Shown here: piece after piece, positions 1 to 24,811 of the stretch | Layout: each line of letters starts with the position of its first letter | Position numbering within the stretch: position 1 is the first letter of the stretch | IMG/VR virus record: IMGVR_UViG_2537561977_000030 | Location: 1 to 24,811 of that record | DNA: 24,811 nucleotides | Direction: 5' to 3' (one strand) | From: a virus | Taxonomy: Duplodnaviria; Heunggongvirae; Uroviricota; Caudoviricetes | Made by a program: the position numbers and the translations under genes | The notes under the pieces: model-generated | What the model saw: the letters and a program-made list of their open reading frames with translations, nothing else | Told to the model about the DNA's origin: nothing | Database searches by the model: none

Positions 1-581
1 TTACAACTCAGCTTGAGTTTGAAGTTCCTCTACAGGGTGATAACGATAAATCGTCGATATACCGATATCGTAAATAATTGCCAACTGTTTCCTGCTATAG
101 CCATTTTTGATCAGCCTTGCTATTTGTTCATGTTGCTCTTTTGTCAGTTTCGGACGACGTCCACCAATACGCCCCTGTGCACGTGCTGCTGCCAGTCCGG
201 CCAGTGTACGCTCTACAATTAATTCACGTTCCATTTCGGCTAAAGCCCCCATGACGTGAAAAAGAAACGCCCCATGGGTGTTGATGTGTCAATGCTGTCC
301 GTCAGACTACGGAAATTAACACCTTTTTCCCGCAATTCCTCAATAAGCGTGATCAGGTGTTTCATACTTCTGCCCAGTCTGTCCAGCTTCCAGACAACCA
401 GCGTATCTCCTTCTGATAGCGTTCTGAGCAGTTTTTTCAATCCCGGTCTGGCTGATTTCGTTCCGCTGATTTTATCTTCAAAAATCAGTTCACATCCTGC
501 GCAGTTCAGTGCATTGCGTTGTAAATCCGTGTTCTGGTCATTTGTTGACACACGAATATAGCCAATTTGCATAAAAAACAT
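1..581 (-). pseudogene. Serine DNA invertase (Hin/Gin/Pin/Cin family) split by a 1-nt frameshift
   Basis: ORF 240-581 gives an N-terminal resolvase catalytic domain (IGYIRVSTNDQNTDLQRNAL...VVWKLDRLGRSMKHL...SLTDSIDTSTPMGRFFF). ORF 1-252 in another frame gives the C-terminal part (MGALAEMERELIVERTLAGLAAARAQGRIGGRRPKLT...). Adding one A to the A5 run at 259-263 restores a continuous ...MGRFFFHVMGALAEMERE... reading, as in Gin/Pin. Confidence 0.85.
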
Positions 582-586
582 CCTCT

Positions 587-1663
587 TTGTTTCGTGAAAA
601 ATACATAGTTGGTATAGGTAGGGATAAAGACGAAAACGTTGGTTTACAGGAAACGGTAAACAAGGCTGATAACGCTGTCCAAAAGACAGGCGATACCTTG
701 TCCGGTGGACTTACTTTTGAAAACGACTCAATCCTTGCCTGGATTCGGAATACTGACTGCGCGAAGATTGGATTTAAAAATGATGCCGACAGCGACACTG
801 ATTCATACATGTGGTTTGAAACAGGCGACAACGGCAATGAATATTTCAAATGGAGACACCGCATCATTGGCACCCGGCCTAAAGACCTGATGAATCTTAA
901 ATGGAATGCTTTGTCTGTTCTTGTTGAAGCCCTTTTCAGCAGTGAAGTGAAAATATCGACAGTCAATGCACTGAGGATATTTAATTCATCTTTTGGTGCC
1001 ATTTTTCGTCGTTCTGAAGAATGCCTGCATATCATCCCTACACGAGAGAATGAGGGAGAAAATGGTAATATAGGGCCATTACGCCCCTTTACGCTTAATC
1101 TCAGAACTGGCCGGATAAGCATGGGGCATGGTCTTGATGTTACAGGGGATATATTTGCAAACCGTTTTGCAATTAACAGTAGTACCGGCATGTGGATTCA
1201 TATGCGTGACCAGAATGTTATTTTGGGACGTAATGCGGTATCCACTGATGGTGCTCAGGCTTTGCTCCGTCAGGACCATGCCGACCGCAAATTTATGATT
1301 GGCGGTCTGGGAAATAAGCAATTTGGCATCTACATGATTAATAACTCAAGGACAGCCAATGGCACCGATGGTCAGGCGTACATGGATAATAACGGGAACT
1401 GGCTTTGCGGCTCGCAAGTTATTCCCGGCAACTATGGCAATTTTGATTCCAGATATGTGAAAGATGTTCGACTTGGTTCACAGCAATATTATGGAGTGAA
1501 CAACTGGCAAACATGGAATTTTCAGTGCCCGTCAGGCTATGTACTGACGGGGATTAACGTACAGGATACCGGAAAAAACTCTGCCGATAATATTGCAGGC
1601 GTTCATTACAGGCCAGTGCAAAAGTATATAAATGGCACTTGGTATAATGTGGCGAGTATTTAA
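587..1663 (+). CDS. Alternative tail-fibre C-terminal cassette (S'v-like), silent in this orientation; the exchangeable part is about 640-1663
   Basis: Translation contains [36 protein letters not shown]... and ends [11 protein letters not shown], paralleling the C-terminus of the minus-strand fibre (INGTWYNAGSI). It starts at the crossover site and has no constant N-terminal part of its own. Confidence 0.7.
627..652. other. hix/gix-like 26-bp recombination site A (invertase crossover site)
   Basis: Plus strand AAGACGAAAACG TT GGTTTACAGGAA. Its reverse complement TTCCTGTAAACC AA CGTTTTCGTCTT shares a 14-bp arm plus core with site B at 3702-3727, in inverted orientation. Confidence 0.7.
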
Positions 1664-1664
1664 T

Positions 1665-2192
1665 ATGATGCACTTAAAGAACATAAAAGCAGGTAATGCT
1701 AAAACAGTGGAGCAGTATGAGTTAACAAAGAAGCACGGAGTCATCTGGCTTTACTCTGAGGACGGAAAAAACTGGTATGAGGAAGTGAAGAACTTTCAGC
1801 CAGACACAATAAAGATTGTTTACGATGCAAATAATATTATTGTCGCCATCACCAAAGATGCCTCCACGCTTAACCCTGAAGGTTATAGCGTCGTTGAGGT
1901 TTCTGATATTACAGCTAATCGTCGTGCTGATGATTCCGGTAAGTGGATGTTTAAGGACGGAGCTGTGGTTAAACGGATTTATACGGCTGACGAACAGCAA
2001 CAACAGGCCGAATCACAAAAGGCCGCATTGCTTTCCGAAGCTGAATCAGTCATCCAGCCGCTGGAACGCGCTGTCAGGCTGAATATGGCGACGGACGAGG
2101 AACGCACACGACTGGAAGCATGGGAACGCTACAGTGTTCTGGTCAGCCGTGTGGATACGGCAAAGCCAGAATGGCCACAAAAGCCTGAGTAA
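1665..2192 (+). CDS. Tail-fibre assembly protein, alternative copy (U'-like)
   Basis: The N-terminus [23 protein letters not shown]...[13 protein letters not shown]...NFQPDT parallels the minus-strand U-like protein. ATG lies 2 nt after the S'v stop. Confidence 0.8.
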
Positions 2193-2197
2193 AAATT

Positions 2198-2217
2198 AAG
2201 GCCCGATATCGGGCCTT
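2198..2217. terminator. Bidirectional hairpin between convergent U' and U genes
   Basis: Perfect 20-bp palindrome AAGGCCCGATATCGGGCCTT, flanked by an A-run on one side and a T-rich stretch on the other, at the centre of the invertible segment. Confidence 0.5.
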
Positions 2218-2220
2218 GTT

Positions 2221-2754
2221 TCATTCTGGTTGTTCGGGAAACGTTACTGGCAGGCTGGAGGTGTCTGTGGATTCGACCTTCTGCGCATAGAGCATCCACT
2301 CGGTTAATTTTTGTTTATTCTCGTCGGAAATAATGCCCAGCCGTAGCTGTGAGTCCCACAGCTGGGTTTTATCCCTGACGAGCTGTAGCAGGCTTTGCTT
2401 TTCATTTTCCGCTTGTTGCCTCTGCTCTTCCCCGGTATAAGTTCGCTTTATCACTACGCCATCTTTGAACATCCATTTACCTGAAATATCAGCCCGGCGA
2501 TTTGCTGTAATATCAGGAACCTCAACGACGCTTGCGCCTTCCGGATTAATTGCTGAAACATCCTTTTCAATACAAATAATAACGCCGTTGTGGTCATAGA
2601 CCATTTTCAACGTATCAGGCTGAAAGTTCTTTTGTTCCTCATACCAGTTTTTCCCATCCTCTGTATAAAGCCATTTGATGTTAAATTGCTTTGTTAGCTG
2701 GTATTGCTCTTTTGTTTCAGGATTACCAGCAGAAATGTTTTTTAAGTGCATCAT
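2221..2754 (-). CDS. Tail-fibre assembly protein (Mu U / P2 G-like)
   Basis: 177-aa ORF MMHLKNISAGNPETKEQYQLTKQ...[13 protein letters not shown]...; start is 2 nt after the fibre stop. Confidence 0.85.
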   Translation of the reverse strand: MMHLKNISAGNPETKEQYQLTKQFNIKWLYTEDGKNWYEEQKNFQPDTLKMVYDHNGVIICIEKDVSAINPEGASVVEVPDITANRRADISGKWMFKDGVVIKRTYTGEEQRQQAENEKQSLLQLVRDKTQLWDSQLRLGIISDENKQKLTEWMLYAQKVESTDTSSLPVTFPEQPE

Positions 2755-2756
2755 CG

Positions 2757-4045
2757 TTAAATACTCCCCGCGTTATACCACGTCCCATTAATGCAATACT
2801 GAATTGGCCTTGCCTGTGTTGTATCAATTAATTCATCACGGTTTCCGTTAACTGAACCCGTAACGACATAACCTGACCTGTCAGACCATCCGGGACCATT
2901 CCATGTCTGAACAGATGACAGACCGCCCAGGCGAATACCTGTAATAAACCTTGAGTTACATTCTGCCTGCGTGTATGCACCAACATCTCCCGCTGATGGC
3001 TTACGTGTTGTGGTGTAGAATTCTGACCAGTCAGCCTCAAATCCATAACCATCACGCGCTGAACGATAAAAAATACCGCCGTTCTTATAATTCACACGGA
3101 ACTGTACGGCAGGGCAACTCCCCGTATTCATATTGAAGTGGAGTATTAATGCTGTTGCGCCTTTGATATCTGCATCATAAACACCGCTATTCCAGTTCCA
3201 GCCAACAGCTTTATCATTTGCAACCCTGCTTCCTGTTTGCCCTAAAGCAAATGCAGGCTGCTGGTTTTTCGTGTTGTAGTCTCGTCGCCAGCCAGGAGCG
3301 TAAGCATCACCATGATTAATATAGGTGAATTGAGCGTTAGTGATTCCGCCGCCGCTGGACGTGCCCGGCGTGGTAACGCGTATGGTCATTGCGCCACGAG
3401 TGCCAGTAACTTCCACAACAGCACCTGCAAGACAAATATTTCCGCAACCTGTATCTGTAATGACCTTATTATTTGCATAAGCCCATGAGCCTTTGCACAT
3501 CCAGTAAGGATGGTTAAATGCCCCCTGACTCTCCAGCCACGAAATAAATTGCGCAGTTGTCCAGACCTGACTATCGCCACCAATATCCACCCATGCGCTA
3601 TATGCGCGACAGGCACCAATATTTTTGGTGAAGGTATCTTTTCCTGGAATATCTGCGCCGTTCTGGTTTTTCTGTAATGCGCCAGAAGCCTGATTTATCG
3701 CTTCCTGTAAACCAAGGTTTTTGACAAACAGCGCAGGATCAGGAATATCTGCGCCGTTCTGGTCTTTAGCCAGCTTTTCCGCCAGCTTGTTCAGTACCGT
3801 AGTCGCAAAGTTTGGATCATTACCGAGAGCGTCAGCCAGCTCTTTAAGCGTATCCAGTGTCTCAGGGGCGCTGCCTGCAAGTGCCGCAAGTGCTTTGGCC
3901 ACAAACTCCGTTGTCGCCAGCTTTTTGCTGTTATCGCCATTTGCAGGTGTAGGTGCTGTTGGTGTGCCGGTGAATGCCGGACTGGCTTTCTGTGCGTACC
4001 GGGTATGCGGGTCTGCTGCCGCGATGTGTTTCGCAAGGTCAGCCC
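2757..4045 (-). pseudogene. Tail-fibre gene, C-terminal portion (constant part to 3716, variable Sv part 3715-2757), severed from its start by the IS
   Basis: Translation has tail-fibre hallmarks (GADLAKHIAAADPHTRYAQKASPAFTGTPTAPTPANGDNSKKLATTEFV...NLGLQE...INGTWYNAGSI). The ORF in the track (2757-4169) takes its first 41 codons from inside the IS. Confidence 0.8.
3702..3727. other. hix/gix-like 26-bp recombination site B inside the tail-fibre ORF
   Basis: TTCCTGTAAACC AA GGTTTTTGACAA closely resembles hixL (TTCTTGAAAACCAAGGTTTTTGATAA) and encodes N-L-G-L-Q-E on the minus strand. Confidence 0.75.
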
Positions 4046-5339
4046 CTGAGGAATCCCCAGAAAACAAGACAGGCATAGTGAGATGTGATCTAATTGATTG
4101 TGCTAACAATTTCAAGGAGATCACCACTATGCCTGCACGTTCATTATGCCAAAATTTCCTTAACAACATACTGGCCCCTTTGCATCTTTACCGTCAAAAA
4201 TCACTGATTGACGCAACTAATGCTGTAATAAATGGCGCTTCCCTCACACTTACCAGTATCGGGCGTCATTTAACCGGTACGGCATCAGTTAAAAACAAAA
4301 TAAAGCGGGTGGATCGACTGTTGGGGAATCGACATTTGCAAAATGAGGTTTCCACCATTTTTCAGCGAATTACCCAAAAGATTACGCGGGGAATGTCTCG
4401 TGTTGTGATACTCATTGACTGGAGTGCTTATCATGCCTCTCGTTTTCAGCTTTTGCGGGCAAGCCTGGCATGTGACGGGCGTTCTTTACCGTTGATGAGT
4501 TGTGTCGTTCCATCATCACAGACAGCGAATGCAGATGTACATGAGCGTTTTCTGGAATCGCTTGCTGAGTGCTTTTCCCCCGGGACTGATGTCATTGTTA
4601 TTACAGATGCCGGTTTTCAGGGGCGATGGTTCCAACAGCTCCGCTCCCGTGGCTGGACCTATATTTGCCGGGTACTGGGCAATCATTATTACAATGTTGG
4701 TAATGGCTGGGAAAAGGTGTCGGACTCAGGCACAAAAGCATCAACGACAGCAATTTATTTAGGTGAAGGCCTGCTGGGTCGAGATAAAAATGCACAACAT
4801 GAAGGGCATTTTTATCTTTATAAAAGTAAGCCTAAAGGTCGTAGATTTAAACGCTCGAAGGAAAGAGCAACCAGACCATCGGTGACGGCTAAAGCTCGTA
4901 CTGCCGGGAAATCACCATGGTTTATTTTCACAAACAGTACTGAGTTCTCGCCAAAACAGGTAATGAAATTATACAGCCGTAGAATGCAAATTGAGCAAAA
5001 TTTCAGGGATGAAAAAAATCCTCGCTGGGGATTTGGACTACGGTTTGGTGCCAGTCATTCATCCGGGCGGGTCACGGTATTGAGTCTGATCGCAACATTA
5101 GCCAGTATCATTATGTGGTTAAGCGGTTTCAGCCTGGAAAACAAAGGGATACATCATAAATATCAGGCAAATACAGTGAAGCACAGGCGAGTCATCTCGT
5201 TATTAAAACTGGCGGAGAATGTGATTCGACATTCTCCACTCATACTAAACACACTGTCACTTGACGCAGGGCTGAAAGTTCTACAGCAACGGTATACCAA
5301 TATGATAATGGTTTACTAAATTTTCTGGGGATCCCTCAG
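4046..5339 (+). mobile_element. IS4-family (IS10-group) insertion sequence, about 1.29 kb
   Basis: 19-bp terminal inverted repeats CTGAGGAATCCCCAGAAAA (4046-4064) and, reverse-complemented, CTGAGGGATCCCCAGAAAA (5321-5339). Flanked by direct repeat AGGTCAGCCC (4036-4045 and 5340-5349). One transposase ORF. Confidence 0.85.
4129..5319 (+). CDS. IS10-like DDE transposase (396 aa)
   Basis: ATG at 4129 preceded by AAGGAGA. Translation aligns with remembered IS10 transposase blocks (KRVDRLLGNRHL..., IVITDAGF..., YSRRMQIEQNFRDEK...). The upstream part of track ORF 3721-5319 is a read-in artefact. Confidence 0.85.
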   Translation: MPARSLCQNFLNNILAPLHLYRQKSLIDATNAVINGASLTLTSIGRHLTGTASVKNKIKRVDRLLGNRHLQNEVSTIFQRITQKITRGMSRVVILIDWSAYHASRFQLLRASLACDGRSLPLMSCVVPSSQTANADVHERFLESLAECFSPGTDVIVITDAGFQGRWFQQLRSRGWTYICRVLGNHYYNVGNGWEKVSDSGTKASTTAIYLGEGLLGRDKNAQHEGHFYLYKSKPKGRRFKRSKERATRPSVTAKARTAGKSPWFIFTNSTEFSPKQVMKLYSRRMQIEQNFRDEKNPRWGFGLRFGASHSSGRVTVLSLIATLASIIMWLSGFSLENKGIHHKYQANTVKHRRVISLLKLAENVIRHSPLILNTLSLDAGLKVLQQRYTNMIMVY

Positions 5340-5506
5340 AGGTCAGCCCCGCCTTTTTCAACCTGTTGCTTCAGGTACAGCGTGCGGCTGGCCAGTTGTT
5401 TACCCTGACGGTTAGAAATTCCGTCAGGTCCGCCCAGAACGGGGTCAGAGACCTCAATCTGGTAGATGCCGTTTTCCCACTGCGGGGTTTCGGGTAGATT
5501 TGCCAT
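5340..5506 (-). pseudogene. Tail-fibre gene, N-terminal fragment (about 55 codons) separated by the IS
   Basis: ATG at 5506 follows the gpI-like stop by 2 nt and reads MANLPETPQWENGIYQIEVSDPVLGGPDGISNRQGKQLASRTLYLKQQVEKGGAD. Removing 4046-5349 rejoins it in frame with 2757-4045. Confidence 0.75.
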
Positions 5507-5508
5507 AA

Positions 5509-6087
5509 TTAACTGCTCCCGTGGTTGTAACTACCGTTATAACGGGTAGTACTGTTGTAGCGAATGGCGACAGACTGATATTCCAGACTTGCCAGATGAC
5601 AGCGAGCCGGAGCAAAGGCAGCAAGCGTCTGACGTAACAGCGCCGCCTGATCATTAGTGATGGGCTGTTGAAGGATGACCCGATAGACAGCCCAGGCTTG
5701 TGCATCGCCGTGGACGAAAAGTCCGTTGTAACTGTGTTTACCGTCGTAGCCGATCTGCCCTGTCCCTTCAATCAGCTCCACTTCGCCGAAGCCAAAACGG
5801 CGGATAATTTCCCGGATTGACCACGGTGTTCCTTTATAGCGGTGTAGCTCGATAGCGGATTTGATAAGCATGCGGCGTACATCGTCAGATTCCGCCAGTT
5901 CCCAGCCATCGCCGAACAGCGAGAACTGCTCGCCCAGCCATGGCAGCGCGGAACTGTCGACGATATCGACGAGACAGACCATCAGTACGCTCAGGTCGAT
6001 GTTATCCAGCCGTCCGGCCAGTCTTCCCAGCGTTCTGAGACTGATATCACCCTCAAGCGGTGGCGGGAGTTGTAGCGCCTCAGCCAT
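5509..6087 (-). CDS. Baseplate/tail protein (P2 gpI / Mu gp48-like)
   Basis: 192-aa ORF immediately upstream of the fibre gene and overlapping the J-like gene end; position and size match. Confidence 0.7.
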   Translation of the reverse strand: MAEALQLPPPLEGDISLRTLGRLAGRLDNIDLSVLMVCLVDIVDSSALPWLGEQFSLFGDGWELAESDDVRRMLIKSAIELHRYKGTPWSIREIIRRFGFGEVELIEGTGQIGYDGKHSYNGLFVHGDAQAWAVYRVILQQPITNDQAALLRQTLAAFAPARCHLASLEYQSVAIRYNSTTRYNGSYNHGSS

Positions 6088-7183
6088 CGGACACCCCTGT
6101 CATGTTAAGAGTGATCGCCGTACAGTTTGCCCATTCGTTTTCTGCAACCACCCGCAGTGCCGGTGTCACCAGTTCAACCTGGTACACCCCGGAAACGGAC
6201 AATGCACTGATAATCTGGCTGGGGACAATATCGCGCCCCAGCGTGGCGGCACGTGATGCCACCCAGTTCTGTATGGCGCTGTTAGCGTTGTCCTTTACCG
6301 ACCTTGCATCCTGATCACGATAGATCGTAATCCTGGCTTCAATGGTGTAATCCACCTGAACAGGTGTTTTAGCCCGCACGGTATCAGTGAGTGGTCTGAC
6401 TTTTTCGTCAGAACAGAAACTCTCTACCAGAGTGAGGATACCGCTGTCCGGCAGACCAGTGCTGAGCAGCGGATACAGCTCGACAGTGCCGGGAGCGGGA
6501 GAAAGAACAGCGACGTCAACAATGCTGGGATGCGCCCCCATAGCATGAAAACGGTATGCACCACGGCTTCCGGCATTGGTGAATGACTCCGGGGCCAGCC
6601 TGATACGCTCCCGGAGCCGGTCATTGTCTTCCTGCTCTGAACCGCCAGAGCTGGCCGTCAGATTGGTCACCAGCAGGTCAACGTTATCAATCTCATCAAG
6701 CAACTGACTGACCTGCGCAGGTTGCCAGCCGTTGCCAGAGGTACCCGGTTCGGTACAGGTGGCCGGGGCATTGACCAGCAGCAATCCGGCCTTCAGCACC
6801 ACATCTGTATCGGTGGCAAAAATAATACTGTCGGAAGCGCTGACGCGGGTGCCTGCCGGGATCAGCACATCAATGGCCAGTGCCTCATCCACAGAGAACT
6901 GAAGTGTGGTGGTGGCAGGCTGCGCGGCAAGGCGGTATACACCAACCAGTTCTCCGAGGTAATCAATCATTGGCTCCCGGGAAAAGGCGACCAGATTCAG
7001 CTTCGCCGCCTCCTGTACCGCCACCCTGACCAGCATTTCGCGATAGGCCCACAGGTCTATCAGCAGACGTTCTGCCTGTGCCGGATACAACGTTTTGCCG
7101 GTATCCGCTTCATACTTCGCAATCATTTCTGCCGTGATTTTATCGGCATCGCGTTCAATAAAATCGGGTTCTGTCAGCGCCAT
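6080..7183 (-). CDS. Baseplate assembly protein J (P2 gpJ / Mu gp47-like)
   Basis: 367-aa ORF; position between W-like and I-like genes; J-family-like sequence. Confidence 0.75.
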   Translation of the reverse strand: MALTEPDFIERDADKITAEMIAKYEADTGKTLYPAQAERLLIDLWAYREMLVRVAVQEAAKLNLVAFSREPMIDYLGELVGVYRLAAQPATTTLQFSVDEALAIDVLIPAGTRVSASDSIIFATDTDVVLKAGLLLVNAPATCTEPGTSGNGWQPAQVSQLLDEIDNVDLLVTNLTASSGGSEQEDNDRLRERIRLAPESFTNAGSRGAYRFHAMGAHPSIVDVAVLSPAPGTVELYPLLSTGLPDSGILTLVESFCSDEKVRPLTDTVRAKTPVQVDYTIEARITIYRDQDARSVKDNANSAIQNWVASRAATLGRDIVPSQIISALSVSGVYQVELVTPALRVVAENEWANCTAITLNMTGVSDG

Positions 7184-7521
7184 AGCAGTTCCTGAGTACG
7201 GGGTTGTCCGTCTGAGCCTTTCCAGCTCACCCGGAGCGTAAGATGTTCGCCGTCGACGGCGGGTTTAACCGACATAAGCTGGCAGCGGGGTTCCCAGCGC
7301 CTGATGGCATCGACGGATTCGCGAACCACATGCGTAATGGCCCGGTCGACAGGCCAGTCGATATAAAGGTGCAGATTACTGCCGAACTCCGGGCGATGCG
7401 GGTCGCTGCCGCGGGGAGTCCGCAGGATGATCTGAATGGACTGCCGGATATCATCCAGCCCCCGGACGATTTCGCCGGGAGCCTGCAGAGCCGGTTGCCA
7501 GAATACTGAGGTCGTTTTCAT
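7174..7521 (-). CDS. Baseplate wedge protein W (GPW/gp25 family)
   Basis: 115 aa, with the ILRTPRGS...WEPR pattern typical of P2 gpW-like proteins. Confidence 0.75.
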   Translation of the reverse strand: MKTTSVFWQPALQAPGEIVRGLDDIRQSIQIILRTPRGSDPHRPEFGSNLHLYIDWPVDRAITHVVRESVDAIRRWEPRCQLMSVKPAVDGEHLTLRVSWKGSDGQPRTQELLWR

Positions 7522-7553
7522 GGGGGGCAGTATTGCCCCCGGAAGGGAACGCC

Positions 7554-7574
7554 GATATTAAAGGCGTTTAAGAA
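7554..7574 (-). promoter_or_regulatory. Conserved 21-bp motif, copy A (candidate activator-dependent late promoter)
   Basis: GATATTAAAGGCGTTTAAGAA on the plus strand is 19/21 identical to 13346-13366. On the minus strand it reads TTCTTAAACGCCTTTAATATC, containing a TAATAT -10-like hexamer with no good -35. Confidence 0.4.
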
Positions 7575-7577
7575 ATC

Positions 7578-8090
7578 TCAGTGCGAGTGATGATTAGAGT
7601 TCTGACCATCAGACAGCATACTACCTGTCGAGTGGGCATTACCGTTAATTTCAAGGTCGCCATTCACCGTGGTGGTGTCAGCAGTCAAATCAATGGTTTT
7701 CCCCTTCAGGCTGATACCCACTGCAACCTCGATCACCACATGCTCAATACCTCCTTTGACCGTCAGCGTATGGGTCGCGCGGTTATAACTGAACTCCGCG
7801 CCATCCGCGTATTTCGTGCCCCGGACGTTTTTATCACTGAACGGCGGTTTATCGACGTCTGAGTACACCGCGCCCAGAATGACACCATCCTCGCCGTTGG
7901 CATCGAGCAGCACCTCAACCTGCTCCCCCACGTCAGGGAGCCAGTAATCCTTGTTATCCTGGGTATTGCGCTGCAGCACGTTAAGCCAGTTTGTGCGCAG
8001 GTTATCGCATTCAGGCAGACGAACGCGGGCCTGAACCCTGTCGGCATCAACGGCACTGACCGTACCGACCTGACGGGTGACACCTGTCAT
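7578..8090 (-). CDS. Baseplate spike/assembly protein V (P2 gpV / Mu gp45-like)
   Basis: 170-aa ORF with V-family-like sequence; position between D-like and W-like genes. Confidence 0.7.
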   Translation of the reverse strand: MTGVTRQVGTVSAVDADRVQARVRLPECDNLRTNWLNVLQRNTQDNKDYWLPDVGEQVEVLLDANGEDGVILGAVYSDVDKPPFSDKNVRGTKYADGAEFSYNRATHTLTVKGGIEHVVIEVAVGISLKGKTIDLTADTTTVNGDLEINGNAHSTGSMLSDGQNSNHHSH

Positions 8091-8106
8091 TTTTTCTTCT
8101 CCTTAA

Positions 8107-9240
8107 TCACCGTCGATGTACTGCCATCCGGGTGATAAACCGTGAGTTTCTGAGTTTTTGTTTTTTCCCTCTTGTGACTGGCCCCCGTGCCACTTCCAGC
8201 TCGGTGGTGTAGCCGCTGTTACGCTCAAACGCATGGCGGGCAGTGGTTATGAGCCATGGCCCGGATAACTGTCCAAAGCCCACCAGTTCAATTTTGTTGC
8301 CTGCTGTCAGTTGAGGCGTTCCCGTCAGCGTCAGGGAGCCGTTCTGCTGATATTCGTTATGTCTGGCCAGTGCTGAATCCGCTTTAATCCGGGCACTGTC
8401 CGGGTCGCTGACGCGGCTGTTAACTTTAAGTGAGTCAGCGCTGGTAACCTTACCGCCTTTGAGCTTTTTGTCGCTTTCACGGGTACCACCATCAGCTTCG
8501 TAGACGATCAGTTTTTTACTGCTGCTTTTCTGGTGTTTTACCTTTGCAGATTTATAGACCCGGTTGATGGTGTCACGCAGGGAAAAGCGGGCCACATCCT
8601 GCGGTTTTAACTGCCTGACCGGCTCCTGACTGCGCAATGTGGCCAGATGAGAAAAAATCAACTGGTCACTGACCACTTTCACTGCATAACCATACCCGCT
8701 GGCCAGCCGGCGCAGAAAACCCACGTCGGTTTCAGCATACTGGGTCACCCGGTCGATTCTGATGGACTCAATGCTGCCCACCAGTTTCAGTCGGTGCTTT
8801 CTGGCAATCCGCCCCGCAACAGCTGCCAGCGTGGTGTTCTCAAAACCACGGCTGGATTTAGTCCGCAGAGCACTGTTAACCGAGGTGGCCACCCCACGGA
8901 TAGCGACAACGGACGCGGGCGAACTCACTTCGATCTCGTCTATTGAGAATGTACCGCAGGACAGCAGTTTCTCGCCCTGATAACCCATTTTCAGCGTCAG
9001 CGTGTCACCCTTGCCCGGATACCACTTATCCAGCCAGCGGCCATCGGTGTCGTCCAGCTCCACCTCAATGGTATCGGACTCATTTTTGATGTTATCGCTC
9101 CAGACCACACGGGTGACATAAGGCGCGATATCAGAGGTGATATTTTTCTGCAGATACCACAGCGTGAACACCGGCGTCAGCACCTCGCTGACGCCGGTTA
9201 ACGCTGATGTGGCTTGCGCAGTGCTGTTTATCTCAGCCAT
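8107..9240 (-). CDS. Tail/baseplate hub protein (P2 gpD / Mu gp44-like)
   Basis: 377 aa; C-terminal ...GNKIELVGFGQLSGPWLITTARHAFERNSGYTTELEV resembles the gpD family; position after X and U. Confidence 0.7.
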   Translation of the reverse strand: MAEINSTAQATSALTGVSEVLTPVFTLWYLQKNITSDIAPYVTRVVWSDNIKNESDTIEVELDDTDGRWLDKWYPGKGDTLTLKMGYQGEKLLSCGTFSIDEIEVSSPASVVAIRGVATSVNSALRTKSSRGFENTTLAAVAGRIARKHRLKLVGSIESIRIDRVTQYAETDVGFLRRLASGYGYAVKVVSDQLIFSHLATLRSQEPVRQLKPQDVARFSLRDTINRVYKSAKVKHQKSSSKKLIVYEADGGTRESDKKLKGGKVTSADSLKVNSRVSDPDSARIKADSALARHNEYQQNGSLTLTGTPQLTAGNKIELVGFGQLSGPWLITTARHAFERNSGYTTELEVARGPVTRGKKQKLRNSRFITRMAVHRR

Positions 9241-9443
9241 GGGGCAATATCCTCTTCTGTGCGGGCATCTTCAGCCTCAATAACCGGGATCAGTAACAAC
9301 ACCCCGGAGGGCAGCACCGGCGTAATGGCCACGTGCGGATTGGCGGCAATAATCCGGGGATAGCCCAGCGGGTCACCGTAGTACTGCCATGCCAGCGAAT
9401 CCCAGCGCTCTCCGTCACGGGTAATATGTTCAAGAAACATCAC
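9228..9443 (-). CDS. Tail protein X (small, LysM-like)
   Basis: 71-aa ORF between the U-like and D-like genes, overlapping both. Confidence 0.6.
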   Translation of the reverse strand: MMFLEHITRDGERWDSLAWQYYGDPLGYPRIIAANPHVAITPVLPSGVLLLIPVIEAEDARTEEDIAPWLR

Positions 9444-10324
9444 ACACTCCTCGTCAGTATTCTGGCGGCCATTGCACTTAATCCCGGAGACATGCGGTTG
9501 AATGCTGTGCCAGCGGCGTTAAGCTGCCCGGAAACGGTATCCAGAGCACCTGCAATATTTCTTTTGTCCACACCACTCAGCGCAGACTGCGCTTGCTGTA
9601 CATACGTGGCTGCCTCACTGGCTGTTCTGGCCAGACTGATGGCTTCGGGCATGGATTCAGAGAGTGCATTAAATGCCGGAACACTTTTCCCCAGAGCTCC
9701 GGATATATTACCCAGTCCGCTCATCAGTCCCGGCACACGGGTCAGTGCGACAACGGGGTTACCCTTCATTTTCTGCGCCACCCGAACAGCACTGATAGTG
9801 GTCTGGAGTACAGACTGCGCCTGTTTCGCACAGTTGACGCCGTTACGGACGAACTGCGCCACCCCGGAAGGCGATGGAACAGCACCAGATACGGCCCCGG
9901 CACCGGGAACCTGCCTGCGTATTGCCGGCGGTTGCAGAGGATTTTTCGGGTCACCGGTGTATTCCCGGAGAGACACGGTGGCACTGACAGCCAGCACGTT
10001 ACCGGTGCTGTCTGTCTGCTCACTGGTTGCGGTCACATCGGTAATCACGAACCAGCCGCGATAGTCACCGTTGCCGAAGACCAGTGCCAGTGCCTGATGG
10101 GCCTTCATGGCTGTTCGCACTCTCGCCAGCTCCACGTCGGGCACACAATAATGCTGATGGAAGACCAGGCTTATCTGGATTTCGTCCAGCCTGTCGCCGA
10201 CGAACTGCAGGCCGGGTTTACCCCCGATGCGGGCATGCTCCGCATAATCGACGCCGGACGTGGCCTCGAAGCCGTCCCAGTAGGTAATCAGCTCAAACTC
10301 AATATCACCCAGTACGGCAAACAT
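9440..10324 (-). CDS. Tail protein (P2 gpU-like / Mu N DNA-circulation N-terminal type)
   Basis: 294 aa; N-terminal FAVLGDIEFEL...RIGGKPGLQFVGDRLDEIQISL... resembles the gpU family. Start shares a base with the tape-measure stop. Confidence 0.55.
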   Translation of the reverse strand: MFAVLGDIEFELITYWDGFEATSGVDYAEHARIGGKPGLQFVGDRLDEIQISLVFHQHYCVPDVELARVRTAMKAHQALALVFGNGDYRGWFVITDVTATSEQTDSTGNVLAVSATVSLREYTGDPKNPLQPPAIRRQVPGAGAVSGAVPSPSGVAQFVRNGVNCAKQAQSVLQTTISAVRVAQKMKGNPVVALTRVPGLMSGLGNISGALGKSVPAFNALSESMPEAISLARTASEAATYVQQAQSALSGVDKRNIAGALDTVSGQLNAAGTAFNRMSPGLSAMAARILTRSV

Positions 10325-12801
10325 CAGCGGTACTCCTTACGTTGTTTCTGAGCCAGCAGACGCTCCAGCATTTTTTCCAGCTCATGCAGGCTCATATTCA
10401 GGGCTCCAGTCAGCCCGGCAGGCGCTGCGGTTTCCTTACCATTGAGGAAAAACTGAGGATTAAAGCTGACCTGGATACCGCCAGACGCTCCACCGCCAGT
10501 TGCAGTTGCGCCACGGCCTGAATATCCGGCAGCCATGATTTCCGGCGACGGGATACGGGGAACATCCGGTGTCATTTCAGCGGCCAGGCGCTGCCCGGCC
10601 AGTGCAGCAAGCGGAGTGGTTCGCTGCAGGCCAATGGCGGCACCCTGCGCGATATTGTCACCAAAGCCCATAAACACGCGACTCGGCGAATGGATGCCCA
10701 GCTTTTCGCTGAACCAGTCACTGATGCTGTCACCCATTCCGGTTACGCTGGTTTTGAGCGACTCCCATTTGTTTCTGATGCCATTTATCAGCCCGTCGAT
10801 AAGATGACCACCGAAGTCGGTGAACTTCGCCGGCAGATCAACGCCGAGATATTTCAGCGCAGCCGCAAAGGCTTTATAAAGCAGCCCCGCCGGAGACCAG
10901 TTAACCAGCAGTTTACCAGTTCCCGCGATGCCGCCGTTAAAGGCTTCCTGAATGTCAGCCCAGCGCTGTTTAAACCAGCTACTGACTGCGCCCCAGTTGT
11001 GGTAGATAAGGTAAGCTGCTGCCGCAACGGCGGTGATAACGAGACCGATGGGATTCATCATCAGCGCCCGGCCAATCCAGAGAACGGCGCGTGCAGCAAT
11101 CATAAAACCGCGAACGAGGCTGCCCGTCAGAACTTTGCTGAGTTTCAGTCCTCCGCGGGTCAGTCGGCTGAATCCAGTGACAAGCCAGCGTAATTTGCCA
11201 CCTTCTCCGAGTGCGGTAGTCAGTCGACGCCAGTTGGTCCGGAGTAAAACAGCAGTTTTCCAGACGTTCACAAAGGGGGAAATAAGAAGATTCAGCCCCA
11301 GTTTGAGGCCAATAGTCGCTATCTTAATCGCAAGGAGCGCACTGATGAGCTTAAAAGCCCCACTGACAAATTGCGGGTGAGTCGCCACCCAGTGTTTTGC
11401 CCCCTGAATGAGTGGGATCAACTCCTGTGCCAGAGAAATAAAAGAGGGGGCGAGCTGATCGCCCAGCGTAATAGCCAGATCGCGACTGCTGACCATAAGC
11501 GCTTTAGTGGCTTCAGAGGGAGATTTCAGCCGCTGATCGTAAGCACTGGCAAGCAAATCGTTATCCGCAGCCCTGAGGGCACCGGCACGAATCTCGCGGT
11601 ACCTGTCCATGTTGGCCAGCATCGGGCGGATAAACGCCATGACCTGCATATCCGCGAACATATCGCCCAGACCAAAGTTTTTTGCCAGAGCCTGAAGTGC
11701 CTCATCTCTTGCCGTATCATTTTTTATTTTCATGGCGGATTTGAACCCGGCCAGAGCTTCGGGGCTTTTTGTATTGAGGTAACGCTCTATAACACTCAAC
11801 ATCCCTTCAATCGGAGAGATCCCCGCAGCCTTATAACTCGCAATAGATCCCTGCAAATCAATACCCAGGTCAGCAAACTGTTTCTGAGTATCGCGGGCAA
11901 AAATTTTGGTAAGAAAGTTTTTAAAGTTATTGGCCGCTTCGTCGGTGGAGCCCGCACCGATTTTTGCTATCTGGAGACTGGCCCCGATTTCAGCAACAGC
12001 CTCTTTTCCACTGGCAACGCCCGCCATCATTGGGGCCAGGGACTGCATCCATTTGACCTGATCCGGAATTTCAAATGACCCCTGATCACCGGCATAAGCC
12101 ATAATATTCTGGACGGCACCAAAATCTCTGGCGGCACCTTTCAGGGAGTTTTGCCAGACAGCGGCCACTTTTGCCCAGTCCTGAGATGACGTGCGTGTTG
12201 CCGTTGCCGCGCGGGCAATATCCGGCATCAGAAAACCGATATCTGACAAGTTATCAATATTGTCGCTGATGAGCGAACCCACCGCCTCCTGCAGCTCATC
12301 CTGATACTGATTGTATTTAAGTGCCCAGCCTTTTATCTGTCCGGCAAGTGCATCCCGCGTTTTATTGTCATATTTTGCGGTGATCGACATATCAATCATT
12401 TTGTCCTGAAAAGACATGGACTGCTGAACGGCCGGGGAAACCGTATGATAAACAGTCTGTGTCATGCCATACGCTTCAAGTCCCTGACCATACAGCGCCA
12501 TGCGGTTAGCTTTCAGCGCATCACTGGTCGCTGATGCCGCTGACAGGCGGCGCTGCTGGCGCTCAATTTGCTCCATGGTGCGGCTTACCCGCAGCAGCTC
12601 GCTGTTGAGACGCTGCATCCGGGAAGAACCCAGTTGACCATAACGTTCTGTTGCACGGGTTAAAGCGTTCTGACGTTCCTGCAGGCGGCGTGAGGTATCG
12701 CTCAGGGAATCAAGCGCACGGCGGGTACCGCTCATTGCAGAACGGAATGTGCTGCCAATCATCCCGCCGATAACAACGCCGACTGAAAACTGTCCCGACA
12801 T
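10324..12801 (-). CDS. Tail tape measure protein
   Basis: 825-aa ORF with an alpha-helical, Ala/Gly-rich central region and hydrophobic segments, placed between chaperone and baseplate genes. Confidence 0.85.
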   Translation of the reverse strand: MSGQFSVGVVIGGMIGSTFRSAMSGTRRALDSLSDTSRRLQERQNALTRATERYGQLGSSRMQRLNSELLRVSRTMEQIERQQRRLSAASATSDALKANRMALYGQGLEAYGMTQTVYHTVSPAVQQSMSFQDKMIDMSITAKYDNKTRDALAGQIKGWALKYNQYQDELQEAVGSLISDNIDNLSDIGFLMPDIARAATATRTSSQDWAKVAAVWQNSLKGAARDFGAVQNIMAYAGDQGSFEIPDQVKWMQSLAPMMAGVASGKEAVAEIGASLQIAKIGAGSTDEAANNFKNFLTKIFARDTQKQFADLGIDLQGSIASYKAAGISPIEGMLSVIERYLNTKSPEALAGFKSAMKIKNDTARDEALQALAKNFGLGDMFADMQVMAFIRPMLANMDRYREIRAGALRAADNDLLASAYDQRLKSPSEATKALMVSSRDLAITLGDQLAPSFISLAQELIPLIQGAKHWVATHPQFVSGAFKLISALLAIKIATIGLKLGLNLLISPFVNVWKTAVLLRTNWRRLTTALGEGGKLRWLVTGFSRLTRGGLKLSKVLTGSLVRGFMIAARAVLWIGRALMMNPIGLVITAVAAAAYLIYHNWGAVSSWFKQRWADIQEAFNGGIAGTGKLLVNWSPAGLLYKAFAAALKYLGVDLPAKFTDFGGHLIDGLINGIRNKWESLKTSVTGMGDSISDWFSEKLGIHSPSRVFMGFGDNIAQGAAIGLQRTTPLAALAGQRLAAEMTPDVPRIPSPEIMAAGYSGRGATATGGGASGGIQVSFNPQFFLNGKETAAPAGLTGALNMSLHELEKMLERLLAQKQRKEYR

Positions 12802-12876
12802 AGTGGTTAACCTCCGGGGAAGGTGAAAAGACGTGGGGGGATAACGCAGAACAGCCGCTGCTGGCGGCTGTCTGTA

Positions 12877-13134
12877 CTATGATTTGTCGCCGTACTCGCT
12901 TCTGATTTGCTCTTCAGCCTGCTCCAGCCACATCTCCAGATCGTCAGTATCGAGGGCATCAATCTCCCCCGGCTGAAACCTGAACCACCTTGCCAGCAGC
13001 CCCTGCGCCTGCGTCAGCGCCTTCGTTGCTCTCACCCATCCCCGTGACGAGCTGAAATCGTTTCTGCAACTGCAGGTAATCAGCCAGGTCCATATTGTCG
13101 AGATCTTCCGGGAGAAGACCAGTACTGCGGGCAA
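12877..13134 (-). CDS. Frameshift-extension ORF of the tail assembly chaperone (E'-like)
   Basis: Overlaps the chaperone ORF in the +1 (equivalently -2) frame and ends just before the tape measure, the position conserved for chaperone frameshift products. Confidence 0.5.
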   Translation of the reverse strand: MPAVLVFSRKISTIWTWLITCSCRNDFSSSRGWVRATKALTQAQGLLARWFRFQPGEIDALDTDDLEMWLEQAEEQIRSEYGDKS

Positions 13135-13294
13135 TCAGCGGTTCGTCCCAGTCAGCCGGGTTTTTGCTGATTTTACGTACTTGCTTCAGGTCTTTGACCG
13201 TCAGACGTTTCAGTTCAACCAGCTCAATTCTGGTGCCTGCAGCAGTGGTGAAGGGATAAGACAGCGTAAAAATATCGGATGAGGTCTGTGACAT
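12959..13294 (-). CDS. Tail assembly chaperone (P2 gpE / Mu gp41-like)
   Basis: 111-aa acidic ORF directly upstream of the tape measure; AGGAG 7 nt before the ATG. Confidence 0.65.
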   Translation of the reverse strand: MSQTSSDIFTLSYPFTTAAGTRIELVELKRLTVKDLKQVRKISKNPADWDEPLIARSTGLLPEDLDNMDLADYLQLQKRFQLVTGMGESNEGADAGAGAAGKVVQVSAGGD

Positions 13295-13345
13295 GATGTG
13301 CTCCTGTGTAAGTTCAGGGCAGTATGTCGGGAGAAGCGCGTGACG

Positions 13346-13366
13346 GATATTAAAGGAGATTAAGAA
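13346..13366 (-). promoter_or_regulatory. Conserved 21-bp motif, copy B (candidate late promoter upstream of the chaperone gene)
   Basis: GATATTAAAGGAGATTAAGAA; on the minus strand it follows the hairpin at 13371-13384 and precedes the chaperone ATG by about 50 nt. Confidence 0.4.
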
Positions 13367-13370
13367 GAAG

Positions 13371-13384
13371 GGGCCGGAGCCCCT
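13371..13384 (-). terminator. Hairpin followed by a T-rich tract on the minus strand, downstream of the 73-aa ORF
   Basis: GGGGCCGGAGCCCC has a 5-bp GC stem and is followed on the minus strand by TTCTTCTT. Confidence 0.4.
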
Positions 13385-13390
13385 GTGATG

Positions 13391-13612
13391 TCAGCAAGTG
13401 CGAAAACCCTTGCAGTTACGCAGGAAAGCGATGAGAAGCGTCTTTCCCTCCGCTTTGCCTGTGCCGGAGAACCAGTGGTCGGGCGGCTCCCATGCTTCAA
13501 TCAAATCGGCCAGTTTGCGGGCCTTTGAACGTGTGCAGTCAATCGGGTCATTGGTTTTACGGGTGTTACCCCCCGGAATATCAAGGAGGGTAAACCACGT
13601 ACCATTTGACAT
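13391..13612 (-). CDS. Hypothetical 73-aa protein between tail tube and chaperone (possible moron)
   Basis: ORF only; weak ribosome-binding site; has its own downstream hairpin; sits where this tail-module layout normally has no gene. Confidence 0.35.
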   Translation of the reverse strand: MSNGTWFTLLDIPGGNTRKTNDPIDCTRSKARKLADLIEAWEPPDHWFSGTGKAEGKTLLIAFLRNCKGFRTC

Positions 13613-13663
13613 GCCCGGTGACGCACAGCGCCCCCCCTTTGTCAGTCAGTTCAACGCTCACCG

Positions 13664-14185
13664 TCAGCCCCCGATATTGATACGGTAGTCAGTCAGCTGG
13701 TCAACGCCACCGACCCGGAAGATGTTGGCCAGATAGTCCAGTTGCAGCAGCTCTTCACCATCCAGTACCTGTCTGATATACGTGCAGGTGAAGCTACTGG
13801 AGAACTCGGCGTTCTCGTGCTGTTTGAACGTCCCCAGCGGGTTCTTCTTGAACATAATCGTCAGGAAGGTGACCAGCGGGATTTCGTCGATCAGCCCCTG
13901 CGAACTGTAGCGCTGGACGCTTGAGCGACACTGCAGCGCCAGCGACCTGTACGGGTTCGCGGCAGACAGCATCGCATCGCGGTAAAAGCTGTTCCATTTG
14001 ATTTCGCCTTCCAGTTTGTCAAAACCAGCCGGGAGTTCCACCTTACCCACCATCCCCAGTGCCTTGTGTTCCTGCATAATCATGGAGACATCGGGGAGTT
14101 TAACTTCCTCAGCCCGTCCCAGCAGGTTAGTACCATCCAGATAGATGTTGGCATTCGTGATTCGGTTTATCTCAATCTTTGACAT
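13664..14185 (-). CDS. Tail tube protein (Mu gpM / P2 FII-like)
   Basis: 173-aa ORF immediately after the sheath gene; start shares a base with the sheath stop. Confidence 0.8.
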   Translation of the reverse strand: MSKIEINRITNANIYLDGTNLLGRAEEVKLPDVSMIMQEHKALGMVGKVELPAGFDKLEGEIKWNSFYRDAMLSAANPYRSLALQCRSSVQRYSSQGLIDEIPLVTFLTIMFKKNPLGTFKQHENAEFSSSFTCTYIRQVLDGEELLQLDYLANIFRVGGVDQLTDYRINIGG

Positions 14186-15618
14186 CAGTTGCCCCCTTTC
14201 AGGGTTAACAGGTATTCCGAGGTGATCTCCGTCTCATACGTCAGCCGCTCCAGCGGTGGCGGCGGCGTGTATTTGTAGCTCAGCAACAGGTGACCGGCGG
14301 CCAGCTCCGTCTCCGGATTGCGGGCCGGATCAAACCAGCAACGGAAGCCCAGTACCGCACCATCACCAGTCATTTTGCGACCGTAGGCGTTGACCGACTC
14401 CGTCAGTGCATCAATCAGCGCCTGAGTAATCGGCATGTCGATGTACTGCTGGCTGAAGTAACGAATGGACTCGTTGATCACATCACCGGTGCGGCGAACG
14501 TTCTCAAAGTTACGCATATGGGTGACCGTTGGCCATGCTGCCGTCCGGTTACCCCACAGACGAAGGCCGCTGCCGTAACTGCTGAATACCGTGGTGATCC
14601 CCTGTTCGTTAAGCAGGTTCACCTCGCTCTGCGGATCGTCAATCATTGCCGACAGCTGGCGCTCCACGCCGGTGATCCCCAGAATTTCCTGATTGGAGGA
14701 TGACCACCAGTACCCTTTGTCCAGGTCGACTCTGGCACGCAGGCCCGCCGCACGCTGGCTCAGTGGCTCCAGACGCTCCGTGTTTGTCACCGGGTCATAT
14801 ACCTTCACATGCGGGTAGCACAGGCGGACACGGTCAGAGCTGGTATTGAAATTAATGGTGCCTTCCGGGCCACGTCCCGCCAGAGCCTGCGCAAAAGTGG
14901 TACCAACCGGCGCATCAATATAGGTTACTGCTCCCAGTTTCTCAGCCATGGCGATAAGCTCAACCGAGACGCTGTTCTGGGTGCAGAATACCGGCGCAAT
15001 CAGGATTTTGGCGAAGTAGCCAAACAGGTTAAAACTGTCGTTAAGCAGCTTCATGCCGGTACGGTTGCCCGCCGCGTTAACGGCACCGATGATATCAGCC
15101 GGGGTGACTCTGGTCGGATCAGCATAGTTATAGCTGGCCTTCACCGTTGCATCTGCAGCAATGCTTTTACCCAGGTTAGTAATCACCCCGGTCTGTGCAT
15201 CAAGCGAGTAGTCCTGACCTTCAACATAAGGCTGACCGTCGCTGTCCGGTTTCAGTACCAGCTGCGCGACCACCGGATTAGCCAGCCGGGCTCTGCCTGT
15301 CGCCTTGTCGAACGACACATTCTCACTGACCACAGCGGTTTTATGCACAGACGGATCGAGTACGTTAATGACCAGAACGGTGCCTGCACCATGGTCATAA
15401 ATCGCATCCAGCGCCTGCGGAATGGTAAAGCCGTTGAACTGGCTGCCAAATGCTGCAGCGTCTTTCTCAGACAGGCACTGTACCAGCGTATTGACATCCC
15501 CCATTGGTGCGGTACCAATCAGGCCAATAACGGCAGATTTCACCGTTTTAACCGGGCGGGCACCGTTTTCCACTTCAATGGTTTCGGGACCATGCAGATA
15601 GTTAGCTGACATGGGCAT
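14185..15618 (-). CDS. Contractile tail sheath protein (Mu gpL / P2 FI-like)
   Basis: 477-aa ORF with sheath-like sequence, upstream of the tube gene. Confidence 0.85.
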   Translation of the reverse strand: MPMSANYLHGPETIEVENGARPVKTVKSAVIGLIGTAPMGDVNTLVQCLSEKDAAAFGSQFNGFTIPQALDAIYDHGAGTVLVINVLDPSVHKTAVVSENVSFDKATGRARLANPVVAQLVLKPDSDGQPYVEGQDYSLDAQTGVITNLGKSIAADATVKASYNYADPTRVTPADIIGAVNAAGNRTGMKLLNDSFNLFGYFAKILIAPVFCTQNSVSVELIAMAEKLGAVTYIDAPVGTTFAQALAGRGPEGTINFNTSSDRVRLCYPHVKVYDPVTNTERLEPLSQRAAGLRARVDLDKGYWWSSSNQEILGITGVERQLSAMIDDPQSEVNLLNEQGITTVFSSYGSGLRLWGNRTAAWPTVTHMRNFENVRRTGDVINESIRYFSQQYIDMPITQALIDALTESVNAYGRKMTGDGAVLGFRCWFDPARNPETELAAGHLLLSYKYTPPPPLERLTYETEITSEYLLTLKGGN

Positions 15619-15856
15619 CCTCCGTTTTCACCTCGCTGTCACCGCCGTTCCTGCGCTTTGGTGACTGCACAGCCGGTGTGCCGGCGGGTTTAGTTTCTTC
15701 AGATACCGGCGTCAGATGCTTCAGCGCCACCAGTACCTTCACGTAGTCATGCTCCTCCGGCAGGGAAACAGTCTTCCCCGGCCAGAGCAGGATTTCGGTT
15801 CCGTCCGACAGCGTGACGCCGCTGGCCGGGCCGGAATAGCGGTATTCTTTCATCAC
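15602..15856 (-). CDS. Hypothetical small protein (head-tail joining region)
   Basis: 84-aa ORF overlapping its neighbours in operon fashion. Confidence 0.5.
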   Translation of the reverse strand: MMKEYRYSGPASGVTLSDGTEILLWPGKTVSLPEEHDYVKVLVALKHLTPVSEETKPAGTPAVQSPKRRNGGDSEVKTEDAHVS

Positions 15857-16317
15857 TCGCTTTCCTCATAGTTCACTTCGGTTAACAGCGGGCCGGACGG
15901 TAAATCGCTGTCTTCGATAAAGACGCTTTCAGTCGCGAAGTCGAGGGCGTATTGCCAAAGCCCCCTGACTTCACCGATAAACACCTCGCGGGTCAGCCAG
16001 ATACGGCGGCGGCAGCCGGGCGGAGTGTGGCCACCGAGAATGCGGCGGACAGCATCCAGGACATTAATCGCCCCTTTTTTACCGTTGAGCTGGCGGAAGA
16101 CCACCGTGACGCAGAGCTGGATAGTCTGAGGCTGGATCACCGCACCGGTATCATCCGGCCTGTCGAAACGCGATCCTGCATAGCTCAGCAGCAACGCCCC
16201 GACAGAATGATTGAGGCGATATTCGGACGGCTTTTCCGGGAAGTACTCAACCTGCAGCTGAGGCAGCTTCTCGCGTAACCGGGCCAGTACCGCATCAAGG
16301 ACGGGCAGAACATTCAT
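15853..16317 (-). CDS. Mu gp37-like protein (DUF1834-type)
   Basis: 154-aa ORF in the position of Mu gp37, overlapping neighbours. Confidence 0.55.
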   Translation of the reverse strand: MNVLPVLDAVLARLREKLPQLQVEYFPEKPSEYRLNHSVGALLLSYAGSRFDRPDDTGAVIQPQTIQLCVTVVFRQLNGKKGAINVLDAVRRILGGHTPPGCRRRIWLTREVFIGEVRGLWQYALDFATESVFIEDSDLPSGPLLTEVNYEESE

Positions 16318-16763
16318 CAGTATTTCTCCAGTAAGCCGTCACGACCGCCGAAAGTGGCCGGGCGGCTGCGTACACGAAACTCTCCTGGCTCAGGCACATC
16401 TTTCTGAGTGGACGGCAGCCCCAGCGTAAGCCTGTTATCACGTAACTCCTTCAGTTGCCGCAGCGCTTCTTTGTGGTCATCCTTCACCGTATCCGGGAGG
16501 TCACCTTCCGGGCGGCGGGCGTAGAGCCGGTAACGGACCAGCGTGATGGCAATGTCCCGCAGAACGGTCGGTATCTCCGCCAGCGGCAGGATATAGCGTC
16601 CGCGCAGATGGGCATCAATCAGCTCGTCGGCATAGCGGATACAGCTCTCCACCACACGGGTATTCACTGTCGCAGGCGAGTCGAAGTCCATCTCTTCACT
16701 GGTGAGCTCGATCAGCGTTCGTTCCGGCACCTGCTCAAGCAAATCCTCCAGGGTGCAGTACAT
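16317..16763 (-). CDS. Mu gp36-like protein (DUF1320-type)
   Basis: Starts at the ATG at 16763 (MYCTLEDLLEQ...), 1 nt after the upstream gene's stop. The longer track ORF to 17033 overlaps the upstream gene and is rejected. Confidence 0.6.
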   Translation of the reverse strand: MYCTLEDLLEQVPERTLIELTSEEMDFDSPATVNTRVVESCIRYADELIDAHLRGRYILPLAEIPTVLRDIAITLVRYRLYARRPEGDLPDTVKDDHKEALRQLKELRDNRLTLGLPSTQKDVPEPGEFRVRSRPATFGGRDGLLEKY

Positions 16764-16764
16764 G

Positions 16765-17103
16765 TCACACCCCGCGCAGGATACGAATGACGTCGCCTTC
16801 ACCCCCGGCTTCATCAAGTGCAATACCACAGGATTTACCGTCGCCGGACTGCGGCACGGCTCTGGCCTGAGCATCTGACTGAACAGCCACACCACTGCTG
16901 ACCGCAGCACCGGCCTCAACAGCAATAATGCCCAGAACGCTAACCGGCGTACTGTCGCCGGTAACAGCATCCACTTCGGCAACCCCGAGCGCTGCGGCAC
17001 CGGCTTTACAGGGGGTATTATCTGCCCCGACAAAACGCTGCTGTGCCAGTTCTGCCCCTGCCGTTACGGTTGTGATCAGAATGACCTGCTGAGTGGTTCC
17101 CAT
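16765..17103 (-). CDS. Small Ala/Gly/Val-rich head protein (DUF2190-like, possible decoration protein)
   Basis: 112 aa; strong Shine-Dalgarno TAAGGAGG 4 nt before the ATG; composition typical of DUF2190-type proteins. Confidence 0.5.
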   Translation of the reverse strand: MGTTQQVILITTVTAGAELAQQRFVGADNTPCKAGAAALGVAEVDAVTGDSTPVSVLGIIAVEAGAAVSSGVAVQSDAQARAVPQSGDGKSCGIALDEAGGEGDVIRILRGV

Positions 17104-17112
17104 AACGCCTCC

Positions 17113-17484
17113 TTATTTACTGATACCGGTGATGAGATACCCGGCATCGCCACCCACCACGGCGACTTTGTAGATATCGGTATAACGGCAGTACTTCACC
17201 TTGCCGCCGGCCCCGTCGTATTTGTCTGCAACAGGCATCCCCTTACGACGCAGGGTGTAGCCGAAGGACGGCTCGTTCTCGTCCGCGCTGTCCGCCCCGA
17301 CGGCACGCTCGGTGTCATATTCCACAAAGGCGGTTTTTCCGAAGGTCGGTACACGCACGCCTTCCTTGTCCGTCAGCACGACGGGGAAAATACGTTCGCC
17401 GATGAATGCAGCATTTTTATAGCCACGGGCGATACTGGTCAGTACCGGATCAACGACACGTTTACCTTTTAAGTAATCAGACAT
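17113..17484 (-). CDS. Hypothetical 123-aa head-region protein
   Basis: ORF between the protease/scaffold and the DUF2190-like gene; no family recognised. Confidence 0.45.
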   Translation of the reverse strand: MSDYLKGKRVVDPVLTSIARGYKNAAFIGERIFPVVLTDKEGVRVPTFGKTAFVEYDTERAVGADSADENEPSFGYTLRRKGMPVADKYDGAGGKVKYCRYTDIYKVAVVGGDAGYLITGISK

Positions 17485-17498
17485 GCTCTCTTCTTAAA

Positions 17499-18614
17499 TT
17501 ACAGGCAGCGTGCGACAGCAGCCTCATAGCTGATGCCTTCTTTTTTCGACAGGGCCACTGCTTTCTGATGCAGGGCCAGACGCTCAGGATCGGCTTCCGC
17601 AAACTCCGCCACATCCACCTTCACCGCGTCGCCGACACGATCCTTTGTGGCCTGTTCGGCGAAGTTCATCACCGGCTCCCCGTCGGAGAGCAATGAACGG
17701 AAGGCGGTGGCCAGCGGTGTGCGGCTTTCCCCCTCAGCAAACTCCACCGGCTTGTCGCCACCGGCGACGGCATCCAGCAGGGCAACCACCACGGAGGAGG
17801 CGCGGGGAGCCAGACGACCCTCTGCGACCAGTTTTTCTGCAAAGGCCACATTGTCCTTATGCAGTTGCTCCTGTCTGGCCTGTGCATCACGCGCATCGCG
17901 ATCAGCAGCCTGCTGCTTCAGGTGGCGGTTCTCCTCCTGAAGGGCTTCAATCTCTTCTTTTGTCATCGATGATTCCTCGTTACTTGCGGAAGACGGCACA
18001 TGGCCTGTCTCACTGAATTGCGCACCTGCTGCATCCTGCGACGGTGTGTCGCGGTACGCCTCTTCGCGCAGACTGTTGAGCTGCCATTCCGGCAGGACTT
18101 TTTCTGCCTCGTCCAGACTGAAGCGGGCGATCAGAAAATCGCGCAGCTTTCCCCACAGTGAGGCATTCGTGATGGCCTGCCAGTCGGCGAACTCCACCAC
18201 ACCTTCTTCCTGCTCACTGAAGGACACCTGTTTCAGCCCTTTGACGGAAGGTGGCTGTGCCCCGAGAAAGCCCACATGGCGCAGGTAGAGTACGCCGGGC
18301 TTCGGATTGGACGGTGAATCCGGGAGGTAAAAAGAGGCGGACACTTTTTTGAATCGTCCGTCGGTGACCATCTCAGCAAACTGCGGGTCCAGTTGGGCAG
18401 GCTCTGCCATCAGATCGACGCCGCTGAGCGACAGGGTTTTCACCCAGCCCCACGCCGGGTCTTCCGTTCTGGGATGACCAATCACGAGTGGTGCTTCATG
18501 GACGGACGGGTCATAGGCTTTCACGCAGGCGGCAAGATCGTCTGGCGTGAACGGCAGTTTTTTGCCGTGCATATCGGTATGAGTACCGGCTTTAAAAATG
18601 TGAATGGCTGACAT
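17499..18614 (-). CDS. Head maturation protease/scaffold (Mu gpI-like)
   Basis: 371 aa; an N-terminal protease-like domain and a charged coiled-coil C-terminal half (EEIEALQEENRHLKQQAADRDARDAQARQEQ) typical of scaffolds. Confidence 0.65.
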   Translation of the reverse strand: MSAIHIFKAGTHTDMHGKKLPFTPDDLAACVKAYDPSVHEAPLVIGHPRTEDPAWGWVKTLSLSGVDLMAEPAQLDPQFAEMVTDGRFKKVSASFYLPDSPSNPKPGVLYLRHVGFLGAQPPSVKGLKQVSFSEQEEGVVEFADWQAITNASLWGKLRDFLIARFSLDEAEKVLPEWQLNSLREEAYRDTPSQDAAGAQFSETGHVPSSASNEESSMTKEEIEALQEENRHLKQQAADRDARDAQARQEQLHKDNVAFAEKLVAEGRLAPRASSVVVALLDAVAGGDKPVEFAEGESRTPLATAFRSLLSDGEPVMNFAEQATKDRVGDAVKVDVAEFAEADPERLALHQKAVALSKKEGISYEAAVARCL

Positions 18615-18828
18615 TTTGCTGTCCCGCGTTATGTTGTCGGAGACAGTTTGTGAGAAATGCAGGCCCGGCGATTTTAATCTGCTTTAGAAAACATCAGGGG
18701 AGAAGGACAGGGAAAGCAATGCGGTGAACCGGAGGCGGTTATAAAACAGAGGCTGTAAAGCCTTTATAAAGGTAATACAGCCCCTCAGTTGCTGGCAATG
18801 ATAAATCACCCGCCTGAAGGGAGAAACC

Positions 18829-19287
18829 TCAGCGACGGGCCGCTGATTCAAGATGGCGGACAATGGTATCGAGGATGGGGATTACCACTTCAGGCTGTAG
18901 TTCTCCATCCCCCGTCACCGGCAGGAACGGGCGGGCCGGAAGTTCAACGGACTCATTACGCCCCGTTTTACCCCCGAACTGGTGAATGGCACCGTAAACA
19001 ACGTTGGTCCCCACAACAGCCTGCCGGTCGTCATGGTCGGTTGATACTGACCCCATCAGACGCCCGGTATCCTGCAGTGTCTGTCCGTCACGTTCTTCCG
19101 CTGCCAGCGAGGGCATCCACCCCGGACGCCCCTCATCAAGAAAGTTAAACTGTGTTTCCGCCAGCAGGGTTCCGGCGATTTTGCGCATCGCGGGCTCCAT
19201 GTCTGTGGCAGCAAGATCCAGCGCACGGAGGCTCCGGCGCAGGGAGTCATCGTTAATGGAGATACTGACCAGATTGTCGGAAGCCAT
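18829..19287 (-). CDS. Virion morphogenesis protein (Mu G-like)
   Basis: 152-aa ORF directly downstream of the F-like gene; size and position match Mu G. Confidence 0.6.
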   Translation of the reverse strand: MASDNLVSISINDDSLRRSLRALDLAATDMEPAMRKIAGTLLAETQFNFLDEGRPGWMPSLAAEERDGQTLQDTGRLMGSVSTDHDDRQAVVGTNVVYGAIHQFGGKTGRNESVELPARPFLPVTGDGELQPEVVIPILDTIVRHLESAARR

Positions 19288-19289
19288 TG

Positions 19290-20111
19290 TTATCCTCTCA
19301 GTTCCTGTTGTGCCAGTGGCTGAAGCGTACCCTGATAGCGGGCAAGGTCGGGACGGTATGCTGCCCCCGGTGCATAAGACCAGCCGACGTCGGTGGTCAC
19401 CTTCGTGGTGCCGGTATTAAAGGTGGCCACGTTCCGCATTTCGCCGGTTTTCTCTGAGACCAGTTTCAGTTCATGGCCCATGGCAGAGCCGGAGCTGATA
19501 ACCTTCAGGCCACGGGCACGTACATCCGCCGCACTCAGGGCAATCACACTACAGCGGCAGCGCCAGCCGTTCGGCGGGTAAAATGCCTGCCAGAACGGGT
19601 CATCCCAGCGCAGCACCAGACCATGCAGCGCCAGATGGCTCCTGCGGGTATGGCTGTCGTTGATGCCGGTATACATCCAGTACGGCCTGTCGTCGACGTT
19701 TTCCATCTGTTCCGCCCAACGACCGGCGCTGTAGAGTACGGACATATTGGTGCGAAAGATGGTATCGAGCCGCCACGAACTGCCCTGCTGAATGGTGACC
19801 GGCTCACCCGTTACCGGGTCAGTCGTGTCACTCGGTCCCCACCATCCCCTGCGCTTCAGCGCCGGCTCCAGCTCCTGCCGGAACCAGCGATCGGTTTTTC
19901 CTTCATCGACAGCCTGCTGCAGTGTCCCACGAATATCTTCCAGGATATCCAGGCGGGTCACTTTAGCGACGGTAAAGGCGCGGGCATGGGCTTCCTGCCA
20001 CATTTCTTCCCAGTCCCAGGTAATCTGATACCCTTTGGACTTCAGGTAGCTGATTGCCCGCTTCGGGGGAAGCGTCATGCAGTACGCCAGTTCAGCCGTT
20101 GTCACGCTCAT
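19290..20111 (-). CDS. Head morphogenesis protein (Mu F / SPP1 gp7 family)
   Basis: F-family-like sequence. Likely ATG at 20111 with a GGGGG ribosome-binding site; the track start at 20138 is TTG. Confidence 0.75.
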   Translation of the reverse strand: MSVTTAELAYCMTLPPKRAISYLKSKGYQITWDWEEMWQEAHARAFTVAKVTRLDILEDIRGTLQQAVDEGKTDRWFRQELEPALKRRGWWGPSDTTDPVTGEPVTIQQGSSWRLDTIFRTNMSVLYSAGRWAEQMENVDDRPYWMYTGINDSHTRRSHLALHGLVLRWDDPFWQAFYPPNGWRCRCSVIALSAADVRARGLKVISSGSAMGHELKLVSEKTGEMRNVATFNTGTTKVTTDVGWSYAPGAAYRPDLARYQGTLQPLAQQELRG

Positions 20112-21108
20112 GCAGACGCCCCCAGATATTTGCCACAAAGAGAATGCGGGCCAGCCGTTCCTGCAGATCGTCCGTGTTCATCTGAGGGTAGAGCTCCGCC
20201 AGTTCGCCCAGCAGCTCAGACGGGTTAACCCCATTTTCGACCCGCTTAAACAGAGGTGCCAGGACGGGTTCCAGCGTGCCATTTAACGCGCCTCCGTTCA
20301 TCAGAATGTCCAGCGCGTCGTCAAGCTGCTGCTGAGCCTGAATATCGGCATCAATCGCCTCGGCAAATGACAGCGGCAACATGTTCTTCTCGCGTTCTGA
20401 CGGTGGTGTCTCGTCAATATCGCCGTCCTGCAGCTGGTACTCACGCTTAAAGTATTGCGGGGTCAGACGCAGACCCGCCCGGGTGAGTTTTTCGTCGCGG
20501 GTGGCACGGGTGTCATCAATGGCCTCCTGTTCCCACATGGCCCAGACCGGACACGGCACATCGCCGAAGTTCAGGGTGACCACCGTTCTGATGACCTGAT
20601 TCACTGCCGCCTGAATGATGTCCGCATCCGCATCGCGGATATCAGCCGTTACCTCCAGCCCGGCCTGTGCAGAGGCCTTGTTACTGTTCGCTTCCGTGGT
20701 CTGATTCTGACCGAGTAATGCAATGGAGATCTCACTGCGTGACAGCGTGATCAGCTCGCGGAATACCTCGCTGCTGTCCGCCTTGCCATCCGCGGCTTTG
20801 AGTTCGATGCTGCTGTCATCGGGGATGGCGGCCACCGCGTCCTCCACCATCTGCTCCATGGAGTCCAGCAGTTTTTCAATCTCTGCATCATTTGCACCCC
20901 TCGGGTGCTTACCGATCACCCACGGGGAGCCAAACTTTTCGGCAAAGCGGAGCCAGAATTTCATCCCGCCTTTCTTGAAGGCGACCGGCCAGAAGCACAT
21001 GGACAGATCCGGAAAACCGTAAGGATTGTCATAGGATGCATCCTGTGCCGGCACCACGAATTTTGACGGTGACAACAGCTCACCCTCCACACCCGCATCA
21101 CGTGCCCG
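20092..21108 (-). pseudogene. Portal protein (Mu gp29 / DUF935-type), N-terminally truncated remnant
   Basis: About 335 codons where DUF935 portals run about 500. An in-frame stop lies immediately upstream at 21109-21111, and there is no credible start or ribosome-binding site. Confidence 0.65.
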
Positions 21109-21145
21109 TCATGGAATTCTCCCGCCCTGACAGGGAGGACTCGCA

Positions 21146-21418
21146 ATGATTACCCCACAGGAAGCACGACAGCGCACCCGAACCCTTGTTGAACACTATG
21201 TCAACGAGTGTGAATACCGCGACCTCACCGATGTGAAGCACGTCCTGACGGCGCTAATCAGCATGGCCGCTCAGGCCATTGTGGCGACCAACGGAAAGGC
21301 GGCTGCCCTGCAGGTACTGGTGAACACACTCACCCACACGGCAGAGCATGAGGTGCCGTACCGGATGGAAACCACTGCAGAAGGCGGCCTGCACATCACC
21401 GTCAGCCGGAAGCACTGA
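21146..21418 (+). CDS. Hypothetical 90-aa protein
   Basis: ATG preceded by GGGAGG; first gene of a plus-strand operon. Confidence 0.55.
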   Translation: MITPQEARQRTRTLVEHYVNECEYRDLTDVKHVLTALISMAAQAIVATNGKAAALQVLVNTLTHTAEHEVPYRMETTAEGGLHITVSRKH

Positions 21419-21427
21419 GGGCGCGGC

Positions 21428-21724
21428 ATGACACGAAACACCGAACTCACCCGCACCGCCCTCTACCGTCTGGCCCTGCAGCGTTTCGGGCCGGACGCAC
21501 AGGCCCTGAAACTGACAGAAGAGGCCGCTGAACTGGCGGCCAGTGCTGCCCGCAATCTGAACGGACAGGGCAGCGAAAGTGACCTCGCGGCAGAGCTGGC
21601 AGACGTGGAAATCATGACAGAGCAACTGCGCCTTCAGGGGATGGACCGGCTGATTGACTTCCACAAACAGAAAAAACTGGAACGTCTGGCTGCACGACTG
21701 GGCGTGATTTACACGAACGAGTAA
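21428..21724 (+). CDS. MazG-like nucleotide pyrophosphohydrolase (small, phage type)
   Basis: 98 aa with an EEAAELAASAA...ELADVEIM arrangement matching the EExxE...ExxD metal-binding pattern of the MazG/HisE-like fold. Confidence 0.55.
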   Translation: MTRNTELTRTALYRLALQRFGPDAQALKLTEEAAELAASAARNLNGQGSESDLAAELADVEIMTEQLRLQGMDRLIDFHKQKKLERLAARLGVIYTNE

Positions 21725-21738
21725 CCGGGAGGCATTCA

Positions 21739-21955
21739 ATGGCTGACATACTCAGGGAAATCACCGCATGGACACTGATTCTTACTGGCCTGGCGACATG
21801 CCTCAGTACGGGGGGCAGCCCTGGCTGCCCTGCTGATGCACATAACAACACAGTGGTTATGGGAAAAGCTTAAAGCAGCATACAGCCTGAAAGAGCTGTC
21901 CGACGCTGTCCGGGCATGGAAACGGCAGAAAAATACCGGAGATACTGAACAATGA
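21739..21955 (+). pseudogene. Small membrane-protein gene apparently frameshifted at a G6 run
   Basis: ATG at 21739 with a GGGAGG ribosome-binding site reads MADILREITAWTLILTGLA... The downstream frame, which ends in a TGA overlapping the next gene's ATG (ATGA), is reached by removing one G from 21810-21815. Confidence 0.35.
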
Positions 21956-22635
21956 CAGATCAGAATAAACACATTGAGAAACTGAAAAAGTTGCTGGCGC
22001 TGGCTGCATCCGGCAACCCGCACGAGGCCGCTCTTGCACTGCGCCGTGCCCGTAAACTGATGGATGTTCACGGCATCACACATTCCGACATAGCCATGAG
22101 TGATATTGATGAAACCATCAGTCACTACTGGCCGACAGGCAGCCTCCGTCCACCGCGCTACATGCCAGGCCTGATGAACATCATCCGCGAGGCATTTGGT
22201 GTTAACTCCATCATTCACCCCGGCACATATCCGGGTGTGGGGTTCTACGGCAACCGGGAACGGGCCGCACTGGCTGCGTACACCTGGGAGGTGCTGGCCC
22301 GCCAGTTGAAAAAGGCGCGTCAGCAATATATCAGCGCACAGAACAAAAGAATAAAAACTGCCACCCGTACCAGCCGTGGTGACCAGTTTGCTGAAGGCTG
22401 GGTGCTGGCCGTTATCAGTGAAATACAGTCCTTCGCCCTGACCGATGACGAACGTGAACTGATGCAGCAGTGGCTGGAACATAAATACCCGCAAACGCAA
22501 ACCACCAGGGCGCGTAAACCGGGAAGAAGTCGCAATGGCGACGCCTCGCGCTATGCGGGGTTTCGTGAAGGGCAGAACGTCAGACTGCACCGCCCGGTCA
22601 GTGGGCAGGAACAACAGAAACTGGAGGCCAGATGA
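21952..22635 (+). CDS. DUF2786-like domain protein
   Basis: 227 aa; N-terminal KHIEKLKKLLALAASGNPHEAALALRRARKLM motif as recalled for DUF2786; ATGA start overlap with the upstream gene. Confidence 0.5.
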   Translation: MTDQNKHIEKLKKLLALAASGNPHEAALALRRARKLMDVHGITHSDIAMSDIDETISHYWPTGSLRPPRYMPGLMNIIREAFGVNSIIHPGTYPGVGFYGNRERAALAAYTWEVLARQLKKARQQYISAQNKRIKTATRTSRGDQFAEGWVLAVISEIQSFALTDDERELMQQWLEHKYPQTQTTRARKPGRSRNGDASRYAGFREGQNVRLHRPVSGQEQQKLEAR

Positions 22636-22862
22636 TTACGCTATCAGGTAACAGCCGGAAATTAAAAGCCTGCCGAATATCTGCCAGATACCTTTTTGCC
22701 CGCGCCTTTTTTAAGAACGTCAGGCCGGGGATCACAATTGGTGTTATTGCCGGACGCGAACAGGTTGAAAAATACATGTCAGGTGCATGGTGGAATAACG
22801 ACCCTGTCATTGCTGCCCGTAATATTCATATCAGTTGGGGGGATATTCAGAATGACTGCTGA
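22632..22862 (+). CDS. Hypothetical 76-aa protein
   Basis: ATG overlaps the upstream stop (ATGA). An alternative frame (22696-23067) overlaps, so the assignment is uncertain. Confidence 0.35.
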   Translation: MITLSGNSRKLKACRISARYLFARAFFKNVRPGITIGVIAGREQVEKYMSGAWWNNDPVIAARNIHISWGDIQNDC

Positions 22863-23067
22863 ATCTGTTGTATGTGCCCTGTTCTGGTATTGTTTTGTCG
22901 GTTGGTGTACTGCTGAACTGCACCGCCGTTCAGGGTTTTATTCACGTTACAGTGGTGCCAGCTACTGGATTAGCTGGTCGGTGATGTTCCTGTGCTGGCC
23001 TGTGGCGCTTCCTTTATATGTCGATTATATCGGTGGCGCAGGTAAAAGGAGCAACGATGATGACTAA
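22852..23067 (+). CDS. Small membrane protein (71 aa, two predicted transmembrane segments)
   Basis: ATG at 22852; hydrophobic stretches VVCALFWYCFVGW and WISWSVMFLCWPVALPL. Confidence 0.4.
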   Translation: MTAESVVCALFWYCFVGWCTAELHRRSGFYSRYSGASYWISWSVMFLCWPVALPLYVDYIGGAGKRSNDDD

Positions 23068-23509
23068 ACAACGTCTTATCCAGCTCATTCATATTGCCCG
23101 TAATGAACTGGGTATGGATGAAGACACCTACCGCCAGATGTTACAGGGGCTGACCGGTAAAGCCTCAACCAAAGGAATGGATACCACACAACTAAACTGC
23201 GTGCTGGAATCCATGAAAAGGAAAGGCTTTCGCGTTAAGCCTGCCGGAAAAGCCAGCTCCGGTTTACCGCTGGATAACCATCCGCAGTCCAGGAAAATCC
23301 GTGCGCTATGGCTTGAAATGGCTGCTGCCGGCATTGTTCGTGACCGTTCAGAAAATGCATTAGCGCGGTGGATCAAGCGGGAAACGGGCATCAGCGCCCT
23401 GCGCTGGCTCAATACTGAACAGGCAAGCAGTGTTATTGAGAAACTGAAGAAGTGGCAGCACAGAGCTGCGGGAGTAAAACATGAGCGACCTGAATCAGTT
23501 TCGAAGTAA
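23057..23509 (+). CDS. gemA: GemA-like protein (Mu gp16 family, DUF1018)
   Basis: MMTKQRLIQLIHIARNELGMDEDTYRQMLQGLTGKAS...MKRKGF...SRKIRALWLEMAAAGIVRDRSENALARWIKRETGISALRWL matches the gp16 family pattern; AAAGGAG before the ATG. Confidence 0.75.
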   Translation: MMTKQRLIQLIHIARNELGMDEDTYRQMLQGLTGKASTKGMDTTQLNCVLESMKRKGFRVKPAGKASSGLPLDNHPQSRKIRALWLEMAAAGIVRDRSENALARWIKRETGISALRWLNTEQASSVIEKLKKWQHRAAGVKHERPESVSK

Positions 23510-23867
23510 AGGGCCGGAACTCCTGGTGGAGCTGGCACAGCATACCTCTGAGACCGTTCGCGAGATTATTGATATTGAGCCCGAAGTTGCCGACCAGATT
23601 GGTCAGGCCGTCGCGAACCGCATGATGCAGGTCTGGGGCGGGCAAAACGTTTATTTTCCTATGGGGATGAGATGGAAGATAAGCCAGCGTGACCGTGAAA
23701 TCTATGAGGCGTTTAACGGACGTAACCACCACGAACTGTCCCGCAGATTCAGGGTTTCAGTTCCCTGGATTTACAACCTGGTGAAGCGCGTAAGAAAGGA
23801 AGAAATCAGCCGGTTGCAGGGGCAGTTATTCGAAGACGATGATGAACCGGATGACAGCCGGGATTAA
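23481..23867 (+). CDS. mor: Mor/C-family transcriptional activator (Mu middle operon regulator-like)
   Basis: 128 aa; C-terminal GGQNVYFPMGMRWKISQRDREIYEAFNGRNHHELSRRFRVSVPWIYNLVKRVRK matches the Mor/C helix-turn-helix region; directly follows the gemA-like gene, as in Mu. Confidence 0.8.
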   Translation: MSDLNQFRSKGPELLVELAQHTSETVREIIDIEPEVADQIGQAVANRMMQVWGGQNVYFPMGMRWKISQRDREIYEAFNGRNHHELSRRFRVSVPWIYNLVKRVRKEEISRLQGQLFEDDDEPDDSRD

Positions 23868-23931
23868 TCAAAAGCGAGGTGATAATGCGCTATAAAACCC
23901 CCAACAGCGCCCCCCCTGAAGAAGGCAGACC

Positions 23932-24123
23932 ATGCAGATATGGCGATGGAAATTATCCGGCATTTTTTTTGACGGTCTGACTTCTGCTGAGGCGAGATAT
24001 GTTCTCCGGGAATGCGACAGGCTGATTGACAACTCGCGCCTGCATATCGGGCCTGATGAAAATTGTGTTTTGTATTACGGGAAAGTTTTACGTAACCCAC
24101 CACCACCGCCACCAAAGTGTTAA
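23932..24123 (+). CDS. Hypothetical 63-aa ORF ending in a proline run
   Basis: ORF only; region contains C7 and T8 homopolymers and a second short ORF from 23886 in another frame. Confidence 0.25.
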   Translation: MQIWRWKLSGIFFDGLTSAEARYVLRECDRLIDNSRLHIGPDENCVLYYGKVLRNPPPPPPKC

Positions 24124-24153
24124 CGAACGTCAATAAATTCCCGGTTTATGAAA

Positions 24154-24184
24154 AGCGCAATGGATAACCTGTTGCGCTTTTTTT
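24154..24184 (+). terminator. Rho-independent terminator
   Basis: Stem AGCGCAA...TTGCGC with an 11-nt loop, followed by a T7 run. Confidence 0.65.
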
Positions 24185-24217
24185 ATTCTGGCAGAAAAAC
24201 ATATCACCGGAGGAAAT

Positions 24218-24811
24218 ATGTTTGATGCATCCTTGCTGAATCTGCCATGGGCAACGCTGGTGACGCTCACCAGTGGTTATATCGGCTATTTTATTGCGAA
24301 CGTGGGGCTGAAGAACCATCACAAACCCATTGAGGTGACGTTTTCGACGCTGATTTTTGGTTTGCTGTCAATGATGGTTTACCAGGCTGTTATGTGGGCA
24401 GGTCTGAATTCGTGGCTGGCGACACCTCCAACACTTCTTTGCGCTTTTGCATACGCTGCATTATGGAGAAAATATGGGCGTAAATGGATGTACAGATTCC
24501 TCAGAAATAAGGATATATCATGGTCTGATGATACCCCCTCTGCCTGGATGCGTATGTTTGATCAACATGGATACTATATCAGCGAGGCGTATGTCTATCT
24601 GAAGAATGGTACTGTGCTGCTTTCTGAAAATCCGGGGAAATTTGAAGGCCAGGCCAGCGGTTCTTTTGTGTTAGGAGTGGAAAAAGACATAGTGATGTAT
24701 GTCACTCATGAAAAAAACCGGGGCGCGATGAATGGATTGAAAAAGATGTTGAAAGTAAAAGCTGGGGAGCGATGGCAACCTATATCCCTGCAGATCAGAT
24801 TGCCATGGTGA
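24218..24811 (+). CDS. Hypothetical membrane protein (197 aa; N-terminal transmembrane helices plus soluble C-terminal domain)
   Basis: GGAGGA ribosome-binding site before the ATG; hydrophobic N-terminus; stop is the last codon of the window. Confidence 0.6.
   Translation: MFDASLLNLPWATLVTLTSGYIGYFIANVGLKNHHKPIEVTFSTLIFGLLSMMVYQAVMWAGLNSWLATPPTLLCAFAYAALWRKYGRKWMYRFLRNKDISWSDDTPSAWMRMFDQHGYYISEAYVYLKNGTVLLSENPGKFEGQASGSFVLGVEKDIVMYVTHEKNRGAMNGLKKMLKVKAGERWQPISLQIRLPW

Follow-up and report, generated by a model that had tools for sequence, protein, structure and literature searches.

A defective BcepMu-type prophage of Escherichia coli with a very probable 13.4-kb internal deletion ending in its portal gene

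Genes and gene remnants at the locus

The window, as the whole stretch of 24,811 nucleotides analysed here is called, carries phage head and tail genes on its minus strand and an early operon on its plus strand (Table 1). The head block ends in a portal gene of the Mu gp29 type that has lost its beginning. The minus-strand frame ending at 20092 matches Portal_Mu (PF06074, E=7e-64) in Pfam, through profile positions 116-336 of 336 only, and in tblastn searches the 498-aa portal protein of the E. coli ZH063 prophage aligns with the window solely by residues 161-498 (21108-20095, 98.5% identity). The remnant has 338 codons left, the N-terminal 160 being deleted, and an in-frame TGA (plus-strand tca, 21109-21111) stands immediately 5' of it. 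The earliest start available within it is the GTG at 21090, which would yield 332 aa; the native start, the ribosome-binding site and the upstream late promoter are lost. A look-up of this 332-aa reading frame gave no match, because gene callers chose later starts (327 and 320 aa). An earlier, sequence-only reading of the window had described a portal gene cut to about 335 C-terminal codons, closed by a stop directly upstream and broken within the gene itself, and these points agree with the alignments, in which portal homology ends at window 21108, residue 161.

A short portal match also comes from the complete genome of E. coli IPCEC31 (NZ_AP026783.1 1112786-1113207, H59), to which, out of the query segment 20300-21900, only window 20300-20721 aligns, 422 bases lying entirely in the portal gene and annotated there as 'DUF935 family protein' and 'hypothetical protein'. 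This suggests a separate portal truncation, at another point and in another lineage.

The TGA that closes the portal frame consists of the first three bases of a second remnant, read on the minus strand. The latter is the end of a 64-aa early gene (CDS 34047-34241 in the ZH063 prophage locus, L002), which matches phrog_3401 when intact. The remnant carries the ribosome-binding site for the next gene, and its stop overlaps the next ATG (ATGA). The sequence-only reading had an operon beginning about 35 bp beyond the stop and ending in gemA and mor; it does start 35 bp on, at ATG 21146, and closes with matches to PF06252 and PF08765. The final regulatory gene, mor, lies close to the prophage end. 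Directly 5' of gemA, a small gene at 22852-23067 shares only about 40% protein identity with its ZH063 counterpart, whereas its neighbours share 95-98%; it looks like a local mosaic replacement in the early operon.

Window 1-3721 resembles the invertible G-segment tail-fibre cassette of Mu. It contains a Gin-type serine invertase (Resolvase and HTH_7), split by a frameshift into 581-240 and 252-1, as well as gix-like inverted repeats at 633-684 and 3670-3721 with the core TTCCTGTAAACCAAGGTTTT. Two opposed tail-fibre-assembly genes, at 1632-2192 (plus) and 2221-2754 (minus), lie between the alternative fibre C-termini. The tape-measure gene (10324-12801) encodes 825 aa here, 983 in locus L004 and 896 in locus L005, and is interrupted in ZH063 and PhiKM; its BLAST pieces overlap around 10573-10989, an overlap that points to internal variation in repeat number. 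An Rfam scan of the whole window gave no match.

Table 1. Features of the window, with coordinates, strand and the evidence for each
Feature	Coordinates	Strand	Evidence or remark
ISEc60 (IS4-family) in tail-fibre gene	4036..5350	plus	99.3-99.8% identical to annotated ISEc60; Pfam DDE_Tnp_1
Major head gene with 582-bp in-frame internal deletion, 123 of 317 aa left	17113..17484	minus	phrog_1005, L002 alignment
Intact head genes 3' of the portal remnant	17499..20111	minus	Pfam, PHROG, tblastn
Head maturation protease	17499-18614	minus	
Mu G-like gene	18829-19287	minus	
Mu F-like gene	19290-20111	minus	
Portal remnant (Mu gp29 / DUF935 type), codons 161-498 and stop	20092..21108	minus	Pfam, tblastn, DNA co-linear with L002 16988-20809
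Junction, single kept copy ACGTGCCCG of an imperfect 9-bp direct repeat	21100..21108	.	Alignment of relatives, megablast overlap
3' remnant of 64-aa early gene (phrog_3401), last 13 codons and stop	21109..21149	plus	Co-linear with L002 34201-34241
First intact gene past the scar, 90 aa, phrog_3691, function unknown	21146..21418	plus	95.6% identical to ZH063 homologue
98-aa early gene, nucleoside triphosphate pyrophosphohydrolase-like (phrog_2245)	21428..21724	plus	PHROG match, tblastn
71-aa early gene, frameshifted at about 21812-21819	21739..21952	plus	tblastn, one piece in each of frames +1 and +2
Early gene with DUF2786 and DUF7168 domains, 227 aa	21952..22635	plus	Pfam, tblastn
gemA homologue	23057..23509	plus	GemA PF06252, E=1.6e-40 (ORF 23018-23509); start taken from the gene call of L006, an identical locus
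mor homologue, Mor/C family transcription activator	23481..23867	plus	Mor PF08765, E=5e-41; placed as BcepMu gp01

The junction and the missing block

BLAST comparison with the ZH063 locus places the two sides of the junction on a single prophage. Window 17287-21108 corresponds to L002 16988-20809 (98.0% identity) and window 21100-22890 to L002 34192-35981 (96.7% identity); both matches have the same strand and the same order, and one contiguous block of 13,391 bp is absent from the window. Six intact relatives cover the portal-side breakpoint, and all of them read ACGCGCCCG at this site; the early-side breakpoint reads ACGTGCCCG in both relatives matched there. These two repeats agree at 8/9 positions, for which the chance in a fixed register of these sequences is about 2e-4. 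A three-way alignment leaves one ACGTGCCCG copy and no filler bases at the join, the pattern of a short-homology deletion, with a direct repeat (here an imperfect one) at both parental breakpoints and one copy kept. It is uncertain whether the crossover fell within the ACG or within the full 9 bp, because each intact relative has a one-base difference in its portal-side repeat.

The same boundary emerges from complete genomes. When the junction-spanning segment 20300-21900 was compared by megablast with 5,426 complete E. coli genomes, the match split here in all of the approximately 640 matching genomes, its left half ending at window 21108 and its right half beginning at 21100, an overlap of exactly 9 bases. 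The junction is absent from all 5,426 genomes, a result that tells us no more than that the deletion is lineage-specific. The 30-base junction had no exact match among GTDB species representatives, JGI metagenome contigs or IMG/VR viral contigs; the loci that do carry it were reached through a look-up of the window's own truncated proteins.

With high confidence, we take 21091-21145 to be the scar left when a BcepMu-type transposable prophage of E. coli lost 13,391 bp from its interior in a single deletion. This deletion would have removed the whole central regulatory region, from portal codon 160 into the 64-aa early gene, and the imperfect 9-bp repeat points to short-homology illegitimate recombination or replication slippage as the route by which the ends may have been joined. 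A transposition-mediated deletion of the Mu adjacent type is rejected since both breakpoints are internal to the prophage and neither lies at a phage end, and an IS-mediated deletion is rejected since the junction contains no IS. The search for an intact ancestor at the same chromosomal site (adjacent to gsk) found none; the intact prophages compared lie elsewhere on the chromosome, with 95-98% identity, and for this reason we can only infer the pre-deletion sequence from them.

According to the ZH063 annotation, the missing block holds on its late side portal codons 1-160, TerL, TerS and five lysis-region genes (including holin and transglycosylase). Its middle contains three small genes, dam, the repressor, two DNA-binding proteins and a 303-aa gene, and its early side transposase A, a B-like ATPase, an 89-aa gene, gam and the 64-aa gene minus its last 13 codons. 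The ZH063 transposase (L002 30173-31942) and the ExeA-family gene (31953-33119) both fall within it. The window contains neither a DDE (rve) transposase nor an ExeA/B-like ATPase, and it is therefore the non-functional remnant of a family member. Similarly, TerL, TerS, gam and portal residues 1-160 of ZH063 have no tblastn match anywhere in the window, in keeping with the earlier remark that terminase is absent from it.

Recombination between co-resident BcepMu-type prophages, or between the prophage and a superinfecting phage, would give the same product as a simple intramolecular deletion. E. coli genomes hold a median of 2 matching places and up to 6, although a lone intact prophage itself gives two, and the element is mosaic: identity to ZH063 is 98.0% left and 96.7% right of the junction, and only 40% in a 68-aa gene. 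However, the join lies in a 9-bp imperfect repeat between non-homologous genes and not in the long homology expected of an exchange between copies, and we consider such an origin very unlikely.

Further damage and the present state of the remnant

The major head gene carries a deletion as well, its residues 67-232 being missing in tblastn. Both ends of the gene match phrog_1005, as do the 123-aa remnant and the intact 317-aa ZH063 gene (L002), and the deletion junction at 17287-17298 is a perfect 12-bp repeat, GCTGTCCGCCCC. An identical 123-aa remnant occurs in loci L004, L005 and L008, which are otherwise complete-looking, about 95% identical to the window overall, and keep the 498-aa portal, terminase and lysis genes. 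The idea that this remnant is specific to the lineage with the 13.4-kb deletion was thus rejected. Because these three loci keep a full portal and terminase, the head-gene deletion is older than the 13.4-kb deletion, and the latter would have struck a prophage already defective in its head gene. A headless variant of the prophage seems to circulate or persist across several E. coli backgrounds.

The tail-fibre gene matches in tblastn through its first 56 residues only (5506-5339) and is interrupted by ISEc60, which has inverted repeats at 4043-4064 and 5321-5342 and the 11-bp direct repeat AGGTCAGCCCC at each end. The same element recurs in E. coli FDAARGOS_943 and FDAARGOS_944, where each replicon has about 36 places that match it. 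Frameshifts affect gpD (8154), the 71-aa early gene (about 21812-21819), the 210-aa end gene (24710) and the Gin-type invertase (about 250-265). Two near-identical loci, L003 and L007, are identical to the window at the site in the 71-aa gene, whereas 8154 and 24710 are the sole indel differences from them and are changes of homopolymer length (T5 vs T6, A7 vs A8). The gpD and 210-aa-gene frameshifts are suspect because they are absent from these two 99.98%-identical independent assemblies, and they may be sequencing errors of an older draft.

The sequence-only reading had taken the IS and the frameshifts as signs of a defective prophage. The IS and the frameshift in the 71-aa gene stand as such signs, while those at 8154 and 24710 are doubtful. 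The diagnosis itself is upheld by other losses: TerL, TerS, gam and portal residues 1-160 have no match, the major head gene is broken and ISEc60 sits in the tail fibre, and holin, transglycosylase, repressor and transposase all belong to the missing block.

In BcepMu-type prophages, an early operon and a late block (lysis, TerS, TerL, portal, head and P2-like tail) diverge from a central regulatory region, the early operon comprising a repressor-controlled promoter, transposase A, the B-like ATPase, gam, small genes, gemA and mor. Because transposase, B-like ATPase, repressor, lysis genes, terminase, a complete portal and the major head protein are gone, the remnant should be unable to transpose, lyse the cell, package DNA, build heads or form particles.

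The early promoter region of ZH063, between the divergent repressor and the ner/cro-like genes, falls within the deleted block. A crude promoter scan of 20500-21700 with a consensus found no sigma-70-like site, and hence no sign of a promoter made by the junction; two weak terminator-like hairpins in the same interval are no more than expected by chance. Since the regulatory region is deleted and 20500-21700 has no sigma-70-like site, the gemA-mor operon is, on these sequence grounds, probably promoterless and silent. Mor/C-family activators switch on the late genes in Mu. Internal Mor/C-dependent late promoters could persist in the remnant, and without Mor the late genes would stay unactivated.

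These considerations bear on the reading of the element as a domesticated, tailocin-like module, in which the tail would have been kept together with Mor after a selective loss of head, packaging and transposition functions. From sheath to baseplate, the tail genes retain their full length and share 90-100% identity with intact relatives (gpV 73%). Mor and GemA are undamaged too, and the remnant is near-identical across several isolates. By contrast, the lysis cassette is absent, ISEc60 interrupts the tail-fibre gene, mor has lost the early promoter expected to drive it, and the head protease, the Mu F-like and Mu G-like genes and the portal remnant are still there instead of having been cleanly removed. 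The close similarity among the copies accords with recent clonal descent rather than with selection, and we find this reading highly improbable. An R-type tailocin was rejected, the fibre being IS-interrupted, the lysis genes deleted and head genes remaining. There is just as little reason to expect that the remnant is still useful, the gemA-mor operon and intact contractile-tail genes being kept in this E. coli lineage and the deletion being a step in domestication. If this were true, Mor might, for example, drive the production of tail-like particles, a co-resident intact BcepMu-type prophage might cross-activate the remnant, or GemA might act on the host.

Family layout, lineage and meaning

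As a BcepMu-type (Bcepmuvirus-like) prophage of E. coli, the element is a non-functional member of a well-known and common family. Its closest phage match is Escherichia phage PhiKM (PQ738613; Bcepmuvirus in the taxonomy), with 90-98% nucleotide identity over window 5499-23804, and both halves of the junction-spanning segment match about 640 of the 5,426 complete E. coli genomes (about 12%) at 95-99% DNA identity. Mu-type head genes are followed by a P2-type contractile tail module. The window matches Portal_Mu, Phage_Mu_F, the phrog_976 protease, the phrog_1005 major head protein and Tail_P2_I, and the Pfam labels on the identical locus L006 add Phage_tail_S (Mu G), Phage_P2_GpU, Phage_GPD, GPW_gp25, Baseplate_J, sheath and tube. 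The plus-strand gemA and mor diverge from the minus-strand portal-to-tail genes, as they do in BcepMu, PhiKM, ZH063 and A20.

Intact relatives carry all the deleted genes and a full portal (498 aa in ZH063, 497 aa in A20). The ZH063 prophage (L002) has tail, head, the 498-aa portal, TerL, TerS and lysis genes on one strand, and dam, the divergent repressor, ner/cro-like genes, transposase, the ExeA-family B-like ATPase, gam, small genes, GemA and Mor on the other. E. coli A20 shows the same layout at another chromosomal site: the ZH063 prophage lies within ssuB of the sulfonate transporter operon (NZ_CP014522) and that of A20 adjoins dpiA (NZ_CP028755), differing sites being expected of a transposable phage. 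BcepMu itself (AY539836) has mor (gp01), gemA (gp02) and transposase (gp09) on its minus strand, and repressor (gp17), lysis genes, TerS, TerL, portal (gp29) and later head genes on its plus strand (positions 1-20000). For a 90%-identical relative of BcepMu, the published module order is replication/regulation, lysis, assembly of the head and assembly of the tail (PMC2920897).

Gene content and order of the window are thus those of BcepMu and Bcepmuvirus including PhiKM, with Mor and GemA at one end, transcribed away from the late block, and Mu-type head and P2-type tail genes. The window differs from BcepMu and PhiKM in lacking the central 13.4 kb, in the internal deletion of the major head gene and in the IS in its tail-fibre gene. 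The families of its portal, F, G, GemA and Mor proteins are homologous to those of Mu (portal gp29, GemA gp16, Mor gp17), and like Mu it has a tail-fibre segment that is invertible, together with a Gin-type serine invertase. Unlike Mu, the BcepMu type has an early block inverted relative to the late one, a P2-like tail and a transposase of the rve / Tn552 type.

The early, middle and late genes of Mu are all transcribed in one direction. From this co-directional order the sequence-only reading had concluded that an inversion or a deletion must have occurred; the deletion stands, and the inversion falls, since the divergent order is native to the BcepMu type. Mu is the wrong reference here because the layout is already divergent in BcepMu, PhiKM, ZH063 and A20. 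The rival history is a Mu-ordered ancestor in which an inversion with a portal breakpoint turned the early segment, with a deletion besides. In its favour, canonical Mu carries these genes all on a single strand, and the gemA-mor pair of the window diverges from the portal and tail genes. It is nevertheless extremely unlikely, as every close relative and the type phage BcepMu already have the divergent order, and a single intact prophage matches both sides of the junction in strand and order, which makes the extra step unneeded.

The deletion junction recurs across datasets. The window is 100% identical to part of the 462-kb contig ADUP01000053.1 of GCA_000188815.2 (L006, whose analysed stretch corresponds to window 7113-24811), and the junction 30-mer is found in three loci from separate datasets, the other two (GCA_012768515.1, L003; SRR2994196, a Logan assembly, L007) each being 99.98% identical to the window. 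A further 9 contigs, SRR23544680 among them, carry the truncated portal beside the same neighbours, with a gene call of 327 aa. The chance that a chimeric join or a collapsed contig made the junction is close to nil: ADUP01000053.1, to which the window is identical, is an older draft that differs from near-identical assemblies by homopolymer indels, but the junction lies inside that contig, away from its edges, is the same in at least three independent assemblies, GCA_012768515.1 and SRR2994196 among them, and is accompanied by the truncated portal on the nine further contigs.

By their Pfam labels, the genes that adjoin the prophage end beyond mor in these loci encode a PfkB-family kinase and a member of the Na+/H+-exchanger family; they are presumably gsk and ybaL from the gene order of E. 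coli. This is a clonal lineage with a fixed prophage remnant. As in the cryptic prophages of E. coli, essential modules were lost between short direct repeats (8/9 bp and 12/12 bp), together with an IS insertion and frameshifts; there is no difference in kind, and the particular breakpoints alone are lineage-specific. The locus is ordinary prophage decay with damage of a well-known type, not a rearranged or new kind of element.

The finding matters little beyond annotation. The proper label is a defective BcepMu-type prophage in which the portal gene (codons 161-498) and the major head gene are pseudogenes and an IS disrupts the tail fibre, and 'rearranged Mu-like phage' is the wrong label for the region. 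Expectations of gene order derived from Mu are unfit for BcepMu-type prophages, in which a divergent gemA/mor beside the late genes is normal. The nested deletions, the head gene first and the central 13.4 kb later, could be clonal markers of the lineage.

Follow-up and report, generated by a model that had tools for sequence, protein, structure and literature searches.

The six small genes immediately upstream of gemA in the window, by which is meant the whole 24,811-nucleotide stretch analyzed here (IMG/VR record IMGVR_UViG_2537561977_000030), probably constitute the distal portion, termed semi-essential early (SEE), of the early operon in a B3/BcepMu-type prophage, a portion that has survived in a dead deletion derivative. 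The element that carries them is a B3/BcepMu-type transposable prophage of Escherichia coli, no longer alive, and the cassette is an ordinary phage accessory region that represents no new kind of system. The initial annotation had singled out this region as the likeliest place in the window for undescribed biology. That view holds insofar as the genes are uncharacterized, but the region is an ordinary accessory one which in this genome has lost its promoter to a deletion and carries a frameshift in one gene.

Organization of the cassette

All six genes are located on the plus strand. The first, g1 (21146..21418), encodes a 90-aa soluble protein matching phrog_3691 over its full length. It is followed by g2 (21428..21724), encoding a 98-aa candidate MazG-like (all-alpha) NTP pyrophosphohydrolase (phrog_2245, 4.8e-34), and by g3 (21739..21954), which alignment with the intact allele identifies as a pseudogene; the intact version (phrog_3958) specifies a single-pass membrane protein of 71 aa. 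The longest product, that of g4 (21952..22635), is a 227-aa basic protein (pI 10.1) containing DUF2786 and DUF7168, and g5 (22632..22862), joined to g4 by an ATGA overlap, encodes a 76-aa basic protein (phrog_3681). Finally, g6 (22852..23067; phrog_6436) overlaps both g5 and gemA and encodes a protein of 71 aa in which two hydrophobic segments are rich in aromatic residues. Downstream on the same strand lie gemA (23060..23509; Pfam GemA, 1.4e-40) and mor, the middle-operon activator (23481..23867; Pfam Mor, 5.2e-41), and the operon is closed by an intrinsic-terminator-like hairpin (24150..24182, plus strand) composed of a 14-pair stem and then a T-run. A Shine-Dalgarno-like sequence precedes every cassette start. 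The two ATGA stop/start overlaps reported initially are present at 21952 and 22632, g5 and g6 overlap by 11 nt, and g6 and gemA by 8 nt; a third ATGA, at 21146, is a leftover of the end of the deleted upstream gene. The open reading frames, ribosome-binding sequences and overlaps thus bear out the early description of six tightly coupled, same-strand small genes just 5' of gemA-mor, including the frames of 90, 76 and 71 aa (g1, g5 and g6), and the two hydrophobic segments found by hydropathy in g6 agree with the two-helix membrane protein proposed there.

That the cassette frames are chance reading frames or annotation artefacts might be suspected from their shortness and from the existence of a curated family for g4 alone. 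This explanation is refuted by full-length PHROG matches, by synteny kept in hundreds of genomes and by dN/dS values well below 1 at high dS, in addition to the Shine-Dalgarno-like sequences throughout, and its probability is negligible. In relatives, dN/dS was 0.03-0.15 for g4, 0.12-0.33 for g2, about 0.1 for g5 and 0.12-0.31 for g6, with higher values for g1 and g3. Judged from these sequence comparisons, all six genes are under purifying selection in relatives, and the frames are real genes. It should be noted that a family-level label of NTP pyrophosphohydrolase is the most that PHROG, NCBIfam, PADLOC and the literature provide for any product, in keeping with the initial statement that no function is assigned. 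The NCBIfam libraries gave no match for any cassette gene, PADLOC defence-system models gave 0 matches across the ten proteins scanned, and PDB sequence searches with g1, g2, g4, g5 and a distant g2 homologue returned chance-level matches only. For g1, no match was found in Pfam, NCBIfam, PADLOC or the PDB, and the same four sources added nothing to phrog_3681 for g5.

Deletion and decay of the prophage

The genome layout is of the B3/BcepMu type: early operon and late genes occupy opposite strands, and gemA-mor closes the genome. The nearest phage is Escherichia phage PhiKM (PQ738613, genus Bcepmuvirus). The cassette shares 95-98% nucleotide identity and the same gene order with PhiKM and with BcepMu-like prophages in approximately 640 complete E. 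coli genomes, which are complete, without the deletion or the g3 frameshift described below. The order in intact relatives is the repressor/ner region, transposase A, B (an ExeA-like ATPase), an 89-aa gene, gam, a 64-aa Cys-rich gene, g1 to g6, gemA, mor and the terminator, so that the 64-aa gene immediately precedes g1. In the window, this arrangement is interrupted. A Mu-type portal gene on the minus strand (20092..21108) retains only its 3' 1017 bp, the N-terminal ~160 codons being deleted, and its Pfam Portal_Mu match covers profile positions 116-336 only. It adjoins a plus-strand remnant of the 64-aa Cys-rich (CxxC…CxxC) gene (21101..21149), consisting of the last 16 codons and the stop, as identified by alignment with L001 (11856-12050) and by phrog_3401. 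The junction, defined by aligning both flanks against phage PhiKM and E. coli SCU-105, is a 9-bp microhomology, ACGTGCCCG (21100..21108), which occurs both in the portal gene and at the 3' terminus of the 64-aa gene. Portal homology ends at 21108, and similarity to intact prophages begins at 21100/21101, a point within the last codons of the 64-aa gene. Illegitimate recombination across this microhomology joined what is left of the portal gene to these codons.

The loss amounts to approximately 13 kb, beginning at portal codon ~160 and stopping at the end of the 64-aa gene, and the missing genes include terminase, lysis, the repressor/early-promoter region, transposase A, B and Gam. Because the deletion spans the early-promoter region and the upstream phage genes, the cassette is promoterless and the phage is left without terminase, lysis, immunity and transposition. 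An exact-protein look-up found the same junction in two other E. coli assemblies, GCA_012768515.1 and SRR2994196. A match covering both flanks was found in none of the complete RefSeq E. coli genomes, and an exact junction search of GTDB contigs, one genome per species, gave no match.

A second lesion affects g3, in which a 1-bp insertion (an extra G) in the G-run at 21810-21815 leaves a 44-aa frame (21739-21873). The "small membrane protein" of the initial annotation is therefore correct for the intact 71-aa allele of relatives, predicted to be single-pass from frame translations and hydropathy, but in this genome it is a pseudogene. The frameshift allele occurs in 0 of the 527 complete E. 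coli genomes that carry g3, and the identical change is present in four other assemblies (L088, L090, L092 and L093), in prophages that are otherwise complete. Sequencing error is ruled out, since these four independent assemblies share the change. Decay began with the g3 frameshift in an undeleted parent lineage, the microhomology deletion following afterwards. The cassette in the present genome is most likely a silent, decaying relic, because the deletion separated it from its promoter and from the transposition genes of the phage, and g3 carries a frameshift as well. The initial reading was sound as to position and nature, but overlooked both lesions. The locus offers a tidy example of prophage decay in which a promoterless accessory block is left behind. 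PhiKM and the intact E. coli prophages are the material suited to functional work, for which the deleted copy is unsuitable.

Comparison with known early regions and gene content of relatives

Intact relatives place the block between the transposition genes or gam and gemA-mor, which confirms the Mu-type semi-essential early location assigned to it initially, and the gemA-anchored loci contain short, poorly conserved frames. SEE regions of transposable phages are characterized by poorly conserved small proteins with uncharacterized functions (PMC8705779). The SEE region of Mu (kil, gam, sot, arm, cim, lig, gemA) occupies the same slot after the transposition genes, ends in gemA-mor and likewise consists of many short, overlapping, dispensable frames; the expected role, host takeover and support of replication, is shared. 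It differs in that no Mu homologue of the six products is detectable: Mu is absent from the tblastn matches of g2 and g4, and those of g2 include none outside enterobacterial phages. Counterparts of g4 were found in Pseudomonas phages. In the B3/Fc02 pE operon (ORF10 to ORF3), which is transcribed from pE on induction and in which most frames are unassigned (PMC9936078), the homologue is B3 ORF5 (34% identity), and in D3112-like phages (JBD24 gp7-gp18) it is gp17 (37% identity), in both cases a few small genes upstream of gemA-mor. B3 differs from the cassette in carrying DUF3164 and two ~150-aa proteins in place of g5 and g6. By analogy, the early promoter of live relatives would drive the six genes as one transcript upon induction, their translation being coupled, and their products would be dispensable helpers of lytic growth, like the Mu SEE genes kil, gam, arm, cim and gemA.

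The content of the interval varies considerably among relatives, and alternative genes occur there. g1 was found in 32/32 close, 9/31 mid-distance and 1/8 distant relatives, and g5 in 30/32, 5/31 and 0/8, respectively. In gemA-anchored loci with 70-90% GemA identity, g1 and g5 were each present in 10/32 and g3 in 0/32; below 70% GemA identity, g4 was present in 5/17, g2 in 10/17 and g6 in 2/17. Expressed as absences from gemA-anchored relatives, g4 is missing from 5/32 at mid distance and 12/17 distant ones, and g2 from 6/32 and 7/17. Some relatives have essentially nothing between B and gemA. As far as these sequence surveys reach, g1, g3 and g5 are narrowly distributed, and g2, g4 and g6 are more widespread yet probably dispensable. 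Since many relatives are without g2 and g4, and some have a near-empty B-gemA interval, these two genes are inessential for this phage type.

The DUF2786-DUF7168 protein g4

The DUF2786-like label given to g4 was confirmed by Pfam (PF10979, residues 8-44, 43 bits against a cut-off of 23.9, 4.4e-11), and a second domain, DUF7168, was added (PF23771, residues 46-189, 90.5 bits against a cut-off of 25.5, 9.9e-26). A literature search found DUF2786 only in passing, in five papers, and DUF7168 unmentioned. The core fold is predicted to be KH-like. The segment equivalent to the GXXG loop between the two helices of a type I KH domain, whose fold runs beta-alpha-alpha-beta-beta-alpha, is a loop, WPTGSLRPPRYMPG, that is not kept as GXXG in distant homologues, and the sole GXXG of g4 (GFYG) is located in a strand. 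As a basic protein with this predicted core and a conserved basic stretch, g4 is most likely a nucleic-acid-binding protein. The large family to which it belongs (PHROG 421) occurs across many unrelated phage groups, including transposable phages, Bradleyvirinae, phiM12, PhiW-14 and actinophages.

The genomic settings of these homologues raise the question of whether g4, possibly with g2, is a quasi-core helper of replication or transposition which binds, for example, single-stranded or branched DNA at intermediates of transposition or replication, g2 cleaning the dNTP pool. In three genera of transposable phages the g4 homologues are located a short way upstream of gemA, and in virulent Bradleyvirinae they are situated between SSB-like/Cas4-like genes and DNA polymerase/helicase genes. 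The predicted fold, the high pI and the basic stretch would suit such a role, and MazG proteins are classic house-cleaning enzymes (PMC10014863). This reading is nevertheless rather unlikely in view of the absences of g4 and g2 from relatives counted above and of the essentially empty B-gemA intervals. The stricter proposal that g4 is a core gene, which arose from g4-anchored loci and from the B3/JBD24 synteny, is ruled out by the many relatives without g4 in the gemA-anchored survey.

The MazG-like candidate g2 and the anti-defence question

PHROG 2245 and the intact motifs EExxE…ExxD support calling g2 "MazG-like", although Pfam cut-offs are not reached (PRA-PH, 15.1 bits against 21.3). Among 16 close homologues, E31, E32, E56 and D59 never vary and E35 hardly does, and the five residues are likewise invariant or nearly so in 83 distant homologues. 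Sub-threshold Pfam matches were obtained for PRA-PH in 12/16 members and for MazG in 8/16, and a transitive test with ten distant relatives gave MazG matches below threshold only. A profile built from close homologues had no significant match in the PDB. The broad profile of 83 sequences matched Bacillus MazG 5ie9 (E=0.007) with both motifs aligned, as well as iMazG, YpjD and SSO3215. The AF2 model displays four helices (pLDDT 66.6), and a Foldseek search with it placed iMazG, HISN2 and 5ie9 in the top 10 at E values of 0.65-1.2, which are not significant. Small MazG-like proteins (5ie9, integron iMazG 2q73/2q5z and YpjD 2gta) resemble g2 in their length of ~100 aa, four predicted helices and the EExxE and ExxD motifs, but the similarity is weak (E 0.007-0.1 with the broad profile) and below the Pfam cut-off. 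If the assignment is correct, g2 would cleave a (d)NTP or an alarmone nucleotide at an EExxE…ExxD metal site, yielding pyrophosphate and the monophosphate.

An anti-defence module, the reading favored by the initial annotation, in which at least one product neutralizes host immunity, for example by Atd1-like depletion of (p)ppGpp or of a nucleotide second messenger in the case of g2, or through small proteins acting as stoichiometric inhibitors of defence proteins, is a possibility by analogy, and an improbable one. A precedent is provided by the phage MazG-like protein Atd1, which depletes (p)ppGpp and lessens the toxicity of TIR-STING (bioRxiv 10.1101/2022.06.09.495361). Atd1, from Pectobacterium phage PcCB7V, is a phage-encoded minimal MazG catalytic domain in an accessory region, and g2 is a candidate for the same, a likeness drawn from the published description; the catalytic residues of g2 are intact. 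Expression early in the lytic cycle and placement among accessory genes of rapid turnover would also be in line with such a module, as would the occurrence of two g6 alleles, ~40% identical, between nearly identical neighbours. Against it, no similarity to characterized anti-defence proteins was found in searches of Pfam, PHROG, NCBIfam and PADLOC, and the MazG of a cyanophage does not hydrolyze alarmones (PMC6850273). g4 is basic and so no DNA mimic, the strong purifying selection on this gene (dN/dS 0.03-0.15) is unlike that of typical arms-race genes, and g3 was lost from otherwise complete prophages without apparent consequence. A defence system or lysogenic-conversion locus was ruled out by the position in a repressed early lytic operon and the lack of PADLOC matches.

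The preferred reading of an ordinary SEE block leaves some room for novelty in single products. That at least one of them has an undescribed general activity is a tentative suggestion, unlikely on balance, for which g4 and g2 are the best candidates. If true, g4 would act early in phages of very different kinds as a KH-like protein that binds nucleic acid, and the g2 family (>10,000 clusters) would be employed widely by phages to deplete a nucleotide that host immunity uses as signal or substrate. The g2-type proteins of ~95 aa form 10,698 representative clusters at E<=1e-3, uncaptured by Pfam above threshold. The cassette genes belong to a large pool of conserved, unstudied phage early proteins, and a function established for the g4 or g2 family would improve the annotation of phage and prophage genomes in their thousands.

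The predicted membrane proteins g3 and g6

According to their predicted topology, single-pass for g3 and two-segment for g6, both products would insert into the inner membrane. A comparison case for membrane-acting host takeover is Kil of Mu. g3 and g6 might likewise stop cells from dividing, modify the envelope or shut out superinfecting phages, and the near-constant coupling of g6 to gemA in enterobacterial relatives would be consistent with a role in takeover. Exclusion genes are indeed known in the B3-like phage Fc02, but these are located in the regulatory region and expressed by lysogens (PMC9936078), whereas the cassette belongs to a repressed early lytic operon. As Pfam, PHROG and NCBIfam also revealed no homology to Kil or to characterized exclusion proteins, such a function is considered quite improbable, and accessory SEE genes remain the favored interpretation for g3 and g6 as well. 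Homologues of g6 occur in Enterobacterales only and bear the label "prophage membrane protein" in one source. The second g6 allele retains the same topology, and it is PhiKM that holds the alternative allele (41% identity).

Organization and Identity of the Gene Block

The six plus-strand genes directly upstream of gemA-mor are located at 21146-21418 (g1, 90 aa), 21428-21724 (g2, 98 aa), 21739-21873 (g3, an ORF of 44 aa in the window), 21952-22635 (g4, 227 aa), 22632-22862 (g5, 76 aa), and 22852-23067 (g6, 71 aa). Downstream of g6, gemA and mor match Pfam GemA (1.4e-40) and Mor (5.2e-41), and a strong terminator-like hairpin is found at 24150-24182. Each start is preceded by a Shine-Dalgarno-like sequence, three ATGA overlaps are present at 21146, 21952, and 22632, and further overlaps join g5 to g6 and g6 to gemA, so that the run of short ORFs described in the initial annotation is essentially correct. 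Comparison of sequences indicates that the six are real genes. All six have full-length matches to PHROG families, and the block occurs at 95-98% identity in approximately 640 of 5,426 complete E. coli genomes and at 95% identity in Escherichia phage PhiKM (Bcepmuvirus). Pairwise dN/dS between the window alleles and those of 80 IMG/VR loci was well below 1 for g4 (0.03-0.15), g2 (0.12-0.33), and g5 (about 0.10), with values of 0.12-0.31 for g6, 0.17-1.0 for g1, and 0.3-0.4 for g3.

In intact relatives the block sits between gam and gemA within the early operon of a B3/BcepMu layout, in which early genes occupy the strand opposite to late genes and gemA-mor lies at the genome end; this position bears out the earlier placing among variable semi-essential early (SEE) genes. 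The SEE region of transposable phages is long and poorly conserved, and encodes small proteins without characterized function (PMC8705779). Its counterpart in the B3-like phage Fc02, the pE operon, is switched on by derepression, and functions are assigned there only for A, B, gemA, and mor (PMC9936078). The best-supported interpretation is that a deletion has orphaned the block, which represents the SEE accessory genes of a BcepMu/B3-type transposable prophage; live relatives would express it early, as a set of dispensable helper genes. The region is of a well-known kind, its genes belong to existing families of unknown function, and the window copy is decayed.

Frameshift and Deletion in the Window Prophage

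The third gene had been annotated as a small membrane protein, which holds for relatives, where intact g3 encodes a predicted single-pass membrane protein of 71 aa with one long hydrophobic segment and a stop overlapping the g4 start, but not for the window, where an additional G within the 21810-21815 run breaks the frame and leaves the 44-aa ORF. Four further assemblies (L088, L090, L092, and L093) share this allele, which rules out a read error and identifies a real lineage marker; it was absent from all 527 complete RefSeq E. coli genomes carrying g3.

The match of the minus-strand portal gene to the Portal_Mu profile is confined to positions 116-336, and homology with intact portals ends at 21108. 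Similarity to the early part of intact prophages begins at 21100/21101, in the final 16 codons of a 64-aa Cys-rich gene usually found just before g1. Both junction flanks have ACGTGCCCG in common, as is typical of a microhomology junction, and the alignments show that the window prophage is a deletion derivative. Judged against E. coli SCU-105 and PhiKM, approximately 13 kb is missing. The loss comprises the N-terminal part of the portal, both terminase subunits (large and small), lysis genes, a Dam-type methylase, the repressor/ner regulatory region together with the early promoter, transposase A, the B ATPase, the 89-aa gene between B and gam, gam itself, and most of the 64-aa gene. The junction is present in GCA_012768515.1 and SRR2994196, which are 99.985% identical to the window; no place covering it was found in complete RefSeq E. 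coli genomes, nor any match in GTDB species representatives. The g3 frameshift also occurs without the deletion, in the prophages of GCA_000167915.2 and SRR10491784, indicating that the frameshift came first and the deletion second. No sigma-70-like plus-strand promoter was detectable between the junction and g1, and in the window genome the block is most likely a silent relic.

Variation among Relatives

Conservation was surveyed at 71 loci anchored on g4 and 73 anchored on gemA. In the latter survey, among 24 loci with GemA identity of at least 90%, g4 was present in 24, g2 in 23, g6 in 24, g5 in 22, g1 in 23, and g3 in 18; the corresponding counts were 27, 26, 31, 10, 10, and 0 of 32 loci at 70-90%, and 5, 10, 2, 0, 1, and 0 of 17 loci below 70%. 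Hence g1, g3, and g5 are of narrow distribution, while g2, g4, and g6 are commoner. In some relatives the small Cys-rich gene is all that separates B from gemA, and in others unrelated genes lie there, including, by eye, one like the B3 DUF3164 protein and one HU-like. Such absence and alternative content suggest that all six genes are dispensable for this phage type. Because each is missing from some relatives, the products are not all conserved replication or structural components.

Several further patterns were observed. The Gam of this phage has a detected homologue in just 4 of the 31 mid-distance relatives (L037-L067), although these retain B, the 89-aa gene, and the small Cys-rich gene; those without Gam have a different nuclease inhibitor or none. 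Against the closest relatives (L003-L036), g4 shows almost only synonymous differences (dS 0.12-0.19, dN at most 0.015), whereas g5, g6, and gemA are identical or near-identical to some of the same loci, a contrast suggesting a mosaic formed by recombination, with a breakpoint close to where g4 meets g5.

Predicted Products and Possible Roles

No match was obtained for g1, g3, g5, or g6 in Pfam, NCBIfam, PADLOC, or PDB. The g6 product, found only in Enterobacterales, has two aromatic-rich hydrophobic segments; another allele, about 40% identical, retains the two-segment profile. Between the window allele (22852-23067) and that of relative L002 (12917-13123), flanking neighbours are 96-100% identical, a pattern that reads as allele replacement or diversifying change.

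The g2 product is very probably a minimal MazG-like NTP pyrophosphohydrolase, as predicted from profile and motif comparisons. It matches PHROG 2245 ("nucleoside triphosphate pyrophosphohydrolase") at 4.8e-34, while its Pfam PRA-PH and MazG matches all fall below cut-off, as do the MazG matches of sampled members of its related clusters, of which an exhaustive profile search recovered 10,698 representatives at E<=1e-3, mostly of 90-100 aa. Across 16 close homologues, residues E31, E32, E56, and D59 do not vary and E35 hardly does; in 83 distant homologues, each of the five is invariant or almost so. The 83-protein profile aligns its EExxEL and EExxDV motifs with the solved MazG-type enzyme 5ie9 (E=0.007), and also reaches iMazG (2q73/2q5z), YpjD (2gta), and SSO3215 (1vmg). 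The AF2 model is a four-helix, low-confidence structure (pLDDT 66.6), for which Foldseek matched iMazG, HISN2, and 5ie9, none significantly.

The label DUF2786-like for g4 is confirmed by above-cut-off Pfam matches to DUF2786 (residues 8-44) and DUF7168 (residues 46-189); it also matches PHROG 421. Homologues in B3 (ORF5), JBD24 (gp17), and Ralstonia Mu-like phages always lie a few genes upstream of gemA; in virulent Bradleyvirinae they have SSB-like/Cas4-like genes on one side and DNA polymerase on the other. Structure searching added further members from phiM12, PhiW-14, actinophages, and Bacillus SP-15, none of them characterized, and no functional study of either domain was found in the literature searched.

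That the block is an anti-defence module, which the initial annotation put forward as a candidate role, is possible but less likely. Gene turnover and early timing would suit such a role, as would the precedent of Atd1, a phage MazG that depletes (p)ppGpp and protects against TIR-STING (bioRxiv 10.1101/2022.06.09.495361). Cyanophage MazG, in contrast, does not hydrolyse alarmones (PMC6850273), so the family label cannot decide the role of g2. As an account of the block in its entirety, the proposal is opposed by the strong purifying selection on g4 and its basic charge (pI 10.1), the harmless loss of g3, and the lack of any match to characterized counter-defence proteins. A general, undescribed role for g4 or the g2 family, either in conflict between phage and host or in phage DNA metabolism, is likewise possible, with low probability.

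Other Features of the Window

Between mor and the terminator, a small ORF (23885-24123; 63 aa from the ATG at 23932, 78 aa as annotated in E. coli SCU-105) ends in the proline run PPPPPPKC; it has no family match and occurs in few relatives (L001, L010, L028, and L034). Past the terminator, at the prophage end, the moron-like last gene (24218-24811) encodes 214 aa in relatives, with one predicted membrane segment and a match to phrog_12870. A 1-bp deletion near 24711, absent from all four closest assemblies, puts its C-terminus out of frame; among relatives it is 93%, 74-80%, or 56-69% identical, or absent. At the other end, 240-4169 is a tail-fibre segment, invertible in the manner of the Mu G segment, with two oppositely oriented Caudo_TAP assembly genes (1632-2192, plus; 2221-2754, minus), long diverged inverted repeats (1610-2021 versus 2398-2810), and alternative fibre C-termini. 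The adjoining minus-strand serine-recombinase ORF (240-581) has a Resolvase catalytic domain; at only 113 aa and without the DNA-binding tail, it may also be truncated. G+C is 0.43-0.47 across 1-5000, coinciding with the tail-fibre/invertase segment, versus 0.54-0.60 in the remaining prophage, which suggests acquisition from a different source.

Follow-up and report, generated by a model that had tools for sequence, protein, structure and literature searches.

A run of six G residues (G6) splits a small membrane-protein gene in the window, that is, in the whole stretch of 24,811 nt of DNA analysed here. We consider this run to be a real and heritable +1 frameshift, likely introduced by slippage, in a dispensable early gene of a BcepMu-like E. 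coli prophage, and we give this reading a probability of about 0.85. The gene and its immediate surroundings contain the following features.

21727-21732, plus strand: Shine-Dalgarno sequence GGGAGG, read directly from the sequence and the same in relatives.
21739-21873, plus strand: ORF of the N-terminal fragment, 44 aa (MADILREITAWTLILTGLATCLSTGGSPGCPADAHNNTVVMGKA), ending in TAA at 21871-21873.
21768-21836, plus strand: ORF of 22 aa in an alternative frame, the ATG of which gives a 61-aa product (P0055) in alleles with four G residues (G4).
21808, plus strand: linked G>A substitution (Ala24>Thr), the lineage marker, from alignment with EC958, AR_0081 and PhiKM.
21810-21815, plus strand: G6 homopolymer, a +1 insertion relative to the five G residues (G5) of relatives, read directly and by alignment.
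21816-21955, plus strand: C-terminal part of the ancestral gene, residues 25/26-71, in the shifted frame, located by tblastn.
21952-22635, plus strand: DUF2786/DUF7168 gene, 227 aa, with its own GGAG 10 nt upstream.

The run GGGGGG was found at 21810-21815, where the original prediction had placed it, and the two signals that had been joined across it were also recovered. The ATG at 21739 follows GGGAGG at a spacing of 6 nt, and the downstream frame ends in a TGA (21953-21955) that overlaps the ATG of the next gene at 21952 as ATGA. When one G was removed, the two frames joined into a 71-aa protein, exactly the sequence that had been proposed. As read in the window, the 44-aa ORF keeps residues 1-25 of the native protein and the remainder is out of frame. 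The wild-type frame resumes at 21816, 5′ of the ATG (21836) that begins a stand-alone C-terminal ORF of 39 aa. This ORF is not preceded by a Shine-Dalgarno sequence, and a look-up of its 39-aa product in the protein collection returned no called gene. The run by itself is statistically ordinary (GGGGGG occurs 9 times on both strands of the window, against 16.5 ± 5.8 expected from shuffles) and it has significance only through comparison with relatives.

The relatives AR_0081, EC958 (ST131), phage PhiKM and 2014C-3075 hold a single 216-bp CDS of 71 aa with G5 at this position. The alternative that the region is non-coding in relatives, named with the original prediction as what would overturn it, is thus contradicted, and its central claim, one small gene split by one extra G, is borne out. 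The 71-aa orthologue (WP_000763554.1 / WP_000763553.1 in EC958, JJ1886 and PhiKM, called 'hypothetical protein') has the same position, ribosome-binding site and stop/start overlap; its DNA is 98% identical to that of the window and the repaired product differs from it in one residue, Thr24. Unlike this intact orthologue, the window has G6 in place of G5 and the G>A substitution at 21808; what its gene yields is a 44-aa product, followed by a stretch that is not translated. A tblastn search with the intact protein aligned residues 1-27 to one frame; residues 25-71, with 100% identity, fell in the following one (frame 2). The extra G is the only indel across the early arm (21100-23840) relative to an intact relative. 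A stretch of 901 bases surrounding the site was matched in 621 complete E. coli genomes (95-99% identity), and each of the full-length matches listed spans 900 bases. The orthologue follows a MazG-like gene of 98 aa and precedes the DUF2786/DUF7168 gene, with gemA and mor further downstream. L001-L004 and all the loci fetched show this same gene order, and in the divergent member L098 the gene is also followed by DUF2786. In the intact gene the overlap of the stop with the DUF2786/DUF7168 start (ATGA) predicts translational coupling.

The repaired 71-aa protein is itself on public record (P0011 / WP_305876732.1). It matched phrog_3958 over positions 1-71 of the 71 profile positions (E 3.9e-41, 139.6 bits), and no significant family was found for it in Pfam. 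One transmembrane helix was predicted, with a Kyte-Doolittle 19-residue maximum of 1.98 at residues 14-32; the hydropathy maximum of the 44-aa product is 1.39, under the transmembrane threshold. These sequence comparisons support the repaired product as the ancestral protein. The gene of the divergent branch (P0049, L098) has stayed open over 71 aa and its N-terminus is hydrophobic, at only 62% nucleotide identity in the first half; the C-terminal half is 91% identical. Ala-Gly-Phe is encoded there as GCC GGA TTC, and the gene contains no homopolymer of 5 or more. The conserved length and hydrophobic pattern in this branch, together with the PHROG match, are the evidence for a functional product of the intact ORF. 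Analysis of dN/dS in the 216-bp gene had no power, with only 4 variable sites and pN/pS of about 1. These 4 sites (21739-21955) make up 5 DNA alleles in 39 intact copies, and the surrounding 1.49 kb (21146-22635) has 130 variable columns. The gene is absent in phage Phi06_2974 B (73% DNA match), which fits an accessory role. For annotation, the split ORF should be entered as one frameshifted phrog_3958 pseudogene, not as two small genes.

The exact 44-aa product was found on 13-14 contigs from at least 6 samples and has been deposited as STD36048.1 / UniRef A0A376FQ30. Its carriers include NCBI UFYN01000002.1 and assemblies of SRR10491784, SRR9425317, ERR591353 and SRR23544680. Five carrier loci were compared at the DNA level; they combine A21808 with G6, and over the early arm their identity to the window is 99.92-99.95%, so that all six sequences of the window lineage carry the linked pair. 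In L006, L008 and L009 the prophage is undeleted and still has its transposase, MuB-like ATPase and Gam. These three loci and L007 have an identical right end (...CCCTTCA), beyond which the chromosomal flanks of the four are unrelated, indicating four insertion sites. A phage lineage has integrated at several sites with the gene already broken. Neither lysogeny nor transposition requires the gene, and this in a widespread family of E. coli prophages that includes the ST131 prophage.

The window itself is a defective prophage located between aes/hemH/adk and gsk/ybaL. Bcepmuvirus-like traits are seen in the presence of GemA and Mor and in late genes that diverge from the early genes, and the record of a related phage, PhiKM, assigns it to Bcepmuvirus. 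Relative to the intact 36.5-kb prophage of strain 2014C-3075, the window lacks 12.85 kb, and the junction of this deletion is as follows.

21100-21108: deletion junction, with imperfect 9-bp microhomology ACG[C/T]GCCCG.

The deletion takes the first 160 codons of the portal gene (its N-terminal third), the terminase, the lysis genes, dam, the repressor, transposase A/B (with the MuB-like ATPase) and gam. It is common to L007 (UFYN01) and L010 (SRR23544680) and absent in L006, L008 and L009, which keep the rve transposase, the ATPase and Gam that the window has lost. The presence of G6 in these undeleted prophages indicates that G6 is older than the 12.85-kb deletion.

A homopolymer error in sequencing or assembly, with a true sequence of G5 and an intact gene, had been put forward as one cause of the split. 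The assembly gives some ground for suspicion. Window positions 1-19240 are 100% identical to the E. coli draft contig ADUP01000053.1 (GCA_000188815.2), and four private differences of one base each, all in homopolymers, set this contig apart from its nearest relatives. Pyrosequencing errors are known to cluster in homopolymers of 5 or more (PMC3045373); a literature search on the assembly (ADUP01 / GCA_000188815) gave no record of its sequencing platform. Sister prophages at the same chromosomal site in UFYN01 (L092) and CP065611.1 (L089) were compared with the window over 17.3 kb. Only three indels were found in this span, all of them one-base deletions in runs of six; they are listed with the fourth difference below.

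263: A6>A5, in the invertase gene, private to the window assembly.
4581: C6>C5, in the IS transposase gene, private to the window assembly.
8159: T6>T5, near the 3′ end of gpD, private; the product is 377 instead of 384 aa, only in ADUP01.
24710: A8>A7, in the last gene, product 197 instead of 214 aa, separating the window from L006-L009.

The sister prophages have full-length genes for the invertase (190 aa), gpD (384 aa) and the major head protein (317 aa). The four private deletions look like homopolymer under-calling or very recent mutation. At 24710, the shifted stop of the last gene is also the exact end of the window. The G tract resembles these sites in coming from the same assembly, in which the under-called runs are of 6-8, but it differs from them in two respects. 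G6 is an insertion, an over-call in direction, whereas the private differences of the assembly are all deletions; and UFYN01, a sister genome, has the longer run at the other four sites and retains G6. The same G6 with A21808 is present in at least five other loci from independent samples; among the carriers are an NCBI assembly with long contigs and several assemblies of public runs in which the neighbour genes are all intact. G6 carriers showed 0-2 other frame-breaking indels per 1.7-2.7 kb, equal to the module-dependent baseline of reference-quality G5 genomes. Judged by the sequences shared among independent assemblies, the error reading is effectively refuted and we regard it as very unlikely. 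The look-up of the truncated product, the linked SNP and the sister loci served here as tests that separate an inherited frameshift from an assembly error without recourse to reads.

The original prediction had also paired the G tract with an A-run frameshift in the invertase gene. This pairing was not upheld. The invertase deletion is private to the window assembly and absent in the sisters at the same site, while G6 is shared, so the pairing joined two unrelated events. The invertase frameshift has a different origin, probably artefactual or very recent. The invertase gene (1-572, minus strand) was also examined in the protein collection, where an identical N-terminal fragment of 110 aa occurred in 94 blocks. 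The fragment occurs in P2-like, P1-like and Mu-like prophages, in some cases in clean Illumina-type assemblies (L014 and 15 similar places). The invertase A-run thus looks like a recurrent frameshift or an error hotspot in invertases of the Gin/Cin/Pin type.

The length of the G tract was surveyed in larger populations. With a census pattern that allowed 3-9 bases at the tract in IMG/VR and metagenome contigs, G5 was found in 26 of 26 IMG/VR contigs and in 11 of 11 metagenome contigs. G6 occurred in none of the 528 complete E. coli genomes carrying the segment, and in none of the 565 copies of the unbiased censuses combined. A scan of GTDB representative genomes gave only one match, a 388-bp contig with G5. 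This low-coverage contig (L011, NZ_MINN01000051.1) belongs to an assembly of Rossellomorea aquimaris (Bacillota) and carries the G5 gene of the E. coli prophage. It is almost certainly contamination with E. coli-phage DNA, and a protein in UniRef (P0030) is named after that organism.

Nine distinct 44-aa products were found in a larger protein collection, and G6 occurs on several haplotypes. The window G6 is of type T12/T24. G6 on the T12/A24 haplotype is represented by P0003 (48 index blocks), and G6 on the I12/A24 haplotype by P0004 (19 contigs) and P0005 (10 contigs). The copies of these three products come from many samples, with many flanks and right-end modules. The matching intact alleles are present on at least 1000 contigs each. 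The G5 allele with Thr24, the lineage SNP, was seen on one contig (P0011), which may be the lineage ancestor or a revertant. A tree was made from 1.49 kb with the tract masked, using 47 sequences (30 haplotypes). G6 was scattered on this tree, with at least 7 changes between G5 and G6 by Fitch parsimony, and two G6 sequences were identical to G5 haplotypes over the 1.49 kb. On this tree 25 differences separate the window lineage from the closest G5 sampled, and 36 separate it from any other G6. Part of the scatter could have come from recombination between prophages and not from independent slippage or transposition.

Look-up of the predicted 31/32-aa products of G4 and G7 alleles returned none. 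This result is misleading because gene callers report G4 as a 61-aa fusion starting at ATG 21768 (P0055). Ten G4 alleles were sampled, and 7 of them come from megabase contigs where 3-6 additional indels occur and the neighbour genes are broken up. In these seven copies (L079-L081, L083-L085 and L087) small indels disrupt the transposase, Gam, GemA and further genes, which marks the assemblies as noisy. The other three (L078, L082 and L086) are in clean-looking assemblies. Noisy long-read assemblies add spurious tract variants to the protein collections.

Variation in both directions bears on the idea of slipped-strand switching, which the original prediction had offered beside sequencing error. 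Slippage as the origin of the mutation is likely, and that part stands; the switching part found no evidence. As a phase-variable switch, the tract would turn the protein ON (G5) or OFF (G4/G6), reversibly and at a useful rate. The G6 alleles on several haplotypes and the G4 alleles in L078, L082 and L086 accord with such a switch, as do the 7 or more state changes on the local tree, the G6 sequences equal to G5 sequences over 1.49 kb, and P0011, whose G5 with the lineage SNP could be a revertant. However, P0011 is equally explained as the lineage ancestor. The tract is only 5-6 bases long, well under typical contingency-locus lengths, and homopolymers of contingency loci are typically 7-8 nt or more for high-rate slippage. 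All six sequences of the window lineage are G6 despite different hosts, different insertion sites and both deleted and undeleted forms. The absence of G6 among the 565 copies of the unbiased censuses indicates that an OFF state is rare and not balanced. The divergent branch encodes Ala-Gly as GCC GGA; the tract is thus not conserved, which argues against a selected switch. Phase-variable genes of Neisseria, Haemophilus and Campylobacter are similar in having a G run in the 5′ half of a small membrane-protein gene, with existing alleles of one G more or less. They differ in that the window tract is of 5-6 nt, invariant in its lineage, rare and missing in the divergent branch, and the resemblance is formal only. 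We consider a reversible switch unlikely.

A weaker form of this idea, a low-rate two-way (G4/G5/G6) switch or a tract that is the target of selection for inactivation, also has a low probability in our estimation. It keeps that probability because of the 7 or more state changes, the presence of G6 at many insertion sites and the unusual invariance of the gene (4 sites in 216 bp against 130 in 1.49 kb). If it were true, the small membrane protein would be costly or only conditionally useful to the lysogen, for example as a Kil-like toxin or an exclusion factor, and loss-of-function alleles would arise repeatedly at the hotspot and spread with phages that are still mobile.

The two frames might also be decoded on purpose, through programmed +1 frameshifting or transcriptional slippage that yields full-length protein from G6. 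Transcriptional slippage can occur on homopolymer runs, and the G run is the exact point at which the two frames meet. The split arrangement is nevertheless not conserved, since all 565 unbiased copies are single-frame G5, and no known +1 shift site or stimulatory element was found. G6 is short for slippage by RNA polymerase, which is best documented on longer A/T runs. Purposeful decoding is in our view extremely improbable. Programmed frameshifting was rejected on the census, in which the two-frame arrangement occurred in 0 of the 565 unbiased copies.

A heritable slippage frameshift is therefore retained as the explanation of G6, and the events most likely ran as follows. Replication slippage added one G to the ancestral G5 in a mobile transposable phage that was still intact, together with or after the G>A substitution at 21808. 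The frame now shifts after codon 25 and leaves a 44-aa peptide without the second half of the transmembrane helix or the charged C-terminal helix. With both of these lost, the allele is very probably a null allele, and the 44-aa product has presumably lost its function. The stop now lies 79 nt before the DUF2786 gene, so that the coupling through ATGA is lost; the downstream gene keeps its own GGAG and any polar effect would be weak. The allele then spread to several chromosomal sites by transposition or lysogeny, and the copy between aes and gsk later took the 12.85-kb deletion, the IS insertion and further decay to become the form seen in the window.

The case is similar to the slippage frameshift pseudogenes of decaying prophages and genomes in the one-base gain, the short run, the clonal inheritance and the recurrence at a hotspot. 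It is also similar in that a non-essential gene is hit in a prophage that is decaying by deletion, IS insertion and other frameshifts. It is unlike them in that the mutation is older than the decay and is carried by complete, evidently mobile prophages at four sites. The G6 allele is an ordinary slippage frameshift in an accessory gene, and no new biology is needed to account for it.

Several other changes were seen in the window. A second inherited homopolymer insertion is the C7 run at 13631-13637 (plus strand), where CCCTCC in relatives has become CCCCCCC. A small gene adjoining the tail tube gene, 93 aa long in L004 and L094, has its first 7 codons shifted by this change. The C7 run is common to L007, L010, L092 and L095 and, like G6, consists of a substitution and a one-base gain. 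In the major head gene, a 570-bp in-frame deletion (317 to 123 aa) lies between 12-bp direct repeats (GCTGTCCGCCCC) at 17287-17298. It is private to the window assembly, the full gene being present in L007, L010, L089 and L092, and may reflect either a genuine deletion or a collapse in the assembly.

An IS element at about 4056-5338, with a DDE_Tnp_1 transposase called as 431 aa on the plus strand, interrupts the tail-fibre gene. UFYN01 (L092) has the element as well, and the other relatives L090 and L093 lack it. CP065611.1 (L089) probably has it too, because the alignment is colinear across the element, although no gene is called there. Look-up of the window protein at 587-1663 matched only the ADUP01 contig. 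An invertible segment of the G type was found at 633-3721, bounded by inverted repeats of about 35 bp (30 of 35 positions matching). The segment is flipped in UFYN01 (L092) relative to the window and CP065611.1 (L089), indicating that the invertase was recently active in the lineage, even after the IS insertion.

Follow-up and report, generated by a model that had tools for sequence, protein, structure and literature searches.

Two short reading frames overlap around two mononucleotide runs directly downstream of mor in a Mu-like prophage, and a preliminary description of this DNA regarded them as a possibly degraded or phase-variable regulator at the position of the Mor-activated middle gene of Mu. 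Are they the remains of such a gene, or a single gene that is broken only in the deposited sequence? The DNA analysed (the window, 24,811 nucleotides in all) is 100% identical to contig ADUP01000053.1 of the Escherichia coli LT-68 draft assembly, GCA_000188815.2.

Reading frames between mor and the terminator

The window carries a BcepMu-like (Mu-like) transposable prophage, the nearest phage record to which is PhiKM, classified as Bcepmuvirus. Its late genes are on the minus strand and its early operon is on the plus strand. The 3′ end of the early operon has the order gemA, mor, orf78, terminator and membrane-protein gene, after which the element ends and different host genes are found in different strains. 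The features of this region are:

23481..23867, plus strand: mor-family transcription activator gene, intact, 128 aa (Pfam PF08765, Mor, E=5.2e-41)
23876..23881, plus strand: GAGGTG, a Shine-Dalgarno-like sequence for the 78-codon gene, 3 nt ahead of the ATG at 23885
23885..24123, plus strand: orf78, accessory gene of 78 codons in the early operon of the prophage, interrupted here by two +1 homopolymer differences
23885..23980, plus strand: ORF1, 31 aa, of which codons 1–10 are native and the rest, past the C run, are out of frame
23910..23916, plus strand: C7 run, C6 or CCTCCC in every relative, +1 in the window
23932..24123, plus strand: ORF2, 63 aa, ending NPPPPPPKC, in the –1 frame relative to ORF1
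23963..23970, plus strand: T8 run, T7 in relatives, +1 in the window
24097..24114, plus strand: (CCA/CCG)6 proline-codon repeat at the C-terminus of orf78
24150..24184, plus strand: intrinsic-terminator-like hairpin with T7 tail, directly 3′ of orf78 (14 pairs; dG –26.9, z –3.4)
24218..24811, plus strand: last gene of the element, a membrane protein, 197-aa allele here as against 214 aa in most relatives (phrog_12870, E=7e-92)

The mor gene, whose product is 100% identical to the A20 protein, is the direct upstream neighbour of orf78; it ends at 23867, leaving a gap of 17 nt (23868–23884) before the orf78 start codon. The preliminary description correctly recognised the GAGGTG sequence and the start codon, although the ATG is at 23885–23887 rather than at 23886. 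It also followed the first frame correctly through the C7 run to a stop just after the T8 run (23978–23980, 8 nt beyond it), but gave its length as 30 codons where it encodes 31 aa. The second frame is as it was described, a 63-aa ORF from 23932 in the neighbouring frame. ORF2 is in the native frame only 3′ of the T run, over 51 codons (DGLTS...PKC), the ATG and the first 12 codons being out of frame.

It had further been proposed that a one-nucleotide change in the T8 run would fuse the two frames into an ORF of about 79 codons. Insertion of one T (T9) does generate a 79-aa fused ORF, whereas removal of one T leads at once to a TGA. The product of the one-step T9 fusion carries approximately 17 out-of-frame codons, with PEEGRPCRYGDGNYPA replacing LKKADHADMAMEIIRH. 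When one C and one T are both removed from the window, the intact orf78 product MRYKTPNSAPLKKADHADMAMEIIRHFFDGLTSAEARYVLRECDRLIDNSRLHIGPDENCVLYYGKVLRNPPPPPPKC is obtained; the restored gene is 237 nt long and encodes 78 aa identical to WP_001610543.1. Since two changes are needed to recover the native gene, the one-base fusion is a chimera and not the native protein.

The region had also been described as homopolymer-rich. The window as a whole has six runs of at least 7 nt, as against 6.1 ± 2.5 expected, and four of the six fall in its last 900 nt. Of those four, two pass a length of 6 or 7 solely through the base suspected to be extra, and another forms the T-tail of the terminator.

The locus in close relatives

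The intact form of this gene is already known, being annotated as the hypothetical protein WP_001610543.1 (A0A3Z8M4N1; 78 aa) in BcepMu-like prophages of E. coli, Salmonella and Citrobacter. Its gene order is that of the window (mor, orf78, terminator, membrane-protein gene, element end), and its sequence is identical to that of the window product once one C and one T have been removed; the window copy differs from it in having C7 and T8, and hence a 31-aa and a 63-aa ORF in place of one. In each of the 11 complete E. coli genomes with this region the tracts are C6 or CCTCCC and T7, and a single ORF is annotated as a hypothetical protein. In these genomes the region spans 266 nt, or 263 nt where one CCA codon is also missing, so that the window is 2 or 5 bases longer, and alignment shows that the relatives differ from the window by exactly one C (C6, or CCTCCC) and one T (T7). 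The same state of both tracts, with an intact ORF, was found in three of three viral contigs and in one read-archive assembly. The GAGGTG sequence is unchanged across all aligned relatives, and the C run is interrupted (CCTCCC) in several of them (A33, CFS3292 and UViG_2778261204).

The intact protein forms a cluster of 26 members of 77–79 aa; the contigs of E. coli, Salmonella and Citrobacter koseri that carry it number more than 1000 (769+169+75+42...). No other contig carries either the exact 63-aa or the exact 31-aa product of the window. The range of 77–79 aa reflects in-frame copy-number variation of the proline repeat (CCA CCA CCA CCG CCA CCA), which encodes 5, 6 or 7 prolines among the relatives. 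By comparison, the run-length variants of the T tract on record are two singletons, T8 in the window and T6 in one Logan contig (P0034). As judged by alignment, the window copy of orf78 would thus be classed as a frameshifted pseudogene, since its reading frame is broken where that of the orthologues is intact. The term ‘degraded’ accordingly describes the deposited sequence when set against the intact ORF of 77–79 aa in relatives, but two changes rather than one are involved and they are probably a sequencing artefact.

A more distant relative of the gene is present in E. coli NRZ14408, where the slot between the mor stop codon and the terminator contains an unannotated 80-codon ORF (L010:1687-1929) that is 31% identical to orf78. 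This homologue aligns to orf78 in the native frame through the middle segment (E.IIRH..GL..A.AR..L..C...CVL...PP); it has CATCACCTTTGC where orf78 has CATTTTTTTGAC, and the C run is also absent. Among the close relatives, 7 of 13 variable sites in orf78 are third codon positions, and dN/dS values, which come from few sites in close relatives, range from 0.14 to 0.72. Taken together, the native-frame homologue, the third-position variation and the dN/dS values support orf78 as a real coding gene in its native frame. As the NRZ14408 homologue lacks both runs, these appear to be incidental rather than conserved devices. Comparison with orthologous regions had been suggested as a check, the doubt being that the tracts might prove fixed and the region non-coding; the tracts are indeed essentially monomorphic, but the region is coding, with a single ORF in the relatives.

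In one member of the NRZ14408 cluster (P0033) the middle 20 residues come from another reading frame, as if through a compensated double frameshift. An 89-aa antisense ORF (23864..24133, minus strand) was considered and rejected, as the diverged homologue does not conserve it.

Run-length differences in the source contig

The contig on which the window lies also contains host DNA, and 9.6 kb of this was compared with a complete genome that is 99.9% identical. Over this flank there are seven substitutions and four one-base differences; all four of the latter are in homopolymers and all are –1. They are A6>A5 in ushA, T7>T6 in ybaK, A7>A6 and A8>A7 (right of the window, at L015:16997 (ushA), 18344 (ybaK), 18396 and 18431). 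The first splits the core gene ushA into ORFs of 306 and 244 aa, and the second truncates the core gene ybaK. The frequency of discordance rises with run length, from 0 of 25 runs of 5 nt to 1 of 9 runs of 6 nt, 2 of 5 runs of 7 nt and the single run of 8 nt. None of 5072 complete genomes has the LT-68 ushA allele; for the ybaK allele the figure is 1 of 5423, the sharer being UM146.

Within the window there are six run-length differences that are seen only in LT-68, at 259, 7522, 8155, 21810, 23910 and 23963. The last two are the C7 and T8 runs of orf78; the other four, given by window position and as LT-68 against relatives, are:

259–263: A5 vs A6, in the gin-like invertase gene, frameshift
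7522–7527: G6 vs G5, upstream of the gene at 7174–7521
8155–8159: T5 vs T6, in the gpD-like gene, frameshift
21810–21815: G6 vs G5

Such a pattern, in which differences depend on run length, alleles are unique and core genes are split, is characteristic of a draft assembly with systematic homopolymer miscalling. It resembles the errors of pyrosequencing-type drafts in that one-base differences are confined to runs of at least 5 nt and become more frequent with run length, and in that the conserved genes ushA and ybaK are split by alleles unique among thousands of genomes. Assemblies of the accession series to which LT-68 belongs were probably made by pyrosequencing; a search of the literature on the LT-68 assembly and its sequencing platform gave nothing usable.

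We therefore consider it probable, from the error pattern on the same contig, that ORF1 and ORF2 are one 78-codon prophage gene that has been broken by homopolymer miscalls in the draft and not by biology. The interruption is real in the deposited sequence and most likely not real in the organism. On this explanation orf78 would be a single small coding gene at the end of the early operon of a BcepMu-like transposable prophage, translated from its own GAGGTG and ATG just past the mor stop codon, and C6 read as C7 together with T7 read as T8 in the LT-68 draft would have given rise to two overlapping short ORFs. Three observations weigh against miscalls. First, the direction of error is not uniform: the orf78 differences are two overcalls (+1), whereas those in the host flank are four undercalls (–1). 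Second, genuine homopolymer polymorphism does occur in the element. The 197-aa allele of its last gene, caused by A7 instead of A8 at 24711–24717, is also present in an independent Logan sample, ERR13498473, which holds a full-length prophage at another insertion site, and this run-length variant is therefore real. Third, the prophage is defective, so that real neutral frameshifts would not be surprising.

This third point leads to the main competing explanation, genuine pseudogenisation, in which real slippage mutations arose in a dead prophage; either alone would truncate orf78, and the second would be neutral. The window prophage is a deletion derivative that is missing approximately 13 kb of A20 (terminase, lysis, dam, repressor, ner, transposase A/B and gam). 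Its portal gene is without the first ~160 codons, and its major-head (capsid) gene, owing to an internal deletion that keeps the frame, retains 123 of 317 codons. A remnant without early promoter, repressor or transposase would not be expected to express orf78 normally or to keep it under selection, and this favours decay, as does the occurrence of real run-length alleles in the element: the A7 just described, a T6 in the terminator tail of ERR13498473, and the T6 allele of orf78 in the one Logan contig. Mutation does not, on the other hand, readily explain the length-dependent discordance in conserved host genes of the same contig, with alleles essentially unique among more than 5000 genomes. 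As a cause it would imply that about a quarter of runs of at least 6 nt were altered genome-wide, which is hard to accept unless hundreds of genes had been inactivated. It would also need two independent indels 53 nt apart within 1.3 kb that contains no substitutions; between window positions 23477 and 24811 the comparison with ERR13498473 shows run-length differences only. We regard pseudogenisation as unlikely. Under either miscalls or decay, the orf78 locus in LT-68 is non-functional or only apparently broken.

The deletion-derivative sites in the window are at 21102–21108 (junction), 17113–17484 and 20092–21108.

We think it very unlikely that the T7 (and C6) tracts are true hot spots of mutation that occasionally switch off orf78, with selection sometimes favouring the loss of its product, which would be a factor in host modulation or anti-defence.

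A related proposal, which takes up the phase variation raised in the preliminary description, is that orf78 is a phase-variable (contingency) gene in which slipped-strand mispairing in the C and/or T tract toggles a small protein. T6, T7 and T8 are all on record, and both tracts are inside the coding sequence, near the 5′ half; in contingency loci such as those of Haemophilus, Neisseria and Campylobacter, mononucleotide runs in the 5′ half of the coding sequence likewise set the frame by their length. The comparison goes little further, as the native runs of orf78 are only 6–7 nt, are not kept in homologues and are essentially monomorphic across strains. Tracts of 6–7 nt are short for efficient switching. 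Every complete genome, viral contig and read-archive assembly examined has T7 with C6 or its interrupted form, as do more than 1000 contigs by way of the intact protein, and the off-variants are singletons. The interruption of the C run by a T in several relatives, and the lack of both runs in the diverged homologue, also argue against a switch, and we consider phase variation highly improbable.

Programmed recoding, in which a –1 ribosomal frameshift or transcriptional slippage at T8 would join ORF1 and ORF2 into a 79-aa product, has next to no probability: although ORF2 is offset from ORF1 by –1, an mRNA with T9 would join the two and T TTT TTG is a slippery-type heptamer of the kind at which slippage occurs, the fused product would exchange the conserved ME.IIRH segment for out-of-frame residues, no relative has the two-frame arrangement (coding is in a single frame throughout, and the T run is missing from the diverged homologue), and no stimulatory structure was found, the sole strong hairpin being the terminator.

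The preferred reading, that of a single gene with miscalled runs, carries a more general caution. In an old draft assembly, a pair of neighbouring short ORFs at mononucleotide runs can mimic a phase-variable or degraded regulator when it is one ordinary gene with miscalled run lengths.

The orf78 product and its setting in the prophage

The product of orf78 belongs to no described family. It matched no family at E≤1 in Pfam, NCBIfam and PHROGs, it is without the PF08765 Mor domain (Pfam) that identifies its neighbour at 23481–23867 as a Mor protein, and no significant match was obtained with PADLOC or in a profile search against the PDB. It was absent from 50,697 phage records searched by tblastn, one scan of species-representative genomes found no copy, and a k-mer-indexed search of 5.8 billion proteins recovered only its own cluster. 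A full HMMER scan across 1.84 billion representatives yielded no hits beyond the T6-truncated allele, the diverged homologue and two large repeat proteins, the scores of which are inflated by repetition. An AlphaFold2 model built from three sequences is poor (pLDDT 63), with helices at residues 16–27 and 33–49, a hairpin at 51–63 and disordered ends; this model tentatively suggests a protein in which two helices are followed by a beta-hairpin and a proline-rich tail. When the model was compared with the PDB using Foldseek, there was nothing below E=2.5. These sequence and structure searches thus gave no evidence for the suggestion that the gene encodes a regulator. Our best guess is that the product may be a dispensable accessory (‘moron’-type) early protein.

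One of the large repeat proteins, the metagenome protein P0035 (1059 aa), contains many copies of a unit of ~30 residues, AIEAIKNNIPGITSEDVKKGISECF, that resembles AMEIIRHFFDGLTSAEARYVLREC in orf78 (residues 16–43; E=4.6e-6, four stretches). This resemblance may be a matter of chance inflated by repetition.

The locus was described as occupying the position of the Mor-activated middle gene of Mu. The start of the Mu middle operon (Pm, gp18/E18) is similar in that a small ORF follows mor and a T-tailed hairpin terminator is near the mor 3′ end. In Mu, though, a gap of 77 nt between mor and gp18 accommodates both the terminator and the Mor-dependent Pm, whereas in the window only 17 nt intervene and the terminator is past the ORF; Mu gp18 and orf78 show no similarity (BLASTP E=0.27). 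No promoter-like site was found on the plus strand of the 17-nt gap between mor and orf78. With a short gap of this kind, no promoter-like site in it, a terminator after the ORF and an unrelated gp18, orf78 is most simply explained as the last early cistron and not as a Mor-activated middle gene, and it is probably co-transcribed with mor at the end of the early transcript. The hairpin at 24150–24184, which is kept in A20 and NRZ14408 and has an analogous counterpart in M-17, likely marks the end of this early (mor) transcript. A search of 23400–24811 against Rfam found no RNA family.

The terminator hairpin was also considered as a Mor site for the last gene, in the manner of Mu Pm. The spacing is against this, as a dyad centred on 24166 predicts a start near 24210, which falls within the last gene's own GGAGG. 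The element has only one Mor/C-family gene, with no C gene downstream of it, and ends ~1 kb further on.

The position that orf78 occupies is not always filled by it. The M-17 type, PhiKM and KP12 have no orf78, mor being followed there by the terminator or by other genes, and KP12_299 shows no similarity to orf78. In the window the orf78 cassette is flanked by a short direct repeat, AAAAGCG, at 23870–23876 and 24151–24157. Since relatives lack orf78 and a repeat brackets it, the gene behaves as an optional insert. The sequence arrangement suggests that it may have been gained (or lost) through recombination at this flanking microhomology, the M-17 type passing straight from mor to the terminator. 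We consider orf78 a lineage-restricted orphan whose place in BcepMu-like prophages, between mor and the early terminator, is variable in content; it may be of minor use to those who catalogue accessory (moron) genes in transposable phages.

The cassette is also bracketed by a longer form of the direct repeat, TTAATCAAAAGCG / TTTATGAAAAGCG, at 23864–23876 and 24145–24157.

The membrane protein encoded by the last gene has no match in PADLOC. It shows a weak DUF6338 match and shares 30% identity with a hypothetical protein encoded at the extreme end of Synechococcus phage Ssp-JY41; its gene is possibly an end-of-genome accessory gene. At the opposite end of the window, positions 218–3773 carry a gin-like invertase gene with tail-fibre and tail-fibre-assembly genes whose identity to the invertible G/C segments of Mu, D108, SfMu, P1 and P7 is ~91%.

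Follow-up and report, generated by a model that had tools for sequence, protein, structure and literature searches.

The gene studied here, which we call X, occupies positions 24218–24811 on the plus strand of the window, by which we mean the whole 24,811-nucleotide stretch of viral DNA that was analysed (IMG/VR record IMGVR_UViG_2537561977_000030; the source strain is Escherichia coli LT-68). The open reading frame put forward by the original prediction is real: it opens with an ATG and has a Shine–Dalgarno sequence, GGAGG, read from the sequence at 24208–24212 on the plus strand, 5 nt before the start codon. The length of 197 aa given for the protein is, in contrast, an artefact of a frameshift. 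The homopolymer at 24711–24717 (plus strand) is A7 in the window and A8 in E. coli A20 and in other genomes; in the A8 frame X encodes 214 aa and ends 50 nt past the end of the window. The window reading covers the first ∼92% of this gene with a −1 frameshift: its A-run is 1 nt shorter, which is why the frame closes on the final base of the window and reads as 197 aa. From about residue 165 the window reading is out of frame and the segment WGA.ATYIPADQIARV.IRR is lost. This segment, encoded in the A8 frame only, is the conserved C-terminal close of the alignment of the relatives, with G184, I195 and R201 invariant and T188 nearly so. The exact 197-aa sequence is found in a single contig, from E. 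coli LT-68, under the annotation ‘putative membrane protein’ (EFZ56260.1), and the four commonest 214-aa forms among those listed account for ∼830 contigs; the LT-68 entry is a frameshifted form of the 214-aa protein. The copy of X in the window is damaged, and it is cut off by the window end.

Upstream of X lies mor, which encodes a Mor/C-family transcription activator (23481–23867, plus strand; Pfam PF08765, E = 5.2e-41) and ends the core gene set of the early arm; near-identical E. coli records annotate the counterpart of 23481–23867 as a Mor family protein. The placement of X downstream of mor in the original prediction holds as far as order is concerned, but X is not directly behind mor, as a small open reading frame lies between them at 23885–24123 (plus strand; 78 aa in the annotation of E. 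coli A20, WP_001610543.1). In the window this frame is split by two homopolymer changes, C7 at 23910–23916 (C6 in A20) and T8 at 23963–23970 (T7 in A20). It gave no Pfam, PHROG or PADLOC match (PADLOC at E ≤ 1) and is missing from the type of cassette carried by the intact relative described below. We considered whether X has a shared upstream partner and rejected this, as the 78-aa frame of A20 and the 67-aa and 89-aa frames in two other loci (L018 and L004, respectively) are not mutually homologous.

Between the small frame and X there is a hairpin resembling an intrinsic terminator at 24150–24182 (plus strand); its stem is 14 bp long, its loop has 5 nt, and a T-run follows as far as 24186. 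Its minimum free energy is −17.3 kcal/mol, compared with a mean of −6.8 for dinucleotide shuffles (z = −4.75), and none of 200 shuffles was as stable, which bears out the strong upstream terminator that had been predicted. A hairpin with a T-run is found 34–45 nt 5′ of X in six Mu-like loci, and a weaker hairpin ∼50 nt 5′ of X in three further ones. The position is kept across the Mu-like loci while the sequence differs between phage types, including the type of the intact relative, and this speaks for a conserved insulator behind the early operon.

On sequence comparison the window proves to be a transposable prophage of the BcepMu-like kind. In an intact relative, from E. coli 2014C-3075 (L002), one strand carries gin and the genes for tail, head, terminase and lysis; the other carries the repressor, a ner-like gene, the transposase, a MuB-like ATPase, gam, gp16 and mor, then X and the prophage end. 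The transposase of L002 shares 68% identity with its BcepMu counterpart and 98% with the one in Escherichia phage PhiKM, a Bcepmuvirus. Compared with this relative, the window prophage is without ∼12–13 kb, running from the N-terminus of the portal via the terminase, lysis, immunity and transposase genes to an early gene at L002 37162–37356, and gin, gpD, the major head gene and a small early gene (hyp37946) are split. These losses, together with a frameshift that removes conserved C-terminal strands from X, are consistent with a decaying prophage remnant in which this copy of X is a dead pseudogene and nothing functional is encoded. However, the window differs from A20 over 22600–24811, the last 2.2 kb, by three indels, each of which changes the length of a homopolymer by one base (C7/C6, T8/T7 and A7/A8), the usual error signature of pyrosequencing and nanopore sequencing; the LT-68 source is a draft assembly; and, indels aside, the region is 99.6% identical to intact copies. 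This figure is for the last 1.4 kb of the window, compared with nine complete E. coli genomes (1411 versus 1412 bases). Because indels confined to homopolymers are the mark of homopolymer-prone sequencing, a true pseudogene and an assembly error both fit, and we consider it possible but rather doubtful that the window copy is dead.

The lysis genes of the intact relative (holin, SLT transglycosylase and neighbours) are at L002 27110–29151, in the arm opposite X, and 3′ of X the intact prophage has only a small convergent open reading frame and its own end. The original prediction had named a conserved lysis-cassette component, such as a holin, as the finding that would count against it. This role is ruled out by the position of the holin and SLT genes on the other arm and by the dispensability of X, which most sibling phages lack.

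This dispensability is seen in the distribution of the gene. Of 5426 complete E. coli genomes, 640 carry the gp16–mor region, and 132 of those 640 have X, scored by its conserved N-terminal part. Most of the related E. coli prophages have no X; two sampled ones, in strains R11 and 503440, as well as phage PhiKM, end ∼160 nt past mor. Alignment of the types with and without X places the divergence inside the 3′ end of mor, and the two come together again only over the final ∼46 nt at the phage end. These comparisons show that BcepMu-like enterobacterial prophages have a cargo slot at their right end, between mor and the prophage terminus, and that X is an optional occupant of it. X stands right behind mor, closing the early arm, in seven genera of Enterobacterales (a scan of genome contigs with a narrow alignment gave nine loci). 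Other settings differ. Another BcepMu-like prophage, L018, has X between the holin and the CI repressor genes, divergent from the holin and with another open reading frame in between. HK97-like prophages carry X as a lone gene on the opposite strand, Bartonella prophages have it adjoining SocA, Rha, HicB and HigB/ParE genes, and one context places it near a DUF4411 and Peptidase_M78 pair. X also occurs in integrase islands, and across these settings it is often on the strand opposite to its neighbours. The association with defence genes is a matter of about a dozen contexts rather than of a statistical enrichment, and these neighbourhoods favour defence or toxin–antitoxin-like roles over lysis control. 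A tblastn search against phage genomes gave a single, uninformative match at the end of Synechococcus phage Ssp-JY41. The relatives without X, the counts in E. coli and the occurrence in other prophages and in islands support an independent accessory unit, as had been proposed. X is also prophage-borne and dispensable for the phage, as is looked for in an exclusion or abortive-infection gene.

The family of X, which the original prediction had found impossible to recognise by eye, is phrog_12870. The corresponding HMM matches over the full length of the protein, with E = 6.9e-92 for the A20 allele (residues 1–205 of 214) and E = 6.3e-134 for the L002 allele, and its annotation is ‘unknown function’. 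X is also a relative of Pfam DUF6338 (PF19865), although the scores, 16.3 bits for the intact homologue and 12.7 bits for the window frame, are below the 26.5-bit gathering cut-off. Among 53 relatives, 26 match DUF6338 at E ≤ 0.01 (best 1.4e-6). Because of the sub-threshold scores, X is best placed as a sister or distant branch of DUF6338 rather than as a curated member. An exhaustive profile search returned 527 clusters at 50% identity, nearly all of 200–215 aa. No domain fusions were seen across the family; its longer members have no extra Pfam domain and their extensions look like miscalled starts. Scans of NCBIfam gave only noise and the HMMs of PADLOC-DB 2.0 gave no match at E ≤ 1. Searches of the literature by accession, PHROG identifier, DUF6338 and Sm-like membrane anti-phage proteins returned no publication on the family, and only a passing mention of DUF6338 in one paper.

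An AlphaFold2 (AF2) model of X, built on a 53-sequence alignment, has a mean pLDDT of 86.5. The model and the hydropathy profile predict N-terminal helices and a C-terminal domain of roughly 100 aa, as had been anticipated, and the check on structure and topology that had been suggested yields three predicted membrane helices and a predicted Sm-like domain. The predicted helices are encoded at 24248–24508 on the plus strand (residues 11–28, 37–60 and 65–97). Their 19-residue Kyte–Doolittle maxima are 1.09, 1.54 and 0.91, respectively, and the helices being only moderately hydrophobic, membrane insertion is predicted rather than certain. Lys and Arg residues cluster in loop 1 and past helix 3, which predicts an N-out/C-in topology. 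A conserved linker motif follows, ISWSDDTPSAW (residues 100–110; 24515–24547, plus strand), in which S101, S103, D104, S108, A109 and W110 are invariant or nearly invariant among the 53 sequences. The Sm/LSm-like β-domain corresponds to residues 120–203 of the intact protein (24575–24811 on the plus strand; the window is out of frame after 24717 and its end cuts the domain). In the model it consists of an N-terminal helix and a strongly bent five-stranded antiparallel sheet that can be superposed on Sm proteins, and Foldseek concurs. X has no Pfam match to the LSM or Hfq families, and no sequence relative among solved structures in the PDB, the top hit being an ATP synthase c-subunit with a nonsignificant E of 0.24. 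Taken together, we infer that X is an inner-membrane protein with an N-out/C-in topology and a cytoplasmic Sm-like domain.

Conservation is strongest at the other end of the protein: by per-segment entropy, the N-terminal tail and helix 1 are the best-conserved part of X. In helix 1, G20, Y21, Y24 and G30 are invariant and A27 is nearly so, and G20, Y24, A27 and G30 fall on one helical face; this conservation exceeds what a passive anchor requires. The three E. coli alleles are 83–89% identical over the N-terminal 116 residues and 49–60% identical in the C-terminal domain. Pairwise dN/dS values of 0.17–0.21 show that X is under purifying selection.

The gross plan of X recalls that of MscS, which has three helices with an N-out/C-in topology followed by a β-domain with the Sm fold. 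X might on this basis be a small MscS-like channel or a membrane-homeostasis protein, carried as lysogenic-conversion cargo that helps the host. Beyond the three helices, the predicted topology and the Sm-fold domain, the comparison fails: hhalign gave a probability of 0.2% between the profile of the family and E. coli MscS, there is no match to Pfam MS_channel, and the neighbours of X are prophage, defence and toxin–antitoxin genes, not osmotic-stress genes. We regard such a channel as highly improbable.

X was predicted to be a stand-alone gene, but a conserved convergent partner lies just past the end of the window. This gene, Y, is an open reading frame of 46–58 aa on the opposite strand, directly 3′ of X in 13 loci; relative to the window it is outside. 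Its stop lies −3 to +8 nt from that of X (27 nt in L018, where Y closes a CI–Sel1–Y unit). A search starting from Y gave 21 clusters, and X was convergent and abutting in both of the two new loci inspected, bringing the X–Y pair to at least 15 loci (13 from the X side and two via Y). In one of these new loci, an integrase island, X–Y adjoins and follows a gene for a ThsB-type TIR protein; in the other it adjoins and follows an AbiTii gene. Some loci have X without Y, namely HK97-like prophages and two others (L014 and L022). The Y product is a hydrophilic, low-complexity protein of ∼50 aa; the enterobacterial copies have (D/E)(Y/F)(S/T)E.PK in common, and the alphaproteobacterial copies GVQGNHTPTT...PPSPKKK. 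Substitutions between copies fall mainly on the third codon position (in one example 7, 8 and 30 at the first, second and third positions) and pN lies well below pS, which together indicate that Y is translated and under purifying selection. Y is annotated in RefSeq (WP_001571575.1) and its family is phrog_15726. The ∼50-aa gene next to X is often left unannotated. Covariation between Y and the C-terminal domain of X is weak (partial r of 0.33) and confounded by linkage. A σ70-like promoter for Y can be read in L002 (TTGAAA-18-TAGAAT) and none in A20, and the counts of such promoters are not above those in shuffles. The pairing of X and Y is conserved, and this stop-to-stop partner was previously unreported.

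The Sm-like fold and the single locus in which X–Y comes right after the ThsB-type TIR gene are also consistent with a membrane-tethered binder of RNA or nucleotides, in which an Hfq/LSm-like ring would sequester or sense an RNA or nucleotide signal and would form no pore; TIR proteins produce nucleotide signals. Cap15-type effectors offer a parallel, as they join a small β-barrel sensor to membrane helices (PMC10419184). Several observations point away from this: besides the lack of sequence matches to the LSM and Hfq families noted above, the Sm1/Sm2 RNA-binding residues were not found in X, most X loci have no signal-making enzyme nearby, and it is helix 1, not the Sm-like domain, that is best conserved. 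We therefore consider it very unlikely that X acts in this way.

The signals for expression of X bear on a further alternative. No σ70 promoter was found for X. In L002 a TTAA-N6-TTAA dyad occurs in three copies (0.27 expected), each 5′ of a late operon, and a fourth copy with one mismatch lies 5′ of the protease gene. The tail, baseplate and protease promoters have an nAnACT hexamer 38–44 nt from the start of the box (GATGCT in Plys), with the dyad centre near −42.5. This matches the published site of Mor: in Mu, Mor binds an inverted repeat centred at −43.5 that replaces the −35 element, and a Mor-dependent promoter has a dyad ∼43 bp 5′ of the start and a −10 hexamer with no −35 (PMC4390567). 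In the window a candidate Mor box, TTAACGAACGTCAA, is found at 24120–24133 on the plus strand as a one-mismatch copy of TTAA-N6-TTAA. The boxes 5′ of X in the window, in A20 and in L002 all carry one mismatch and lie ∼8 nt nearer to the closest −10-like hexamer than in the late promoters, and one-mismatch boxes are expected by chance; the box of the window copy, with its mismatch and its deviating spacing, stays a candidate. Two other loci (L009 and L010) have exact boxes 5′ of X with the geometry of the late promoters (with the hexamers CAACAT and CAATAT), and there the predicted start falls in the 5′ arm of the hairpin. The candidate box makes late transcription in these phages open to test; as regards X itself, control by Mor is a lead, not a result.

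Were that lead to hold, X could be an accessory gene that Mor switches on in the middle or late phase of the lytic programme, tuning the timing of lysis in the manner of a holin or antiholin, or excluding superinfecting phage while lytic growth is under way. Early transcripts would halt at the hairpin, a Mor-driven promoter would start in or next to it, and X would accumulate late. The dyads 5′ of the late operons and the exact boxes in the two loci speak for such a role. So does the location: gene C sits behind mor in Mu, and X occupies the same place. In addition, a Foldseek search of BFVD found the helical part of X to be weakly like three-helix holins (E of 7e-3 to 0.1). However, these resemblances are not significant and have a high r.m.s.d.; the box is ill-spaced and mismatched in both the window/A20 and L002 types; a full lysis cassette is present on the other arm; X also occurs in contexts without mor; and X–Y is missing from most close relatives, so that the lytic cycle can do without it. 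A part in the lytic programme thus seems unlikely to us.

The reading that we favour, tentatively but as a real possibility, is that X and Y form a two-gene module for protection of the lysogen or for addiction (by exclusion, abortive infection or a toxin–antitoxin-like mechanism), in which X is the effector and Y its brake. It is favoured because of the plan of helices plus β-domain, which recalls oligomerising, membrane-damaging effectors such as Cap15, the ring-forming habit of Sm folds, the defence and toxin–antitoxin neighbours and the tail-to-tail layout. Sm folds typically assemble into rings; X may oligomerise through its Sm-like domain and the packing face of helix 1, and the oligomer would then perturb the inner membrane and might be toxic. 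The tail-to-tail layout implies either that the transcripts overlap or that the Y protein acts on X, and X may accordingly be restrained by the Y protein or by antisense transcription from Y into X. The terminator hairpin would insulate the cassette from the early operon. Several features sit less comfortably with a protective module. The convergent layout is atypical of protein toxin–antitoxin pairs, and X and Y, being convergent with abutting stops and not a co-directional operon, are less likely to be a type II toxin–antitoxin system, although a toxin with a small regulator is made no less likely by this. The loci with X alone, the moderate hydrophobicity of the helices, the weak covariation and the lack of a PADLOC match for X also count against it. 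The fixed place behind mor in Enterobacterales, together with the exact boxes in two loci, would also fit lytic expression. If a protective or addictive role holds, a compact and widespread cassette (∼527 clusters at 50% identity) joins the prophage protection and addiction modules; the fusion of an Sm-like domain to membrane helices and the convergent stop-to-stop partner would make it unusual, and DUF6338-type proteins would gain their first functional handle.

A more specific form of this module, which we put forward as speculative and somewhat unlikely, is an undescribed anti-phage or addiction system in which a ring of Sm-like domains gates a pore made of three-helix bundles. Y, as a small disordered protein or an antisense transcript, would keep the pore closed, and the pore would be released once the supply of Y ceases upon infection or loss of the element. 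If true, X would be without precedent outside the MscS family as a membrane effector with an Sm fold, and the pair a swappable cargo of Mu-like, lambdoid and HK97-like prophages and of defence islands.

Among known systems, the closest in plan are phrog_12870 and DUF6338, which have the same length and one-domain plan as X, neither being a family with a known function. Compared with Sm, LSm and Hfq proteins, X has a long insertion between strands and its domain is tethered to three membrane helices; its likeness to MscS is one of architecture only. X shares three helices with class I holins, and the weak Foldseek likeness of its helical part extends to the LydA type and others, but X lies outside the lysis cassette, is twice the usual size, has a folded cytoplasmic domain and is absent from most sibling phages, which keep a holin. 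λ RexB, P22 SieA and SieB, HK97 gp15 and T4 Imm, which we take to be prophage exclusion or abortive-infection membrane proteins, are like X in being prophage-borne, dispensable and located at the genome end or by the immunity region; no kinship of sequence or fold to X was found, and its convergent partner is without a counterpart there. The Cap15-type effectors of CBASS couple a small β-barrel sensor to membrane helices, oligomerise and damage the membrane (PMC10419184). X differs from Cap15 in having a five-stranded Sm-like fold instead of a β-barrel, in giving no PADLOC match and in having a small convergent partner and no cyclase nearby. Like these effectors, however, X combines N-terminal helices with a compact C-terminal β-domain, and in some loci it lies beside defence genes.

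The prophage in the window lacks about 12–13 kb that is found in intact relatives. Its portal gene (20095–21108, minus strand) retains 338 of 498 residues and is directly adjoined by the early gene at 21146, placing the junction at 21108–21146; the portal N-terminus, the terminase, the lysis genes, the repressor, the transposase, the MuB-like ATPase, and gam with the small early gene behind it are absent. The explanation is either a defective prophage or a misassembly of the draft. Compared with the intact relative in E. coli 2014C-3075 (L002) or the prophage in E. coli A20 (L001), five genes of the window are each broken into two overlapping frames: gin (4–572), the late control gene gpD (8090–9240), the major head gene (17116–17484), a small early gene (21739–21952) and the 78-residue ORF that follows the activator gene mor (23885–24123). 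All three of the indels examined are changes in homopolymer length, a pattern suggestive of sequencing errors in the LT-68 draft. The tape measure protein (10330–12801) has 62% identity to that of L002 and the flanking tail genes have 97–100%; this difference points to a mosaic exchange inside the tail module.

The right ends of six prophages (L001, L002, L027, L028, L031 and L032) each lie at another place in the chromosome; the neighbouring genes are dpiA, slyB, a truncated kefF, yphD, ycaL and ybaV. Such a spread is expected for transposition-based integration. These prophages have a common end motif, TTCATTTATCTCA.GTC...TCA.

Just past the end of the window lies gene Y, which encodes 49–53 residues and is convergent with X, the membrane-protein gene behind mor, abutting its stop codon (L001 7457–7606 and L002 40836–40997, both on the minus strand); Y is annotated in 2014C-3075 but not in A20. 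On two metagenomic islands Y is the final gene of a unit and X is again convergent: in L033 (2621–4724) the unit includes a ThsB-type TIR protein and in L034 (3036–5372) an AbiTii protein.

Past the conserved phage end motif (…TCATTTATCTCAAGTCTAATCA) of the Bcepmuvirus PhiKM (L029; PQ738613.1) comes a CDS (20200–20544) with the annotation ‘Fe2+ ABC transporter permease protein 2’; it seems to be host DNA or a join made in assembly rather than a phage gene. The partial record of Klebsiella phage KP12 (L030; OM835952.1) has, in the slot behind its Mor-like gene, a 109-residue ORF (14038–14367) with a match to the N-terminal part of Mu gp27 (PF11985). The taxonomy line of the record reads Vequintavirinae, whereas its genes are BcepMu-like, and the record is possibly chimeric or mislabelled.

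L002 has three exact copies of the dyad TTAA-N6-TTAA, against 0.27 expected, and the window has two, against 0.15 expected; the protease gene has a copy with one mismatch upstream. Dyad sites are found at minus-strand promoters in the window (7558–7571, 13350–13363 and 18674–18687) and at 10290–10303, 16104–16117 and 29206–29219 in L002, and late operons lie downstream of every copy. The tail, baseplate and protease promoters also have an nAnACT hexamer 38–44 nt after the start of the box. TTAA-N6-TTAA is a candidate Mor-binding box that would mark four late promoters, as in Mu.
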